Shown: piece by piece, positions 1 to 64,000 of the stretch
Position numbering within the stretch: position 1 is the stretch's first letter
Layout: every line of letters starts with the position of its first letter
DNA from: Tubiluchus corallicola
Lineage: Eukaryota > Animalia > Priapulida
DNA length: 64,000 nucleotides
NCBI GenBank assembly: GCA_030141605.1
Contig: JAQGDQ010000555.1
Span: 78,948 to 142,947, forward strand
Direction of reading: 5' to 3'
The notes under the pieces: generated by a model
Seen by the model: the letters and a program-made list of their open reading frames with translations, nothing else
Told to the model about the DNA's origin: nothing
The model's database searches: none
Translations under genes and position numbers: made by a program

Positions 1-1656
1 CACAGAAACGAAAGAGAATTCTCTAGTGTGAAAGCGTCATTAGTCACCAAATGTTGTCAAATATAGGAAACTTGAACATTTAGGTGGGCAGATTAGAAGC
101 AATGACTAGCACATGGATTCATGCCGACCTTCCCAGAGTTTCTAAACGCAAACCCAAATTCACAACTATTTCCGGAACTAAATCTAAAGAGGCTGTCTGC
201 GGTGCATAGCATAGGCCTATACTTTTATTTTTCAAAAAATTACACTAATAGCATGCAGTTATTACAAAATTAATAGAACATACATAAAAAACACAAAAAT
301 AAATTAACAAAAATAATAAATCTGAATAATGTAAATAATTGCTATGGAATCATACTGACAAAAATGAAGCATAGATATTTGTTTCATTTGTACTACAATT
401 TAACATGCTTATTACATAAAAATGTGGCCCAACTTTGAATGACAAACTTATCTTTAAATTCAAGAAGAGCTCAGCATTATTAGGTACAAATATAAGAAAG
501 CATTGCAGTAATTAAGAGACTAATTATTAAAATACGATAAAAATTGTCTTTTACAGATAAAAAAAATTCAAGTTTTCTTAAAGAATTTCCCAAGCACTAC
601 ATAAGACAGCCATGTCTAGAACCGACAAAAACGTCCGTGTTAAAATGAAAGTTATTTAAGCTCCCAAATACTGTGAAAAGGGCGGATAAACTAGCCAGTA
701 GCCAAACTTTGATTCAGACAACAAATTGGAGGATTGTGAATAGCTAGTTCAAAGACTCTTATTAGATAGTTGTGAAAATGATTAGTATATGAATAAGTAT
801 AGGTAACCTAGTTGTTAAAATAGTTTGAAAGAAGTAATATAGAAATTTTTTGCTAATGCTGCAAATGGAATTGCATTAGTTAATAATGGGATCTAATAAG
901 TTTCATACCTTTTCGCCTTGAAATTTGAGTATGTTAATATCATATGTTCAGTCATACCTTTGGGGTAAGGTAATTTGGTTCTTGCTTGCCCACCTAGTGG
1001 AATATTGGTGAATTTCAGCAAGTGGACTAAAGTACATGTAAACATATTAAAATGTTTCAAAGTTTCAAATTTTTTTAAATATCTCGGGTAAAGTATTTTT
1101 TCACATTGATACATTGATTTTCCAGGATAGTGTACTGGCAATGTGTAGCCCAAGGTATTTGAAGTTGTCTGTTGCAGGGATACGATCAGTTCCCATGCAA
1201 ATGAAAAGTTGTCAGGAATAGTGCACAAACGGACTGAGATTTACGTATATCTTGCTTTATTATAATTAATTGCGAGCTTATTTGCTTGTATGTAGGAAAT
1301 GATTTGAGTAGTGTGAGGTGGGTGTACGACCATATTTAAGTAAGGTGAGTGTGTTAATGACCGTATGGTCATACACCCACCTCACTTAAATGAAAAAATT
1401 ATTAAAGTTATGCGTGCTTTTGTAGACGACTTAATGAAATTGATGTGATAAAGTAAATGATGTAATAATAGCAAGGAAACACAAGGAAAACATAATATGT
1501 AATTACGATTTTGATATAGGCTGCGATGAATGAATAATTTCATTTAAATTGATTTATACCTTTTACTAATAAAGTAACAAAGGTCGTAATGGTAAAAGAA
1601 AAACATTAGTGCAAAAAGACACACGTCCACAAAAAAGAGAAAAAACCTCTGGTTTT

Positions 1657-2215
1657 CTACGCCAATGAATATTTACTAAGTAAAAATATCTTATATTGTT
1701 TGGTAGCTATTTTTAAAGGAGAGGAAATGATTGTATTGGGTACACTATTCCACAAAATAACTCCACTGTGCTGTAAGGTATTTAAGCTATATGCTGTGTT
1801 AAATTGTGTTTGAAAATAGTGTCCCATACTGGAAGACCTAGTATAATGAGAGTGAACATCTTTGATTAAGGTAAAGTAGTTAGTATATATTTCAGGCAAC
1901 TGCCGGTTATTATACTTATACATGGATTTAAACAATTTCAAGATTATAAATATCTTTTATTTTCAATAAACTAAGGTGTATGTACGATAGTGTTGTATGG
2001 TCTCTGTAATTGGCGAAAGTCATGTATTTAACTATTTTATTCTGAACTGTTAATAGTGGTTGTAATAAGTATCTTTTTGTTTGCCACCATGACAACACAC
2101 AGTATTGGAGGTACGGATAGACTAAGGCATGGTAGATCATTTTCAAAACAGGCAAATTAATAAAATGTCTTAACTTTGCAAAAATACCAGCTGTTTTGTT
2201 TAATTTTGTTGCTGT
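1657..2215 (-). mobile_element. Decayed 3' fragment of CR1/L2-group LINE ORF2
   Basis: Frameshifted ORFs 1928-2155 and 1657-1941 carry the typical post-RT motifs (IYHALVYPYLQYC..W, H.H.TR, G..LWN). Confidence 0.75.
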
Positions 2216-2232
2216 AGAGGATAATTTTGACT

Positions 2233-3916
2233 TTCAAGATTCAAGATTCAAGAGTTTTATTCATTTTCCACATTGCATCATTACAATTAGCATTAAAATA
2301 CAGATAATTTTCCATTTGAGTAAATATAAATATAAATATGAATAAATGCAATATTATTAAGAAATTTCATAATGCGGGATATACATGTGCAAATTTCATT
2401 ACAGAATAATTTTTTGATGCATACAGTTTGAGCCTAAAAGCATAGCTTGACAGGCCAAACTGTATGTGGAAATCTTAAAAAAAATGGGGGGGGAGTAGTG
2501 AATGAAAGATGAAATGGAGCGAGAAACTAAGAAAAACTGTGATCATGGTTACAAAGTGTTCAGTATCCTGTTAAACATAGTCACGTTATATTAAGATTAC
2601 TGTAGCAAAAAATGCAGGTTATTACCATTATCAAATTGTGTTACTCTTCAATACTTTTGAAATATTTCTTTTCTGACGGTTTTTTTAAAAGTTAAAAGGG
2701 AGTGACTACATTTCGAATTGCGGCTTAGTCTGTTCCATAGGACTGGCCCCATATAGCTGATGAAGTGTTTCGCCATATTTGTTCTACAACGTCTTGGTAT
2801 ATATTCATTATGTCTGGTATTGTATTTTTTTACATTTATCTTGACTGGATTTTCAAAAAAAGTTGGAAATAAGTTGTTGTTGGTTCTATACATGTATATA
2901 CATCCATTAAAATTAATAACATCATCCAGAAGTAATATTTGACATTGCTTAAAATGTGTAGTAGTAATTGTGCTCCTTTTGTCTAGTTTGAAGATGACAC
3001 GTAAAAATTTTCGTTGTAAAACTCTTAAGCATTCTAAATTTGTAGTATAAGTAAAGCCCCATAATGTTGTGCAGTAATTTAAATATGATAATATTAAACT
3101 GTTGTATAATGTTAGAAGATGTTCGGTGTTCAGAAAGTTTTTAATATATGAGATGATACCTATATTTTTTGATATTTTTAATCTGATCATGAATATATGT
3201 GGTCGCCAGTCTAAATGCTCATTCAGTATTAATCCCAGAAATTTCAGTTCTTTTACACGTGTAATTCTTTTATGGTCTATTATTAAATCGTGGTTCGCCT
3301 GAATTGGTTTATTTCGGGATCTAAACAGAATGTATTTTGTTTTTGATGAATTTAGTGAAAGTTTATTTGTTTTGAACCATATTGCTAGATCATGTAGAAC
3401 TGTATTTATGTAGTCAATATTGGTTTCTATTTTATGAAAGCTAAAAAAAATGCTTGTATCATCAGCAAACTGAAATAAATTGTGATTTTTAACACAACAT
3501 TTGATGTCATTAATATAAATTAGAAAAAGTAGTGGCCCGAGGACTGAGCCTTGGGGCATGCCACATTTGATTGTTGTTACATCTGAAAAAGCGTTATTAT
3601 ATTTTACTGTCTGAGTGCGCCCTGTTAAATAATTCTTTAGCCACATATGAGGCAAACCTCTGATACCGTAATAGTACAACTTATTTAGCAGAATGTCATG
3701 ATTTACTGCATCAAATGCTTTTGATAGGTCGCAAAATACTCCGTAGGATGTGCCATTTTTTTCAACAGTATTAATGATATTTTCTATAATTTTTCTTAAG
3801 GCCATTTCAGTGGAGCTACCTTTTCTGAAACCAAATTGTTTATTACTCAGAATTCTTTTTTTTATTAAATAATGAGATAACTGATTGTAAAAAACTTTTT
3901 CTAATATTTTTGATAT
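2233..3916 (-). mobile_element. 5'-truncated CR1/L2-group LINE (RT C-terminal half, 3' UTR, (TCTTGAA)n tail)
   Basis: ORF 2648-3805 has DLSKAFD, PQGSVLGP and FADD. Tail AATAAAACTCTTGAATCTTGAATCTTGAA on minus strand. Nearly identical to 48750-50500 in inverted orientation. Confidence 0.92.
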
Positions 3917-4997
3917 AAAAGTACTTCTATATGTAACCTGGGTGTGAGTCTCTTCTAGAAGGACATATCTCCTATTTGCTAGTGCTTTCCTTCTAGATAA
4001 TTTTCAGAAGGCGTCGGTGCGACATGGTATGGTAAACGGACATTTTATTATTATTATTATTTACTAATTTCTAACGAGTGGCTTCGCTTGTAAGTGCAAC
4101 AGTTTGAAATTATTTTACAACGCACATATAACTTACATAACTTTCCCTTAATGTAAACAATCTAGATATAACGCTTACCCACGAAGCTGGAAATGAAAAG
4201 AATATATGATGTTAGATATCAAATCCATTTCCTGGTGGCAACAATGCGAGAATTAATCCGCAATCTTATCAGTTATGGTTGCTTGCTTTCAGAAATACAG
4301 ATCCGTACAATTCCTACTTTTTAATGTAAAGGCGGATACTTACTTCTATGCGATGCTTTCACACAATATCAGAGCAGTGTTACGCACTTTAGTTAGTTCC
4401 ATACTAGTTGGTGATTAAATCCATTTTTGGTACTTCAGGTAATAGCAAGACGGGAAATCATAAAAAGTATTACGAACGGAAAAATACAGAAAGCAATATG
4501 GCTTTCAAGACTGTTTCACGACTTCGAAGAGTGAAACTATGCGAACCTTATCGTATGTTGATGAAAATTATTATTATCATAACTTAAAGGAAACAGGCAA
4601 TCATACAACATCGTACCAATTACCGCTGTATCACCTGTCAGCCAATTGTAAATCATGTTTGAGAAGGAACCACAACCCAGTTTAACAGGTTGCAGAGTAT
4701 TCATCTAGATTGACGGGAATTTGTGTCACACACTCTCTCTCTCCCTTTGTTTTTAATAAATGCAATATTATGCATGCTGTTTTTACAAAGATATTATTAA
4801 TTTTTACTATGCAAATAAATCTAGTCTAATGTTAATGACTTTTGCCTGTGTTTTGGCTAACTGTAATAATTACAAAGGTTTTGTTTCAGTTATGTGTTAT
4901 TTCAAACATTCTGCTTTGTTTGCTAAAATATTGAAGAATATAGCACATGCGTATTATCATAATGATTTGTGAGCCTCCTATAATATTGTAACGGATC

Positions 4998-5703
4998 CAA
5001 TTACAATTACAATTGTACAATTACAATTACAATTACAATTACAATTACAATTACAATTGTACAATTACAATTACAATTACAATTACAATTACAATTACAA
5101 TTGTACAATTACAATTACAATTACAATTACAATTACAATTACAAATTACAATTACAATTACAATTACAATTACAATTACAATTACAATTACAATTGTACA
5201 ATTACAATTACAATTACAATTACAATTGTACAATTACAATTACAATTACAATTACAATTACAATTACAATTACAATTACAATTACAATTACAATTACAAT
5301 TACAATTACAATTACAATTACAATTACAATTACAATTACAATTACAATTACAATTACAATTACAATTACAATTACAATTACAATTACAATTACAATTACA
5401 ATTACAATTACAATTACAATTACAATTACAATTACAATTACAATTACAATTACAATTACAATTACAATTACAATTACAATTACAATTACAATTACAATTA
5501 CAATTATAATTGTACAATTACAATTACAATTATAATTATACAATTATAATTATACAATTACAATTACAATTGTACAAGTACAATTACATTTACAATTACA
5601 ATTATAATTATACAATTACAATTACAATTGTACAAGTACAATTACATTTACAATTACAATTATACAATTGCTACAATTCTACAATTACAATTACAATTAC
5701 AAT
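4998..5703. repeat. (CAATTA)n hexamer microsatellite with TTGTAC interruptions
   Basis: Directly visible; it explains the YN/TI/QL low-complexity ORFs. Confidence 0.98.
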
Positions 5704-7619
5704 CTGTTTTATACAGGTACATTTGCAACATTTGCATTACTGGGCTTCTCAACCATACCCATTACTAACATTAGGGGTTGGTCATAATCTGCCTTCGTAA
5801 CAATATGTTAGTGTTAACATTTGCCTGTAATACTGTGAGGTCACAGTAATTACATCCATATTAAAATTATTCTGTACTATGTTAAATTTTTGTACACTAT
5901 TTTAATTTCAGCATAATGAAAAGTTCACTTTTGTTCTGGGATGGGGTTGCATCCTTGTCCATCTCTCATCTTCTTACCTCTGTTCTTCCCACTTTTGGTA
6001 GAGATCTTCTGCTACGCTTTACTTCAAGGGTTATGCGTAAGTGAATTTCCGCACCCCTTGCAATCACTGTGCCGTAATTTCGTTGTTATTGACATCATAT
6101 GTTATGCTATTATAAAGAAAAGACGTTTTTGCGGCAGATTTGGGGTCCTATAATGCACGGGCTGTGAATCAGTTTGATATTTTACTGCCACTTCAAGCAA
6201 AGTGACTTTTGGTTTATCATTATCTATTCTTTTGAAAGGAGACCAGATGGTACCTTTGCTGTGTTTCAGGAGTAGTTGTGAAACATCATCACGTACGTCA
6301 ATTCGTTCCAAAGTTCAACCGATTTGTTCAGTTTTGTCACTAGTTGTTAGTGGAGCTCCTGAAGTATGGGCGTTCAGGTTCTGAGAATTTACCTAATTTA
6401 ATATTGTTGCTGCCAAATGTAAAAACAAGAATCTTTCCCCTACTTCCTCGGTTTTTTAGCTGCTAGTGAAGTATCATAATTATGGTGACATATTTGGAGT
6501 TTCTGGAATTCTGATAGCCAACCTGCTAGACTGGTCAAGCTTATGATGCATGAACACTACAGATGGCTATAGATAACACACTGCAGTTATTTGTTTCGAT
6601 GCATGTTCCTGAGTGGCGCCTAGGTATGACAATGTCCGCGGCTATACAACTGCATTGTCAGTGGTATTTTCGACTGGTATTTCTTTCCTCTCCTTCAATT
6701 AAACCTGAGTTGGGGTTAATTGGAATTTTTGATATTTACAGCACTTATTTTCAAACACACATGTACATGTAATTAAGTTTCGTAAGCGGTTAATTTAAAG
6801 AGAATTAGTAGACTAGTGGCAAAAGTAAATCACAAACATTAAACATTACATGAAATAATGCCAGAGGCAAAAGTTTGTGAAATCACCCTGTATCGTAAAG
6901 AGCTATTGCCTAGAATTTACCATATATTTTAAAAATTTCTCATGTTCTTTTTTGTAGAAAAAGATACAGATACAGAATAATTTATTTGTCTCAATAACGT
7001 AATAAACATAGCATTAACAAATGATGTGACTACTAATAGAGACAGGGTGGCGAAAAGACAGAAAAGTCATCAAGTCTACCACCCTTCTACTAATTTAATA
7101 ACAAAAATCTTAGTACTGTGAGCTATGTAAGTTAAACTATAACATAAATGTAAATTAAATTATTATATCTTATCTAGAGCATTATTCTTGTATAGCAGCA
7201 GTTGTTAGTTAGTAGCACATGCATATGGTATACTTGCATAGCTGGATTAGTCAATAATATGTGAAAACAATTTTAATTTACAATTAAAATTGATCAATAC
7301 TTTGTCATATAGCATAACTGTTAACTGATACTGACCACATGCAGCCGTAAGCATAGCGATGGCATGCACCACTTTCCATGTGTTGGACTATAGGTATTTC
7401 ACTAAATTCACATCTGCAAACTGAATAATCCAGCCAAAAACAACGTAATTCCATAAGGTCATTTTCATTTTATTTCAAACCTTAAGCATCTGGAAATATT
7501 AACAAACACAATTATCAGGACGTAGAATAATTAATGAGCATAGAATTATAAATCAAATTATAGCTCAAGATGATTATTAATAAATATAACAAAAATCAAT
7601 TTAAAAAAGAATTAATGTT

Positions 7620-8155
7620 CACTAATATTTGGAGATTATTTTAGTACGACATTTTTTACTGCTGTTTTAAAGATGGAGAAGATTTAATAGAAGATTCAAG
7701 GCCATTCCAGAACTTTACACTCAAAAATTGCAAGAAATTTAAACCATAAGATGTTAGAAATCATTACTGGAAATAGTGTCCCCTAGTAGCTGCTCTAGTA
7801 GTATACGAGTGTGAATCTCTAATTAGTTTAAAGTAGCTAGGATACAAGGACGGCAACATCTTGTTTTCATACTTGTACATAAACTTAAACAGCTTTACAG
7901 AGTAAATATCTTTTAATTTAAGGACACCAAGGGAAATATATGAGAGTGTGGCATGATCACGCATTTTTGCAAACTTCATTAGTTTAACAATTTTATTATG
8001 TACAGTATTTAGCGGATACAGATAAGTAATTTTGGCTTTTCCCCAGGATAGAATGCAATATTTCAGGTAGGAATAGACAAGTGCATGGTATATGAGTTTT
8101 AATGTGTCTCTGTCAATATGGTGTCTGAGTTTAGCAATAATAAAAGAAAACATTT
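7620..8155 (-). mobile_element. Decayed 3' fragment of CR1/L2-group LINE
   Basis: ORF 7764-8153 (IYHALVYSYLKYCILSWG...HSYTTR) is related to the 1657-2215 fragment. Confidence 0.75.
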
Positions 8156-8389
8156 ATTTCTCATACCAGACAAATAAATTTATCCTGTAATATTACACAT
8201 AACCAAAACCATCACAAATGGGCTCTGAAGTTGTCACAATTGGTTTATTACTGACAAATCAGTTTATTGACTGATATACATTGACAGAATATCAAAAATA
8301 CTATGAAGCATCTTAATGTTCGTTTATTGTACAAATTTCCAGTGGAAAGAGAAACAAGAATCGAAATTTACTGAGGGAAGCAGTGTTAG

Positions 8390-8800
8390 CAGCGTTTATT
8401 AATTTCGTCTCAATAATTGACGCGCTTACGGCGGTGCGTTTTTCTGCGCGCGTGTGCTCGTTGAATGCAAGAAAGCTAACGCGAAAAGAAGTTTAGCGTG
8501 TGCATGCTCAGGACGCTCGTTTTTGCCACTTTTGCGGCCGTCGATGTATGTGGGTTTGGAATGAAATTTTCGATTTTAATCTGATTTACGAGTAAGCGTT
8601 TTCGTCTACTGTTTGATTTGTAAACATTATACGCCAGCCTAAATTTTCAGTAAGTCTGAACTATGACTTTTCGTCAGTCAAATCTTAAGTTTCTTAAGCT
8701 GAAGGTCATGTGGCCGTCCGGTAACTTCCTCATCATGTGATTAATGTTTGTAAAATGCGTACTTACATAGCATAATCGTCCATGAGTCGGCGATTAAGCT
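8390..8800. promoter_or_regulatory. CpG-enriched putative promoter/5' UTR exon region upstream of ARL2
   Basis: Local CpG enrichment in AT-rich DNA, + strand donor GTAAGC at about 8592, minus-strand donor (ACTTAC) at 8761. Confidence 0.35.
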
Positions 8801-10440
8801 TTTCTAGGTGTTCACATATCCTGAATCTCCATTTCATGAGAATTATTTTGATACTAAGCTCGTCACTCTATGTTATTTCCAAACTGAGATAATCCACATT
8901 GCAGTTGAGGTGCATGTTATGCACCTGGAAAACGTAGTCATGAGAAAATCGCTGTTAAAGTTAGCTGTTGTTTTTGGTCGCGTTTCCACAAAATACAAAA
9001 CAATCGTGCAAATGTTATTTGCTATGGACTTTGCAAAAACATATTGATGTTATGTTTAAATCCAGTAGATGGTTCTTTCTGACGAAGATCTAGGCTTGGC
9101 TACAGAAAAAAACCTGAAGGCTGAAGCAAAATGACTGCTTTCGTGAGCTATTACCGGAGCTTGAAAGTACAAGTTTTTCTCAATTGCATTACTACTTTCT
9201 AGACAGAAAAGCGGGTACGGGGTTATAAATATGCATTTTTTGATAATTTGATGCTAGAATATGAGAGTCCAATATACTTAGTGTTTGTTTTTACAAAATA
9301 CGAAAAATTGGCATTAGAACAGATTTTGGTGCATTCTACTTTGAAGCATCATAACGTAGTGTTTGACTCGGGGATGAGAATTTTCTGCGGATACGTGGAA
9401 ATCCGAGTTTTTGGAAGACCAGTAGTGCCATTTCTGTAAATCGCGTAAATTCGTTGAGAAAATTTTACGGATCCAATATATTATTTCACAAGCAGACCGC
9501 TAGTTGGCAGGCTGTCACTTTGCTTACATCACGTACATCAGTGTAACCATGTGTATATCTGTATGTATAAAAATATAGAATCAATTGTGCGGAGTTATTT
9601 GAGTCAATTCCAGACAGTTTTTATATACTTTTGCATAGGAGCAGCCAGTACTTAGGCATTTTTGAGACAATTAGGTATTTTAAATTATGCATGAATCAAG
9701 GTAATTGATGTTTTAAGTGCACTTAGAGGCTCTCTGTGGTCACAAAATTGCAATTTGTTGCTGACTCCAAGGGGGCTTTGTCCCTCAACCCCATTGGAGG
9801 CCTTGGCGGCCCCAAAACCCCCGGCCTCTTTCAGAGTTTTTTGCAATTTGTCATTCTCATCCCTGATTTGACTATGCCGACATGTGGATGGTTTTGGTTT
9901 GCAAGCACCAAATTATCTGATAGAAATTTCAATTAATTTCTAGCTGTGCTTCTGTATGTTGATCTTATAGTTTGGCAGTTGTGATTGTGTAAGAGTTTTG
10001 ACCCGTCTCTAATTTGTTAATATAATTTACTGACTGTAATTTCATATTTTTGTAACCTATTGAGAGGCAAATAAAATTTTTAAATTGAATTGAATAATCA
10101 CAGGCCCATTCATCATTGGCTGGTTGAGAAGCAGACAATGGACGTTGAATGCTAGCCACTCCGTTTTTCAACATCCTTCCCGAAATATTTGGATTCGTGT
10201 AGTCAGTGACAAGCTGTTTTTCGTTTCTAGACTTTGGACACTTTGGTGTATCAAAGGCATTAGATTTTAAAACAAGAACCATTCCATAGATCAAAATATA
10301 GAATATTTTGTCTAACCTTGTCTGTGCTGCATTTGTTTCTGTGCTAAAATGTAAACACGGCTCTTGCGGCCCTATCTCAGAGTTTTATTTCGTAACTGTG
10401 TTTTCATAACATTTTCAGCTGTCTAACCTGATCTGGCATA

Positions 10441-10505
10441 ATGGGTCTTCTCACAATATTGAAGAAAATGAAAGAAAAGGAGAAAGAAGTGAGAATTTTG
10501 ATGTT
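10441..10505 (+). CDS. ARL2: ARL2 coding exon 1
   Basis: MGLLTILKKMKEKEKEVRILM(L), followed by U12-type donor GTATCCTTT. Confidence 0.95.
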
Positions 10506-12587
10506 GTATCCTTTTTTGAAGTTGTTTTTTCCTTGAAAATTGTAAATGGGTCGTTCTCCACAGAATGTATAATTTTTGTCCCAGGATAATTTTTTTTAAA
10601 TAACAAAGTTTCTGGTGCAATACTGTCTCATGACTGGTAGACACCAAAGAAAGAGACTTATTCCAGTTGTATTTGTAGACAGAAAAGTGATTTGGACATT
10701 TCTACTGAAGCTGAAATCAATTCCTCTGAAAGTTTTTCCCATTTTCAACTTTTCCATTACATTAGATTTGGCAGAAAGTTTCCGTTTAAAAATTAATTTG
10801 CAGTATTTTATTCTACGCAGCACACATTGAAGTAAAAATCCTCTTCCCAAATACTTTCAGAACTAGCAAATATTCGTGTTGCTTAATTTCATGTGTCTCC
10901 GTGTTCATGTGTCATTCCTGTTACTTTGGCAGAAAAGCTGAGGCATGTACCACTGATTGACTCAATTGGTTTAAATATTTGTTAGCAGAGAGCACCACCT
11001 ATTGTGATTTGGCAAACTTTTTAACGGTGGCTTCTCCGATGTTTTTTTAAGTTTCCTGACAAAAGTTTTGGTTCATTGTTATTGGTAGATCCATCTATAG
11101 GTAATTGAAAAATGCTTCCATAATTTGGTAATGATATAAAATAAGTTTAGTTAAAAAAGAAGTGTTGTTTTTTCAGATGTGAAATTGACGAAAAATTTGC
11201 ATGATTTTTGCTTGATTGGCTTTAGTAGGTATAATAATGGCAGCTGTCACAACGTAAGCTGAACAGTCCAATGTATTTCTAATAAATTTGAGTTAATATG
11301 GAGTTCTCACTGAAATACTAAAGTTGGAAAGGTATCTCAGAAAATCTGCTTGATGACTCGAAATTTTACTTGCAGCTTGGCAACAGTTAGTAAAGAAGGA
11401 GTGACAAAGTTTTTATATCTATTCATAATTTTACATCAATTTTATCAGTTTTAAATAGTTTACTTTTATAGTATTTTTGAGCTTTAGTCTTAAAACAAGT
11501 TAAGCACTAAAAATTTTATTCGCTATGATTCACATTATAATAAGAGCACGGTTAGTACAAACTCAAATTTACATTAAAATTGAAATGGATTAGTTTATTT
11601 GTGTCATTCCATATGGATACGTACCGTTTAATGACACACAATCCATTACTGTGCAAATATTTGTATTACCTAATTATAATAGATTGTGATATTCTGGGCC
11701 ATGTCAGTGTGATGATTTATCGGTAGAGAGTAAACTTGGGACATTTGGAAGTTGTTAACCTTCCATTTAGTGGTTATCAGTTGCTGTCGGCTAACCGGTA
11801 AAGCGTTACCGATGACGTCATACATATAAGAAAATGTACACATGACTTGCACGATTTAGCATGCTTCAGCGAAGGTGTCCAACATGCCGGCATCCTTGTA
11901 GCATACGCGTGTGAAAACTTTTTGCAATTTGCTGTTTGGATGCGTCTTGGGCTACCAGATTCATTGAAACAATGTTTTATATTATAGTACAATTTTATGT
12001 AGTACGCTAAGTGCGTACGCCAACTCAGAAAAGATATAAGGTTTCATTAATACGGATACACAGAAAACTTAGCTAAGTAACGGTTAAATGATTAGTGATT
12101 TTCTAAAGGGTTTCACCGGTTAGCGGTCGGTTAAGCAGTTAAGCGTATCAGCCCTAGTAGAGAATATACTGTCAGGTGTTACGTGTACATGTAGGACAAT
12201 AGAGGGGGAGTAGACGTATTAGCTTGGTCCACCAGCCATTTCGTTTGCAACAGACATTTGTGTATGGCCTCGTGTATAACATTGAATAAGCCTTTTCACA
12301 GTTTTACAATTGATGATGATCGTTAAAAGTTCAAAGGTTAAGTGTACCAGACAATTCATTTGTGTGTGCTTGACAACGCCTCACAGCCCATTCTGTTGTC
12401 ATAGTAACAAAAGTTGGCAAGAACTTTACCTACTTTTCATTTTTTCTTACGCACAAAGAAACTGTGAAAACGCTTATAGCATCACATACAAGCTTCCTAT
12501 GTAGCATTAGACGTTTTAGCTTTACATGTTCAAATTCAATGATATTGTCACGTGTCGACATTGCTTCACTTAACCGATTGACATCAG
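10506..12587 (+). other. U12-type (minor spliceosome) GT-AG intron
   Basis: 5' site GTATCCTTT; branch-like TTCACTTAAC at 12565-12574, 13 nt before the 3' end; no polypyrimidine tract. Confidence 0.9.
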
Positions 12588-12698
12588 AGGTTTAGATAAT
12601 GCCGGCAAGACGACGATAGTGAAGAAGTTCAATGGTGAAGACGTTTCTACTATATCACCAACTCTTGGTTTTAATATCAAAACTTTAGAACATAAAGG
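12588..12698 (+). CDS. ARL2: ARL2 coding exon 2 (P-loop)
   Basis: [37 protein letters not shown]; AG/GT boundaries and phase are consistent. Confidence 0.96.
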
Positions 12699-13527
12699 GT
12701 AATGTTTTTATGCAAATTATTTTCAAAGTAAAACTTTGGAGAACCAAAAATCTAGCAAACATAAAGCTAGAGATTTAGTCATTCTTGCGTAAATGCAGTT
12801 GTTAAAATTTCCTGTGTCTTACTTCATGAACTCAAAAGATTTCAGTAGGGAGGGGAAAAATGTCATATTTCAAAATGCTTTGTGAAAGTTTGAAGCTGAA
12901 TAACGGAATATTTAAAACCAGTCGAAACAAAGTTTGTGTATTTTTCTCTGGTTAGCAGTAATGTTTTAAATTTTTTCAATGCACATTTTTTAGCCTTGCT
13001 TTTTAATTTTTTATTTAGCTTACAAAATTGTCTTAAAATTATGGGTTATCGTTTCTCTTCTACGCTTGAACTTATCTTTTGATAATTGTGGTATAAGCGG
13101 CAACACTGCCTAGCCGTTGGTTCACCTGATTTGGTGGAAAGTGCGACATTTTTAGCCTTCAGTACGATAATCAGCATCATATAAAGTGACAACCACGGCC
13201 GAGAGTTAGCCGTAAAAAACATGGCTGCATTTTTGCCGAATAACCTTGTTATAATAATTATTGCATTTGTGTTTTCAGTTAAAAAGACTGTACTTTTATA
13301 TGACTGCATTAGGCAAGTATATTGCATTGGTGGTCGCCATGAAAAATATTAGCTGCCTGTTTTGCAATTGGATGGTAATAGAAGTATTTTTATTGTCAGC
13401 CTAAATTTGTGGAATCATAATGCCCTGTTCGTAATGGTTTAAATGTAGTTGAAAAAGTGGGGTAAAAATTCAGAGACCTCAAAGGTTAGACTTGTAACTG
13501 TCCAAATCAAATTGCTGTTGAGGCTGA

Positions 13528-13816
13528 AAAGTGTAGAGAGAGTTAGGTGAGGTGTCCCATGTTACAGAGTTTGAGCTGTAGAGAGAGTTAGGTGAGAAGG
13601 TTTGCCATCTTGCAGAGTTTGAGCTGTAGAGGGAGTTAGGTGAGAAGGTTTGCCATGTTGCAGAGTTTGAGCTGTAAAGAGAGGTAGGTGAGAAGGTTTG
13701 CCATCTTGCAGAGTTTGAGCTGTAGAGAGAGTTAGGTGAGAAGGTTTGCCATGTTGCAGAGTTTGAGCTGTAGAGAGAGTTAGGTGAGAAGGTCTGCCAT
13801 GTTGCAGAGTTTGAGC
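13528..13816. repeat. 48-bp minisatellite, about 6 copies (ARL2 intron 2)
   Basis: Unit GAGAGTTAGGTGAGAAGGTTTGCCATGTTGCAGAGTTTGAGCTGTAGA. Confidence 0.95.
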
Positions 13817-14020
13817 AAGCCACACGTCAATTATCACTGCATAAAAAATTGTTGCCACCCCAGCAAAAATGTAACAACAGCTTAGTGACTTTTCAGCTTG
13901 CTATGGTCACTTTAAAAGTATACATTTTAATGCATTTAATACTGTAAAAGCATTTATGATAATTAAATAATTGATGGCAACTATTGTGTAATAATTCTCA
14001 ACAGCAAAAATATTTGGAAT

Positions 14021-14868
14021 ATTGGAAATTGGAATACAAAGAATCATGTTCTTTGCACTTGACACAAAAACTGTGTGTTTGGAAATTGGAATACAAAGAA
14101 TTATGTTCGTTGCACTTGACACAAAAACTGTGTGTTTGGAAATTGAAATACAAAACTGTGTGTTTGGAAATTGAAATACAAAGAATCATGTTCGTTGCAC
14201 TTGACACAGAAACTGTGTGTTTGGAAATTGGAATACAAAGAATTATATTTGTTGCACTAGACACAAAAACTGTGTGTTTGGAAATTGGAATACAAAGAAT
14301 TATGTTCATTGCACTAGACACAAAAACTGTGTGTTTGGAAATTGGAATGCAAAGAGTTATGTTCGTTGCACTTGACACAAAAACTGTGTGTTTGGAAATT
14401 GGAATGCAAAGAGTTATGTTCGTTGCACTTGACACAAAAACTGTGTGTTTGGAAATTGGAATACAAAGAATTATGTTCGCTGCACTTGACACAAAAACTG
14501 TGTGTTTGGAAATTGGAATACAAAGAATCATGTTCGTTGCACTTGACACAGAAACTGTGTGTTTGGAAATTGGAATACAAAGAATTATGTTCGTTGCACT
14601 TGACCCAGAAACTGTGTGTTTGGAAATTGGAATGCAAAGAGTTATGTTCGTTGCACTTGACCCAGAAACTGTGTGTTTGGAAATTGGAATACAAAGAATC
14701 ATGTTCGCTGCACTTGACACAGAAACTGTGTGTTTGGAAATTGGAATACAAAGAATTATATTCGTTGCACTAGACACAAAAACTGTGTGTTTGGAAATTG
14801 GAATACAAAGAATTATGTTCATTGCACTAGACACAAAAACTGTGTGTTTGGAAATTGGAATACAAAGA
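14021..14868. repeat. 57-bp minisatellite, about 14-15 copies (ARL2 intron 2)
   Basis: Unit TTGGAAATTGGAATACAAAGAATTATGTTCGTTGCACTTGACACAAAAACTGTGTGT. Confidence 0.96.
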
Positions 14869-15065
14869 GATATGTGCTGATGTTTTTTTTAATTTTGTAA
14901 ACTGACATTACTACCTGTGTAGAACTTTTCAAGTAGAATGTGCGGGGGGTGTCGACTGACTAAAGTCACAAAGTCACCAAATTCATACTGGTGCAATTAA
15001 TTTGAGAGAACCAATGAGTTGGTATTGGCTGTTGATGCACTGATCTCTTGTTTAATCAATTTCAG

Positions 15066-15228
15066 GTTTAAGTTGAATGTCTGGGACGTCGGTGGACAAA
15101 AGTCTCTGAGGTCTTACTGGCGTAATTATTTTGAGAGCACCGACGGGTTGATATGGGTTGTTGACAGTGCCGATCGACGTCGACTTGGCGATTGTAAGAA
15201 AGAACTGCATTCATTACTTGTAGAAGAG
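15066..15228 (+). CDS. ARL2: ARL2 coding exon 3
   Basis: [36 protein letters not shown]...LLVEE; ttcag/gtgagt boundaries. Confidence 0.97.
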
Positions 15229-15569
15229 GTGAGTTATCCTAGCAATGGCCTATTTGCTTGGAAAGGGTCTTTAGAAGCTCGTGTTCAATACTGTAATTGT
15301 CTGTGCTCACTTATTTAGGATTTCTGTTAGTTTGTACTATTCATGTATCTTTAAATGTTTGGTTGTTTTACGTTCAAAATGGATTATCAAATAATCCCTT
15401 AGTAGAACAGTGAAAATGCAGGGTGCTCCAAGCCAGTGGCAGCTTGTGTATAGGTACTGTGGAACTACAGCTTTCCCTATTCTCTCTTGACATTATCAGT
15501 AATATTCAATATGATAAGATCTACTCTTCTTTAATTCCTTCTTTCTGCTTCTATGGAACCAGAGCACGT

Positions 15570-16225
15570 AATGGAACTGTGTTGTTCACTGGTCCAGCAC
15601 TGTGCATTTCATAGGTCCAGCAACATCATAATGGAACTGTGCTGTTCACAGGTCCAGCACTGTGCATTTCATAGGTCCAGCAACATCGTAATGGAACTGT
15701 GTTGTTCACAGGTCCAGCACTGTGCATGTCATAGGTCCAGCAACATCATAATGGAACTGTGCTGTTCACAGGTCCAGCACTGTGCATTTCATAGGTCCAG
15801 CAACATCATAATGGAACTGTGTTGTTCACAGGTCCAGCACTGTGCATTTCATAGGTCCAGCAACATCGTAATGGAACTGTGTTGTTCACAGGTCCAGCAC
15901 CGTGCACTTCATAGGTCCAGCAACATCGTAATGGAACTGTGTTGTTCACAGGTCCAGCATTGTGCACTTCATAGGTCCAGCAACATCGTAATGGAACTGT
16001 GTTGTTCACAGGTCCAGCACTGTGCATTTCATAGGTCCAGCAACATCATAATGGAACTGTGTTGTTCACAGGTCCAGCACTGTGCATTTCATAGGTCCAG
16101 CAACGTCATAATGGAACTGTGTTGTTCGTAGGTCCAGCACTGTGCACTTTATAGTTTCAGCAACATCATAATGGAACTGTGTTGTTCACAGGTCCAGCAC
16201 TGTGCATTTCATAGGTCCAGCACTG
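15570..16225. repeat. 60-bp minisatellite, about 11 copies (ARL2 intron 3)
   Basis: Lines repeat in register at a 60-bp period. Confidence 0.96.
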
Positions 16226-16893
16226 TGCCCTTCGTAGGTCCAAAATGTACCCTTCATGGGTTCAGCAATGTTGTGTTTGGCTGCTAGTAGCATCTGCTAC
16301 TAGGTAGAGAAAGTACTTTCCCTCACGCAGTGAGGTCAGTTGTCATGTGCTCAAACCCCGTGTACTGGAAATATTCTTGAACTACATCAGTTTAGGCTAT
16401 TCGTAAGCAAAATGTATTTTTATTTAGGATTTTATCAAATTATATACAAATTTTTTGTTTGCTTGAAATTCCAATTACAAATTACAACAATAAAATTACA
16501 TGTTTGTCTCATTTTACACTGTATTAAAACAGTGGTTAAACATTGTCTGAAGCAACAACCCCACTAATTTTAGCTACTAAATGCCACCATTACAAACTGC
16601 AGGTTATTATTAGGCAACAAAAGGGAAAAACGCTTGATACTAATACTGATGCTCTGTTTTGGAGCACAGGAATAATAATCCCAGATCTCTGGTTCAAATC
16701 CCGACTAGTCTACAATTTTTCAGCATTTTTTTTCTTTCTCCAATTTTTAACCCTCAATGGGAAATAATTGTTAAAAACGATCATCAGTGGTTTGTAATCA
16801 CTCCGCTAATCACAGTCATAATCTTGCTAATTAATTATGTTGTCAGCTGCCAGCTCATTTGAGAAAAGTGTTGACACCTGATACTAAAATTAT

Positions 16894-17216
16894 TTCAGTT
16901 TCGGTAATATCCCTGTGCACAATACGTACTAGTAAACGTATACAATGTGCACATAGAAAACAACATATGTTTGCTAGACAGAAGTGGGGAGACTTTGAAT
17001 TTCAGTCTCGGTAATATCCCTGTGCACAATACGTACTAGTAAACGTATACAATGTGCACATATAAAACAACATATGTTTGCCAGACAGAAGTGGGGAGAC
17101 TTTGAATTTCAGTCTCGATAATATCCCTGTGCACAATACGTACTAGTAAACGTATACAATGTGCACATAGAAAACAACATATGTTTGCCAGACAGAAGCG
17201 GGGAGACTCTGAATTT
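16894..17216. repeat. 107-bp tandem repeat, 3 copies
   Basis: Units start at about 16894, 17001 and 17108. Confidence 0.9.
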
Positions 17217-17544
17217 GCCGATTCTCCATATTTTCCGATGCTAAACTAATACAGTAGACGCCATGTGTTAGAATCACGGTAATGTAGAATCAATCACCTA
17301 ATTGCCTCAAAAACGTCTAGTATGGGCCGCCCTATGCAAAATTGTAGAAAAGCTGTTGGCAATTAACTCTGCATAATTGATTCTATATTTTTACACATAG
17401 AGATATGCATGTGGTCACACTGATGTACGTAATGTAAACCCGATCGGCTCGCGAAATAACAGACTGTGTCCGTATTACATGAGAATTTTAACTGACCAAA
17501 TTTTGTCCGAATTTTCCGATATCCGCAAAAGTCTGGCAAACCAC

Positions 17545-18116
17545 AACAATAAGCTTACAAGCATGTAATGAGAACATCCTAAGCACTGATGGATCACAGT
17601 AATAAGCTTACAAGCATGTAATGAGAACATCCTAAGTACTGATGGGCCACAATAATAAGCTTACAAGCATGTAATGAGAACATCCTAAGTACTGATGGGT
17701 CACAGTAATAAGCTTACAAGCATGTAATGAGAACATCCTAAGCACTGATGGATCACAGTGATAAGCTTACAAGCATGTAATGAGAACATCCTAAGTACTG
17801 ATGGGTCACAGTAATAAGCTTACAAGCATGTAATGAGAACATCCTAAGTACTGATGGGCCACAGTAATAAGCTTACAAGCATGTAATGAGAACATCCTAA
17901 GTACTGATGGGCCACAGTAATAAGCTTACAAGCATGTAATGAGAACATCCTAAGTACTGATGGGCCACAGTAATAAGCTTACAAGCATGTAATGAGAACA
18001 TCCTAAGTACTGATGGGCCACAGTAATAAGCTTGCAAGCATGTAATGAGAACATCCTAAGTACTGATGGACCACAATAATAAGCTTACAAGCATGTAATG
18101 AGAACATCCTAAGTAC
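17545..18116. repeat. 53-bp minisatellite, about 11 copies
   Basis: Unit AATAAGCTTACAAGCATGTAATGAGAACATCCTAAGTACTGATGGGCCACAGT. Confidence 0.96.
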
Positions 18117-18234
18117 CATCCGACACTTAGGACACTAAGTTCAACTTTTTCTTTAGTTTTCTTTTTATTTATTTTTTTTCCTTTGAAACAGATTTTAATA
18201 TTTTATTTTAATGTGTTTGTTTGTTTGTTTCTAG

Positions 18235-18315
18235 AGACTAGCTGGAGCTACTCTCTTAGTATTTGCAAATAAACAGGATTTACCTGGTGCATTGACTGGT
18301 GATAATCTCAGACAG
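18235..18315 (+). CDS. ARL2: ARL2 coding exon 4 (NKQD)
   Basis: RLAGATLLVFANKQDLPGALTGDNLRQ; ctag/gtgagt boundaries. Confidence 0.96.
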
Positions 18316-19204
18316 GTGAGTAAAGTTTTTCTCCGTGTTTGCATACCTGTTGAATAACTTTTGTAATTAAGTTGTTCTTTCTTAACTTACAATATTTTCT
18401 CATTAGATTGCTGTAGCACAAAATTTTAAATTTGCTTCGCTAGACCCGTTGTAATTTCATGCAAATCTTTATAATGTGTTTTATGGCAAAATGGTTTCTA
18501 GGGTGAGGACAAATGATTTCAAATTTTTTTCGATGTTCGATTTTAGCTGACAGTGTTCGATTTGATACAATTCAACTTCGATTTTTGGTGAAGAAGAGTT
18601 TTTCAACCTATGCAAGTGTATTTCTTGATTTGATTGTCAGTACGTTTATCCCTAACTCCAGTGCACTGCTAAATTACTTGCATTACAAGTATTAGCACAC
18701 TCAGTGAAAATTTTCAGCACAAAACTTCTTGAACTTGCGCCATCTTGTGCCGTCAGGTTTAATAAACGCTTAGTGCACATGGCTGTAGATGTTCTTGCAT
18801 TAAGGAAACCGAAGATTTTTTTGCCATTAAGCAGCGGTCCAACGTTGAGGATGGAAAAATTGAATTTTTAATCGTAGCAGCAAGCTGTTTTTCGATGTTG
18901 AAGAATTAAATGTTGATTTGATAGTTGCGCAATATTTGTTAGTACTCCAATTTCCTGTCCCTTTATCTAGACAAAACTTTGTTTATTATGAGATTATTTA
19001 CCCTGACTATGCTTGAAGGCAGTCAGAGTCAAGAAGTAGTCCAGTCACATTGTTTCTAATGCTAATTATTTGGTACCATGATTAAGTTCTTTGGAAAGTG
19101 TGTATGAAGAGTAGTAAAAACAATGGCAAAATATTTGATTTCTTAGCATTTGGCAGTCAGTAACTGCATTTTTTCTATGATTATGACATGAAACTTGATA
19201 ACTT

Positions 19205-19757
19205 TTTTCTCTAGTTCTTGGATTTGGATAGCATAGTAACACATCATTGGAACATTGTTACATGGAGTGTTGTTACTAATGATTCAATCACTTCGTGTTT
19301 TATTCTCTAGTTGCTGGATTTGGATAGCATAGTAACACATCACTGGAACATTGTTACATGCAGTGCTGTTACTAATGATTCAATCACTTCGTGTTTTATT
19401 CTCTAGTTGCTGGATTTGGATAGCATAGTAACACATCACTGGAACATTGTTACATGTAGTGTTGTTACCAATGATTCAATCACTTCGTGTTTTATTCTCT
19501 AGTTGTTGGATTTGGATAGCATAGTAACTCATCACTGGAACATTGTTACATGCAGTGCTGTTACTAATGATTCAATCACTTCGTGTTTTATTCTCTAGTT
19601 GTTGGATTTGGATAGCATAGTAACTCATCACTGGAACATTGTTACATGCAGTGCTGTTACTAATGATTCAATCACTTCGTGTTTTATTCTCTAGTTGTTG
19701 GATTTGGATAGCATAGTAACACATCACTGGAACATTGTTACATGCAGTGCTGTTACT
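19205..19757 (+). repeat. 96-bp tandem repeat made of the ARL2 exon-5 acceptor plus the 5' half of the exon (6 copies)
   Basis: Exon-start copies at 19215, 19311, 19407, 19503, 19599 and 19695. Confidence 0.95.
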
Positions 19758-19829
19758 GGAGATAATCTACTTCATGGTGTTAACTGGATTATTGATGACA
19801 TTTCTTCAAGGATATTTACCATGGACTGA
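19695..19829 (+). CDS. ARL2: ARL2 coding exon 5 (total 184 aa)
   Basis: [44 protein letters not shown]; exons sum to 555 nt. A donor GTGAGT at 19835 suggests a 3' UTR intron. Confidence 0.95.
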
Positions 19830-20589
19830 ATGAGGTGAGTGTTGAATCTTCATTTTCATGTTCTTATGTATTATTGCTTTTACATTATTCCATGATTTAT
19901 GTCATTTGGCAGGCACTTATGAAGATGTGAACTGATTTATGATCTGCCACCATATGACACATGTGCTGCCATCTATAGTATATTTATTTATAAAACAGGA
20001 AATAAGATGTTGATATTTTGATGGTATATTACTCTTGTGACTGTTAGTCTGTGACTACTGTTTGTTAGTGAATTATAGGAAAACAACAACTACATCCTTT
20101 GTGTTTATTTAGTTGGTTATTAAGCAGAAGGAAAGGCATTTCCAATTAATATTTGAGTTTTCCTCGAAACAGCTACTGTAACAGCGAAATCCTTGTTCTT
20201 TGATCAATTCCGCCCTTGTAAACTAAGGTATTTTGTTAAGTTTTTACGCATAAATCTTAAGCTGGTGAATTAACACCAGCTGGAATGCAATGCTTTGTGC
20301 TTTCAGTGCATGTTCATTTTCATCATAACTCTCTGTGCACTGGTCTCTTCTCTTGTCTACTGCAGTAGTGAGCAAATCAACAGATCTCTGTTTTTCCGTT
20401 TTCCGACTTTCTATACGATTAATTCCCGATTCAGTGCTAGCTTGTAGATTCAATCAGTTTTTGTTAGATGAGTCTTGACAGTCTGCACCACTGGTTACAT
20501 TTGCAGACCAGGGAGCAGTCAGGTCATCTGACTCAGATGTGTACTGGCTTGAATAAGTACACAGCTATGTCGTTTAGTTTCTACTGAAA

Positions 20590-20672
20590 CCTGATCTGTT
20601 GTTTCTACTGTAACAAGATCTGTTGTTTCTATTGTAACATGATCTGTTGTTTCTACTGTAACCTGATCTGTT
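20590..20672. repeat. 24-bp short tandem repeat, about 3.5 copies
   Basis: GATCTGTTGTTTCTACTGTAAC repeated. Confidence 0.8.
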
Positions 20673-23600
20673 GGGGGAGTTTCAGAAGCTGGTAACAAAG
20701 TTAGTGTTTCGGTCTTCAGTTGACGCAGGTCCTAGGAGAGAAGCTAACAAAAACAAGGGCATTACACACATAATGTAAATATAACAAAAATGAGAGCAAT
20801 ATATGCAAGTATACGCCCATAGTAGAGAAAATCTTACAATAAATGAGGACATTACAAGATTAAAACAAGAATATTTCGAATAAAAGCAGTTATTAATTTA
20901 AAAAATTAAAAATGCTTCATGAAAACGAAAGACAATTGTAGAAACAAGTTTGCATCATCATGTGTACTTGCAAATAATTCTTCAGGGTTCTTGTAAGTAA
21001 AATTTTACTACTATGTAAAAAAGTAATAACTGTATGGATAACATCTCTTTTTAGTGATCATGATTCTACTGGAGGTTTTATTATCTTCATCTCTTAAACA
21101 CTATGCTTTTATATAAAAAAATTACATAACGTCAAGATAAAAGACAAAGTGAAAACTGTTGTTTAATTCTTTTTTTATTTACATACCATGTTTAGATTCG
21201 AAATACAAATTAGCATTGTCAGTCATTGTTGATATCAAAGTTTAATACTGTAGACTTGTACAGTAATGTTTGCACTTTGACAAAGATGACCAAAACAAGA
21301 CTCATAATGCAGGCTAGCATCACAAAAATTGATATGTTCAAGCTATTTAATCAAACAAATTATAAAAAACATTTACTGTAAATGATTAACGTTCTTGAGC
21401 GTTTTTAAGAATAAAACACCCATAAGTTATTATTTCCCAAATTTGTTATTTAATGCTAACAATGCCGATAATAATTATCCGTTTCAATAAAGAACAAAAG
21501 TTCCAATCAGATCTTATTCAAACTCATCTATCTTATTAGTCTGTTCGCCAATTTCGACTAGATAATAATACACGTTTTGGTTTCAGATTATAATGAAATC
21601 ATATGTCGCATTTTATCAACTTCAAACTTGCTTAGTTTTAAGAAACATTTAGCAATTATTAGAAACAGTTTAGCAGTTATATTAAACAGATAATTAAATC
21701 AACAATTAACGAAAATAGCAGTTTTAAACTGAAATAATAGTAACAGTACTTTACATTGAATTAAAAAATCATTACAATATATACAATATATACAAAAATG
21801 TTTACCAAGCTTTACCTTAAAAAGAAAGTAATACAAATTTCAATTTAAGTGCTGTATGACAGTAATGAATACATACCTATTTAGCGACATACAACTCATG
21901 TGAAAAACTGCAACCTGCGCATGCGTAGATTCAGTCAAAATGTCAAACTAAACGTGTAAATCTAGAACAATCAAATTCATTACAAAACCGAATAAACAGC
22001 AAATGAAATAAACGAGACATTGAACTATTATGTTGTATAATTAACACTTGCAAAGGTTGTCAAATTTCAATCTCACAGACTGCTTTGCATATTTAACTTA
22101 GGATCTCATCAAAAGAAAAACAACACAAAAATGTTCCACCCTAAGATATGTAAAAACAGCTGGCACTTTTGCTAATTTAGAAAAGCGCCCCATGCAAAAT
22201 TAAACATAAATGTTTAAGTTTATCGGTTCATATACTACAATTTTAAATTTGTAACTAGGTATTGTTAATGATCTAGTTATCAATGGAATCAATGTTCAAA
22301 CGTCAGTTACATACATCGATAACGATCAGTAGCGGCTCGTAGCTAAAATTAGTGGGGGTGCTGCAAAATTAAAATTTTTAGCCATTGTGTTAATACACTG
22401 TAAAACAAAACAAACATGTGTAATTATAATGTTGTAATTGTAATTTTAAACAAACGGACTAATTTGAAGATAACTTTGATAAACTCTTAAACAAAAAAAT
22501 GTTTTCTTACTAATAGGCTAAATTGCCTCAGCTTATTTAATGTTGTAATTGTATTTTTAAACAAACGAACTAATTTAAACATAATCTTAATTAAACTCTT
22601 AAACAAGAAATACTATTTTCTGACTACACGGTTCTAAAGCAGGTGACAATTGACAACACGTACTGCAATGAGCGACAGTACTCTTTCTACCTAAAGTACA
22701 GCGTCTTATCTCAGACATTCGCATGACCGCATGCGCACAGGAGCCATACAGCACATTGCTTTAGCTGTGAAGCAATAATCAAAAGTAATGAGTGAAAATG
22801 AGGTACAGCAGTACCTATATACGAGCCGTACTAATATGGACATGAAAAACAGATCAAATAATAATTACAATATGATACATTCCAATTTTCCAATTCTTTT
22901 CCCCGTTTCCTTCATCGTTTTTTCTTTAGACGATTCTACTTTATCGCTACAATGAACAGAGGACAATCAAACCAAGATACTTCAAGCATCGAACAATATT
23001 TACATAGCATATTTTTATAGTCAAAAGCACACAATTTGAAAATAAAAGTCCTAAAACCCTTTCTTACCATTACAACATTTACAATTCAAAGTGCTTTACA
23101 AATACAAGATCAAAAACCAAGTTTATAAAAAGGCAGCTTAATCACAACTTAGTGACTTGTATTGACCAACAAGAGGACAAATACAGAGTGAGCCACGTAA
23201 AATGGCAACAAAAAATCCCCTAGCCATATTGCATTTGACTTACACTTGCTAGTGTTTCTCGCGCAATACGTTATTACATAATGCAACGTATTTCTCACAT
23301 TGTTTGTTAAACTAAGGTAAACATAGAAATAAACTAACTAGCAAAAACTAACATTGTAACACACCACGTAAAGTATTAATTACTCTAACGTGTACATTAA
23401 TGGTGCAAATAGGTATAGCAATTTTCAAAAATTAATGACATTTTTTACAAAACTACACGATAGTGTTGCCACACATTCATTCGTGTCATAGATTCTGACA
23501 CTTCATAGATCATAAGAATCTCTGCATTAAAGGCAAGCGGTAACCAGTTATTACCATACGTCATTGGGTTTCGGAACTTAACTGGACCATTCATATAGCA

Positions 23601-24149
23601 CCCCCATAGCCTAGTTGTTAGTTGGCTATTTCGTTATTTTGCTAGTCATAATCCAACAGTTTTGTTACATTTCTGTTAAGCTGCAAACAGAAAGAAGCAT
23701 ATTCCAATAGACAATATTTACATAGCGTATTTACGTTCGTGTGACTAATAAGCTTTTATGACATTTATATCATCTTAGTTCGCTTTTGTCACATAATATA
23801 CATAGAAACAATAATGTTAAGTACCGTTTTGCATGTAAGCAGGAACGTTTGTCATACGCTAATACGCTAGCCTAATGGTTTGCTTTAGTAGAAGTTCTGG
23901 CTCACTTTTCCAGGAAGTTTAATCAGTTGCTTGCTTGCTGTTATGCCAGGGATGCAGGTACAGTACAGCAAGTACGTCACGATAGCAAGCGAGAGTTTGC
24001 AGACGAAACCACATGCCGGGAGTACGGTCACCACTAACAGTTCAAGCACATTGTATGAACAACACTGTATGCCCACACTGTATCTCTACACTAGGCAGAA
24101 GAGCTACACAAGCAGCCAACAGCTAGAGGGCAGAGGTCAAGTGACCCAA

Positions 24150-24425
24150 CGGCCATGTGTAGAGGAGTAAATCTTCCAAATCAGGAGTGGAGCCCCGAAG
24201 GCGAACCAGTGCAGCATGCTCAATGACTCCAGCAGCTCCTGCAGCCAACCTGGTGCCAAACGTATCGCTCGGCTTTCCTTTGGACTACACCAGGGAGTAA
24301 GAGAGGGGGTTCCTGTTGTCTGGGCAACTCAGGATCTCCATACACCTTGCCCAGGCGTGCGCCCCGGAGACGTACTGCTCAGCCACAGTCGATGCTGCAA
24401 CTCCATCAATGTGATCAGTAACTGA
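24150..24425 (-). mobile_element. Possible RTE-clade LINE 5' UTR / SINE-like fragment
   Basis: GC-rich island; minus-strand GTCCAAAGGAAAGCCGAGCGATACGTTTGGCACCAG resembles RTE/BovB-type 5' sequence from memory, not searched. Confidence 0.4.
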
Positions 24426-25783
24426 CTCTCTTGGTGCGAGAGAGAGAGAGAGGGGGGGGGGGGGAGGGGAGAGATCACTTTAGTATAAGCTCCTTACCTA
24501 TATTGTCCCTTTGCGTTATAAGGAAAAGCAAATCCTATTTGCTTTGTTCAGCGATTTCTGCAAGTCCAATTTGGAACCACTTCAAAAAATGAGCCATTCT
24601 TCATCTTTCTCCAGGTAACTTAAAGCATGTCACAAGCTAGACTTGTGCAGAAAATCTGTGAATCCTCAAGCAAGCTCTCGGATCTTTCCACAACAATTTT
24701 ATTTGTCCGTTGTTGACTATTATTTCACTACCTCGTGCATCCAGCGATTTAATGTAATTAAAATAAATAGTGAAGAGTAAGAATCACCAACTGTCTAAAT
24801 GGCTAGTCTACTTAAGCCCAGGAAAGTAATTAGTTTCTGTTAGATCATTAAATTTTGCAGCACCTTAAGCTGGTCCGTCTAATAAGTAATTACTAAACAG
24901 GTCAGCAACTGAAGAATGAAAAGGTCAGCAAGTCGAAAATTAGATGATTGTAGCAGCAAAAAACAGCAGAGGAAACAATTAGAAAATTAAAGGTTTGACA
25001 GTTTAAGATACTTCCTTGATTTTCTAGGCATACATTGAAATTCTTGATTAGCGATCTTTAAGGTATAGTAGATGCAAACTATGACGAAGTGTTTCACAAG
25101 GTAGCGCACACCGTCAAGCAGAATCTTATATTTTGACATGTGGCATTTGATATTTTATTTTCCTTAATAATGTGAGCGACAGTACTCTGTGCAGCACAGT
25201 ATTGGTCAAATGTAGCTCTAACGTGATTTTCCGCCTGACTAGACCACGTTATGGAGTGGTTGTTGGCACACACAATCGCGTGTCATCATTGTGAAAAGAT
25301 TTCAATGAGATGTATAAATTTTCATTTTCATGAATCTTGGACTCAATTGCAGCAGTAAATAGTTTATCAAATTTAATATTTACAAGATGGATATTTTACA
25401 GTTTAATGTATAATCGTCAGAAAAACACTTACTTATTTCTTGCCTTCTTCATAAAGACTGCTGTCCTCTCTGGCGTTATTGCAAAAGATGTTGCCTTATT
25501 GGAGGAAAATGCTGTTGCCATATACGATGTGGCTCATGATGCTCTTGTTGTCTGGGTCACTTATGTTGTTGTTTATGTTTATGTCTTTGTCGTTGCTGTT
25601 GTACATTTATTATTCCTCCTATTTGTATTTTTACACGTAAACAAGCCGCATTTAATGAACATTTATTTTGACCTAAGCCTAACTGCATCATAAAAAATTG
25701 GGCTAAATGCAAGTGACGTCTGCACATGATATATAAGACTAATGTATGATTATATGGCGATATAATTGATATAATTATAATAT

Positions 25784-26848
25784 TTGTATGTCAGAATAGC
25801 TACCTCCTATATTTTTGTTCTTCTAAACCATGAGGTTGTATGTCAGAATGGCTGTCTTCTACATTTTAGTTCTTCTAAACCACGAGGTTGTATGTCAGAA
25901 TGGCTACCTTCTACATTTTAGTTCTTCTAAACCATGAGGTTGTATGTCAGAATGGCTGTCTTCTACATTTAGTTCTTCTAAACCACGAGGTTGTATGTCA
26001 GAATGGCTACCTTCTACATTTTAGTTCTTCTAAACCATGAGGTTGTATGTCAGAATGGCTACCTCCTATATTTTTGTTCTTCTAAACCACGAGGTTGTAT
26101 GTCAGAATGGCTGTCTTCTACATTTTAGTTCTTCTAAACCACGAGGTTGTATGTCAGAATGGCTACCTTCTACATTTTAGTTCTTCTGAACCATGAGGTT
26201 GTATGTCAGAATGGCTGTCTTCTACATTTTAGTTCTTCTAAACCACGAGGCTGTATGTCAGAATGGCTACCTTCTACATTTTAGTTCTTCTAAACCACGA
26301 GGTTGTATGTCAGAATGGCTGTCTTCTACATTTTAGTTCTTCTAAACCATGAGGTTGTATGTCAGAATGGCTGTCTTCTACATTTTAGTTCTTCTAAACC
26401 ACGAGGTTGTATGTCAGAATGGCTACCTTCTACATTTTAGTTCTTCAAAACCACGAGGTTGTATGTCAGAATGGCTATCTTCTACATTTTAGTTCTTCTA
26501 AACCACGAGGTTGTGTGTCAGAATGGCTGTCTTCTACATTTTAGTTCTGCTAAACCACGAGGTTGTGTGTCAGAATGGCTACCTTCTACACTTTAGTTCT
26601 TCAAAACCACGAGGTTGTATGTCAGAATGGCTGTCTTCTACATTTTAGTTCTTCTAAACCACGAGGTTGTATGTCAGAATGGCTACCTTCTACATTTTAG
26701 TTCTTCAAAACCACGAGGTTGTATGTCAGAATGGCTATCTTCTACATTTTAGTTCTTCTAAACCACGAGGTTGTGTGTCAGAATGGCTGTCTTCTACATT
26801 TTAGTTCTGCTAAACCACGAGGTTGTGTGTCAGAATGGCTACCTTCTA
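25784..26848. repeat. 52-bp satellite array (about 20 units), target of the insertions
   Basis: Unit CTTCTACATTTTAGTTCTTCTAAACCACGAGGTTGTATGTCAGAATGGCTAC; ends at CTTCTA abutting the LINE tail. Confidence 0.97.
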
Positions 26849-26987
26849 TTTTATTATTATTTATTTATTGACCATGGTCAAAGATATATACAAAAAGTCA
26901 TAAGAATCGTTTCGAGATAGTTGCAACATTTAAGAAATTTGGGCTGATCATAGTCCATAGATCACTCAATGTATGGTGTAGTAACAA

Positions 26988-28487
26988 TTAGAGACCAAAA
27001 ATGGCTAGAGCATCGTGTACAAAATTACAAATATCAGCGGGATTTCCGCTGAAGAAAGTCACTAAATCATCAAATATTAAATCGGAATTGTTTCTTAAGA
27101 TACGTGTTTCAGGGCATTCACATATTACGTGCAGTTCTGTTTGGATTTGTCCACATGAACAGAGTCTTCGCTCTCTTTCAATACGGGACCAACGACCAGT
27201 TTCTATGGCAAGGTTGTGTGAGGAAAGTCTGAGCCTTGACGTTTTTATCCGTTTCAGTTCATTAACATTGTCACAGTAAATTCGATGGATAGAGAGTTCA
27301 GGGTTTAGTTGTAAGTATGTGACAAATTTCGTACGGTCAGAAGCGCGGGTCCTATCTTTGATTCTATTCAGGTCATCATCGATAAAATCACCACGGTATC
27401 CAGTTATATTACGCAAATATCGAGCACATGGGGTGTTTGACTCGCGACACAAATTGTAAACAATCATAAACGGATCATCAGGAATATTCACTCTTGAGCG
27501 AACACTCTTATTGAAAAAGCGAGATTGGGTGTCCTTCACAAAACCATTCAGGGAGGGAAGGCCCAACTCTATGAGACACAAATCATTAGCAGTTGTACGT
27601 CGCACACCGAGTAAACATTTGATAACACTAATATACATCCCTTGAATAGGATTAAGGTCATTGAATAGCCAAGACTCACATCCGTAAGTAATTGCAGCAA
27701 GTAGCGCGGCATTTAAAACTAACTTCTTAACTGCGAAAGGATAAGCTGAATTCTTAGAAATAAATGACACGAACTTCAGTACGTGACAATATTTGTCTTC
27801 GCAGTGTTTTTCCAGAGCGGGTTTAAATTTTCCTGTTGAGCTAAAGACAGCACCGAGGTAAACGTAATAGTCACAGTGATTAACAGTAAGGGGGTTCACT
27901 ACGAGGTCCAGACGATCAACAGCATCGCCATTAATAACCATAAATTTAGTCTTTTTTAAGTTCACCTTCATACCGGATTGATCACAGAACTCAATAAGGA
28001 TACTGAGTTTTTGAATAATACCTTCTCTAGATGTTGACAATAAGATTGTATCATCCATCAACATCAAACAGTGTAAATTTCCTAGGAAACCATCGAGACC
28101 ACATCGAGACTTTAATTCACGAATAAGAGGGTTAATATACAGTGTGAAGAGGAAACAGGATGACGGAGAACCCTGCTTCACACCTAATGTAACACCAATA
28201 ACGGCAGCACCAAGGACCAGCTGCGTATTCACATACATGGCAGCAAGAGCAGAAAGCATCACAAGACGACAGCCAAGAGCTCTCAAGGCCCTAATCAAAC
28301 CAGAACGTGGAACTCTATCGTAAGCTTTCGAGAAGTCTACGAAAACGATATATAATTTCCTCTTTTTAAACAGTGCATAGTCCATTAATAGTCTTAGAGT
28401 CACAATCCACTCAATGCAGGATCTACCCTTTTGGGCGCCAGCCTGCTCCCTATCGGGTTTGAACCACATCTCTAAACGAAAAAACAA
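26988..28487 (-). CDS. 5'-truncated non-LTR reverse transcriptase (RTEX/Proto2-like, tentative), copy 1
   Basis: EQAG, FVDFSKAYD, GVKQGSPSS, LMDD, and C-terminal RLSSH.L.IE.GR...C.C...H....C. No endonuclease; begins inside the RT domain. Confidence 0.9.
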   Translation of the reverse strand: MFFRLEMWFKPDREQAGAQKGRSCIEWIVTLRLLMDYALFKKRKLYIVFVDFSKAYDRVPRSGLIRALRALGCRLVMLSALAAMYVNTQLVLGAAVIGVTLGVKQGSPSSCFLFTLYINPLIRELKSRCGLDGFLGNLHCLMLMDDTILLSTSREGIIQKLSILIEFCDQSGMKVNLKKTKFMVINGDAVDRLDLVVNPLTVNHCDYYVYLGAVFSSTGKFKPALEKHCEDKYCHVLKFVSFISKNSAYPFAVKKLVLNAALLAAITYGCESWLFNDLNPIQGMYISVIKCLLGVRRTTANDLCLIELGLPSLNGFVKDTQSRFFNKSVRSRVNIPDDPFMIVYNLCRESNTPCARYLRNITGYRGDFIDDDLNRIKDRTRASDRTKFVTYLQLNPELSIHRIYCDNVNELKRIKTSRLRLSSHNLAIETGRWSRIERERRLCSCGQIQTELHVICECPETRILRNNSDLIFDDLVTFFSGNPADICNFVHDALAIFGL

Positions 28488-28507
28488 GTTATAGTGTTTT
28501 GATATAA

Positions 28508-30019
28508 TTATAGTTCATCTTCTGATCTTTTGGCACATTCTTTCATTTCTATACTTTCTCCTTGAACTGCGTTTTTGTTTTTAATCTTGAATCTGATCAA
28601 CTTGTACCCAATCCAAATGAGCAAAGAATTCACCTCAATACACGTGATTACCGTCATTAGCCATAGCCAATCTTTCGCAGAAGAGTAATCTTCATACCAG
28701 GCTAATGGTTCCATTTCGTGGTGAGAAATAAGTAGTGCATGAGTTTTGTTAATTAAAGCATTTATCTCGTCGGTATAAGTAGTTAGATTATGGCTCTCCA
28801 ATTTAGGTATCCAACTTTTCACCCGGTGGAGAGAATCACTACATTTGAGAAAATATCCAGGGAGATGATACTCATTAGCTTTCTTGCATGTTAGCACAAG
28901 ACTAGTGTTCTTGGGAATAATCTTTTCTGATGCTCCTGTATATCTTGATACTGTTCTTAATGAATAACTAGCCTGTCTTTGAACTAGCCACCCACCCATT
29001 AATGTAACTACTCCCCAACTTTCTGGCGACCTTTCATATTTGATAGATTGGTCAAACGGTTGGGTTTCCAAATAAGTTGGGCATACAATTACATTAAGAT
29101 CTTGGCAAGATCCAGGAGGAATAATTTTAATTTCATTTATTCCCAAAATCATGTTGAATGCGTTTCCGTGGACAACCCAAGTTCCTCCTTTGACGATTGG
29201 CACATTCTGTGTCTTTACATGTACTTTGCCAGGCACTTGGATGATTTCTCTGACATTGATTAACATCCACAGTCTTCGTGGCTCAGATTTAATGACTATA
29301 GCCCGGCTAGCTCCATAGGATAGCGGGATGCTGTTCTTTTGGTCAGACATGAGAGAATGAAACTGGGTGGGACTGATCAGTAGGGGGTCTATTTTTGAAG
29401 AGGTGATAGATTGTAGGCCATGTCCATATCGGATAGAATTTAAATAGTCGTGAAGTTTCTTCATGTCGTTAGCGTGTGCCATCATCAGGTTATGTACATT
29501 AGCATCTAACTTGCCAACAATTCTCTCTAACTCTTCTAGATCGTGGCCTAGGATACCTATTTCTTTATTAGCTATTTCCAGTTCATGTGCTATTATCCCT
29601 TGATTGTTTCTTAATTCCCCCATTTTCTTATTTAATGAATTTATTTCTGCCCTGTTTGTAGCGCCTAAGGCTAAAGCAGCAGTCGCCTCTGCCATAGCTG
29701 CGCTGGACATAATTAATCCGAGAAATCGTTTTTTCCTGTTATTATGGGTTGAAGAATTATCTTTTTCTCGAAACTGAAAGAGATCGTAATGAATATTCCA
29801 GGCCCGGGACATATCGACTCTAACAACTTTGAAAGATTGTGCCACTTGATACCCAATGGGTTTTGGTTCTGTAATTATAATGCCATAAGACGCCAAGGCA
29901 TCTTGATGTTTGTAGATTATATCTTGCGATAATTGTGGAATAATACTATTTACACTTATTATGGTTCCATAAGTAACAGCTGAAAGAACAAGAAGGATTG
30001 AAAGAGTATAATGACCCAT
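28508..30019 (-). CDS. Endogenous viral class I fusion glycoprotein (paramyxo/pneumovirus F-like), copy 1
   Basis: Signal peptide, furin site RKKR followed by FLGLIMSSAAMAEATAALALG fusion peptide, long heptad repeat, Cys-containing region, membrane-proximal helix, TM segment, cytoplasmic tail; intronless. Confidence 0.88.
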   Translation of the reverse strand: MGHYTLSILLVLSAVTYGTIISVNSIIPQLSQDIIYKHQDALASYGIIITEPKPIGYQVAQSFKVVRVDMSRAWNIHYDLFQFREKDNSSTHNNRKKRFLGLIMSSAAMAEATAALALGATNRAEINSLNKKMGELRNNQGIIAHELEIANKEIGILGHDLEELERIVGKLDANVHNLMMAHANDMKKLHDYLNSIRYGHGLQSITSSKIDPLLISPTQFHSLMSDQKNSIPLSYGASRAIVIKSEPRRLWMLINVREIIQVPGKVHVKTQNVPIVKGGTWVVHGNAFNMILGINEIKIIPPGSCQDLNVIVCPTYLETQPFDQSIKYERSPESWGVVTLMGGWLVQRQASYSLRTVSRYTGASEKIIPKNTSLVLTCKKANEYHLPGYFLKCSDSLHRVKSWIPKLESHNLTTYTDEINALINKTHALLISHHEMEPLAWYEDYSSAKDWLWLMTVITCIEVNSLLIWIGYKLIRFKIKNKNAVQGESIEMKECAKRSEDEL

Positions 30020-30024
30020 TTTGA

Positions 30025-30548
30025 CTTCTACATTTTAGTTCTTCAAAACCACGAGGTTGTATGTCAGAATGGCTATCTTCTACATTTTAGTTCTTCTAAA
30101 CCACGAGGTTGTATGTCAGAATGGCTACCTCCTATATTTTTGTTCTTCAAAACCATGAGGTTGTATGTCAGAATGGCTACCTTCTACATTTTAGTTCTTC
30201 TAAACCACGAGGTTGTATGTCAGAATGGCTATCTTCTACATTTTAGTTCTTCTAAACCACGAGGTTGTATGTCAGAATGGCTATCTTCTACATTTTAGTT
30301 CTTCTAAACCACGAGGTTGTATGTCAGAATGGCTCTTCTACATTTTAGTTCTGCTAAACCACGAGGTTGTATGTCAGAATGGCTATCTTCTACATTTTAG
30401 TTCTTCAAAACCACGAGGTTGTATGTCAGAATGGCTATCTTCTACATTTTAGTTCTTCTAAACCACGAGGTTGTGTGTCAGAATGGCTGTCTTCTACATT
30501 TTAGTTCTGCTAAACCACGAGGTTGTGTGTCAGAATGGCTACCTTCTA
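30025..30548. repeat. 52-bp satellite spacer (10 units + 6 bp)
   Basis: 524 bp = 10x52 + 6 - 2 (one unit has a 2-bp deletion). Confidence 0.96.
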
Positions 30549-30687
30549 TTTTATTATTATTTATTTATTGACCATGGTCAAAGATATATACAAAAAGTCA
30601 TAAGAATCGTTTCGAGATAGTTGCAACATTTAAGAAATTTGGGCTGATCATAGTCCATAGATCACTCAATGTATGGTGTAGTAACAA

Positions 30688-32187
30688 TTAGAGACCAAAA
30701 ATGGCTAGAGCATCGTGTACAAAATTACAAATATCAGCGGGATTTCCGCTGAAGAAAGTCACTAAATCATCAAATATTAAATCGGAATTGTTTCTTAAGA
30801 TACGTGTTTCAGGGCATTCACATATTACGTGCAGTTCTGTTTGGATTTGTCCACATGAACAGAGTCTTCGCTCTCTTTCAATACGGGACCAACGACCGGT
30901 TTCTATGGCAAGGTTGTGTGAGGAAAGTCTGAGCCTTGACGTTTTTATCCGTTTCAGTTCATTAACATTGTCACAGTAAATTCGATGGATAGAGAGTTCA
31001 GGGTTTAGTTGTAAGTATGTGACAAATTTCGTACGGTCAGAAGCGCGGGTCCTATCTTTGATTCTATTCAGGTCATCATCGATAAAATCACCACGGTATC
31101 CAGTTATATTACGCAAATATCGAGCACATGGGGTGTTTGACTCGCGACACAAATTGTAAACAATCATAAACGGATCATCAGGAATATTCACTCTTGAGCG
31201 AACAATCTTATTGAAAAAGCGAGATTGGGTGTCCTTCACAAAACCATTCAGGGAGGAAAGGCCCAACTCTATGAGACACAAATCATTAGCAGTTGTACGT
31301 CGCACACCGAGTAAACATTTGATAACACTAATATACATCCCTTGAATAGGATTAAGGTCATTGAATAGCCAAGACTCACATCCGTAAGTAATTGCAGCAA
31401 GTAGCGCGGCATTTAAAACTAACTTCTTAACTGCGAAAGGATAAGCTGAATTCTTAGAAATAAATGACACGAACTTCAGTACGTGACAATATTTGTCTTC
31501 GCAGTGTTTTTCCAGAGCGGGTTTAAATTTTCCTGTTGAGCTAAAGACAGCACCGAGGTAAACGTAATAGTCACAGTGATTAACAGTAAGGGGGTTCACT
31601 ACGAGGTCCAGACGATCAACAGCATCGCCATTAATAACCATAAATTTAGTCTTTTTTAAGTTCACCTTCATACCGGATTGATCACAGAACTCAATAAGGA
31701 TACTGAGTTTTTGAATAATACCTTCTCTAGATGTTGACAATAAGATTGTATCATCCATCAACATCAAACAGTGTAAATTTCCTAGGAAACCATCGAGACC
31801 ACATCTAGACTTTAATTCACGAATAAGAGGGTTAATATACAGTGTGAAGAGGAAACAGGATGACGGAGAACCCTGCTTCACACCTAATGTAACACCAATA
31901 ACGGCAGCACCAAGGACCAGCTGCGTATTCACATACATGGCAGCAAGAGCAGAAAGCATCACAAGACGACAGCCAAGAGCTCTCAAGGCCCTAATCAAAC
32001 CAGAACGTGGAACTCTATCGTAAGCTTTCGAGAAGTCTACGAAAACGATATATAATTTCCTCTTTTTAAACAGTGCATAGTCCATTAATAGTCTTAGAGT
32101 CACAATCCACTCAATGCAGGATCTACCCTTTTGGGCGCCAGCCTGCTCCCTATCGGGTTTGAACCACATCTCTAAACGAAAAAACAA
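30688..32187 (-). CDS. Truncated non-LTR RT, copy 2
   Basis: Offset 3700 bp from copy 1; differs by 2 aa. Confidence 0.9.
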   Translation of the reverse strand: MFFRLEMWFKPDREQAGAQKGRSCIEWIVTLRLLMDYALFKKRKLYIVFVDFSKAYDRVPRSGLIRALRALGCRLVMLSALAAMYVNTQLVLGAAVIGVTLGVKQGSPSSCFLFTLYINPLIRELKSRCGLDGFLGNLHCLMLMDDTILLSTSREGIIQKLSILIEFCDQSGMKVNLKKTKFMVINGDAVDRLDLVVNPLTVNHCDYYVYLGAVFSSTGKFKPALEKHCEDKYCHVLKFVSFISKNSAYPFAVKKLVLNAALLAAITYGCESWLFNDLNPIQGMYISVIKCLLGVRRTTANDLCLIELGLSSLNGFVKDTQSRFFNKIVRSRVNIPDDPFMIVYNLCRESNTPCARYLRNITGYRGDFIDDDLNRIKDRTRASDRTKFVTYLQLNPELSIHRIYCDNVNELKRIKTSRLRLSSHNLAIETGRWSRIERERRLCSCGQIQTELHVICECPETRILRNNSDLIFDDLVTFFSGNPADICNFVHDALAIFGL

Positions 32188-32207
32188 GTTATAGTGTTTT
32201 GATATAA

Positions 32208-33719
32208 TTATAGTTCATCTTCTGATCTTTTGGCACATTCTTTCATTTCTATACTTTCTCCTTGAACTGCGTTTTTGTTTTTAATCTTGAATCTGATCAA
32301 CTTGTACCCAATCCAAATGAGCAAAGAATTCACCTCAATACACGTGATTACCGTCATTAGCCATAGCCAATCTTTCGCAGAAGAGTAATCTTCATACCAG
32401 GCTAATGGTTCCATTTCGTGGTGAGAAATAAGTAGTGCATGAGTTTTGTTAATTAAAGCATTTATCTCGTCGGTATAAGTAGTTAGATTATGGCTCTCCA
32501 ATTTAGGTATCCAACTTTTCACCCGGTGGAGAGAATCACTACATTTGAGAAAATATCCAGGGAGATGATACTCATTAGCTTTCTTGCATGTTAGCACAAG
32601 ACTAGTGTTCTTGGGAATAATCTTTTCTGATGCTCCTGTATATCTTGATACTGTTCTTAATGAATAACTAGCCTGTCTTTGAACTAGCCACCCACCCATT
32701 AATGTAACTACTCCCCAACTTTCTGGCGACCTTTCATATTTGATAGATTGGTCAAACGGTTGGGTTTCCAAATAAGTTGGGCATACAATTACATTAAGAT
32801 CTTGGCAAGATCCAGGAGGAATAATTTTAATTTCATTTATTCCCAAAATCATGTTGAATGCGTTTCCGTGGACAACCCAAGTTCCTCCTTTGACGATTGG
32901 CACATTCTGTGTCTTTACATGTACTTTGCCAGGCACTTGGATGATTTCTCTGACATTGATTAACATCCACAGTCTTCGTGGCTCAGATTTAATGACTATA
33001 GCCCGGCTAGCTCCATAGGATAGCGGGATGCTGTTCTTTTGGTCAGACATGAGAGAATGAAACTGGGTGGGACTGATCAGTAGGGGGTCTATTTTTGAAG
33101 AGGTGATAGATTGTAGGCCATGTCCATATCGGATAGAATTTAAATAGTCGTGAAGTTTCTTCATGTCGTTAGCGTGTGCCATCATCAGGTTATGTACATT
33201 AGCATCTAACTTGCCAACAATTCTCTCTAACTCTTCTAGATCGTGGCCTAGGATACCTATTTCTTTATTAGCTATTTCCAGTTCATGTGCTATTATCCCT
33301 TGATTGTTTCTTAATTCCCCCATTTTCTTATTTAATGAATTTATTTCTGCCCTGTTTGTAGCGCCTAAGGCTAAAGCAGCAGTCGCCTCTGCCATAGCTG
33401 CGCTGGACATAATTAATCCGAGAAATCGTTTTTTCCTGTTATTATGGGTTGAAGAATTATCTTTTTCTCGAAACTGAAAGAGATCGTAATGAATATTCCA
33501 GGCCCGGGACATATCGACTCTAACAACTTTGAAAGATTGTGCCACTTGATACCCAATGGGTTTTGGTTCTGTAATTATAATGCCATAAGACGCCAAGGCA
33601 TCTTGATGTTTGTAGATTATATCTTGCGATAATTGTGGAATAATACTATTTACACTTATTATGGTTCCATAAGTAACAGCTGAAAGAACAAGAAGGATTG
33701 AAAGAGTATAATGACCCAT
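32208..33719 (-). CDS. Viral F-like glycoprotein, copy 2
   Basis: Same protein as copy 1. Confidence 0.88.
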   Translation of the reverse strand: MGHYTLSILLVLSAVTYGTIISVNSIIPQLSQDIIYKHQDALASYGIIITEPKPIGYQVAQSFKVVRVDMSRAWNIHYDLFQFREKDNSSTHNNRKKRFLGLIMSSAAMAEATAALALGATNRAEINSLNKKMGELRNNQGIIAHELEIANKEIGILGHDLEELERIVGKLDANVHNLMMAHANDMKKLHDYLNSIRYGHGLQSITSSKIDPLLISPTQFHSLMSDQKNSIPLSYGASRAIVIKSEPRRLWMLINVREIIQVPGKVHVKTQNVPIVKGGTWVVHGNAFNMILGINEIKIIPPGSCQDLNVIVCPTYLETQPFDQSIKYERSPESWGVVTLMGGWLVQRQASYSLRTVSRYTGASEKIIPKNTSLVLTCKKANEYHLPGYFLKCSDSLHRVKSWIPKLESHNLTTYTDEINALINKTHALLISHHEMEPLAWYEDYSSAKDWLWLMTVITCIEVNSLLIWIGYKLIRFKIKNKNAVQGESIEMKECAKRSEDEL

Positions 33720-33724
33720 TTTGA

Positions 33725-34248
33725 CTTCTACATTTTAGTTCTTCAAAACCACGAGGTTGTATGTCAGAATGGCTATCTTCTACATTTTAGTTCTTCTAAA
33801 CCACGAGGTTGTATGTCAGAATGGCTACCTCCTATATTTTTGTTCTTCAAAACCATGAGGTTGTATGTCAGAATGGCTACCTTCTACATTTTAGTTCTTC
33901 TAAACCACGAGGTTGTATGTCAGAATGGCTATCTTCTACATTTTAGTTCTTCTAAACCACGAGGTTGTATGTCAGAATGGCTATCTTCTACATTTTAGTT
34001 CTTCTAAACCACGAGGTTGTATGTCAGAATGGCTCTTCTACATTTTAGTTCTGCTAAACCACGAGGTTGTATGTCAGAATGGCTATCTTCTACATTTTAG
34101 TTCTTCAAAACCACGAGGTTGTATGTCAGAATGGCTATCTTCTACATTTTAGTTCTTCTAAACCACGAGGTTGTGTGTCAGAATGGCTGTCTTCTACATT
34201 TTAGTTCTGCTAAACCACGAGGTTGTGTGTCAGAATGGCTACCTTCTA
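33725..34248. repeat. 52-bp satellite spacer (10 units + 6 bp)
   Basis: Same unit-variant pattern as 30025-30548. Confidence 0.96.
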
Positions 34249-34387
34249 TTTTATTATTATTTATTTATTGACCATGGTCAAAGATATATACAAAAAGTCA
34301 TAAGAATCGTTTCGAGATAGCTGCAACATTTAAGAAATTTGGGCTGATCATAGTCCATAGATCACTCAATGTATGGTGTAGTAACAA

Positions 34388-35887
34388 TTAGAGACCAAAA
34401 ATGGCTAGAGCATCGTGTACAAAATTACAAATATCAGCGGGATTTCCGCTGAAGAAAGTCACTAAATCATCAAATATTAAATCGGAATTGTTTCTTAAGA
34501 TACGTGTTTCAGGGCATTCACATATTACGTGCAGTTCTGTTTGGATTTGTCCACATGAACAGAGTCTTCGCTCTCTTTCAATACGGGACCAACGACCGGT
34601 TTCTATGGCAAGGTTGTGTGAGGAAAGTCTGAGCCTTGACGTTTTTATCCGTTTCAGTTCATTAACATTGTCACAGTAAATTCGATGGATAGAGAGTTCA
34701 GGGTTTAGTTGTAAGTATGTGACAAATTTCGTACGGTCAGAAGCGCGGGTCCTATCTTTGATTCTATTCAGGTCATCATCGATAAAATCACCACGGTATC
34801 CAGTTATATTACGCAAATATCGAGCACATGGGGTGTTTGACTCGCGACACAAATTGTAAACAATCATAAACGGATCATCAGGAATATTCACTCTTGAGCG
34901 AACAATCTTATTGAAAAAGCGAGATTGGGTGTCCTTCACAAAACCATTCAGGGAGGGAAGGCCCAACTCTATGAGACACAAATCATTAGCAGTTGTACGT
35001 CGCACACCGAGTAAACATTTGATAACACTAATATACATCCCTTGAATAGGATTAAGGTCATTGAATAGCCAAGACTCACATCCGTAAGTAATTGCAGCAA
35101 GTAGCGCGGCATTTAAAACTAACTTCTTAACTGCGAAAGGATAAGCTGAATTCTTAGAAATAAATGACACGAACTTCAGTACGTGACAATATTTGTCTTC
35201 GCAGTGTTTTTCCAGAGCGGGTTTAAATTTTCCTGTTGAGCTAAAGACAGCACCGAGGTAAACGTAATAGTCACAGTGATTAACAGTAAGGGGGTTCACT
35301 ACGAGGTCCAGACGATCAACAGCATCGCCATTAATAACCATAAATTTAGTCTTTTTTAAGTTCACCTTCATACCGGATTGATCACAGAACTCAATAAGGA
35401 TACTGAGTTTTTGAATAATACCTTCTCTAGATGTTGACAATAAGATTGTATCATCCATCAACATCAAACAGTGTAAATTTCCTAGGAAACCATCGAGACC
35501 ACATCTAGACTTTAATTCACGAATAAGAGGGTTAATATACAGTGTGAAGAGGAAACAGGATGACGGAGAACCCTGCTTCACACCTAATGTAACACCAATA
35601 ACGGCAGCACCAAGGACCAGCTGCGTATTCACATACATGGCAGCAAGAGCAGAAAGCATCACAAGACGACAGCCAAGAGCTCTCAAGGCCCTAATCAAAC
35701 CAGAACGTGGAACTCTATCGTAAGCTTTCGAGAAGTCTACGAAAACGATATATAATTTCCTCTTTTTAAACAGTGCATAGTCCATTAATAGTCTTAGAGT
35801 CACAATCCACTCAATGCAGGATCTACCCTTTTGGGCGCCAGCCTGCTCCCTATCGGGTTTGAACCACATCTCTAAACGAAAAAACAA
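34388..35887 (-). CDS. Truncated non-LTR RT, copy 3
   Basis: Offset 7400 bp from copy 1. Confidence 0.9.
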   Translation of the reverse strand: MFFRLEMWFKPDREQAGAQKGRSCIEWIVTLRLLMDYALFKKRKLYIVFVDFSKAYDRVPRSGLIRALRALGCRLVMLSALAAMYVNTQLVLGAAVIGVTLGVKQGSPSSCFLFTLYINPLIRELKSRCGLDGFLGNLHCLMLMDDTILLSTSREGIIQKLSILIEFCDQSGMKVNLKKTKFMVINGDAVDRLDLVVNPLTVNHCDYYVYLGAVFSSTGKFKPALEKHCEDKYCHVLKFVSFISKNSAYPFAVKKLVLNAALLAAITYGCESWLFNDLNPIQGMYISVIKCLLGVRRTTANDLCLIELGLPSLNGFVKDTQSRFFNKIVRSRVNIPDDPFMIVYNLCRESNTPCARYLRNITGYRGDFIDDDLNRIKDRTRASDRTKFVTYLQLNPELSIHRIYCDNVNELKRIKTSRLRLSSHNLAIETGRWSRIERERRLCSCGQIQTELHVICECPETRILRNNSDLIFDDLVTFFSGNPADICNFVHDALAIFGL

Positions 35888-35907
35888 GTTATAGTGTTTT
35901 GATATAA

Positions 35908-37419
35908 TTATAGTTCATCTTCTGATCTTTTGGCACATTCTTTCATTTCTATACTTTCTCCTTGAACTGCGTTTTTGTTTTTAATCTTGAATCTGATCAA
36001 CTTGTACCCAATCCAAATGAGCAAAGAATTCACCTCAATACACGTGATTACCGTCATTAGCCATAGCCAATCTTTCGCAGAAGAGTAATCTTCATACCAG
36101 GCTAATGGTTCCATTTCGTGGTGAGAAATAAGTAGTGCATGAGTTTTGTTAATTAAAGCATTTATCTCGTCGGTATAAGTAGTTAGATTATGGCTCTCCA
36201 ATTTAGGTATCCAACTTTTCACCCGGTGGAGAGAATCACTACATTTGAGAAAATATCCAGGGAGATGATACTCATTAGCTTTCTTGCATGTTAGCACAAG
36301 ACTAGTGTTCTTGGGAATAATCTTTTCTGATGCTCCTGTATATCTTGATACTGTTCTTAATGAATAACTAGCCTGTCTTTGAACTAGCCACCCACCCATT
36401 AATGTAACTACTCCCCAACTTTCTGGCGACCTTTCATATTTGATAGATTGGTCAAACGGTTGGGTTTCCAAATAAGTTGGGCATACAATTACATTAAGAT
36501 CTTGGCAAGATCCAGGAGGAATAATTTTAATTTCATTTATTCCCAAAATCATGTTGAATGCGTTTCCGTGGACAACCCAAGTTCCTCCTTTGACGATTGG
36601 CACATTCTGTGTCTTTACATGTACTTTGCCAGGCACTTGGATGATTTCTCTGACATTGATTAACATCCACAGTCTTCGTGGCTCAGATTTAATGACTATA
36701 GCCCGGCTAGCTCCATAGGATAGCGGGATGCTGTTCTTTTGGTCAGACATGAGAGAATGAAACTGGGTGGGACTGATCAGTAGGGGGTCTATTTTTGAAG
36801 AGGTGATAGATTGTAGGCCATGTCCATATCGGATAGAATTTAAATAGTCGTGAAGTTTCTTCATGTCGTTAGCGTGTGCCATCATCAGGTTATGTACATT
36901 AGCATCTAACTTGCCAACAATTCTCTCTAACTCTTCTAGATCGTGGCCTAGGATACCTATTTCTTTATTAGCTATTTCCAGTTCATGTGCTATTATCCCT
37001 TGATTGTTTCTTAAGTCCCCCATTTTCTTATTTAATGAATTTATTTCTGCCCTGTTTGTAGCGCCTAAGGCTAAAGCAGCAGTCGCCTCTGCCATAGCTG
37101 CGCTGGACATAATTAATCCGAGAAATCGTTTTTTCCTGTTATTATGGGTTGAAGAATTATCTTTTTCTCGAAACTGAATGAGATCGTAATGAATATTCCA
37201 GGCCCGGGACATATCGACTCTAACAACTTTGAAAGATTGTGCCACTTGATACCCAATGGGTTTTGGTTCTGTAATTATAATGCCATAAGACGCCAAGGCA
37301 TCTTGATGTTTGTAGATTATATCTTGCGATAATTGTGGAATAATACTATTTACACTTATTATGGTTCCATAAGTAACAGCTGAAAGAACAAGAAGGATTG
37401 AAAGAGTATAATGACCCAT
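35908..37419 (-). CDS. Viral F-like glycoprotein, copy 3
   Basis: Two substitutions (F>I, E>D) relative to copies 1 and 2. Confidence 0.88.
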   Translation of the reverse strand: MGHYTLSILLVLSAVTYGTIISVNSIIPQLSQDIIYKHQDALASYGIIITEPKPIGYQVAQSFKVVRVDMSRAWNIHYDLIQFREKDNSSTHNNRKKRFLGLIMSSAAMAEATAALALGATNRAEINSLNKKMGDLRNNQGIIAHELEIANKEIGILGHDLEELERIVGKLDANVHNLMMAHANDMKKLHDYLNSIRYGHGLQSITSSKIDPLLISPTQFHSLMSDQKNSIPLSYGASRAIVIKSEPRRLWMLINVREIIQVPGKVHVKTQNVPIVKGGTWVVHGNAFNMILGINEIKIIPPGSCQDLNVIVCPTYLETQPFDQSIKYERSPESWGVVTLMGGWLVQRQASYSLRTVSRYTGASEKIIPKNTSLVLTCKKANEYHLPGYFLKCSDSLHRVKSWIPKLESHNLTTYTDEINALINKTHALLISHHEMEPLAWYEDYSSAKDWLWLMTVITCIEVNSLLIWIGYKLIRFKIKNKNAVQGESIEMKECAKRSEDEL

Positions 37420-37424
37420 TTTGA

Positions 37425-37792
37425 CTTCTACATTTTAGTTCTTCAAAACCACGAGGTTGTATGTCAGAATGGCTATCTTCTACATTTTAGTTCTTCTAAA
37501 CCACGAGGTTGTATGTCAGAATGGCTACCTCCTATATTTTTGTTCTTCAAAACCATGAGGTTGTATGTCAGAATGGCTACCTTCTACATTTTAGTTCTTC
37601 TAAACCACGAGGTTGTATGTCAGAATGGCTATCTTCTACATTTTAGTTCTTCTAAACCACGAGGTTGTATGTCAGAATGGCTATCTTCTACATTTTAGTT
37701 CTTCTAAACCACGAGGTTGTATGTCAGAATGGCTCTTCTACATTTTAGTTCTGCTAAACCACGAGGTTGTATGTCAGAATGGCTACCTTCTA
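37425..37792. repeat. 52-bp satellite spacer (7 units + 6 bp)
   Basis: 368 bp = 7x52 + 6 - 2; begins and ends with CTTCTA. Confidence 0.96.
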
Positions 37793-37798
37793 TGCAAT

Positions 37799-38866
37799 TT
37801 ATGCAATTTTGAAATTGGTCGTGGTTGTTTGGAATTCATCATCACTGTCTTCGATATACTTGTTTCCTACTGTGTGTCTGGTTACTTGATCCCTTTGAAA
37901 GTTTGCTCTTTCTATGGAGAGGTTTTCCATTGCCTGTCTTACATCTTCAGAGCCCTCATTTCTCGCCGCTGTAGCGGCTTCTCTTCTGATGATTTTTCCT
38001 AGCTGTTTCGCGAATTCGTCGATTGTTGGGGAAACATCAGGCTTTTTATATTGCCAAACACTGTATCGAGGGTCGTTTGTGTTATCCTTATCGGAAATGA
38101 TGTGCAATAATACTGTTGTGAGTACTCTGTTATTGTTAGTACTTATGTTGGTGAATGCATTTTGGTTAAAGTTTTTGGCGTACAAATAGGATTTGTCGGG
38201 TCTCCCAACACAAGTTTGCCAGAACCTTTGGAGCCGGAGCAACTCTTTTATAGTCCATGAGCACCCTATTTTCTTTAACAACTCATTTCTGTCCAGTTTT
38301 GTAGACTCTGTGGCTTGTGCTAACAATTGGGGAAGTGTAAGTGAGGCCCACGTTAGGTGTCTCATTACAGCAAAGTTTACATACCGATAGAGTTCTTCTC
38401 CCCGACCAGTTATCCTTCCGCTCCTTACACAAAGCCCAAACGTCATAAGCGCTGTTGCGCAGACCTCCGGACGTGAAAACACTGTATAGTAAGCATTCCA
38501 TAGTGACTCGTTGACTTTGAGTCCTAGTGGCCTATAATTCCACATCATTGAATTCTCAGTTTCTTCACTCAGTACTTTGTTTCTTACTTGTTTCGATTTG
38601 CCTGCCGCTCGAGTGAGAACCATTACAAGAAAACATATTGAGTCTAATTCCCATTCGTAGATGTCGGTAGCTGCCGTTTCAAAATAACTGTCGACTTTTT
38701 CCCACACCTCAATGATGTCGTTGGTCATGACATCTGGTGATCGTTGAGGAAGTTTAGATAGTTCATGGAGTAATTTGCCTGTGTCACCATCTGATCCGGA
38801 GGTTCCAGGCTCTAGATCTTCTCCCTTTGATCCAGCATTCAATTTGGCATAGCTGCCCAAAGTCAT
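37799..38866 (-). CDS. Endogenous Mononegavirales-like nucleoprotein (355 aa from the likely ATG at 38866)
   Basis: Intronless and helical-looking. SYLYAKNFNQNAFTNISTNNNRVL resembles the YA(R/K).F...F..L....N motif of rhabdovirus-like N proteins; acidic C-tail. The upstream in-frame extension to 39136 looks non-coding. Confidence 0.7.
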   Translation of the reverse strand: MTLGSYAKLNAGSKGEDLEPGTSGSDGDTGKLLHELSKLPQRSPDVMTNDIIEVWEKVDSYFETAATDIYEWELDSICFLVMVLTRAAGKSKQVRNKVLSEETENSMMWNYRPLGLKVNESLWNAYYTVFSRPEVCATALMTFGLCVRSGRITGRGEELYRYVNFAVMRHLTWASLTLPQLLAQATESTKLDRNELLKKIGCSWTIKELLRLQRFWQTCVGRPDKSYLYAKNFNQNAFTNISTNNNRVLTTVLLHIISDKDNTNDPRYSVWQYKKPDVSPTIDEFAKQLGKIIRREAATAARNEGSEDVRQAMENLSIERANFQRDQVTRHTVGNKYIEDSDDEFQTTTTNFKIA

Positions 38867-39125
38867 AGTTTTGTGTTGGAGCGGAAAGTCTTGCGAGAAC
38901 TCATCACACAAATTATTACCAGGTGTTACACATTTTGGATCACGTACAGTATTACCAGATGTTACACATTTTTTGCAAAAGACAAATTTACAATTATATG
39001 TAATAGTAAAACATATGTAACGAGCTACAAATTGGATTAGTACTATACAAGGAGAATGCATTACAGGATAAGATACATATTCACAATTATACGATAATAA
39101 AAATATATAAGGTAAGATTAGGTAG

Positions 39126-39390
39126 ACATCAAACATTCGAGTTCGCCATTCTACTGGTGTTTGCTAAAAGAAATTATTGAGTTTACTAAGAGGTTACTTT
39201 TTTATCTCACTAGTACACATTAGGGGTAAACATCAAACATTCCAGTTCGCCATTCTACTGGTCTTTGCTAAAAGAAATTATTGAGTTTACTAAGGGGTTA
39301 CTTTTTTATCTCATTAGTACACACTAGGGGTAAACATCAAACATTCGAGTTCGCCATTCTACTGGTGTTTGCTAAAAGAAATTATTGAAT
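39126..39390. repeat. About 104-bp tandem repeat, 2.5 copies
   Basis: CATCAAACATTCGAGTTCGCCATTCTACTGG recurs at about 39127, 39231 and 39334, and again at about 42115. Confidence 0.85.
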
Positions 39391-40432
39391 TATTAATGAT
39401 TAGTTTTTATCAGCCGTGCTTTTGCTTAAGTCTCAACCTGGTGGAGTGACTCAAATCAAGCACAGTGTTCATGTTTACTGTCTAAAATATCGAAAATGAA
39501 TTGAAAAACATGATTATTTTTCATATACACTTTTATACATAATTGTCAGATATATTTAAAATAAAATGGGGAAATGATGTTCAAAAACTTGCGCAACAGC
39601 TTGTTTTAAAATGCTGAAATTAATAAATAAAAACAATTTTTAATGACTGTTAGCTATGAGCTTATAGACTTTTGCGTCTAATTGTTTTAATCGCTCAATT
39701 AGCTTATCTATTAGATAAGCAGTTAACTCATTGTTGTGTATCAAATAAGAAATCAAATCTTCGATAAACTGCACTTGTTCTTCCGTTAGTTAAATTTTCC
39801 GTGTAACTGCACACACATTAAAGATATTAAAATTTAGCTTACTTCGTTCGTAGAACGTTTTTCTCCTCCATTTTGTGGTTTAACATTGTACTTGAATTTT
39901 GGAGGAGAATATGCAGGTGGCGGTACTATATTAATTCGCCGTGGTATCATTATACGTTTCTTTCCTCTCTCTAAATAAAAAAATCGCACTTTTCTTTACT
40001 TGTGTCGCATGAAAACTAATTGAATGTCGCGTAGGGTGACGTCATAGAACCCTCGGCTGTTGCTCAGGACCAATCAGAGTTCGTAGCGTCACTCCCAACT
40101 TTTGCGTTATTATGCTTCCGGTTGCTATAGTAACCATTGTAGGTAAATTTGCCCTCCTGGTAAATCCTGTGAAATAAGACGAACAAAAAATCAAGTTTAT
40201 TTTTGGTTACTTTGATTGAGTTTTAACGAACTTAATGCTGTGGAAATATAGTTCAAAAGCTGAATCTGACAGTGATAGTTTTTATTAAAATTCGATAAGC
40301 TTTCACACTATTAATATATAACCTTTGCACATTAATTCAACCGCTAACAGATTTTTTCCCACCTCTCATGGTATTTTTCAGCCATTAAATGGGACGTATA
40401 CGTCACCAAATCCCACAAACAGTATTTCTAAC
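39311..40432. repeat. Local duplication, copy A
   Basis: Homologous to 42093-43150 plus 44177-44258. Confidence 0.9.
40037..40134. promoter_or_regulatory. Promoter motif cluster: CRE, CCAAT, ETS, RFX X-box
   Basis: TGACGTCA 40037, CCAAT 40070, TTCCGG about 40116, GTTGCTATAGTAAC 40121-40134. Confidence 0.55.
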
Positions 40433-40982
40433 ATGAACTAGCCTAATTTATACATTGTAAATATTGTTACTGATATGATGTGATCGGAGCAGTAGATCTG
40501 ACGGAAACAGTGAGAGATGCGAAAGACGTTCCCCGATGCACCATGTCAAAAGTTGTCAAGAATTTATCGAAAAAACTGTCGTGGACAGACCTTAGGATTC
40601 TTAGGATTTAATCCCAATTGAAAACTCATTAAATTCAAGCTACAAGCTGGATGAGTTCCATATTCAAATTATATGAATTTCCTTAACAAAATCAGGGAGG
40701 AGCGAGTTTATCATCTTAATCTGATTCATCTGATAAACTCAATTAATATCTACTGAAATTCATATTCCGAAATTTATTCATAACATAATGCACATGGGGA
40801 ACAAACAAGTATTTAGGCCAGCACATTGCAAACTGGTATATTTGCTAAGCTTCAGCAATATGAGTCTAACATGCTTAACACTAAAATACAAATTGTACTT
40901 TAATTCTAATGCAAAACAGATTATTAACTGTGAACACTTGCAAAACGATAGTTAGTTAATTATGGCTAGTAAGCATACTTAC

Positions 40983-41108
40983 TCGTTCAACAACCTGGTT
41001 ACAGCTGTAAAACGTTCTCCCACCATACACAGGGGGTAGGAGGGCCTCCCTCGGTCTTTTCCTCATTGGGAAGTTTGGCAAAAGCCCAGTAGACCTGCGA
41101 TTGTCATA
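40983..41108 (-). CDS. Orphan 126-bp exon (YDNRRSTG...VVER)
   Basis: ttgcag acceptor, gtaagt donor, open frame; paralogous to 41293-41421. Confidence 0.55.
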
Positions 41109-41292
41109 CTGCAAAATAGGGTGAACATTGAGTTTGAATGCTATCCGGTGTCCGGAAGCAAGTACATATATGAGTCTAACATGCTTAACACTAAAATACA
41201 AATTGTACTTTAATTCTAATGCAAAACGGATTATTAACTGCGAACATTTGCAAAACGATAGTTAGTTAATTATGGCTAGTAAGCATACTTAC

Positions 41293-41421
41293 TTTGTCGA
41301 ATGCCTTTTTCGATGGATAAAACGGTCTGCCACCGTATAGTGGTGGCAGAACCGCTTCTTTAGGTCTTGGTAATGGCGGAAAGTTGGGTACTGGGCCCGT
41401 ACGCCCGCGGCAATTGTCACA
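41293..41421 (-). CDS. Orphan 129-bp exon (CDNCRGRTG...AFDK)
   Basis: ttgcag acceptor, gtaagt donor, open frame. Confidence 0.55.
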
Positions 41422-42092
41422 CTGCAAAATAGGGTGAACATTGAGTTAGAATCCTATCAGGTGTGAAATATAATAAATATGTTTGGCAGAAATAAAGGCA
41501 TCTGTAATTTCCTTCAGTGAGAAATGCGGATTGGTTTTAAGATCCGTATTTGTAGAGGGTTGTATATACACTGCAGGTGTCTCTATGCGTAATTCTCAAC
41601 ATCATTTTCAAGATTTGTAGAGAAAACACTTTATCAGCTGCTTCGCTTTTAACCTAAATAATGACGTAGTTATGCGACCTTACGTCATAGAAACCTGCCA
41701 GGCACAGAGGACCAATAAGAACCCTGACAGCTCGCATTAGCAAAAATTATTTATATATTTAATTATGTATTTACTTATATTTTTTTATTTATTCAGTCAA
41801 CAAGGAGTATTTAAATTTTACAAGGTGCGATACAAAAGTATAGTGTCGTGACATTAAATAGGGGAGACCCGGGTAAAGTGGACATTTACGGGTTTTCGCT
41901 CATAAAGTTCAAGACGTTTGATCTGTAACAATCAATTACATGCCCTATTCTTCCGTAGGAAACTCTGCTATATTCATGTGGTAAAAACTTATAATTACTA
42001 TTACTCGTTTAACCGATAATTCCGAAATACGAAACCAAAATTTCTAGCGCAAAGTGGATCTTTTACGACCATTATGGATCATACGTATGGGC

Positions 42093-43150
42093 ATTAGTAC
42101 ACGTTAGGAGTAAACATCAGACATTCGAGTTCGCCATTCTACTGGTGTTTGCTAAAAGAAATTATTGAATTATTAATGATTAGTATTTATCAGCCGTGCT
42201 TTTGCTTAAGTCTGTACCTGGTGAAGTGACTCAAATCAAGCACAGTGTTCATGTTTACGGTCTAAAACATCGAAAATGAATTGAAAAACATAATTATTTT
42301 TCATATACACTTTTATACATAATTGTCAGATATATTTAAAATAAAATGGGGAAATGATGTTCAAAAAGTTGCGCAACAGTTTGTTTTAAAATGCTGAAAT
42401 TAATAAGTAAAAACAATTTTTAATGACTGTTATAGACTTTTGCGTCTAACTGTTTTAATTGCTCCATTAGCTTATCTATTAGATAAGCAGTTAACTCATT
42501 GTTTTTTATCTAGATTTCTGCTGGATTTCTACTGTGTTTACCTATCTTGAGGGCAGGCTGCTTTCTATAGTATGTCTACAATAGACGTAATAGCCATATG
42601 ATGGCGATAATTTTTCTCATTACTAACCTAACACTGCATGAGCTGAAATTTTCCATGTAACTGCACACACGTTAAAGATATTAAAATTTAGCTTAGTTCG
42701 TTCGTAGAATGTTTTGCTCCTGCATTTTGTGGTTTAACGTTGTACTTGAATTTTGGAGAAGAATATGCAGGTGGCGGTACTATATTAATTCGCCATGGTA
42801 TCTTTTTATATCTCTCTAAAAAACGTAGTTTTCGTTTTGCTTGTATCGCATGAAAAGTAATTGAATGTCGTGTAGGGTGACGTCATAGAGCCCTCGGCTC
42901 TTGCTCAGGACCAATCAGAATTCGTAGCGTCACTCCCAACTTTTGCGTTATTATGCTTCCGGTTGCTATAGTAACCATTGTAGGTAAAATTGCCCTCCTG
43001 GTAAATCCTGTGAAATAAGACGAACAGAAAATCAAGTTTATTTTTGGTTACTTTGATTGAGTTTTAACGAACTTAATCCTGTGGAAATATAGTTTGAAAG
43101 CTGAATCTGACAGAGATAGTTTTTATTAGAATTCGATAAATTTTCACACT
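42093..43150. repeat. Local duplication, copy B (same promoter motif cluster at 42878-42975)
   Basis: Aligns with 39311-40310 apart from a substituted segment near 42510-42640. Confidence 0.9.
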
Positions 43151-43336
43151 AGGCTATGCTAAATGACTAACAAAATTCCTTTAAGATATAGGTGTTTAAA
43201 ACATGAATCTAACATACCATTTGGCTTTGTCCTTTTCTCCTTTGCTCCACTTTTAAATAGTTTTAAATAGTTCTTTTTGATTTGTTGTATTTTGTCAATT
43301 TTTTGTGTTTTTTTCTTTTTTTTCTTCCTCCGTCCA

Positions 43337-43954
43337 CTAGTCGCTCTCCACATCAATTAAATGTGGCAGTACCTCGAAAGAAGTAAGCCACATTTCTTCC
43401 GCCCCGTCATACCAGCTCCGCTTGGCTTCCCGTAATATGGAGGCCAGTTCGAAAATATTAAAAATTTCACAGGGGTCCATAGCCACACAATATTGTTCTC
43501 TATTTATTAAACGCACCCTCCCTGGAGCGAAATGGTTTAATAACCTTGCCATGACTGGCATCCCATAGATCCTACTCACTTGGAAGAGTACTATTTCCTC
43601 CTGTAAAATGAATATAAATCCTTATTAATATTTCTTTAGGCAAACCTCTTTTTTTTCTGTAAATTTATTAACGTGATTTTAGCTCCAAAGCTCCAAAATC
43701 ATCAATACAGTGATTTTATTGATACTGGTATTATAATTGTGATTATTACTAAAATTATTACTTACGCCATTAACAACCGATTTCCCATACAAATGCCGGA
43801 AGGTCCCCGGAAAATTTATGCCTAGTTGCCTAATCCGGCGTGATATCTGTTGTAGAAGGTACTCTGCTTCACATAACACGTCATAAATGCTGTCGTCGTT
43901 AGGACTGGGCAACACACCCAATAGATATGCATTCGTAGAAATCTGTGCTGCCAT
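43337..43954 (-). CDS. Two-exon orphan gene, 150 aa (exons 43766-43954 and 43337-43600)
   Basis: ATG at 43954; GGC/gtaagt donor and ttttacag/GAG acceptor join two ORFs in frame; CATAAAAG TATA-like element at about 44070. Confidence 0.65.
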
Positions 43955-44269
43955 TGTATGCTAGGTTTTAAGAAACAAATTGATGGATAAACCGCTAACA
44001 ACAATCTACAAACTTCACCAAGCACGGGCTAAATCCAAAAGAGGCTACTTAAAAGCCTAGGAGTCTCTTTTATGCTTAAGAGGCCTGGGAACTTTCGTAT
44101 ACTGTGTATAGAATTTGACTCCGTTTCGGTCCCAATGCTCATTACTACGCAATAAAAGTCCTAATAGTCAAAACCCTTTTTCCCACCTCTCATGGTATTT
44201 TTCAGCCATTAAATGGGATGTATACATCACAAAATCCCATAAACAGTATTTCTAGACATAAGGTCCAGA

Positions 44270-45300
44270 CATCAATTTAACTCCATTAGTCTTCTTTGTT
44301 TTCTTTGATGTTTCACTCTGAAAGTCTGTTGTCTACATTCACTTCGCTTGACTGGAATTCAGGCAGATTGAGTTTCAGTTCCATAAACCAAATCGTGGGC
44401 TAGGTCATCTTGTGTATTGCACACAACGGGTTCAGAATCTATTACTCTCACAAGCTTCTTACAATGTTCAGCTGTGTTGCCGACTCCCACTTAAATATCA
44501 CTAAGCTCACCAAAAAAATCAAGTTTAGGGCCCTGACCTTCGATCCACTGGGCCACCTGATCTACATTCTGTCCATATACTACTATACGCTTTGCAGGTT
44601 TAAATGACAACTTTCCATAAATCCGAGCTTCAATTGCCTCATCACTCTTGTACCTTTCGTCAACATCTAAAAGACCATATCTGTTTGTACCCAGATCAAT
44701 CTTACAATCAGTTTTCTCATGGTTAGCCAGATTTGGTTTTCCTAAACCGACCTTATACCAAGTCTGCTCCTCAAGTTGTTTGCTTAACACTCTAACTACA
44801 CCTCTAAGCCTGTTTATTAAAGCATTAATCTTGTTTCGTTGCACCTTTTCAATCTTTTCAATTAACCTCTTCGCTGATCCAAGTAACTTGTTCATAATTA
44901 GCTCTTTGGCACTTTTCCTCTTCTAATTTTTCTACAAAGCGACATCTTCGGGCACAGGCTTTCTTGATTTTCTTGACTCTCGCTTCGTACATTTGCATTT
45001 GTTCTTCTGCATGCATAGCTTGCCTGGATCTCACTTTCTTTTGAGCAATGATCCGGTTGAGCATTTTACTGCTCTTATTTACTAATTTTACGCTAAAGTT
45101 TTGCTCATCTTTAGCGTGAAAATTGGTCAAGGTTTGCAGTCTTCCGTGTTCCTCATCTAACCAATTTTAATATCCTATCCCAACAATCTCCTGTCTGACC
45201 GGGATAGAATCGAACGTGCGCTGAAATTCTTCTAGTTCATCTTTTTTCAAAGGAATTTATCCCTGACTCTATCAAAGGAATTTGAAAAAGCGAAAACTCG
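44270..45300 (-). pseudogene. Degraded intronless ORF of unknown origin
   Basis: ORFs 44858-45130 and 44491-44895 overlap as if frameshifted; coding-like sequence continues past single stops on both sides. Confidence 0.45.
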
Positions 45301-46757
45301 ACTTTTAACCGTTTCTACATCACAAGTCACGCAACATTGTGAATCTCAAGTATTGATACTCTGCAAAACGGGCACTTACACTCCAAGTTTGCAAGCTTGT
45401 TTTTAGTGCAAGTTTGCAAGCATTGTTCAAAAAGTGCGTTGATTACAAAAAACAACGAGGCTAAAATTTGTATGGACAAATCAAGGAAGAATCTTTATGA
45501 GAGCTAATGAAAAAATGGAATCCTTCGAAATAAAATGTGAAGAGGACTTAACCTAATTTGAACTGTTTCAGATTCTGATTATACTTATGCTCGTCTTTAA
45601 CGCTAATCAAGTAAACAGGTATCTTTCTTATTTTAAGTTTCTTTGCCGTTTGTCAGATTGCCCGTTCGCCTAATACAGTTCACGTGTGTACTAATTGTGT
45701 GTGCATGCCTGCGGGTGTATGTATTATTCATAATTGTATGTATTATTCAAGTTTATATTGTATAAGTGAGCAAAAAATAGCTCACATTTTTTTGTATGAT
45801 AACTAGAAACAGTTATCGGTACAGTCGTAATGCCTATGCAGGTTGGTACTGTAAGTGATTACAAAACTAAGGATACCACCGAGTAATAATTACAAACAGC
45901 TTAGTGTGGTTGAATGAAACCAGTTTTTTTTTGTCCGTATGTTAATTGATAACCTTGACTACATGGGTAAATGGTCCAATGAATAAGCGATTCGTAAATG
46001 GTTGCGGACGAGATTTTGTCACGTATCAAGTATTTAATATATTAACCTGTTTACAGAAACCGATTAACAGATTACCTTGAAGTGAAAACTTTAACGTACC
46101 TGGGCATAACCTATGACATTCACAGGTACGCTGCCTTGATTGCGAAATTGTATTTTTTTACCAATGAATACACGAAGGGATTTTTTTGAACAAGCACTGT
46201 TAGACACTAAATGAAACGTGAGCGTGTAATATTTTTAATACAGAAGTGACTCCATTTTTTATATGGCGAGACAGCTTAACGTAAATTTATGCTTAAATTC
46301 ATGCTTAACTCCATATTAAATTTACCCCTTTTTAGAAAGATATGCATAAAAAATAGTAACTTTGTTTCAATTTTCACTTATTAGCAACATGGATATATAA
46401 TTAAACTGTATTAATCCTACGTACCGTGATTAGTTAATATCTGGCAAGTTATTTTCTGTCTATATATCATTAACAGTCAAATTTAAGTGGAACCATATTT
46501 CTAAATATGAGACTATTTTTGTGTACTTTAATGTATAATCAAAGAATTCATACTACATCAGTAATCCAAAATACATGTGCAAATTATATGCTCCAGGATA
46601 TATTAATTTGATAATTTGAAGCAATTATTTTATTTATCTTTTTTTAAATCAAAGTGGAAGATAGAGGCAAATAAGTCGGCCCTAATTACTACCTCAGTTT
46701 TTTTGTATTTTCTTTCTTTTTTAACAATTACTCACCCTCTTTAACTACATCATTCAT

Positions 46758-49700
46758 ATGTTAACATTCTCATGTCCCGCTTGCGAGAAACCTGTTAAAC
46801 ATAACCAAAAGGCTCTAGGATGTGACAACTGTTATAGGTGGATTCACCTAAGATGCTCACCGTTATCAGTTGACGATTATAATGACCTGGCTACAGATGA
46901 TAATGAATGGTTTTGCCATCTTTGTCTACAGTCTATTTTTCCATTCAATAATATACCAGATGATGAAGAATTTAAACATATTGCACGTTTTTCAAATATT
47001 GGTTCTATCTTGTGCGATTATAACTTAAATCTCTTTTGCGCTGAATCAGATGATAGCAATAATATCACGAATATGGCAGATCCTGATTTAAATTTTTTTA
47101 ATACACCAAACTTAATACCAAAAAGCAATTACTATGATGAAGATCAGTTCACATCTTTGTACAGTAACACTGATTTCAATACACCACTGTCTATGATCCA
47201 TGTTAATATTCGTAGCCTAAAAGCTAATTATGATTATTTAAATGTATATTTAGAATCATTAACTATAAGTTTTTCAATTATTGCCTTATCAGAAACATGG
47301 CTCCAAGATGATTCAGGAGTAACCATTTCCCTGCCTGGATATGAATTTGAATGTATAAATCGTAAACACAAATCTGGTGGTGGAGTCGGCTTGCTTATAA
47401 GGAAAGACATACCTTATACAGTGAGAAAAGACCTGTGCCACATCAATGATCCAGACATAGAATCACTTTTCATTGAATTACGCAGCAAGAATAAAAATAC
47501 AATAATGGGAGTAATATATAGACCACCTGGTGAAAATCCTAACCATTTTACAGACAAAATACAGAACACTATGGCAATTGTTAATAGACAAAACAAACAT
47601 ATTTTCTTACTAGGGGACTATAATATAAATTTAATAAACCATGCTTCTCACAACGAAACCGGACACTTTTTAGACACAATGCTGACCAATTATCTGTTTC
47701 CTACTGTTACAAGACCAACAAGAATTACGCCTTATTCAGCAACACTAATTGGTAATATATTTACTAATGCACTAGATTATAAGTACAAATCAGGTATTTT
47801 TCTAACAGATATAACAGATCACCTCCCAGTTTTTTTTTAATTATTGATCTCAAAATTGAAACATACAGTAAGGAATACGTGCGCAAACTTATTTATAATG
47901 TTCATATAAAAAACAAAATTATCCAAGATTTAAATCAATGTGACTGGTCAGATGTATATTCTGCAACTAATACTAAAGACGCATACAATTTATTTCATAC
48001 TAAGCTTTCTGATATCTATAACAAACATATTAAACTACAGAAAAACAATAACAATCATAAAGCAGCAAAAAAAACTTGGATCACTACAGCAATTTTAGAA
48101 AGTGTTAAACGGAAAAATAAAATGTATCGTTCTCTGGTGAACAAGACAAATAATAACGTATCTGAATTAGAATACAAACGATATAGAAATGAACTTAATA
48201 CAGTTATAAATCCATCAAAATGTCAGTATTATAGGGATAGATTGATGACAGTTAAAGATAACATAAAAAAGACATGGGATACAATGAAAGAAATTATGCA
48301 TAAAGAAAGACAAAATCGACCCATTACGTTGTTCATAAACAGTAAATTAATTAAAAATAATGTAGAGGTGGCAAATGCTTTTAACGATTACTTTGCCAAT
48401 ATTGGACCAATATTATCAGAATAAATTGAAAACACAAACATAAATCCATGTATATATCTTAAATGTGCCTACCGACAAAGCTTTTTTATTAGTGCAGTAA
48501 CAGAAAATGATATAATAAATACTTGCAAATCCTTTAATCGGAATAAAGGTCCTGGTAAGGACAAAATGTTACCTAAAGTCGTAATAGACACCATTGACTA
48601 CATCTCTAAACCTTTGCAATATTTAATTAATTTATCTTTTCTTACAGGTGAAATACCAGTGAAATTAAAAGAATCAATTATTGTTCCTTTGTTTAAATCA
48701 GATGATCCCATGTCTCTGAACAATTATAGACCAGTGTCCTTATTGCCTTTGATATCAAAAATATTAGAAAAAGTTTTTTACTATCAGTTATCTCATTATT
48801 TAATAAATAAAAGAATTCTGAGTAATAAACAATTTGGTTTCAGAAAAGGTAGCTCCACTGAAATAGCCTTAACAAAAATTATAGAAAATATCATTAATAC
48901 TGTTGAAAAAAATGGCACATCCTACGGAGTATTTTGCGACCTATCAAAAGCATTTGATACAGTAAACCATGACATTCTGCTAAATAAGTTATCAGAGGTT
49001 AATTACGGTATCAGAGGTTTGCCTCATATGTGGCTAAAGAATTATTTGACAGGGCGCACTCAGACAGTAAAATATAATAATGCTTTTTCAGATGTAGCAC
49101 CAATCAAATGTGGCGTGCCCCAAGGCTCAGTCCTTGGGCCACTACTTTTTCTAATTTATATTAATGACATCAAATTTTGTGTTAAAAATCACAATTTATT
49201 TCAGTTTGCTGATGATACAAGCATTTTTTTTAGCTTTCATAAAATAGAAATCAATATTGACTACATAAATACAGTTCTACATGATCTAGCTATATGGTTC
49301 AAAACAAATAAACTGTCACTAAATTCATCAAAAACAAAATACATTCTGTTTAGATCCCGAAATAAACCAATTCAGGCGAACCACGATTTAATAATAGACC
49401 ATAAAAGAATTACACGTGTAAAAGAACTGAAATTTCTGGGATTAATACTGAATGAGCATCTAGACTGGCGACCACATATATTCATGATCAGATTGAAAAT
49501 ATCAAAAAATATAGGTATTATTTCATATATTAAAAACTTTCTGAAAACCGAACATCTTCTAACATTATACAACAGTTTAATATTATCATATTTAAATTAC
49601 TGCACAACATTATGGGGCTTTACTTGTACTACAAATTTAGAATGCTTAAGAGTTTTACAACGAAAATTTTTACGTGTCATCTTTAAACTAGACAAAAGAT

Positions 49701-50502
49701 GCTCAATTACTACTACACATTTTAAGCAATGTCGAATATTACTTCTGGATGATGTTATTAATTTTAATGGATGTATATACATGTATAGAACCAACAACAA
49801 CTTATTTCCAACTTTTTTTGAAAATCCAGTCAAGATAAATGTAAAAAAATACAATACCAGACATAATGAATATATACCAAGACGTTGTAGAACAATTATG
49901 GCGAAACACTTCATTAGCTATATGGGACCAGTCCTATGGAACAAACTAAGCTGCAATTCGAAATGTAGTCACTTTTCAAACTTTCTACTTTGAAATACCT
50001 TTCAACTTTTAAAAAAACCGTCAGAAAAGAAATATTTCAAAAGTATTAAGAGTAACACAATTTGATAATGGTAATAACCTGCATTCTTTTTCCACAGTAA
50101 TCTTAATATAACGTGACTATGCTCAACAGGTTACTGAACACTTTATAATCATGATCACAGTTTTTCTTAGTTCTCGCTCCATTTCATCTTTCATTCACTA
50201 CTCCCCCCCCACACTTTTATGTATATATATTATCATTATTCATTATTTCAATTATTAATCATTTTTTTAAGATCTCCACGTACAGTTTGGCTTGTCAAGC
50301 TATGCTTCTAGGCTCAAACTGTATGTATCAAAATTATTCTGTAAGGTAATTTGCACATGTATATGCTCCATTTTGTAATTTCTCCATAATACTGCATTTA
50401 TTTATATTTATATTTATATTAACTTAAATGGATAATTATGCGTATATTAACAATTGTAAGATGCAATGTGGAAAATGAATAAACTCTTGAAACTCTTGAA
50501 AC
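46758..50502 (+). mobile_element. CR1/L2-group LINE: PHD finger + APE endonuclease + RT, inactivated
   Basis: C4HC3 PHD; NIRS, SETWL, GGGV, IYRPP, GDYN and TDHLP endonuclease motifs; RT FADD. Frameshift at the poly-T near 47835 and stop at 48422; tail AATAAACTCTTGAAACTCTTGAAAC. Confidence 0.93.
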
Positions 50503-50993
50503 CCCGAAGTGTCATTAGTAGCTATTTCATCACACGTGTGTTTATCATGCTGCCCTCTATCATCACTGTCATCTTGCCATAACTATAGCGTTTTTGATAT
50601 AATATCATTAAAATGATATTAGGTCATGTTTTTCTGTTTTCCCACAAATCTGGCACTCTGCTGCCTTTGATATAGAAGTAAAACTCTGTGGTGCAGCAGT
50701 TTTGGTTGGTGGATAATATTCTTTAGGAAGGGCAAATGAAGGTGAATAGAAAACTATGACATCTTGGTGTCCCAGTGGCCTTTGCAAACACACTTTCTGT
50801 ACTTTTTGTCTTTCATGGGACAGAATTTTATACAGTATTGTTAATATTAATAATTTGGTAAGGTTAAGCTGCATATACTGTGTGAATATCGAAATAGCAG
50901 GTTCGAGTAAGTACAGCAGTACACCATTAGTTGTTACCTGTGTAATTATCAAAAATGTTTTTATACTTTGTAATTTTTTCCCTGTCTTTGCAG

Positions 50994-52295
50994 CTAATGA
51001 TAATGGACGATGCTAAGCTTATGCAGTATGCCAGCCTGAAGACTGAACAAGTGGAAAAAACTTGTAGTGTTACTGGAACAATGGACACGGGCATGCAAAC
51101 TGACAACATGTCTATCAAAACTGAACCAAATGAGCCACCATCAGCTGCTGACGAAGGCGGAAAGATAGAAGATATTCCGTCTAAGTCAGCTTCTTGTGAA
51201 GATGAAACAAACGTTGATTCTTTGAGTAATTTAAATTATCAAAAAGCAGATGAAACTGTAAAAGAACAGTTATTCGAATGCAGCGAGTGTGGACAGACGT
51301 TCACTTGTTCTTTGCTTTTGAAACAACATCTGACCATTCATTTGGATCAGTCAACACTGATGAACAAGAGAAAGATTTTCACAAATTCGGAGAAGGTTGT
51401 TGATTGTCGTCAATCGGAGACAGCTTACAGCTATTCAAGAAGTTTGAAAAAACATGAACTTAGTGCTGGAAAAAGCTGTTCGAAAAGAAAGCAAAATACT
51501 GAAAAGTGTGTGACATGTGATGAGTGTGGAGTTTCTTTCAAAGACTCACAGTGTTTAAAATCTCACAGCAAAACTCATACAGGCAAAAAACCCTTTAAGT
51601 GTAGTCAGTGCAGTGCTAGCTTCGCTTCTGCCAGTTACATAAAAATCCATTTAAGAACACATTCTGGAGAAAAACCCTTTAAGTGTCAGCAATGTGATGC
51701 TGCTTTCAATCAATTGAGCCATTTGAATCGACATGTTAAAGGTCATTCAGGAGAAAAGCCTTTTAAGTGTGAATACTGTGACTCGGCTTTTACACGACCA
51801 AGCAAATTGAAAGCACATACAAGAATCCACACAGGGGAGACACCTTTTAAGTGTGAATATTGTGATCTTGCCTTTAGTCAGTTAATAAATTTGAAGCAAC
51901 ATGTTAAATCTCACATTGGAGAAAAGCCAGCTAAGTCAGAAGAAAAACCCTTTGTGTGTACGGAGTGTGCAGCTGCATTTCCTCGCTTAGCGAATTTGCA
52001 AATTCATATCAGAATTCACACTGGAGAAAAACCATTTAAGTGTGATCATTGTGCTGCTGCTTTTGCTCATTCTAGCCACTTAAAAACGCATCTAAGAATT
52101 CACACTGGAGAAAAGCCTTTCATATGCGAAAAGTGTGGTGCTACTTTTACTCGATTAGACCATCTAAAGAAACATTTAAGAACTCATACAGGGGAAAAAC
52201 CTTATCAGTGTTGTCAGTGTAGTATTAGTTTTGCTGAATCAAGTAATTTAAAACAACATTTAAAAACTCACAGTCATAAAAAGTGTTGTAAGTGA
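50994..52295 (+). CDS. C2H2 zinc-finger protein (about 10 fingers), main coding exon
   Basis: Tandem CxxC...HxxxH fingers with TGEKPF linkers; acceptor ttgcag at 50993. Confidence 0.92.
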   Translation, partial: LMIMDDAKLMQYASLKTEQVEKTCSVTGTMDTGMQTDNMSIKTEPNEPPSAADEGGKIEDIPSKSASCEDETNVDSLSNLNYQKADETVKEQLFECSECGQTFTCSLLLKQHLTIHLDQSTLMNKRKIFTNSEKVVDCRQSETAYSYSRSLKKHELSAGKSCSKRKQNTEKCVTCDECGVSFKDSQCLKSHSKTHTGKKPFKCSQCSASFASASYIKIHLRTHSGEKPFKCQQCDAAFNQLSHLNRHVKGHSGEKPFKCEYCDSAFTRPSKLKAHTRIHTGETPFKCEYCDLAFSQLINLKQHVKSHIGEKPAKSEEKPFVCTECAAAFPRLANLQIHIRIHTGEKPFKCDHCAAAFAHSSHLKTHLRIHTGEKPFICEKCGATFTRLDHLKKHLRTHTGEKPYQCCQCSISFAESSNLKQHLKTHSHKKCCK

Positions 52296-53889
52296 CATGA
52301 ATTTAATGCAGCTGTCAAATAAAAAACAATGTGTAGAGCAATCATTTAATTGTTTTTGTAGAAACCGTAGCTCGTGTGTGTGATGCTTTAAGCGACATGT
52401 TGAAAATGATAGTAAATAATGAAAATATGGTAACATCCTGTGACAATAAAACACGTTTGCAAATTATTTTTGCTTTTATCCTTGACACAGGTAAGTGTCA
52501 GGATTATTATTTTAATTTTTACAGAGTGAACATTGTACAGGACATTATAAAAAAACAGTCTTTCAGCAAACAACATTAACAAAATAGTAGTTTACCAAGG
52601 CGAGGTCTTCTCCAGTACTTGGGTAGAACCGGTCCTTCCTCACGCACGTTAGTAATGCAGCAGAATTCGGTCTCCAGTGGAAGTTGGCTAAGTTAGCGTC
52701 TCTCTCAGTCTACTTCGTGGGCAGCAGGTAGCCTTTTCCAGGAAGTCTCCACAGCTTTCCATCAAACTGGCAGGACAGGATCTCTTGAGATCGGATTATA
52801 AGAAGATCATCTCCTCCTAGTTCCCACGCAGAACGGGAGCGATTTAGATCACCGAACGTGAAGTCACAGGTGACTGTATCTTCATCCAACGTAAAGGTAA
52901 TTAGGCTGTGTAATGAATGCCTAATTTAACAAATGTCTCTCAGTAATTGTGTAACTGACGAGGTTTCACCAGCAAAGGAAGAACATCGTCCACCAACGAA
53001 TAAGAAGAACATAATAATGAACCAACCATCCATTTCTCGTTCAGTCATCGTATGAAAGAAACCATGATATAGTTATATCTGACCATTTCTCAACACGGCC
53101 ATTCTACTCTCCCTGCCACATAGGCCAATACGTCTAATATCCAGGCCTCGAAAGCTAGCCGACCAATCAGAAACGAGTTCCGGGTGAAGTGACCTCAGTA
53201 GTACAGCGACGAAGCTTTCACATTTGTTCAAACACGGGCATAATATTATCATGGAAAAGATTGTTGCTAAACGTATTTTCGCTTGAAAAATACAAGTCAT
53301 GTTGAAACGAAACGAATTTCATCTTCTTCTGCCTAATTACATATTTAAGGTAGCTTAACAGAAAAATGGCTTCATTTAATGGTAACTTCATCGAAAATAA
53401 TGCTAATCTTGACTAAAGATGGCAGCACAAGATTGGAACATTAAATCAATACATCAATATTATCAGTCGTTAGGTAAATAATTCGTGATACCATTTAGGT
53501 TAATACTTTAAGTGAAAAATAATTAGTAGCAGTAATCTGCTACATGGGGGACCATCACAGACTAATAGCTGTTTTTTCTTGCAAGGACTTGGCATTGTTG
53601 CATATCTGTTTTACTTGCAATATTATTTTAATTACATAATAAAAAATGGTTTGACAGTAGGTTTATTTGGGGTTTTGCAAAATGACCACTGGCCATTTTC
53701 AAAGCTTACAAAAGCTCTACAACAACATCTGAAGACCTAAAGTTAAACTAATTTGTACGACTAAATGCACAGTTGATATATTGCATTGACATGAATGGTT
53801 GGAAGGAAAAGTGATGTAATATTCTGTCCCTGTTTGCTCGTTACTGGAACTGTGAGGCTCTGGAGTCATCAATGCTGAAATTATTAAAA

Positions 53890-54700
53890 TTATTTATTTA
53901 TTCAATGAGTTAAAACAATAAGACATATAAGACCATAAAACGATCATAAAAGCACTCGAGAAAAGGGGAGGATGAAGTTAAAACATATTTTCCTTTTCCT
54001 ATTAGTTGTCATTATTCCATACAAATCTAATTGTTTTGATCTTGTTATTATATTATATTACACATTACATCACACAAACACACTCATGAAATAGTATAAA
54101 TATAAACTAGATTATATCACATGTGTTACACTAAATGATACATATTGAATTAGATTTTACTTCTAAAATTGTTTTCGTACATAAAATTACAAATTACATA
54201 ACATACTATACTAAATGGTTATCACAGTATTTTTTAAATTTTTCACTAATGCAATCATAGCTTTAGCAGCTGCCGATTTAAACCTTTTTTAAACATACTG
54301 AAAATTCTACTTTCTTTGGTTTCTTATCCAGGTCATTCCGTAGCTGAATATCAAAAACTGATACACCGATTTCTTGTCCTTAGAGATATTTTTAGTAATC
54401 ATTCTGGCATGTTCCAACAATTTTTGCTCATTTTCTGGAAACTCATTTTTTTCACCTTTGTACACTACCAAATGCAGTTTTGAGATTTTACAAATGCTTT
54501 AACTTTAGAGCTTTCTATTTACAAAACAAGTGACATAATCACCAACTTTGTATCGAAATGACTGACAAAGAAGTTGACTAAATGCTGGATTCTTTTTGAA
54601 GCATTAGTGGATGATCTATGTAATCACACTGCCAATAAGCGGTATTTTAATATTATGAGTAAAAAAATGCAATTTGAGTAGATGAGTTCTGTGTTACGAT
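53890..54700 (-). mobile_element. Highly decayed L2/CR1-like 3' fragment
   Basis: Remnant post-RT motifs and an AATAAA-rich end on the minus strand. Confidence 0.35.
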
Positions 54701-56069
54701 ATAAATTTCTATCCAACGTAGTACAAATTTTTCAAACCAATACACGGGGATCACCACATCAGGAGAAGCCTGACCAGGACATGGGTTATTGTTTCTTGAC
54801 CATGAAACCCAGCCAGGCGTTGTTAGATGCACGGCATCGCATGAATAACCATATCACAAGAAAGCTGAATATATCTCCAAATACTTTCAGGACTCGAAAC
54901 ATACATTTTCTAACCCTTAATGTTTTAAGTTTAAGTTTGTTTATTTCCACACTGCATCTTACAATTATAATAAAAATACAGATGATTTTCCACTGCAGTA
55001 AATGTAAATAAAAATGCAATATAATCCAGAAATTACAAAACAGATTCTTATGCACCATATACATTTGGTATCCTTATCCCTTAAATGCTGCCTAGTTGAG
55101 CCATTCATTATACATGTATTTCTACTAAAGCGCTTATGGTGGCTATTTTCAATAAATCATTTTGAATAACCCTGAAACACCATTTTTGATAAATTACACT
55201 TTTTATGCACTTTTATATCAATTGTTAATATATTGTTATTGTCAATTGAAACACCGTTTTGCTGGTAGATTATATTCACTTTTATGTCAACCGGTAATAC
55301 GCTGTTTTCTGGTAAATTTATTGTCAAAAGCACTTATTACCAGCTGATTTAAAAGTGTGTTTTATATCAGTGTTTCAAAGTCTTTCAGGCATTTGGTTTC
55401 AAATAGGCCGCCAGTGCTGCTTTAAAGTCAGAATAACTCAAGGTGGAATTTAAGAGAGCACAAATGCAGTACCAGCTGATATAAAAGTGAATGATTGTCA
55501 AAGTAAAAAATAGGCAATCATTTTCCCCTTCCCATGACTTCTATACCACTCTGTCGTGTTAGAGTAATAGTTACAGTAATTTTTTCTTCGCTTCATAAAC
55601 TTAATACAGTAGTTTTGATATTTATACACATTATACAGATAAATATGAGCAAAGATGACAAAAGACCATACGGTCGTCGAGTCAGTCACCTCCAGTTAGA
55701 TGCTAGTAACATTAACATTGTGCTAGGAGCAATTAGCGAAAGTCATAAGTACATTAATTCATAAAAATAAAAATGCAAATATGTATATAAACATACATTA
55801 CCGAAATGCATCCTTATAGATACATACACTGAGAATGAGATTAGAGAATTGAATGACAATAATAAGAAGAATGAGATCATTTAATACAGTCCTAACAAAC
55901 TTATTGAATTTACAGTAAATTGGAAAAGGAGTGCCTATTTTTTACTTTTGAAAGAACATATCAGCAGCTTGATTGACATTCACACAGGCTTTATTAAAGT
56001 CTTATTTCTTATTCAGCAGATTTAAAAACAATCTGAACTTAACAGTACATGCTACTTTGCTTCACTAGT

Positions 56070-56421
56070 TGTTGTGTTTTGTAGGTTCGTAGAGAAAACC
56101 AGAAAACATATCATCAAATTAAACTAGTTTATTAAGCGAGAATTCTACAACACAAAAGTGTGAAGGAACGCGAAATGATTACACTAAACGTGAAAATCTG
56201 GAAAACGTTTGAGTGTATCTGAAAATGCAAGTATACAAGAGAATGTGTAAGTGGTGGCGTCCGTGTGAATCCGTGTGCTCGTCACAGCTGCCTGCTTCGC
56301 CTTATATAGCTTACCCAAGAAGTTTTGTTCCAAAACATTCTCCACGGTAAGACGATTATTCTAACGGAACATTCTAAAATGTTCTATGTAATTCTAAAAG
56401 ATGCCAGCGATCTCCACAACA
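56070..56421 (-). mobile_element. Solo LTR, 352 bp, 5-bp TSD CTAGT (BEL/Pao- or copia-like)
   Basis: Termini TGTTGTG...CACAACA; CTAGT at 56065-56069 and 56422-56426; minus-strand TATA (about 56305) upstream of AATAAA (about 56130). Confidence 0.88.
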
Positions 56422-57625
56422 CTAGTTTTCTTCATTGCTAGCTATTTGATTAAAGTGAGTTTAGATACTGCCAGTGTACTCGTGCTCATTGAATATTGAT
56501 TAAGGTTTATTTTGCACTTTTGTATCATTTGCATGATATTTTGTACATATGATAGTGATCATTTGCGTGTGTTTTCTACAATTGCTTGCCATCCATCTTA
56601 TTTTAATTAATTCTTTGGCCTTTTATTATTTACTTTTACGCTCAATTTATTTTTAATAATTATGCTCATTCACCATGCAGAGATTGGCAGTTTCACTAGT
56701 TAGGAATGGCAGACTAGATGACCATTTTGGTCTTTCACCAGCCCACTCTTCTTTAAAATATTGTCGAATATTGCTATTGTTTATTTTTGTATTTTTTGGA
56801 AACAAACAAAAAATAAGTTAAATTATTCGAAATTCTAACTACAGAAGATAAAAAAAACATGTAATATGACAAAAAATGTCATCGATATGGACGAGTGAAA
56901 GTTTTCATCAATTACGCCTCGTTTTCCTCATAATCGTGGTGTTTTCACGGTCATGTTGATAAACAAACTACGTTGAATACCCCTATACCACAAGTACGTT
57001 ACCTCTAAAGATCTCTTGTCTTGTTTTATGCAATACAAAGCGAAGGAAAAACTTCACCTCAGATGATACGAATTAGACGATAACACTATTCTGTTGGCGC
57101 TTGCTGATCCTCAACCTCGGGGTTCGATACCACGAAGCGTACAACTTCGTGTGACACCCATATAGCAGCGTTTGTCTATAATAAATATAACGTAAGTGCG
57201 AGAGTCACTTTAATTATATATTTACAATATAATTTTTTAACCTCGTCATATACAATATGTATATTTGTTTAATAGTGTAATTGACGTCTGCCATAGTGAA
57301 AGCATTAAATATATTCTGATGTAAGACCTATGATTGTGCTAAACCATTCATTTATTCTCTTTGTATATTGTCATATTGTATTGTATTGTCTGTCACTTTT
57401 TTTCACATGCCTTCTTCAAATCCCATGCGTTGTCAATTAATACCATCCAATTTATAGCATAAGGTCTTGGGATTCGTAATGTGTGATGTATATTGGTTTT
57501 CAGAAGACGTTACCTGCTTTTGCTATTGGATCTAAATGTAACATAAGAACTAAGATCGTGTTGCTATAGTGGTACAGGCTGCGTTCTATAAGGATGGTTT
57601 ATTACAGCTATTTTTACTTTTACAG

Positions 57626-58535
57626 AATAACAATTTTGAAATGGATGTTCCGGTAGTTCCTGTGCATAAAACTGGTGGGAAAAGTCACATGGTTGTGAAT
57701 CACGACTGTATAGCTGTTGAAGTTGAATATGATGGTTCTGATGTTAGACCTCAAGACTGTAATGTTATTGAAAGTGATGAAGCGATTAGTAGAAAGATTT
57801 TTCCAGAAAACGTTTTCGACAATCAGAGAAATCTTCAACAGTTTTCAAAAAACGAATTTGAGGAACAAATCTTTATGTGTGGGAAATGCGAGCACATATT
57901 CATGACATCTTTTGATTTGAAAGAACATCTGAAAGGTCATGAAAAGGAAAAGCCATTTAAGTGTGATAAGTGTTGTGCTGCATTTAGCATATAGTAAATC
58001 ATACTGGAGAAAAACCTTATAGGTGCAGTGAATGTGGACGTAAGTTTGTAACACCAAGCAAATTGAAAACCCATTGTAAGATTCATTTGGAAATAAAGCC
58101 ACATAAGTGCAACAAATGTGAAGCCAGGTTTCCTTACTCATCTAACTTAAAGTTGCATTTGTTGACTCATACAAAAGGAAGCCCTATATTTGCGTTCACT
58201 GCGGAGCTGTGTTTCCTTGATCGTGTTCTTTGACGTTTCATCTCAGAATCCACACATGAGAAAAACCTTATAAATGTAATCAGTGTGAAGCGGCATTTAT
58301 CCACAAAGCTTCTTTAAAAACGCTCCTCATAAATCATACTGGAATGAAACCTTTTAAATGTTCAGACTGTGACTCGTCTTTTTCTCAACTTCGCTATTTG
58401 AAACATCATCAATTTAGAATGCACACAAATGTCAAACCATTTAAATGTACCTATTGTCAGGCAGCTTTTCCTGAATCTGGTGATTTAATTCAACATTTAC
58501 GAGTTCATACAAAATTAACATTTATTTTTTCATAA
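57626..58535 (+). pseudogene. C2H2 zinc-finger pseudogene
   Basis: Finger and linker motifs interrupted by stops and frameshifts (about 57990, 58185, 58220, 58257). Confidence 0.85.
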
Positions 58536-59212
58536 ATTATTTCAATTATAAAATTAGAATTCACCCAATAGGATGCAAATCTATGCAAAAGTCGAAAAAT
58601 CGTAAAAGAACTTCATTCATTGACAAAACAGAAAACCAAGATACGCAGGCGAATATGAAATATAGCCGTCTTCACAGACATGCCACGTAGTGATTGGCTG
58701 CATTTCTTTAAAGGACAAGAAAAGAGATACCTTAAGTATGTTTCAGAAAAAATCGCCTTAAAAATTATATAACTTTATATAATTATTATATATGTACAGT
58801 ATGTCCTGCTATTTTTTAAACCTTGAAAATATATAATGATATATATATATATATAGATTGTATTGCTGTATGTATTTTTATTTATTTATTTCATTTTTGC
58901 TCACAAATTGGATAATGCTCTAAATTGCTCATATTATGTGTTGGATCAACATAGACAGTTTGTTATTTTGCCATTTTTATTGGACAATAAACTACTAATG
59001 CTACTATTAAAAGTCAAACGCATGAGAAAAGAGCAGCAAAGGGCACCCAGAACTGCTGAAACCCTACAACGTGAAGAATTACATCTCACGGTTAGCAGAA
59101 AAATAATTTCAAATAACAATTTACTACATTTAAAAGTTAATTACAGTTTGCCGTTAGTCAACGTAGGACAATGAAGTATTATAACAGCTATTCTTGCAAC
59201 ATTGTAACTCAT

Positions 59213-60169
59213 TTAACTATTGTAGTACTCCAAGACACTGCCTAATCCCTTGTACAGTGAAAACATACATACTATCATTCTCACGTCACGAACTGGAGCT
59301 ACACCATTTACCAACCTATGCCATGTTGCATGTACATCACTTTCAGCTAATCTATTACCATAATACCTCACAGAATCGATCCAGTCCAAATAATAAGAAA
59401 TCTTTACAGCCACAGTCATTCTCACAACGCTGCTGTAACGACCAGACAATACACCAATTACCTCTCCTGTGCTTCTTAATACCATCGGTCCTCCAGAATC
59501 ACCTGGAGTAATAGTACGTCCTGTATAATATGCGCAAATAAGAACAGATGAGTTAACTGGACTACATCTGCCATCAGTATACACTATTAGTGATGCCTTT
59601 GTCTTTGAGCCTGGCAACCCTTCTATTCCCCATCCAACTATTGTAACTTCTTCATTGCGATAGTGACTTCTGTAGCAAGCAGGCAAAGTGGCGGGTTGTA
59701 GATCATCCGTAAACTGAACAGGTTCATTCATTCGAACTAGAGCAATATCATGCTCCCCCTCACGCCAAATCATTCCCCCAGTAAAATTTGGGTTGGTATT
59801 ATAACCGGGGTGCATCTTGTACCAAGACATCCAACGTTCTACCCTTGTCTCAAACAAGTTATTGCTTCCCATGTAAATTTTCGTCTGTTCTCCTACGCTT
59901 GCATCTAAAACACAGTGAGCTGCTGTCAATATCCACAAGTTATCTATTAGAAAGCCTGAACAAATAGTAAAACCCCAGTCAAAAAAGAATCCAACAAAGT
60001 ATGTAAATTCCCTCCCTGTTACTTTCTGTCCTCCTTCTATCTTTGGTTCAGCTGGCAATCCTGAAACATTGTCAGATGGAACTCTGGAAGATGGAGATGA
60101 TGTAGACAGAGTTTCACAAAACAAGAACCACGTGGCACACACAAACAAAACACCAGCAATTAAATTCAT
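59213..60169 (-). CDS. Secreted S1 (chymotrypsin-fold) serine protease, intronless
   Basis: Signal peptide, K/IEGG activation site, TAAHC, DIAL, GDSGGP. Confidence 0.93.
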   Translation of the reverse strand: MNLIAGVLFVCATWFLFCETLSTSSPSSRVPSDNVSGLPAEPKIEGGQKVTGREFTYFVGFFFDWGFTICSGFLIDNLWILTAAHCVLDASVGEQTKIYMGSNNLFETRVERWMSWYKMHPGYNTNPNFTGGMIWREGEHDIALVRMNEPVQFTDDLQPATLPACYRSHYRNEEVTIVGWGIEGLPGSKTKASLIVYTDGRCSPVNSSVLICAYYTGRTITPGDSGGPMVLRSTGEVIGVLSGRYSSVVRMTVAVKISYYLDWIDSVRYYGNRLAESDVHATWHRLVNGVAPVRDVRMIVCMFSLYKGLGSVLEYYNS

Positions 60170-60672
60170 TTAGGCTTTTTCAGTCCTCGAGACTAAGTAT
60201 TTTGATGGCACCATAACACACCCAGTTACTACCGAGAACTGTCAACATTCATTATTACATCATGTCTTAATCCTTCATTATAGGCTGGGCTTCTACACGT
60301 GAACTTTGAATAAAAAATCTCAATAACTTCAATCAATATTTGTCACTGATACTTTTTTTGTATGAACAAGGCAGAAATTAAACAAAATAAAAAAGCCGCC
60401 ATAATGGTTAATGGCTGGATTCATAAATTGCACAAGCTGCATAAGAAAGAACTCAAAAATACAGACAGATTCTATTTGACGTCATAATAGAGAAACGCAG
60501 AACATGAAAGAAGAAGTAGACGTCATTAATGAGATGACATCAGAGCACGAGTGTAGAAGTGTTCAGATTTTATTCTTGCAAAGCACTAGCGAAAAAGTAT
60601 ACTGAATTTATTCTTTCAGAGCATGAGTGTAACAAGTATAACCAGTATAGAGAATTCACTATTGTAATTTGT

Positions 60673-63600
60673 AAAGCACGAGTGTATGACATGTGTGAGG
60701 AGAAAAATACAAATTTATTTTAACAAAGCACGAGTGTATGGCATGGGTGGGGAGAAAAATACAAATTTATTTTAACAAAGCACGAGTGTATGACGTGTGG
60801 GGAGAAGCGTACAGAATTTATTTTAGCAAAGCACGAGTGTATGGCATGGGTGGGGAGAAAAATACAAATTTATTTTAACAAAGCACGAGTGTATGACGTG
60901 TGGGGAGAAGCGTACAGAATTTATTTTAGCACAGTACTTGTGTATGACACGGTGGAGAGGAAAATACAAATTTATTTTAACAAAGCACGAGTGTATGACG
61001 TGTGGGGAGAAGCGTACAGAATTTATTTTAGCAAAGAACTTGTGTATGACACGGTGGAGAGGAAAATACAAATTTATTTTAGCAAAGCACGAGTGTATGA
61101 CATGGTGGGGAGAAAAATACAAATTTATTTTAACAAAGCATGAGTGTATGACATGTGTGGGGAGAAAAATACAAATTTATTTTAGCAAAGCACGAATGTA
61201 TGACATGGTGGGGAGAAAAATACAAATTTATTTTAACAAAACACGAGTGTATGACGTGTGGGGAGAAAAGTACAAATTTATTTTAACAAAGCACGAGTGT
61301 ATGACATGTGTGGGGAGAAAAATACAGAATTTGTTTTAGCAAAACACGAGTGTATGACATGTGGGGGGAGAAAAATACAAATTTATTTTAGCAAAGCATG
61401 AGTGTATGACGTGTGGGGAGAAGCGTACAGAATTTATTTTAGCAAAGTACTTGTGTATGACACGGTGGAGAGGAAAATACAAATTTATTTTAACAAAGCA
61501 CGAGTGTATGACGTGTGGGGAGAAAAGTACAAATTTATTTTAACAAAGCACGAGTGTATGACATGTGTGGGGAAAAAAATACAGAATTTATTTTAGCAAA
61601 ACACGAGTGTATGACATGTGGGGGGAGAAAAATGCAAATTTATTTTAACAAAGCACGAGTGTATGACGTGTGGGGAGAAGCGTACAGAATTTATTTTAGC
61701 AAAGAACTTGTGTATGACACGGTGGAGAGGAAAATACAAATTTATTTTAGCAAAGCACGAGTGTATGACATGGTGGGGAGAAAAATACAAATTTATTTTA
61801 ACAAAGCATGAGTGTATGACATGTGTGGGGAGAAAAATACAAATTTATTTTAGCAAAGCACGAGTGTATGACATGTGTGGGGAGAAAAATACAAATTTAT
61901 TTAAATAAAGCACGAGTGTATGATATGTGTGGGGAGAAAAATACAAATTTATTTTAACAAAACACGAGTGTATGACATGTGTGGGGAGAAAAATACAAAT
62001 TTATTTTAACAAAGCACGAGTGTATGACATGTGTGGGGAGAAGTGTACAGAATTTATTTTAGCAAAGCACGAGTGTATGATATGTTTGGGGAGAAAAATA
62101 CAAATTTATTTTAACAAAACACGAGTGTATGACACGGTGGAGAGGAAAATACAAATTTATTTTAACAAAGCACGAGTGTATGACGTGTGGGGAGAAAAGT
62201 ACAAATTTATTTTAACAAAGCACGAGTGTATGACATGTGTGGGGAAAAAAATACAGAATTTATTTTAGCAAAACACGAGTGTATGACATGTGGGGGGAGA
62301 AAAATGCAAATTTATTTTAACAAAGCACGAGTGTATGACGTGTGGGGAGAAGCGTACAGAATTTATTTTAGCAAAGTACTTGTGTATGACACGGTGGAGA
62401 GGAAAGTACAAATTTATTTTGGCAAAGCACGAGTGTATGCCATGTGTGTGAAGAAAAATACAAATTTATTTTAACAAAGCACGAGTGTATGACACGGTGG
62501 AGAGGAAAATACAAATTTATTTTAACAAAGCACGAGTGTATGACGTGTGTGGGGAGAAAAATACAGAATTTGTTTTAGCAAAACACGAGTGTATGACATG
62601 TGGGGGGAGAAAAATGCAAATTTATTTTAACAAAGCACGAGTGTATGACATGTGTGGGGAGGAAAATACAAATTTATTTTAACAAAGCACGAGTGTATGA
62701 CATGTGGGGGGAGAAAAATACAAATTTATTTTAACAAAGCACGAGTGTATGACATGTGGGGGGAGAAAAATACAAATTTATTTTAACAAAGCACGAGTGT
62801 ATGACATGTGGGGGGAGAAAAATACAAATTTATTTTAACAAAGCACGAGTGTATGACATGTGGGGGGAGAAAAATACAGAATTTATTTTAACAAAGCACG
62901 AGTGTATGACATGTGTGGGGAGAAAAATACAAATTTATTTTAACAAAGCACGAGTGTATGACATGTGGGGGGAGAAAAATACAAATTTATTTTAACAAAG
63001 CATGAGTGTATGATATGTGTGGGAGAAAAATACAGAATTTACTTTAACAAAACACGAGTGTATGGCATGTGTGGGGAGGAAAATACAAATTTATTTTAGC
63101 AAAGCACGAATGTATGACATGGTGGGGAGAAAAATACAAATTTATTTTAACAAAACACGAGTGTATGACGTGTGGGGAGAAAAATACAAATTTATTTAAA
63201 CAAAACACGAGTGTATGACATGTGTGGGGAGAAAAATGCAAATTTATTTTAGCAAAACACGAGTGTATGACATGCGGGGGGAGAAAAATACAAATTTATT
63301 TTAACAAAGCATGAGTGTATGACGTGTGGGGAGAAGCGTACAGAATTTATTTTAGCAAAGTACTTGTGTATGACACGGTGGAGAGGAAAATACAAATTTA
63401 TTTTAACAAAGCACGAGTGTATGACGTGTGGGGAGAAAAGTACAAATTTATTTTAACAAAGCACGAGTGTATGACATGTGTGGGGAAAAAAATACAGAAT
63501 TTATTTTAGCAAAACACGAGTGTATGACATGTGGGGGGAGAAAAATGCAAATTTATTTTAACAAAGCACGAGTGTATGACGTGTGGGGAGAAGCGTACAG

Positions 63601-64000
63601 AATTTATTTTAGCAAAGTACTTGTGTATGACACGGTGGAGAGGAAAGTACAAATTTATTTTGGCAAAGCACGAGTGTATGCCATGTGTGTGAAGAAAAAT
63701 ACAAATTTATTTTAACAAAGCACGAGTGTATGACACGGTGGAGAGGAAAATACAAATTTATTTTAACAAAGCACGAGTGTATGACGTGTGTGGGGAGAAA
63801 AATACAGAATTTGTTTTAGCAAAACACGAGTGTATGACATGTGGGGGGAGAAAAATGCAAATTTATTTTAACAAAGCACGAGTGTATGACATGTGTGGGG
63901 AGGAAAATACAAATTTACTTTAACAAAGCACGAGTGTATGACATGTGGGGGGAGAAAAATGCAAATTTATTTTAACAAAGCACGAGTGTATGACATGTGG
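60673..64000. repeat. 50-52-bp satellite with higher-order variant pattern, runs off the window
   Basis: Unit AAAGCACGAGTGTATGACATGTGTGGGGAGAAAAATACAAATTTATTTTAAC. Confidence 0.97.

Follow-up and report, generated by a model that had tools for sequence, protein, structure and literature searches.

Viral-type genes beside a 52-bp repeat and a truncated LINE in the genome of Tubiluchus corallicola

Two viral-type genes within host DNA

The window analysed here is a 64,000-nt stretch of the Tubiluchus corallicola assembly GCA_030141605.1 (JAQGDQ010000555.1:78,948–142,947, forward strand), and all positions refer to this window. On its minus strand, the locus reads as an N-like open reading frame (ORF), followed by three units—each composed of 52-bp repeats, an F-like ORF, and the 3′ end of a non-LTR retrotransposon (LINE)—and by a final block of repeats. 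This order, together with strand and coordinates, confirmed the layout proposed in a first-pass annotation, and its description of co-oriented inserts with intact viral ORFs and one repeat between them agreed with our ORF reading, in which N and the three F ORFs are all open and on the minus strand. Its label 'F-RT' was apt in that F adjoins a reverse transcriptase (RT), but not as the name of a fusion protein, which is ruled out because F ends at its own stop codon and RT lies in another frame. The viral-type genes are present as DNA inside host sequence: host-type flanks surround the locus within the window, and 0.55–0.89 of the sequence words of positions 34250–39200 occurred in four sequencing runs, three of them guessed to be DNA and one perhaps the assembly's own sample. 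No RNA run was listed as sharing these words, which has no bearing on expression.

The N-like ORF (37799–38866, minus strand) encodes 355 aa when read from the ATG at 38866, a start that we infer; the open frame extends to 39163 across AT-rich sequence and holds further ATGs at 39136 and 39061. Its sole Pfam family match was Rhabdo_ncap_2 (residues 158–256; E = 2.6e-6; 27.6 bits against a cut-off of 25), arguing for homology to a negative-strand virus gene beyond chance. The best Atlas value for N was 0.75, a lead at most, a sequence search of the PDB gave nothing significant, and a fold search with a single-sequence model (pLDDT 35, unusable) yielded no match at E 0.001 or better. No homolog was recovered by a word-seeded search (2,056 candidates) or by a locus scan of IMG/VR. 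The N stop codon lies six bases from the repeat, without an A run. Upstream of N there is no repeat unit, and comparison of its 5′ side—a junction known from the assembly alone—with the distal flank revealed no common word longer than 10 bases and no convincing duplication. Endogenous bornavirus copies (EBLNs) are attributed to host RT; a processed mRNA copy of this type does not describe the locus, since N carries neither poly(A) nor a flanking duplication and F ends in a T run.

The F-like ORF occurs three times on the minus strand, as copy 1 (35908–37419; 503 aa) and the near-identical copies 2 (32208–33719) and 3 (28508–30019). Along the protein lie a hydrophobic N-terminus (residues 5–23), an RKKR motif (95–98), a second hydrophobic stretch (100–118), and a TM-like stretch (452–470), with hydropathy peaks at 5, 100, and 452 and four N-glycosylation sequons. 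Between approximately residues 119 and 195, the fraction of hydrophobic a/d positions is 0.73 in the best heptad register, compared with 0.23–0.55 in the other six. As far as sequence features can tell, this is the anatomy of a class I viral fusion protein, with putative signal peptide, basic cleavage site, fusion peptide, heptad repeat, and C-terminal TM segment.

The first-pass reading of N and F as genes resembling those of negative-strand RNA viruses was upheld, with N above its family cut-off and F appearing the weaker case. F matched Pfam Fusion_gly at E = 0.0043, under the family cut-off, and reached 0.97 to Fusion_gly F0 clusters in the Atlas, but with a recognition value of 1761, below the tool's mark of 2300. 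The best three Atlas rows (0.96–0.97) were Fusion_gly clusters, 95–100% viruses and mostly Negarnaviricota, with Baculo_F (0.95) and Gypsy env (0.92) close behind. Five of six PDB matches to residues 85–260 were F proteins, though only at E 0.48–0.83; the whole protein gave nothing significant by sequence, and its single-sequence structure model (mean pLDDT 33) was unusable. Because no homolog was recovered by a word-seeded search (7,995 scored) or by a locus scan of IMG/VR or JGI metagenomes, F could not be placed on a tree. The accessible parts of an echinoderm virome paper (10.1101/2022.03.01.482561) contain nothing on N or F.

A truncated LINE and a local repeat array

Each F copy is followed by a LINE piece of 1,630 bases on the same strand (copy 1, 34249–35878; copy 2, 30549–32178; copy 3, 26849–28478), F and LINE copies 2 and 3 corresponding to copy 1 shifted by 3,700 and 7,400 bases. 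This 5′-truncated non-LTR element comprises RT and a C-terminal Cys/His motif up to a stop codon at 34388, a 3′ UTR, and an AAT-rich tail. Its RT (Pfam RVT_1, E = 1.3e-26) is of the non-LTR type, judged by profile match and by alignment with relatives, three of seven of which reach approximately 370 alignment columns further N-terminally. In sequencing run X3, from a second study, contigs with 1,062 and 593 aligned bases showed 6 and 2 differences to the window; the LINE family is young and multicopy, and the piece described here represents its last 1.63 kb. Devoid of an endonuclease domain, it cannot move itself, and an autonomous envelope-carrying LINE is ruled out by this lack and by the shortened RT. 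One LINE copy in X3 continues into another sequence at its 3′ end (place 34251), hence the family is not confined to the 52-bp repeat. Run X5 contained two pieces of below 90% identity that matched the LINE part only, without bearing on expression, and in run X6 (guessed to be RNA) no piece matched the locus, which bears on neither expression nor absence.

The repeat forms four minus-strand blocks. Block B4 (37425–37792; 7 units, variant string ABBCDBE) separates N from the first F, whereas B3 (33725–34248) and B2 (30025–30548) each hold 10 units with the shared string FGH + ABBCDBE, that is, a head like that of B1 followed by a part identical to B4. B1 (25784–26848; 20.5 units) forms the distal end of the array, next to AT-rich host sequence. 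The inner blocks B2 and B3 are therefore recombinants of the outer ones. Positions 26849–30548 and 30549–34248 differ at 4 of 3,700 positions, F copies at 0–2 of 1,512 nt, and RT copies at 1–4 of 1,491 nt. Given near-identical units with recombinant blocks between them, there was one F capture rather than three: independent captures are ruled out in favour of a single 3.7-kb insert copied in tandem. The three inserts of the first-pass annotation are thus present but not separate, and its notion of a repeat-interspaced viral archive did not hold, as the three units stem from one amplified capture and the 52-bp repeat occurs nowhere else in the window, all 48 units lying at this locus. Alleles specific to copy 1 (34321, 37015, 37179) were absent from contigs, which drop variants and are neutral on the triplication.

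Judged by a rough depth ratio, the repeat is more consistent with a local minisatellite than with a genome-wide satellite: its summed contig depth is approximately 29-fold that of F, compared with 16:1 in the window, a figure that is uncalibrated and does not give a copy number. An exact-match search of IMG/VR and JGI contigs with a 21-base piece of the repeat found nothing, which tells little either way. Folding was no better than that of shuffled sequences for the repeat (z –0.24), the N 5′ region (z 0.24), or the F/LINE junction (z –0.32). The F stop region agrees with the repeat unit at 12 of 14 positions, to which we attach no weight since N and LINE reach 11 of 14.

The array starts 6 bases past the N stop codon and ends 5 bases before the F ATG. 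The 3′ end of N and the 3′ tail of the LINE meet the repeat at an identical base, and in both cases a rare GCAG-type unit (7 of the 48) comes next. A shared nicking site would give such a same-base junction. The first-pass proposal of a LINE that nicks this repeat is borne out to that extent, but not as a general rule, given the other 3′ flank of the X3 copy. With these same-base joins and the rare unit at both places, a LINE-capture model needs a strong site preference.

Origin of the locus

In the stretch between F and LINE (35876–35907, minus strand), six T precede CGT, the first three bases of the LINE match; we regard this as a candidate viral RNA terminus and template-switch point. The LINE starts 30 bases past the F stop codon, in the same orientation and with no repeat unit between. 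Of 987 CGT sites counted on both strands, 3 follow six T, and these are the three copies of this junction; runs of at least five T are absent from the F and N coding strands. The ends of antigenomes generally mirror the leader. Read as its reverse complement, the T6-CGT junction begins ACGAA, which is the start of the VSV leader, with 3′-UGC as the VSV terminal promoter in the available part of PMC6636387. The junction thus appears to resemble a rhabdovirus RNA terminus more than a polyadenylated mRNA. CGT belongs to the LINE in any case, and the six T could be the oligo-U tail of a degraded mRNA.

In runs X1 and X3, other LINE copies run on upstream of 35878 with different sequence. One X1 record (35849–36286, 0 differences) reaches across the F/LINE junction and includes 30 letters of the LINE, the bridging rule being 31 letters; no X3 contig bridges it. 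The motif TAGAAG precedes each F and follows each LINE tail. As a target-site duplication, these six bases are weak evidence, since any pair of breakpoints within a tandem array will look like a duplication.

The run contigs break at the repeats; those of X1 and X3 cover the F region and reveal F-like sequence to be multicopy. The DNA run X1 contains at least two further F variants, one with 40 differences over 306 bases at depth 1,374 and one with 15 differences and a 406-base skip at depth 88, as well as two contigs in which N-like sequence runs into the repeat at place 34249 and which agree with each other at only 0.9. These diverged F copies and the second N/repeat junction point to related viruses having probably integrated more than once.

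With its foreign part 5′, a 5′-truncated LINE with intact 3′ tail, and both in the same orientation, the insert has the anatomy of a U6/L1-type chimera, and the earlier claim of a non-LTR retrotransposon as the writing agent is likely correct for F. We favour, with a probability of roughly 0.6, an origin of F and the truncated LINE tail through a switch of the LINE RT onto a negative-strand viral RNA, followed by triplication through unequal crossover. Target-primed reverse transcription would have started in the repeat from the LINE tail; at 35878, a template switch or an earlier ligation of the two RNAs would have taken RT onto the viral RNA, and the entire F gene would have been copied. The switch point was probably the 3′ end of a plus-sense viral RNA, with three bases shared at T6-CGT. 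Unequal crossover between the flanking repeat blocks would then have triplicated the insert, and N, from the same or a related virus, may have been added independently by this machinery, with the nick at an identical position of the repeat. N lacks poly(A), an upstream repeat unit, and a convincing 5′ duplication, which a second insertion into the array would usually leave.

Instead, a single capture of one viral RNA may have delivered both genes, with N, one 52-base spacer, and F contiguous on a plus-sense RNA and F as the last gene of a segment or rearranged genome; the LINE RT would have jumped to the 3′ end of this RNA and copied F, spacer, and N, the spacer later expanding into the minisatellite; we consider this unlikely. 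It would account for an F/LINE junction that looks like a terminus rather than a polyadenylated mRNA, for the close fit of the array between the N stop codon and F ATG with no units upstream of N or elsewhere in the window, and for the composition of the repeat unit, which is A-rich on the coding strand (0.385) like N (0.351) and F (0.346; LINE, 0.269). From the X1 contig pair it also follows that a diverged N has the same repeat neighbour. However, capture alone leaves unexplained the 20.5-unit block in the same register after the last LINE tail, and the inverse terminal motif searched for upstream of N was not found. In the usual mononegaviral gene order, N is not directly followed by F, as it would be here. 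Somewhat more doubtful still is the fuller version: a fossil of an undescribed negative-strand virus that carried a rhabdovirus-like N and a paramyxovirus-like class I F on one short RNA, F last, onto whose antigenome end the LINE RT jumped to copy everything, the spacer becoming a minisatellite that drove amplification of the fusogen.

We give little credence to an archive into which a repeat-preferring LINE repeatedly writes viral RNAs as a heritable small-RNA source. Mosquito EVE-derived piRNAs have been proposed as antiviral memory (PMC9962485, accessible part), and the shared junction of N and LINE tail, the second diverged N/repeat junction, and the at least two further F variants in X1 would suit it, but the window holds at most two captures, the three F units being copies, the repeat looks local, and the X3 LINE copy has another 3′ flank. 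Similarly improbable is an older, host-retained (domesticated) family of viral F genes, with a LINE later inserted behind one member or retro-copying a host transcript. Besides the multicopy F-like sequence, also seen in X3, it could draw on the differences between window and contigs in the F region, 29 of 32 of which fall at third codon positions (binomial p 2e-11; 40 of 86 difference rows), a pattern that would indicate purifying selection. Yet divergence between virus strains gives the same pattern, F ends without host-type poly(A), and TAGAAG is common to the repeat–F and LINE–repeat junctions, as for one insert. Least probable is an errantivirus (Ty3/gypsy) env, retro-copied by a LINE and unrelated to N: env genes of the F type, complete with furin site and fusion peptide, occur widely among gypsy elements of invertebrates (PMC13524379, accessible part) and the Atlas lists Baculo_F and Gypsy env, but its best three rows and the (non-significant) PDB matches favour viral F proteins, no gag, LTR-type pol, or LTR lies beside F, the adjacent RT is non-LTR, and the neighbour is a rhabdo-like N.

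Significance and comparison with known systems

By default, we take the locus to be a recent, neutral insertion and claim no function for it. It likely represents a viral fossil of unusual clarity, not an immune archive, and does not show a new immune system. The role of LINEs in the formation of non-retroviral endogenous viral elements (EVEs) usually has to be deduced from tails or from elements close by. At this locus, an intact viral-type gene is still directly attached to the LINE, and the LINE family is young, which makes the capture step directly readable and allows the responsible element to be identified; the F/LINE junction further suggests that replicative viral RNA, not mRNA, may be the template. 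The collections searched yielded no close relative of N or F, so the locus points to a virus lineage not yet sampled. In rhabdoviruses, the G protein belongs to class III; this lineage possibly pairs a rhabdo-like N with a class I fusogen. The minisatellite, in turn, can amplify a fresh fusogen gene and so provide raw material for domestication.

The following comparisons draw on the available sections of each source. N passes the Pfam cut-off for the novirhabdovirus-type N (PF03216), and F shares class I anatomy with the paramyxovirus-type F (PF00523). Novirhabdo-like viruses and glycoprotein exchange have been reported in invertebrate chordates (tunicates; 10.1101/2024.12.15.628590), in the available text of which the pairing of a rhabdo-like N with a class I F was not found.

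Mononegavirales EVEs attributed to host RT (filovirus-like, PMC2906475; teleost paramyxovirus, PMC11521997; crustacean, PMC4573495) are likewise chromosomal DNA copies of negative-strand virus genes, some with long ORFs, and for several filovirus-like elements the nearest flanking coding region is a truncated LINE-1 (PMC2906475). In contrast to these, the LINE and the viral gene described here meet base to base, poly(A) tails are absent from both viral genes, and the LINE-joined gene resembles F and not N or L, the teleost paramyxovirus EVEs being RdRp and N (PMC11521997). Virus–retrotransposon hybrid vDNA of mosquitoes (PMC9962485) similarly combines an RNA virus with a retrotransposon through retrotransposon RT and is integrated, but involves mainly LTR elements (Ty1, Ty3, Bel/Pao) instead of a non-LTR element. 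In STORM of Scheffersomyces (10.64898/2026.05.24.726934), a virus-derived gene is likewise repeated in tandem at a single locus; STORM is old, diverged, and transcribed, whereas the copies here are 99.9% identical, each with its LINE piece and repeat block.

As in the U6/L1-type 5′-RNA/3′-LINE chimeras (10.1101/2025.02.02.635956), which arise by template switch or RNA ligation, foreign RNA lies 5′ of a 5′-truncated LINE with intact 3′ end in the same orientation, and a flanking duplication may likewise be present here. The words 'viral' and 'virus' have 0 occurrences in the main text of that study. At the present locus, the 5′ partner is a whole viral-type gene rather than a host RNA, the LINE is not L1, and the chimera is triplicated inside a minisatellite.

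Layout and amplification of the array

On the minus strand, the locus is arranged as the first-pass annotation had claimed: an N-like (nucleoprotein-like) ORF, a block of a 52-bp repeat, and three units, each made of an F-like (fusion-protein-like) ORF and a LINE piece and each followed by further repeats. The N-like ORF, an open frame that ends at 37799 and gives 355 residues from the ATG at 38866, is followed by seven repeat units (37792–37425), the first F-like ORF (37419–35908; 503 residues) and a reverse transcriptase (RT) frame, which by ORF reading ends at 34388 and gives way to a short UTR and an AAT-rich tail reaching 34249. Ten repeat units lie behind this first LINE tail, the F and RT part is present twice more in the window sequence in steps of 3,700 bases, and a distal block of 20.5 units closes the array at 25784.

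The units are nearly identical, with 4 of 3,700 bases differing between 26849–30548 and 30549–34248, 0–2 of 1,512 among the F copies and 1–4 of 1,491 among the RT copies. When all 48 repeat units were typed by variant, the after-N block read ABBCDBE, the two inner blocks each read FGHABBCDBE, and the distal block began FGIJK; each inner block thus consists of the head of the distal block plus the whole after-N block, one base at the joint excepted, a structure that unequal crossover between two flanking arrays would produce. The near-identical units and recombinant inner blocks therefore make the repetition a record of amplification, not of repeated capture. Of the earlier interpretation as a repeat-interspaced archive written by a non-LTR retrotransposon, the viral look of the genes and a LINE as likely agent for F stood, whereas the three units proved to be one F insert, amplified. 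The copy number of three comes from the assembly; read contigs break at the repeats and their depths are uncalibrated.

The window is AT-rich and holds many unrelated minisatellites and other LINE pieces. We take the host to be an animal, most likely an invertebrate. About twelve unrelated minisatellites (periods 6, 24, 48, 53, 57, 60, 96, 104, and 107) lie within 4998–64000, including a second, unrelated 52-bp array at 60673–64000, and the viral-gene array is one among many tandem arrays in the region. Just past its distal end, a 119-codon plus-strand frame (25334–25693) contains a long hydrophobic stretch, for which a Pfam search returned no family of note. A multi-finger C2H2 zinc-finger ORF (449 aa; 50946–52295, plus strand) and an uninterrupted trypsin-family protease ORF with a hydrophobic N-terminus (59213–60169, minus strand) were also observed.

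The LINE piece, its junctions and the N-like gene

The RT frame matches RVT_1 in Pfam and, among 7,998 scored proteins, gave 611 matches (best identity, 70%). Three of seven aligned relatives, from at least 120 listed, reach ~370 columns further N-terminally, and the insert is therefore missing both the endonuclease and the first part of the RT region. Contigs from X1 and X3—sequencing runs of two separate studies, either of which may represent the assembly's own sample—match the window as far as 35878 and then continue into other sequence, which fixes the truncation point of the LINE and indicates longer copies in the genome. The LINE family is young, since X3 contigs differ from the window at only 6 of 1,062 and 2 of 593 bases, and it is not confined to the 52-bp repeat, as an X3 contig runs into another 3′ flank at 34251. 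An F-RT fusion protein was rejected, because the F frame closes at a stop of its own 30 bases ahead of the LINE. Another LINE RT in the window is only distantly related (23% over 199 residues). At 46725–49993 (plus strand) lies a broken LINE that encodes PHD finger, endonuclease, and RT domains, with an inverted partial copy, ~91% identical, at 2240–3921.

At the F-LINE join, six T precede CGT, where the LINE match starts. Among the 987 CGT sites that the two strands of the window contain, three carry this word, all of them copies of the junction, and runs of at least five T are absent from the coding strands of N and F. In rhabdoviruses, the ends of the antigenome generally mirror those of the genome. 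On the opposite strand the junction starts with ACGAA, the same as VSV leader RNA, in whose template 3′-UGC is described as the minimal terminal promoter (PMC6636387). We read the junction as a probable jump to the 3′ terminus of a viral RNA of plus sense, putatively an antigenome, with three shared bases; alternatively, the T run would come from a broken mRNA bearing an oligo-U tail. One X1 contig (record 4) spans the junction with 0 differences, its LINE side measuring 30 letters where the bridging rule needs 31. TAGAAG stands before each F and after each LINE tail, compatible with a target-site duplication, albeit a weak sign inside a tandem array.

Taken as a whole, the scenario we favor, at a probability of roughly 0.6, is that target-primed reverse transcription started at the LINE tail inside the minisatellite, moved to viral RNA after 1.63 kb and copied F; unequal crossover would then have triplicated the F-LINE unit, and N would have been inserted in a separate event, at an identical nick position in the repeat. 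Of this, the anatomy, the truncation, the near-identity of the units and the recombinant blocks can be read from the sequence, and the switch, the antigenome template, the crossover and the route of N are inferred.

The N-like protein matches a single Pfam family, Rhabdo_ncap_2 (residues 158–256; E 2.6e-6, above cut-off), which we take to be the novirhabdovirus N family; a word-seeded protein homolog search and an IMG/VR locus scan found no close relative. N lacks poly(A), and its boundary with the repeat falls on the same base as that of the LINE tail, with a GCAG-type unit, rare in the array (7/48), directly after both junctions. Upstream of N, the window sequence contains neither a repeat unit nor a clear duplication. 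This shared join, incompletely explained, would follow either if nicking strongly favored this base or if the repeat arrived together with N. The latter would suit the alternative that N, spacer, and F lay on one viral RNA and that the repeat is of viral origin, which we consider unlikely; similarly doubtful is its fuller form, a virus with a rhabdo-type N and a class I F, copied whole from the antigenome end, whose spacer became the minisatellite. A word search of an open-access library, which does not imply absence from print, found no rhabdo-like N paired with a class I F. In X1, two contigs with an agreement of only 0.9 carry a join between N-like sequence and the repeat at this position, so the repeat also neighbors a diverged N. 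Summed depth is ~29-fold higher on the repeat than on F, compared with a ratio of 16:1 in the window; as uncalibrated depth does not give a copy number, the figure is no more than a hint of a local minisatellite. A true archive of captured viral genes, from which the locus departs in its single F capture, is improbable.

Two 34-base direct repeats (38903–38972; 85% identical, 36 apart) immediately precede the N 5′ region and may mark the host/insert boundary. A dispersed repeat that occurs twice (39121–40310 and 42092–43151; 91–93% identical) has at its end a 104-bp tandem repeat, which lies ~250 bases 5′ of the N start.

The F-like protein and its variants

By its predicted anatomy, the F-like protein is a class I fusion protein. 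Its N-terminus is hydrophobic, a second hydrophobic stretch, rich in Gly/Ala, comes after RKKR at 95–98, and the protein further has a heptad pattern, four sequons and, at 452–470, another hydrophobic stretch. Pfam Fusion_gly matched at an E value of 0.0043 only, spanning the cleavage site and fusion peptide, and F proteins made up five of six weak PDB sequence matches to residues 85–260 (E 0.48–0.83). An Atlas ranking, at low recognition, placed Fusion_gly F0 clusters of Negarnaviricota first (0.96–0.97), followed by Baculo_F (0.95) and gypsy env clusters (0.92). No close relative was found by a word-seeded protein search or by IMG/VR and JGI metagenome locus scans.

Within the region compared for F (34200–37476), X1 contains the window's F (depth 865–977), a second variant (depth 1,374–1,525) that differs at 40 of 306 bases, and a third copy (window 36552–36959; depth 88), ~9% diverged with a 406-base skip; in X3, contigs of the window's F each show a single difference, and further pieces are 12–15% diverged. 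Among 40 difference rows listed (46 further rows exist), 29 of 32 F-region differences fall on third codon positions; the 32 include two that represent the alleles of copies 2 and 3. This third-position bias argues that F was under purifying selection, in separately integrated virus strains or in the host. Selection in the host would be the setting for an older domesticated family as the source of F, a reading we find hard to credit. An RNA-virus origin of F is likely, though unproven, given that similar F-type env genes are reported in gypsy elements (PMC13524379); that F is itself a gypsy env, a class ranked behind Negarnaviricota, is very unlikely.

Comparison with known systems

We regard the locus as a recent, intact, LINE-joined viral fusion-gene fossil, amplified in tandem, from an unsampled virus lineage. 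The same open-access word search, with the same bearing on print, found no virus-gene/non-LTR chimera of this form, and virus-retrotransposon hybrids have been described mainly for LTR elements (PMC9962485). As a non-retroviral endogenous viral element (EVE), it belongs to a class reported as common in crustaceans (PMC4573495), represented in fish by paramyxovirus L and N (PMC11521997), and noted near truncated LINE-1 (PMC2906475); novirhabdo-like viruses and glycoprotein exchange are described in tunicates (10.1101/2024.12.15.628590). It differs from EBLN-type insertions in lacking poly(A). Tandem paleoviral arrays are likewise known (10.64898/2026.05.24.726934), and the locus resembles U6/L1-type chimeras, in which a foreign RNA stands on the 5′ side of a co-oriented, truncated LINE and which are reported to form by template switch or RNA ligation (10.1101/2025.02.02.635956).

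What the first reader, a model, noticed from the sequence alone, without database searches (positions are those of the whole stretch)
26849..30024. Fusion-glycoprotein gene joined to a LINE RT inside one TSD: template-switch chimera or env-bearing LINE
Seen: the F stop is 20 nt upstream of the RT frame, F occupies the ORF1 position, and F starts only 5 nt (TCAAA) inside the insert. The RT lacks the endonuclease and the start of the RT domain, and its catalytic motif is LMDD. Known: env capture is described for LTR elements, while template-switch chimeras (U6-L1) are typical of LINEs. Inference: TPRT began on the LINE tail, copied about 1.6 kb, then jumped to a viral F mRNA. The chimera keeps the LINE 3' end, so it could be remobilised in trans as a non-autonomous F-carrying element.
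Basis: partly seen in the sequence, partly recalled or inferred. Interest (0 to 1): 0.85.

Follow-up and report, generated by a model that had tools for sequence, protein, structure and literature searches.

The report
Viral fusion gene welded to LINE
An intact gene for a predicted viral membrane-fusion protein is joined to the broken-off tail half of a jumping gene, in three tandem copies beside a nucleoprotein-like gene; it is likely a recent accident in which the jumping gene's enzyme copied RNAs of an unknown virus into an animal chromosome, and not a new kind of mobile element.

Summary
The anatomy is real. An intact 503-aa class-I-fusion-like ORF lies 29 nt upstream of the last 1,630 nt of an APE-type LINE, on the same strand, in three tandem copies 4-6 substitutions apart. 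Read contigs fix the switch point at 28478/28479: the parent LINE continues there as ordinary RT, and F-linked copies are a minority. Relatives have full endonuclease-RT ORF2s, and LMDD is the family norm (96 of 120). An env-bearing LINE family is therefore not supported.

An intact nucleoprotein-like ORF (Pfam Rhabdo_ncap_2, above cut-off) lies just beyond the next array. A 14-nt motif occurs only at each F stop and just past the far end of the left array. The event probably spans about 25766-38900, and the 6-bp 'TSD' inside a 52-bp array is weak evidence.

Best reading: LINE reverse transcription jumped onto RNAs of an undescribed negative-strand RNA virus, and unequal crossover then triplicated the unit. 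No sequence relative of F or N was found. Expression and remobilisation are untested.

The parts
28508..30019 (-). Class-I-fusion-like ORF, 503 aa (copy 1): hydrophobic N-terminus, RKKR at 95-98 followed by a hydrophobic stretch, heptad region about 119-201, C-terminal hydrophobic segment about 450-475, four N-glycan sequons
   Evidence: Pfam Fusion_gly E 0.0053, 15.5 bits, below cut-off 29.8; ESM Atlas top hit Fusion glycoprotein F0, score 0.97, recognition 1706 below the 2300 bar
28479..28507 (-). 29-nt spacer between F stop and LINE; no poly(A); ends in six T in mRNA sense
26849..28478 (-). 5'-truncated APE-type LINE: C-terminal half of ORF2 (RT with LMDD, stop at 26988-26990), then 139 nt of 3' UTR ending in an AAT/AAAT-repeat tail
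   Evidence: switch point from loose ends in runs X1 and X4
30549..33724 (-). Tandem copy 2 of F + LINE (4 substitutions from copy 1)
34249..37424 (-). Tandem copy 3 of F + LINE (6 substitutions from copy 1, 4 from copy 2)
25784..26848 (.). 52-bp minisatellite array A1, about 20.5 units
30025..30548 (.). Array A2, 10 units: 361-nt prefix shared with A4 plus 162-nt suffix shared with A1 (crossover product)
33725..34248 (.). Array A3, identical to A2
37425..37792 (.). Array A4, 7 units, between the F start of copy 3 and the N stop
37799..38866 (-). Nucleoprotein-like ORF, 355 aa, intact; its 3' end carries a 9-nt direct repeat and meets the array at the same phase as the LINE tails
   Evidence: Pfam Rhabdo_ncap_2 E 2.6e-06, 27.6 bits over cut-off 25, residues 158-256
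25766..25779 (-). 14-nt motif TATAATTATATCAA just past the far end of A1, identical to the sequence over each F stop (28499-28512, 32199-32212, 35899-35912); candidate shared viral gene-end signal

Best explanation
This is likely a young, single-locus endogenous viral element: a LINE reverse transcriptase likely copied 1,630 nt of its own RNA, likely jumped onto an RNA carrying the predicted fusion gene of an undescribed negative-strand RNA virus, and the joined unit, which stands in three tandem copies, was likely multiplied later by unequal crossover between the flanking 52-bp arrays. SHOWN: the junction at 28478/28479; that the parent LINE has ordinary RT there; same strand; one tail; intact F and N-like ORFs; hybrid middle arrays. 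INFERRED: target-primed reverse transcription with a template jump (ligation of the two RNAs first would look the same); a viral rather than retroelement donor; F and N from one virus. The N-like gene, the array and the 14-nt motif probably belong to the same event (about 0.6 given the rest). One reaction would then have moved among N RNA, LINE RNA and F RNA, and the 6-bp duplication would be an internal overlap, not the outer target site. The unit cannot move by itself. Its LINE tail would allow mobilisation in trans, but no dispersed copy was seen.
For: Loose ends behind 35878 (= 28478 in copy 1) in runs X1 and X4 read, by hand translation, as the residues that the closest homologs carry there (AKIYDRILCK in P0004 and P0005). 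Per-contig depth at the junction: F 878.7 of 3,149.3 in X1, and 31.2 of 154.6 in X2; LINE depth falls from the 3' end towards the junction, as in a 5'-truncating family. Close F contigs reach 30 and 29 letters into the LINE and 30 and 50 letters into the array without ending at the boundary (table 8). The LINE part differs from X4's main contigs at 8 of 1,655 letters, so the event is young. A2 = A3 = A4 prefix + A1 suffix with one base unexplained. The N-like ORF passes the Pfam cut-off. The 14-nt motif occurs 4 times in 64 kb (0.20 expected); 0 of 1,683 other 60-nt windows share 13 or more letters with the F end, and 1 of 2,000 shuffles reaches 14. Same-orientation 5'-RNA/3'-LINE chimeras and double jumps are described (10.1101/2025.02.02.635956 passages; PMC2104539 abstract).
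Against: No sequence relative of F was found, nor of N (Atlas 0.75), so the viral labels rest on features, one sub-threshold and one just-passing Pfam hit, and the Atlas. Both folds failed (pLDDT 33 and 35). X1 holds a 306-nt F-like contig with 40 differences at depth 1,373.6, higher than the close F, whose flanks I could not see; a multicopy genomic F family exists. F/N depth is 4.2-4.7 in sample S1 against 3 assembled copies. The contigs crossing the F-LINE join fall one and two letters short of the tool's 31-letter bar, and X1/X2 may be the source sample. The 14-nt motif was noticed after the fact and is AT-rich. The 52-bp unit weakly resembles another 52-bp array in the window (3 of 300 shuffles, 8 comparisons), which fits a host array.
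Confidence: 0.72

Rival explanations
1. The join is LINE-made, but F came from the env gene of a host LTR retroelement (errantivirus F-type), not from a free virus; the N-like gene is a separate insert.
For: F-type env genes are widespread in animal Ty3/gypsy elements (PMC13524379 passages; PMC5408684 passages). Atlas hits include 'Envelope protein', Baculo_F and Gypsy clusters at 0.97-0.93. A diverged F-like contig of high depth exists in X1.
Against: A donor transcribed this recently should still be in the genome nearly unchanged, yet close F contigs run unbranched into the array and the LINE. No gag, integrase or LTR is nearby. It leaves the adjacent N-like gene and the shared 14-nt motif unexplained.
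Confidence: 0.12
2. No RNA-level join: a 5'-truncated LINE inserted at the DNA level next to an F gene that was already endogenous.
For: The LINE family is multicopy and young. The region is rich in transposons and arrays. The 6-bp duplication is weak evidence.
Against: No duplication flanks the LINE alone: the left side ends CTTCTA and the right side begins with six A. It needs a chance hit 29 nt behind the F stop in the same orientation, plus loss of what followed F.
Confidence: 0.1
3. A mobile non-autonomous F-carrying LINE derivative, or an env-bearing LINE family, of which this is one copy.
For: The LINE 3' UTR and tail are kept, F is intact in all three copies, and F depth exceeds three times N depth in sample S1.
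Against: The parent continues as plain RT at the junction in two samples. 7 of 7 full-length relatives scanned have an endonuclease-RT ORF2. None of 120 RT homologs and none of 16 related loci has an F- or N-like match (those loci are short and decayed). Copies are tandem and share arrays rather than being dispersed.
Confidence: 0.05

Closest known systems
5'-RNA/3'-LINE chimeras (U6/L1 type; Magnaporthe MGL chimeras, including tripartite ones)
   Same: A non-LINE RNA copy fused in the same orientation to a 5'-truncated LINE 3' end with one tail.
   Different: The partner is a complete virus-like coding gene, not a cellular RNA. The L1 survey has 0 occurrences of 'viral' or 'virus' in its main text. 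The unit was later amplified in tandem.
LINE-1-made endogenous bornavirus-like and filovirus-like elements
   Same: Negative-strand-virus genes, N included, copied into the germ line by LINE enzymes (PMC3205384 and PMC2987831 passages).
   Different: Those are trans copies with poly(A) and TSD and no LINE sequence. Here the LINE itself is welded on and no poly(A) tract is seen. The same papers and PMC4231630 report no such marks in insect and isopod EVEs.
LCMV-IAP recombinants (Geuking 2009, read second-hand in PMC3205384)
   Same: A retroelement-virus hybrid cDNA is integrated as one piece.
   Different: IAP is an LTR element and no endogenous LCMV is reported. This one involves a non-LTR element and is present in two samples of separate studies.
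F-type env of Ty3/gypsy errantiviruses and bdelloid TelKA
   Same: Paramyxovirus-like F with furin site and fusion peptide next to a reverse transcriptase.
   Different: Those are multicopy autonomous LTR families with env after pol. Here F interrupts a LINE ORF2 at one locus.
Insect R1 LINEs with a viral SF1 helicase domain
   Same: A LINE that acquired RNA-virus coding sequence (PMC4686597 abstract start and passages).
   Different: That domain is fused in frame to an intact ORF2 of a living family. Here the LINE is crippled and F is a separate ORF.

Membership tests
5'-RNA/3'-LINE chimera | Non-LINE part fused to a 5'-truncated LINE, same strand, one 3' tail | tested here: met
5'-RNA/3'-LINE chimera | Parent LINE lacks the partner at that position | tested here: met
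   loose ends at 35878 in X1 and X4 continue as RT
5'-RNA/3'-LINE chimera | One target-site duplication around the whole insert | tested here: inconclusive
   6-bp CTTCTA present, and the two halves add up to a unit type found in A1, but inside a 52-bp array; no convincing outer duplication around the larger block
5'-RNA/3'-LINE chimera | Join made by template switch rather than RNA ligation | not testable with these tools
   both give same-orientation chimeras
env-bearing LINE family (hypothetical) | Intact endonuclease-RT ORF2 with F upstream | tested here: not met
   ORF2 starts at residue 503-558 of full-length relatives
env-bearing LINE family (hypothetical) | Dispersed copies with different flanks | tested here: not met
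   close F contigs in sample S1 run into the same array and LINE position; only contigs, no genome
Class I (paramyxovirus-type) fusion protein | Signal peptide, furin site + fusion peptide, heptad repeat, C-terminal membrane anchor | tested here: met
   Atlas
Class I (paramyxovirus-type) fusion protein | Pfam Fusion_gly gathering score | tested here: not met
   15.5 bits against 29.8
Class I (paramyxovirus-type) fusion protein | F-type three-dimensional fold | tested here: inconclusive
   single-sequence model pLDDT 33
Negative-strand RNA virus EVE | Nucleoprotein homology | tested here: met
   Rhabdo_ncap_2 27.6 bits over cut-off 25, 99 residues only; fold and Atlas gave nothing
Negative-strand RNA virus EVE | Shared gene-end signal at transcription units | tested here: inconclusive
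   14-nt motif at F stops and past A1; function not shown
Negative-strand RNA virus EVE | Placement by the polymerase gene | not testable with these tools
   no polymerase hit among the 9 large ORFs scanned; no genome held
Errantivirus env-F | LTRs and gag-pol-integrase linked to F | tested here: not met
   none at this locus; the context of the diverged F-like contig was not seen

The most novel reading that the evidence does not exclude
One LINE reverse-transcription reaction stitched together the nucleoprotein and fusion RNAs of an undescribed negative-strand RNA virus lineage that pairs a novirhabdovirus-type N with a class I F, with F as the last gene before the viral RNA end (the plus strand at 28476 reads ACG + six A, matching the 3'-UGC/U terminus described for VSV, and overlaps the LINE by 3 nt). 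The intact F-plus-LINE-tail unit is expanding in the host and is a ready starting point for a non-LTR element that carries a fusion gene.
Probability: 0.22. Interest if true: 0.8.

Novelty: new variant of a known kind. Interest (0 to 1): 0.56.

Why it matters
How RNA-virus genes enter invertebrate germ lines is mostly inferred: insect and isopod EVEs were reported without LINE marks (PMC2987831 and PMC4231630 passages). Here the responsible LINE is still attached at a base-resolved junction, which makes LINE-to-virus template jumping testable. The locus also preserves two intact genes with no sequence relative among 1.84 billion protein representatives (F) or in the word-seeded search (N), so it may mark an unsampled virus lineage. 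I found no paper describing a virus/LINE chimera of this form or an env-bearing LINE in nine full-text searches (listings and passages only, open-access library only). It does not, on present evidence, show a new mobile element.

Tried and rejected
No whole genome is held, so dispersed copies could only be judged from read contigs. F relatives: none in the word-seeded search, the HMMER search of 1.84 billion representatives, PDB sequences, viral contigs or metagenome contigs. These queries lacked the first Met. N relatives: none; Atlas best score 0.75. Single-sequence folds of F and N were unusable and their Foldseek hits are ignored. No RNA holder was listed: no evidence either way on expression. 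Run X5 covers neither the block nor most of its flanks, so it is uninformative. The 5' end of F is not covered in X4, which is also no evidence. A loose end at 39059 in X4 did not match the left flank, so no empty allele was identified. No Rfam match in 24000-41000. No convincing outer target-site duplication: the 8-mer ATTATATG at 25749 and 38993 is within chance. A4's right end matches A1's right end best, but ties with one other of 19 positions. LMDD as a sign of decay: rejected. The LINE clade could not be named: no names among cluster members, and solved-structure hits are generic R2 and L1. Earlier findings: none in three look-ups. The flanks of the diverged F-like contigs and of other LINE tails remain unseen.
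Full report
OBSERVATION. The insert 26849-30024 lies on the minus strand between arrays of a 52-bp unit and has CTTCTA at both ends. It holds a 503-aa ORF (ATG 30019, stop 28508-28510) that starts 5 nt inside the insert, a 29-nt spacer without poly(A), and 1,630 nt of LINE with a 139-nt 3' UTR ending in an AAT/AAAT tail. The unit occurs three times at a 3,700-bp period; the copies differ at 4, 6 and 4 of 3,176 positions and all ORFs are open. No other copy of F, N or this LINE lies in the window. The F frame (504 codons) and the N frame (418) far exceed the longest of 300 shuffles each (211 and 181).

THE LINE. The RT hits Pfam RVT_1 and has 461 homologs among 7,996 candidates, the best 70% identical. 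LMDD is the family motif: 96 of the 120 listed, xMDD 110 of 120. Seven full-length members of related clusters (1,002-1,060 aa) all have an N-terminal APE endonuclease hit, six above or near cut-off and one at E 0.0004 below it; the window's piece aligns from their residue 503-558. So F does not sit in the ORF1 position; it replaces the first half of ORF2. The clade could not be named from tool results.

THE SWITCH POINT. I laid contigs of four of six listed runs on copy 3 and its right flank. In X1 (sample S1) and X4 (another sample and study) contigs leave the window behind 35878, equal to 28478 in copy 1. Translated by hand, the loose letters give the residues that the two closest homologs carry just before RLExWF. 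The parent LINE therefore has no F there. Per-contig depth is a rough guide only: X1 has N 205, F 865-879 and LINE 3,149 near the junction; X2 has 6-7, 31 and 155; X4 has 10, 13-26 and 90-106. F-linked copies are thus about 28% and 20% of LINE depth at that point in S1, and LINE depth rises towards the 3' end. Close F contigs pass 30 and 29 letters into the LINE (just under the tool's 31-letter bar) and 30 and 50 letters into the array, so I see no second flank. X1 and X2 may be the source sample. X4 bridges the array-N join by 37 letters; its F-LINE join is not among the listed records (779 not shown). X4's main LINE contigs differ from the window at 8 of 1,655 letters, so the event is young. 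Against a tidy picture: X1 has a 306-nt F-like contig with 40 differences at depth 1,374 and a second diverged piece, and the F/N depth ratio in S1 is 4.2-4.7, not 3. The flanks of those diverged copies remain unseen.

IS IT A FUSION PROTEIN? It has a hydrophobic N-terminus, RKKR at 95-98 followed by a hydrophobic stretch, a heptad region with 71% hydrophobic a/d positions, four sequons and a C-terminal hydrophobic segment (numbering shifted by one for the Met). Pfam Fusion_gly matches residues 87-115 at E 0.0053, below cut-off. The ESM Atlas ranks Fusion glycoprotein F0 first (0.97, 223 of 256 features; recognition 1706, under the 2300 bar), with Baculo_F and Gypsy env clusters close behind. 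No cysteine lies before residue 305, unlike what I recall of paramyxovirus F2. No sequence relative was found and the fold failed. Class I fusion protein is likely; its family is open.

An intact 355-aa ORF (38866-37799, same strand) ends 6 nt before array A4 and scores 27.6 bits on Rhabdo_ncap_2, cut-off 25; other searches gave no support. Its end meets the array at the same phase and in the same 20-nt context as each LINE tail. The 14-mer TATAATTATATCAA occurs only over the three F stops and just past the far end of A1. None of 1,683 other 60-nt windows shares 13 letters with the F end, and 1 of 2,000 shuffles reaches 14; I noticed it after the fact, among about ten region pairs. It would fit a gene-end signal shared by two transcripts of one virus, which would make N, array and motif one transcript-derived block with F-LINE nested in it. 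The 6-bp duplication is consistent with an insertion, since its halves add up to a unit type present in A1, but any two cuts in a 52-bp array overlap by 0-51 bp. No convincing outer duplication was found. The array could also be of host type: the window has many 48-107-bp arrays and another 52-bp array resembles it weakly (3 of 300 shuffles, 8 comparisons).

MECHANISM. Shown: junction, orientation, parent structure, hybrid arrays (A2 = A3 = 361 nt of A4 + 162 nt of A1, one base unexplained). Inferred: target-primed reverse transcription that left the LINE RNA after 1,630 nt and continued on an F-bearing RNA. Non-LTR RTs jump between templates using non-templated 3' additions (PMC8857657 abstract). 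Same-strand chimeras arise by switching or by RNA ligation (10.1101/2025.02.02.635956 passages; PMC6789731 seen in a listing only), and double jumps are described (PMC2104539 abstract). Two independent inserts from one virus within 400 bp and in one orientation are unlikely without targeting, so I favour one multi-template reaction that included N (about 0.6 given the rest). The lack of poly(A) and the plus-strand reading ACG + six A at 28476 suggest a jump onto a viral RNA 3' end with a 3-nt overlap; VSV's terminus is 3'-UGC/UGCU (PMC6636387 passages). That idea is post hoc, about 0.3. Triplication by unequal crossover between arrays followed.

RIVALS. Errantivirus env as donor (0.12): such genes are common (PMC13524379 and PMC5408684 passages) and a diverged multicopy F exists, but no near-identical donor is seen and N is unexplained. 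DNA-level LINE insertion beside an older F (0.10): no duplication flanks the LINE alone. Mobile F-LINE family (0.05): the parent lacks F, and neither 120 RT homologs nor 16 short, decayed related loci show F or N.

COMPARISON AND NOVELTY. It works like a U6/L1-type chimera and like LINE-made bornavirus elements (PMC3205384 and PMC2987831 passages), and meets the testable chimera features except a clean TSD. It is not an env-bearing LINE. Retroelement-virus hybrids are known for an LTR element (LCMV-IAP, second-hand), and a viral helicase is known in R1 LINEs (PMC4686597 passages). Novirhabdo-like viruses and glycoprotein swaps occur in tunicates (10.1101/2024.12.15.628590 abstract and passages), and paramyxovirus EVEs in fish (PMC11521997 passages); the passages I saw show no N plus class I F pair like this one. 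Nine searches showed no virus/LINE chimera of this form; subscription papers are missing and I read no supplements, which may list such loci. Verdict: a new variant of a known kind, interest 0.56.

Noticed in passing
window 36337-36642 and 36959-37131 (copy 3 of F), run X1: Diverged F-like contigs: 40 differences in 306 nt at depth 1,374, and a second piece with a 406-nt skip; X4 shares two of the variant letters. Other F-related inserts exist in this organism.
   Followed up: no
window 46725-49993 (+) and 2648-4003 (-): A second LINE with PHD finger, APE endonuclease and RT in three frames, and an inverted partial copy 97% alike 45 kb away.
   Followed up: no
window 50946-52295 (+) and about 57900-58490 (+): C2H2 zinc-finger array genes; the second has an in-frame stop in a repeat.
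   Followed up: no
window 59213-60169 (-): Trypsin-like serine protease domain in one uninterrupted 318-codon frame (Pfam Trypsin E 2e-36).
   Followed up: no
window 60673-64000: A second 52-bp-period array of about 64 units with weak likeness to the array around the finding (3 of 300 shuffles).
   Followed up: partly
window 4998-5703, 13532-20673, 39121-39388: Dense minisatellites: (CAATTA)n and units of 48, 57, 60, 107, 53, 96, 24 and 104 bp.
   Followed up: no
window 38900-38975: Two near-identical copies of about 22 nt upstream of the N-like start, and a 9-nt direct repeat over its stop; possible marks of RT slippage.
   Followed up: no
P0004-P0123: A widespread LINE clade whose RT catalytic motif is mostly LMDD rather than YxDD (96 of 120), with no names in the sources.
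   Followed up: partly
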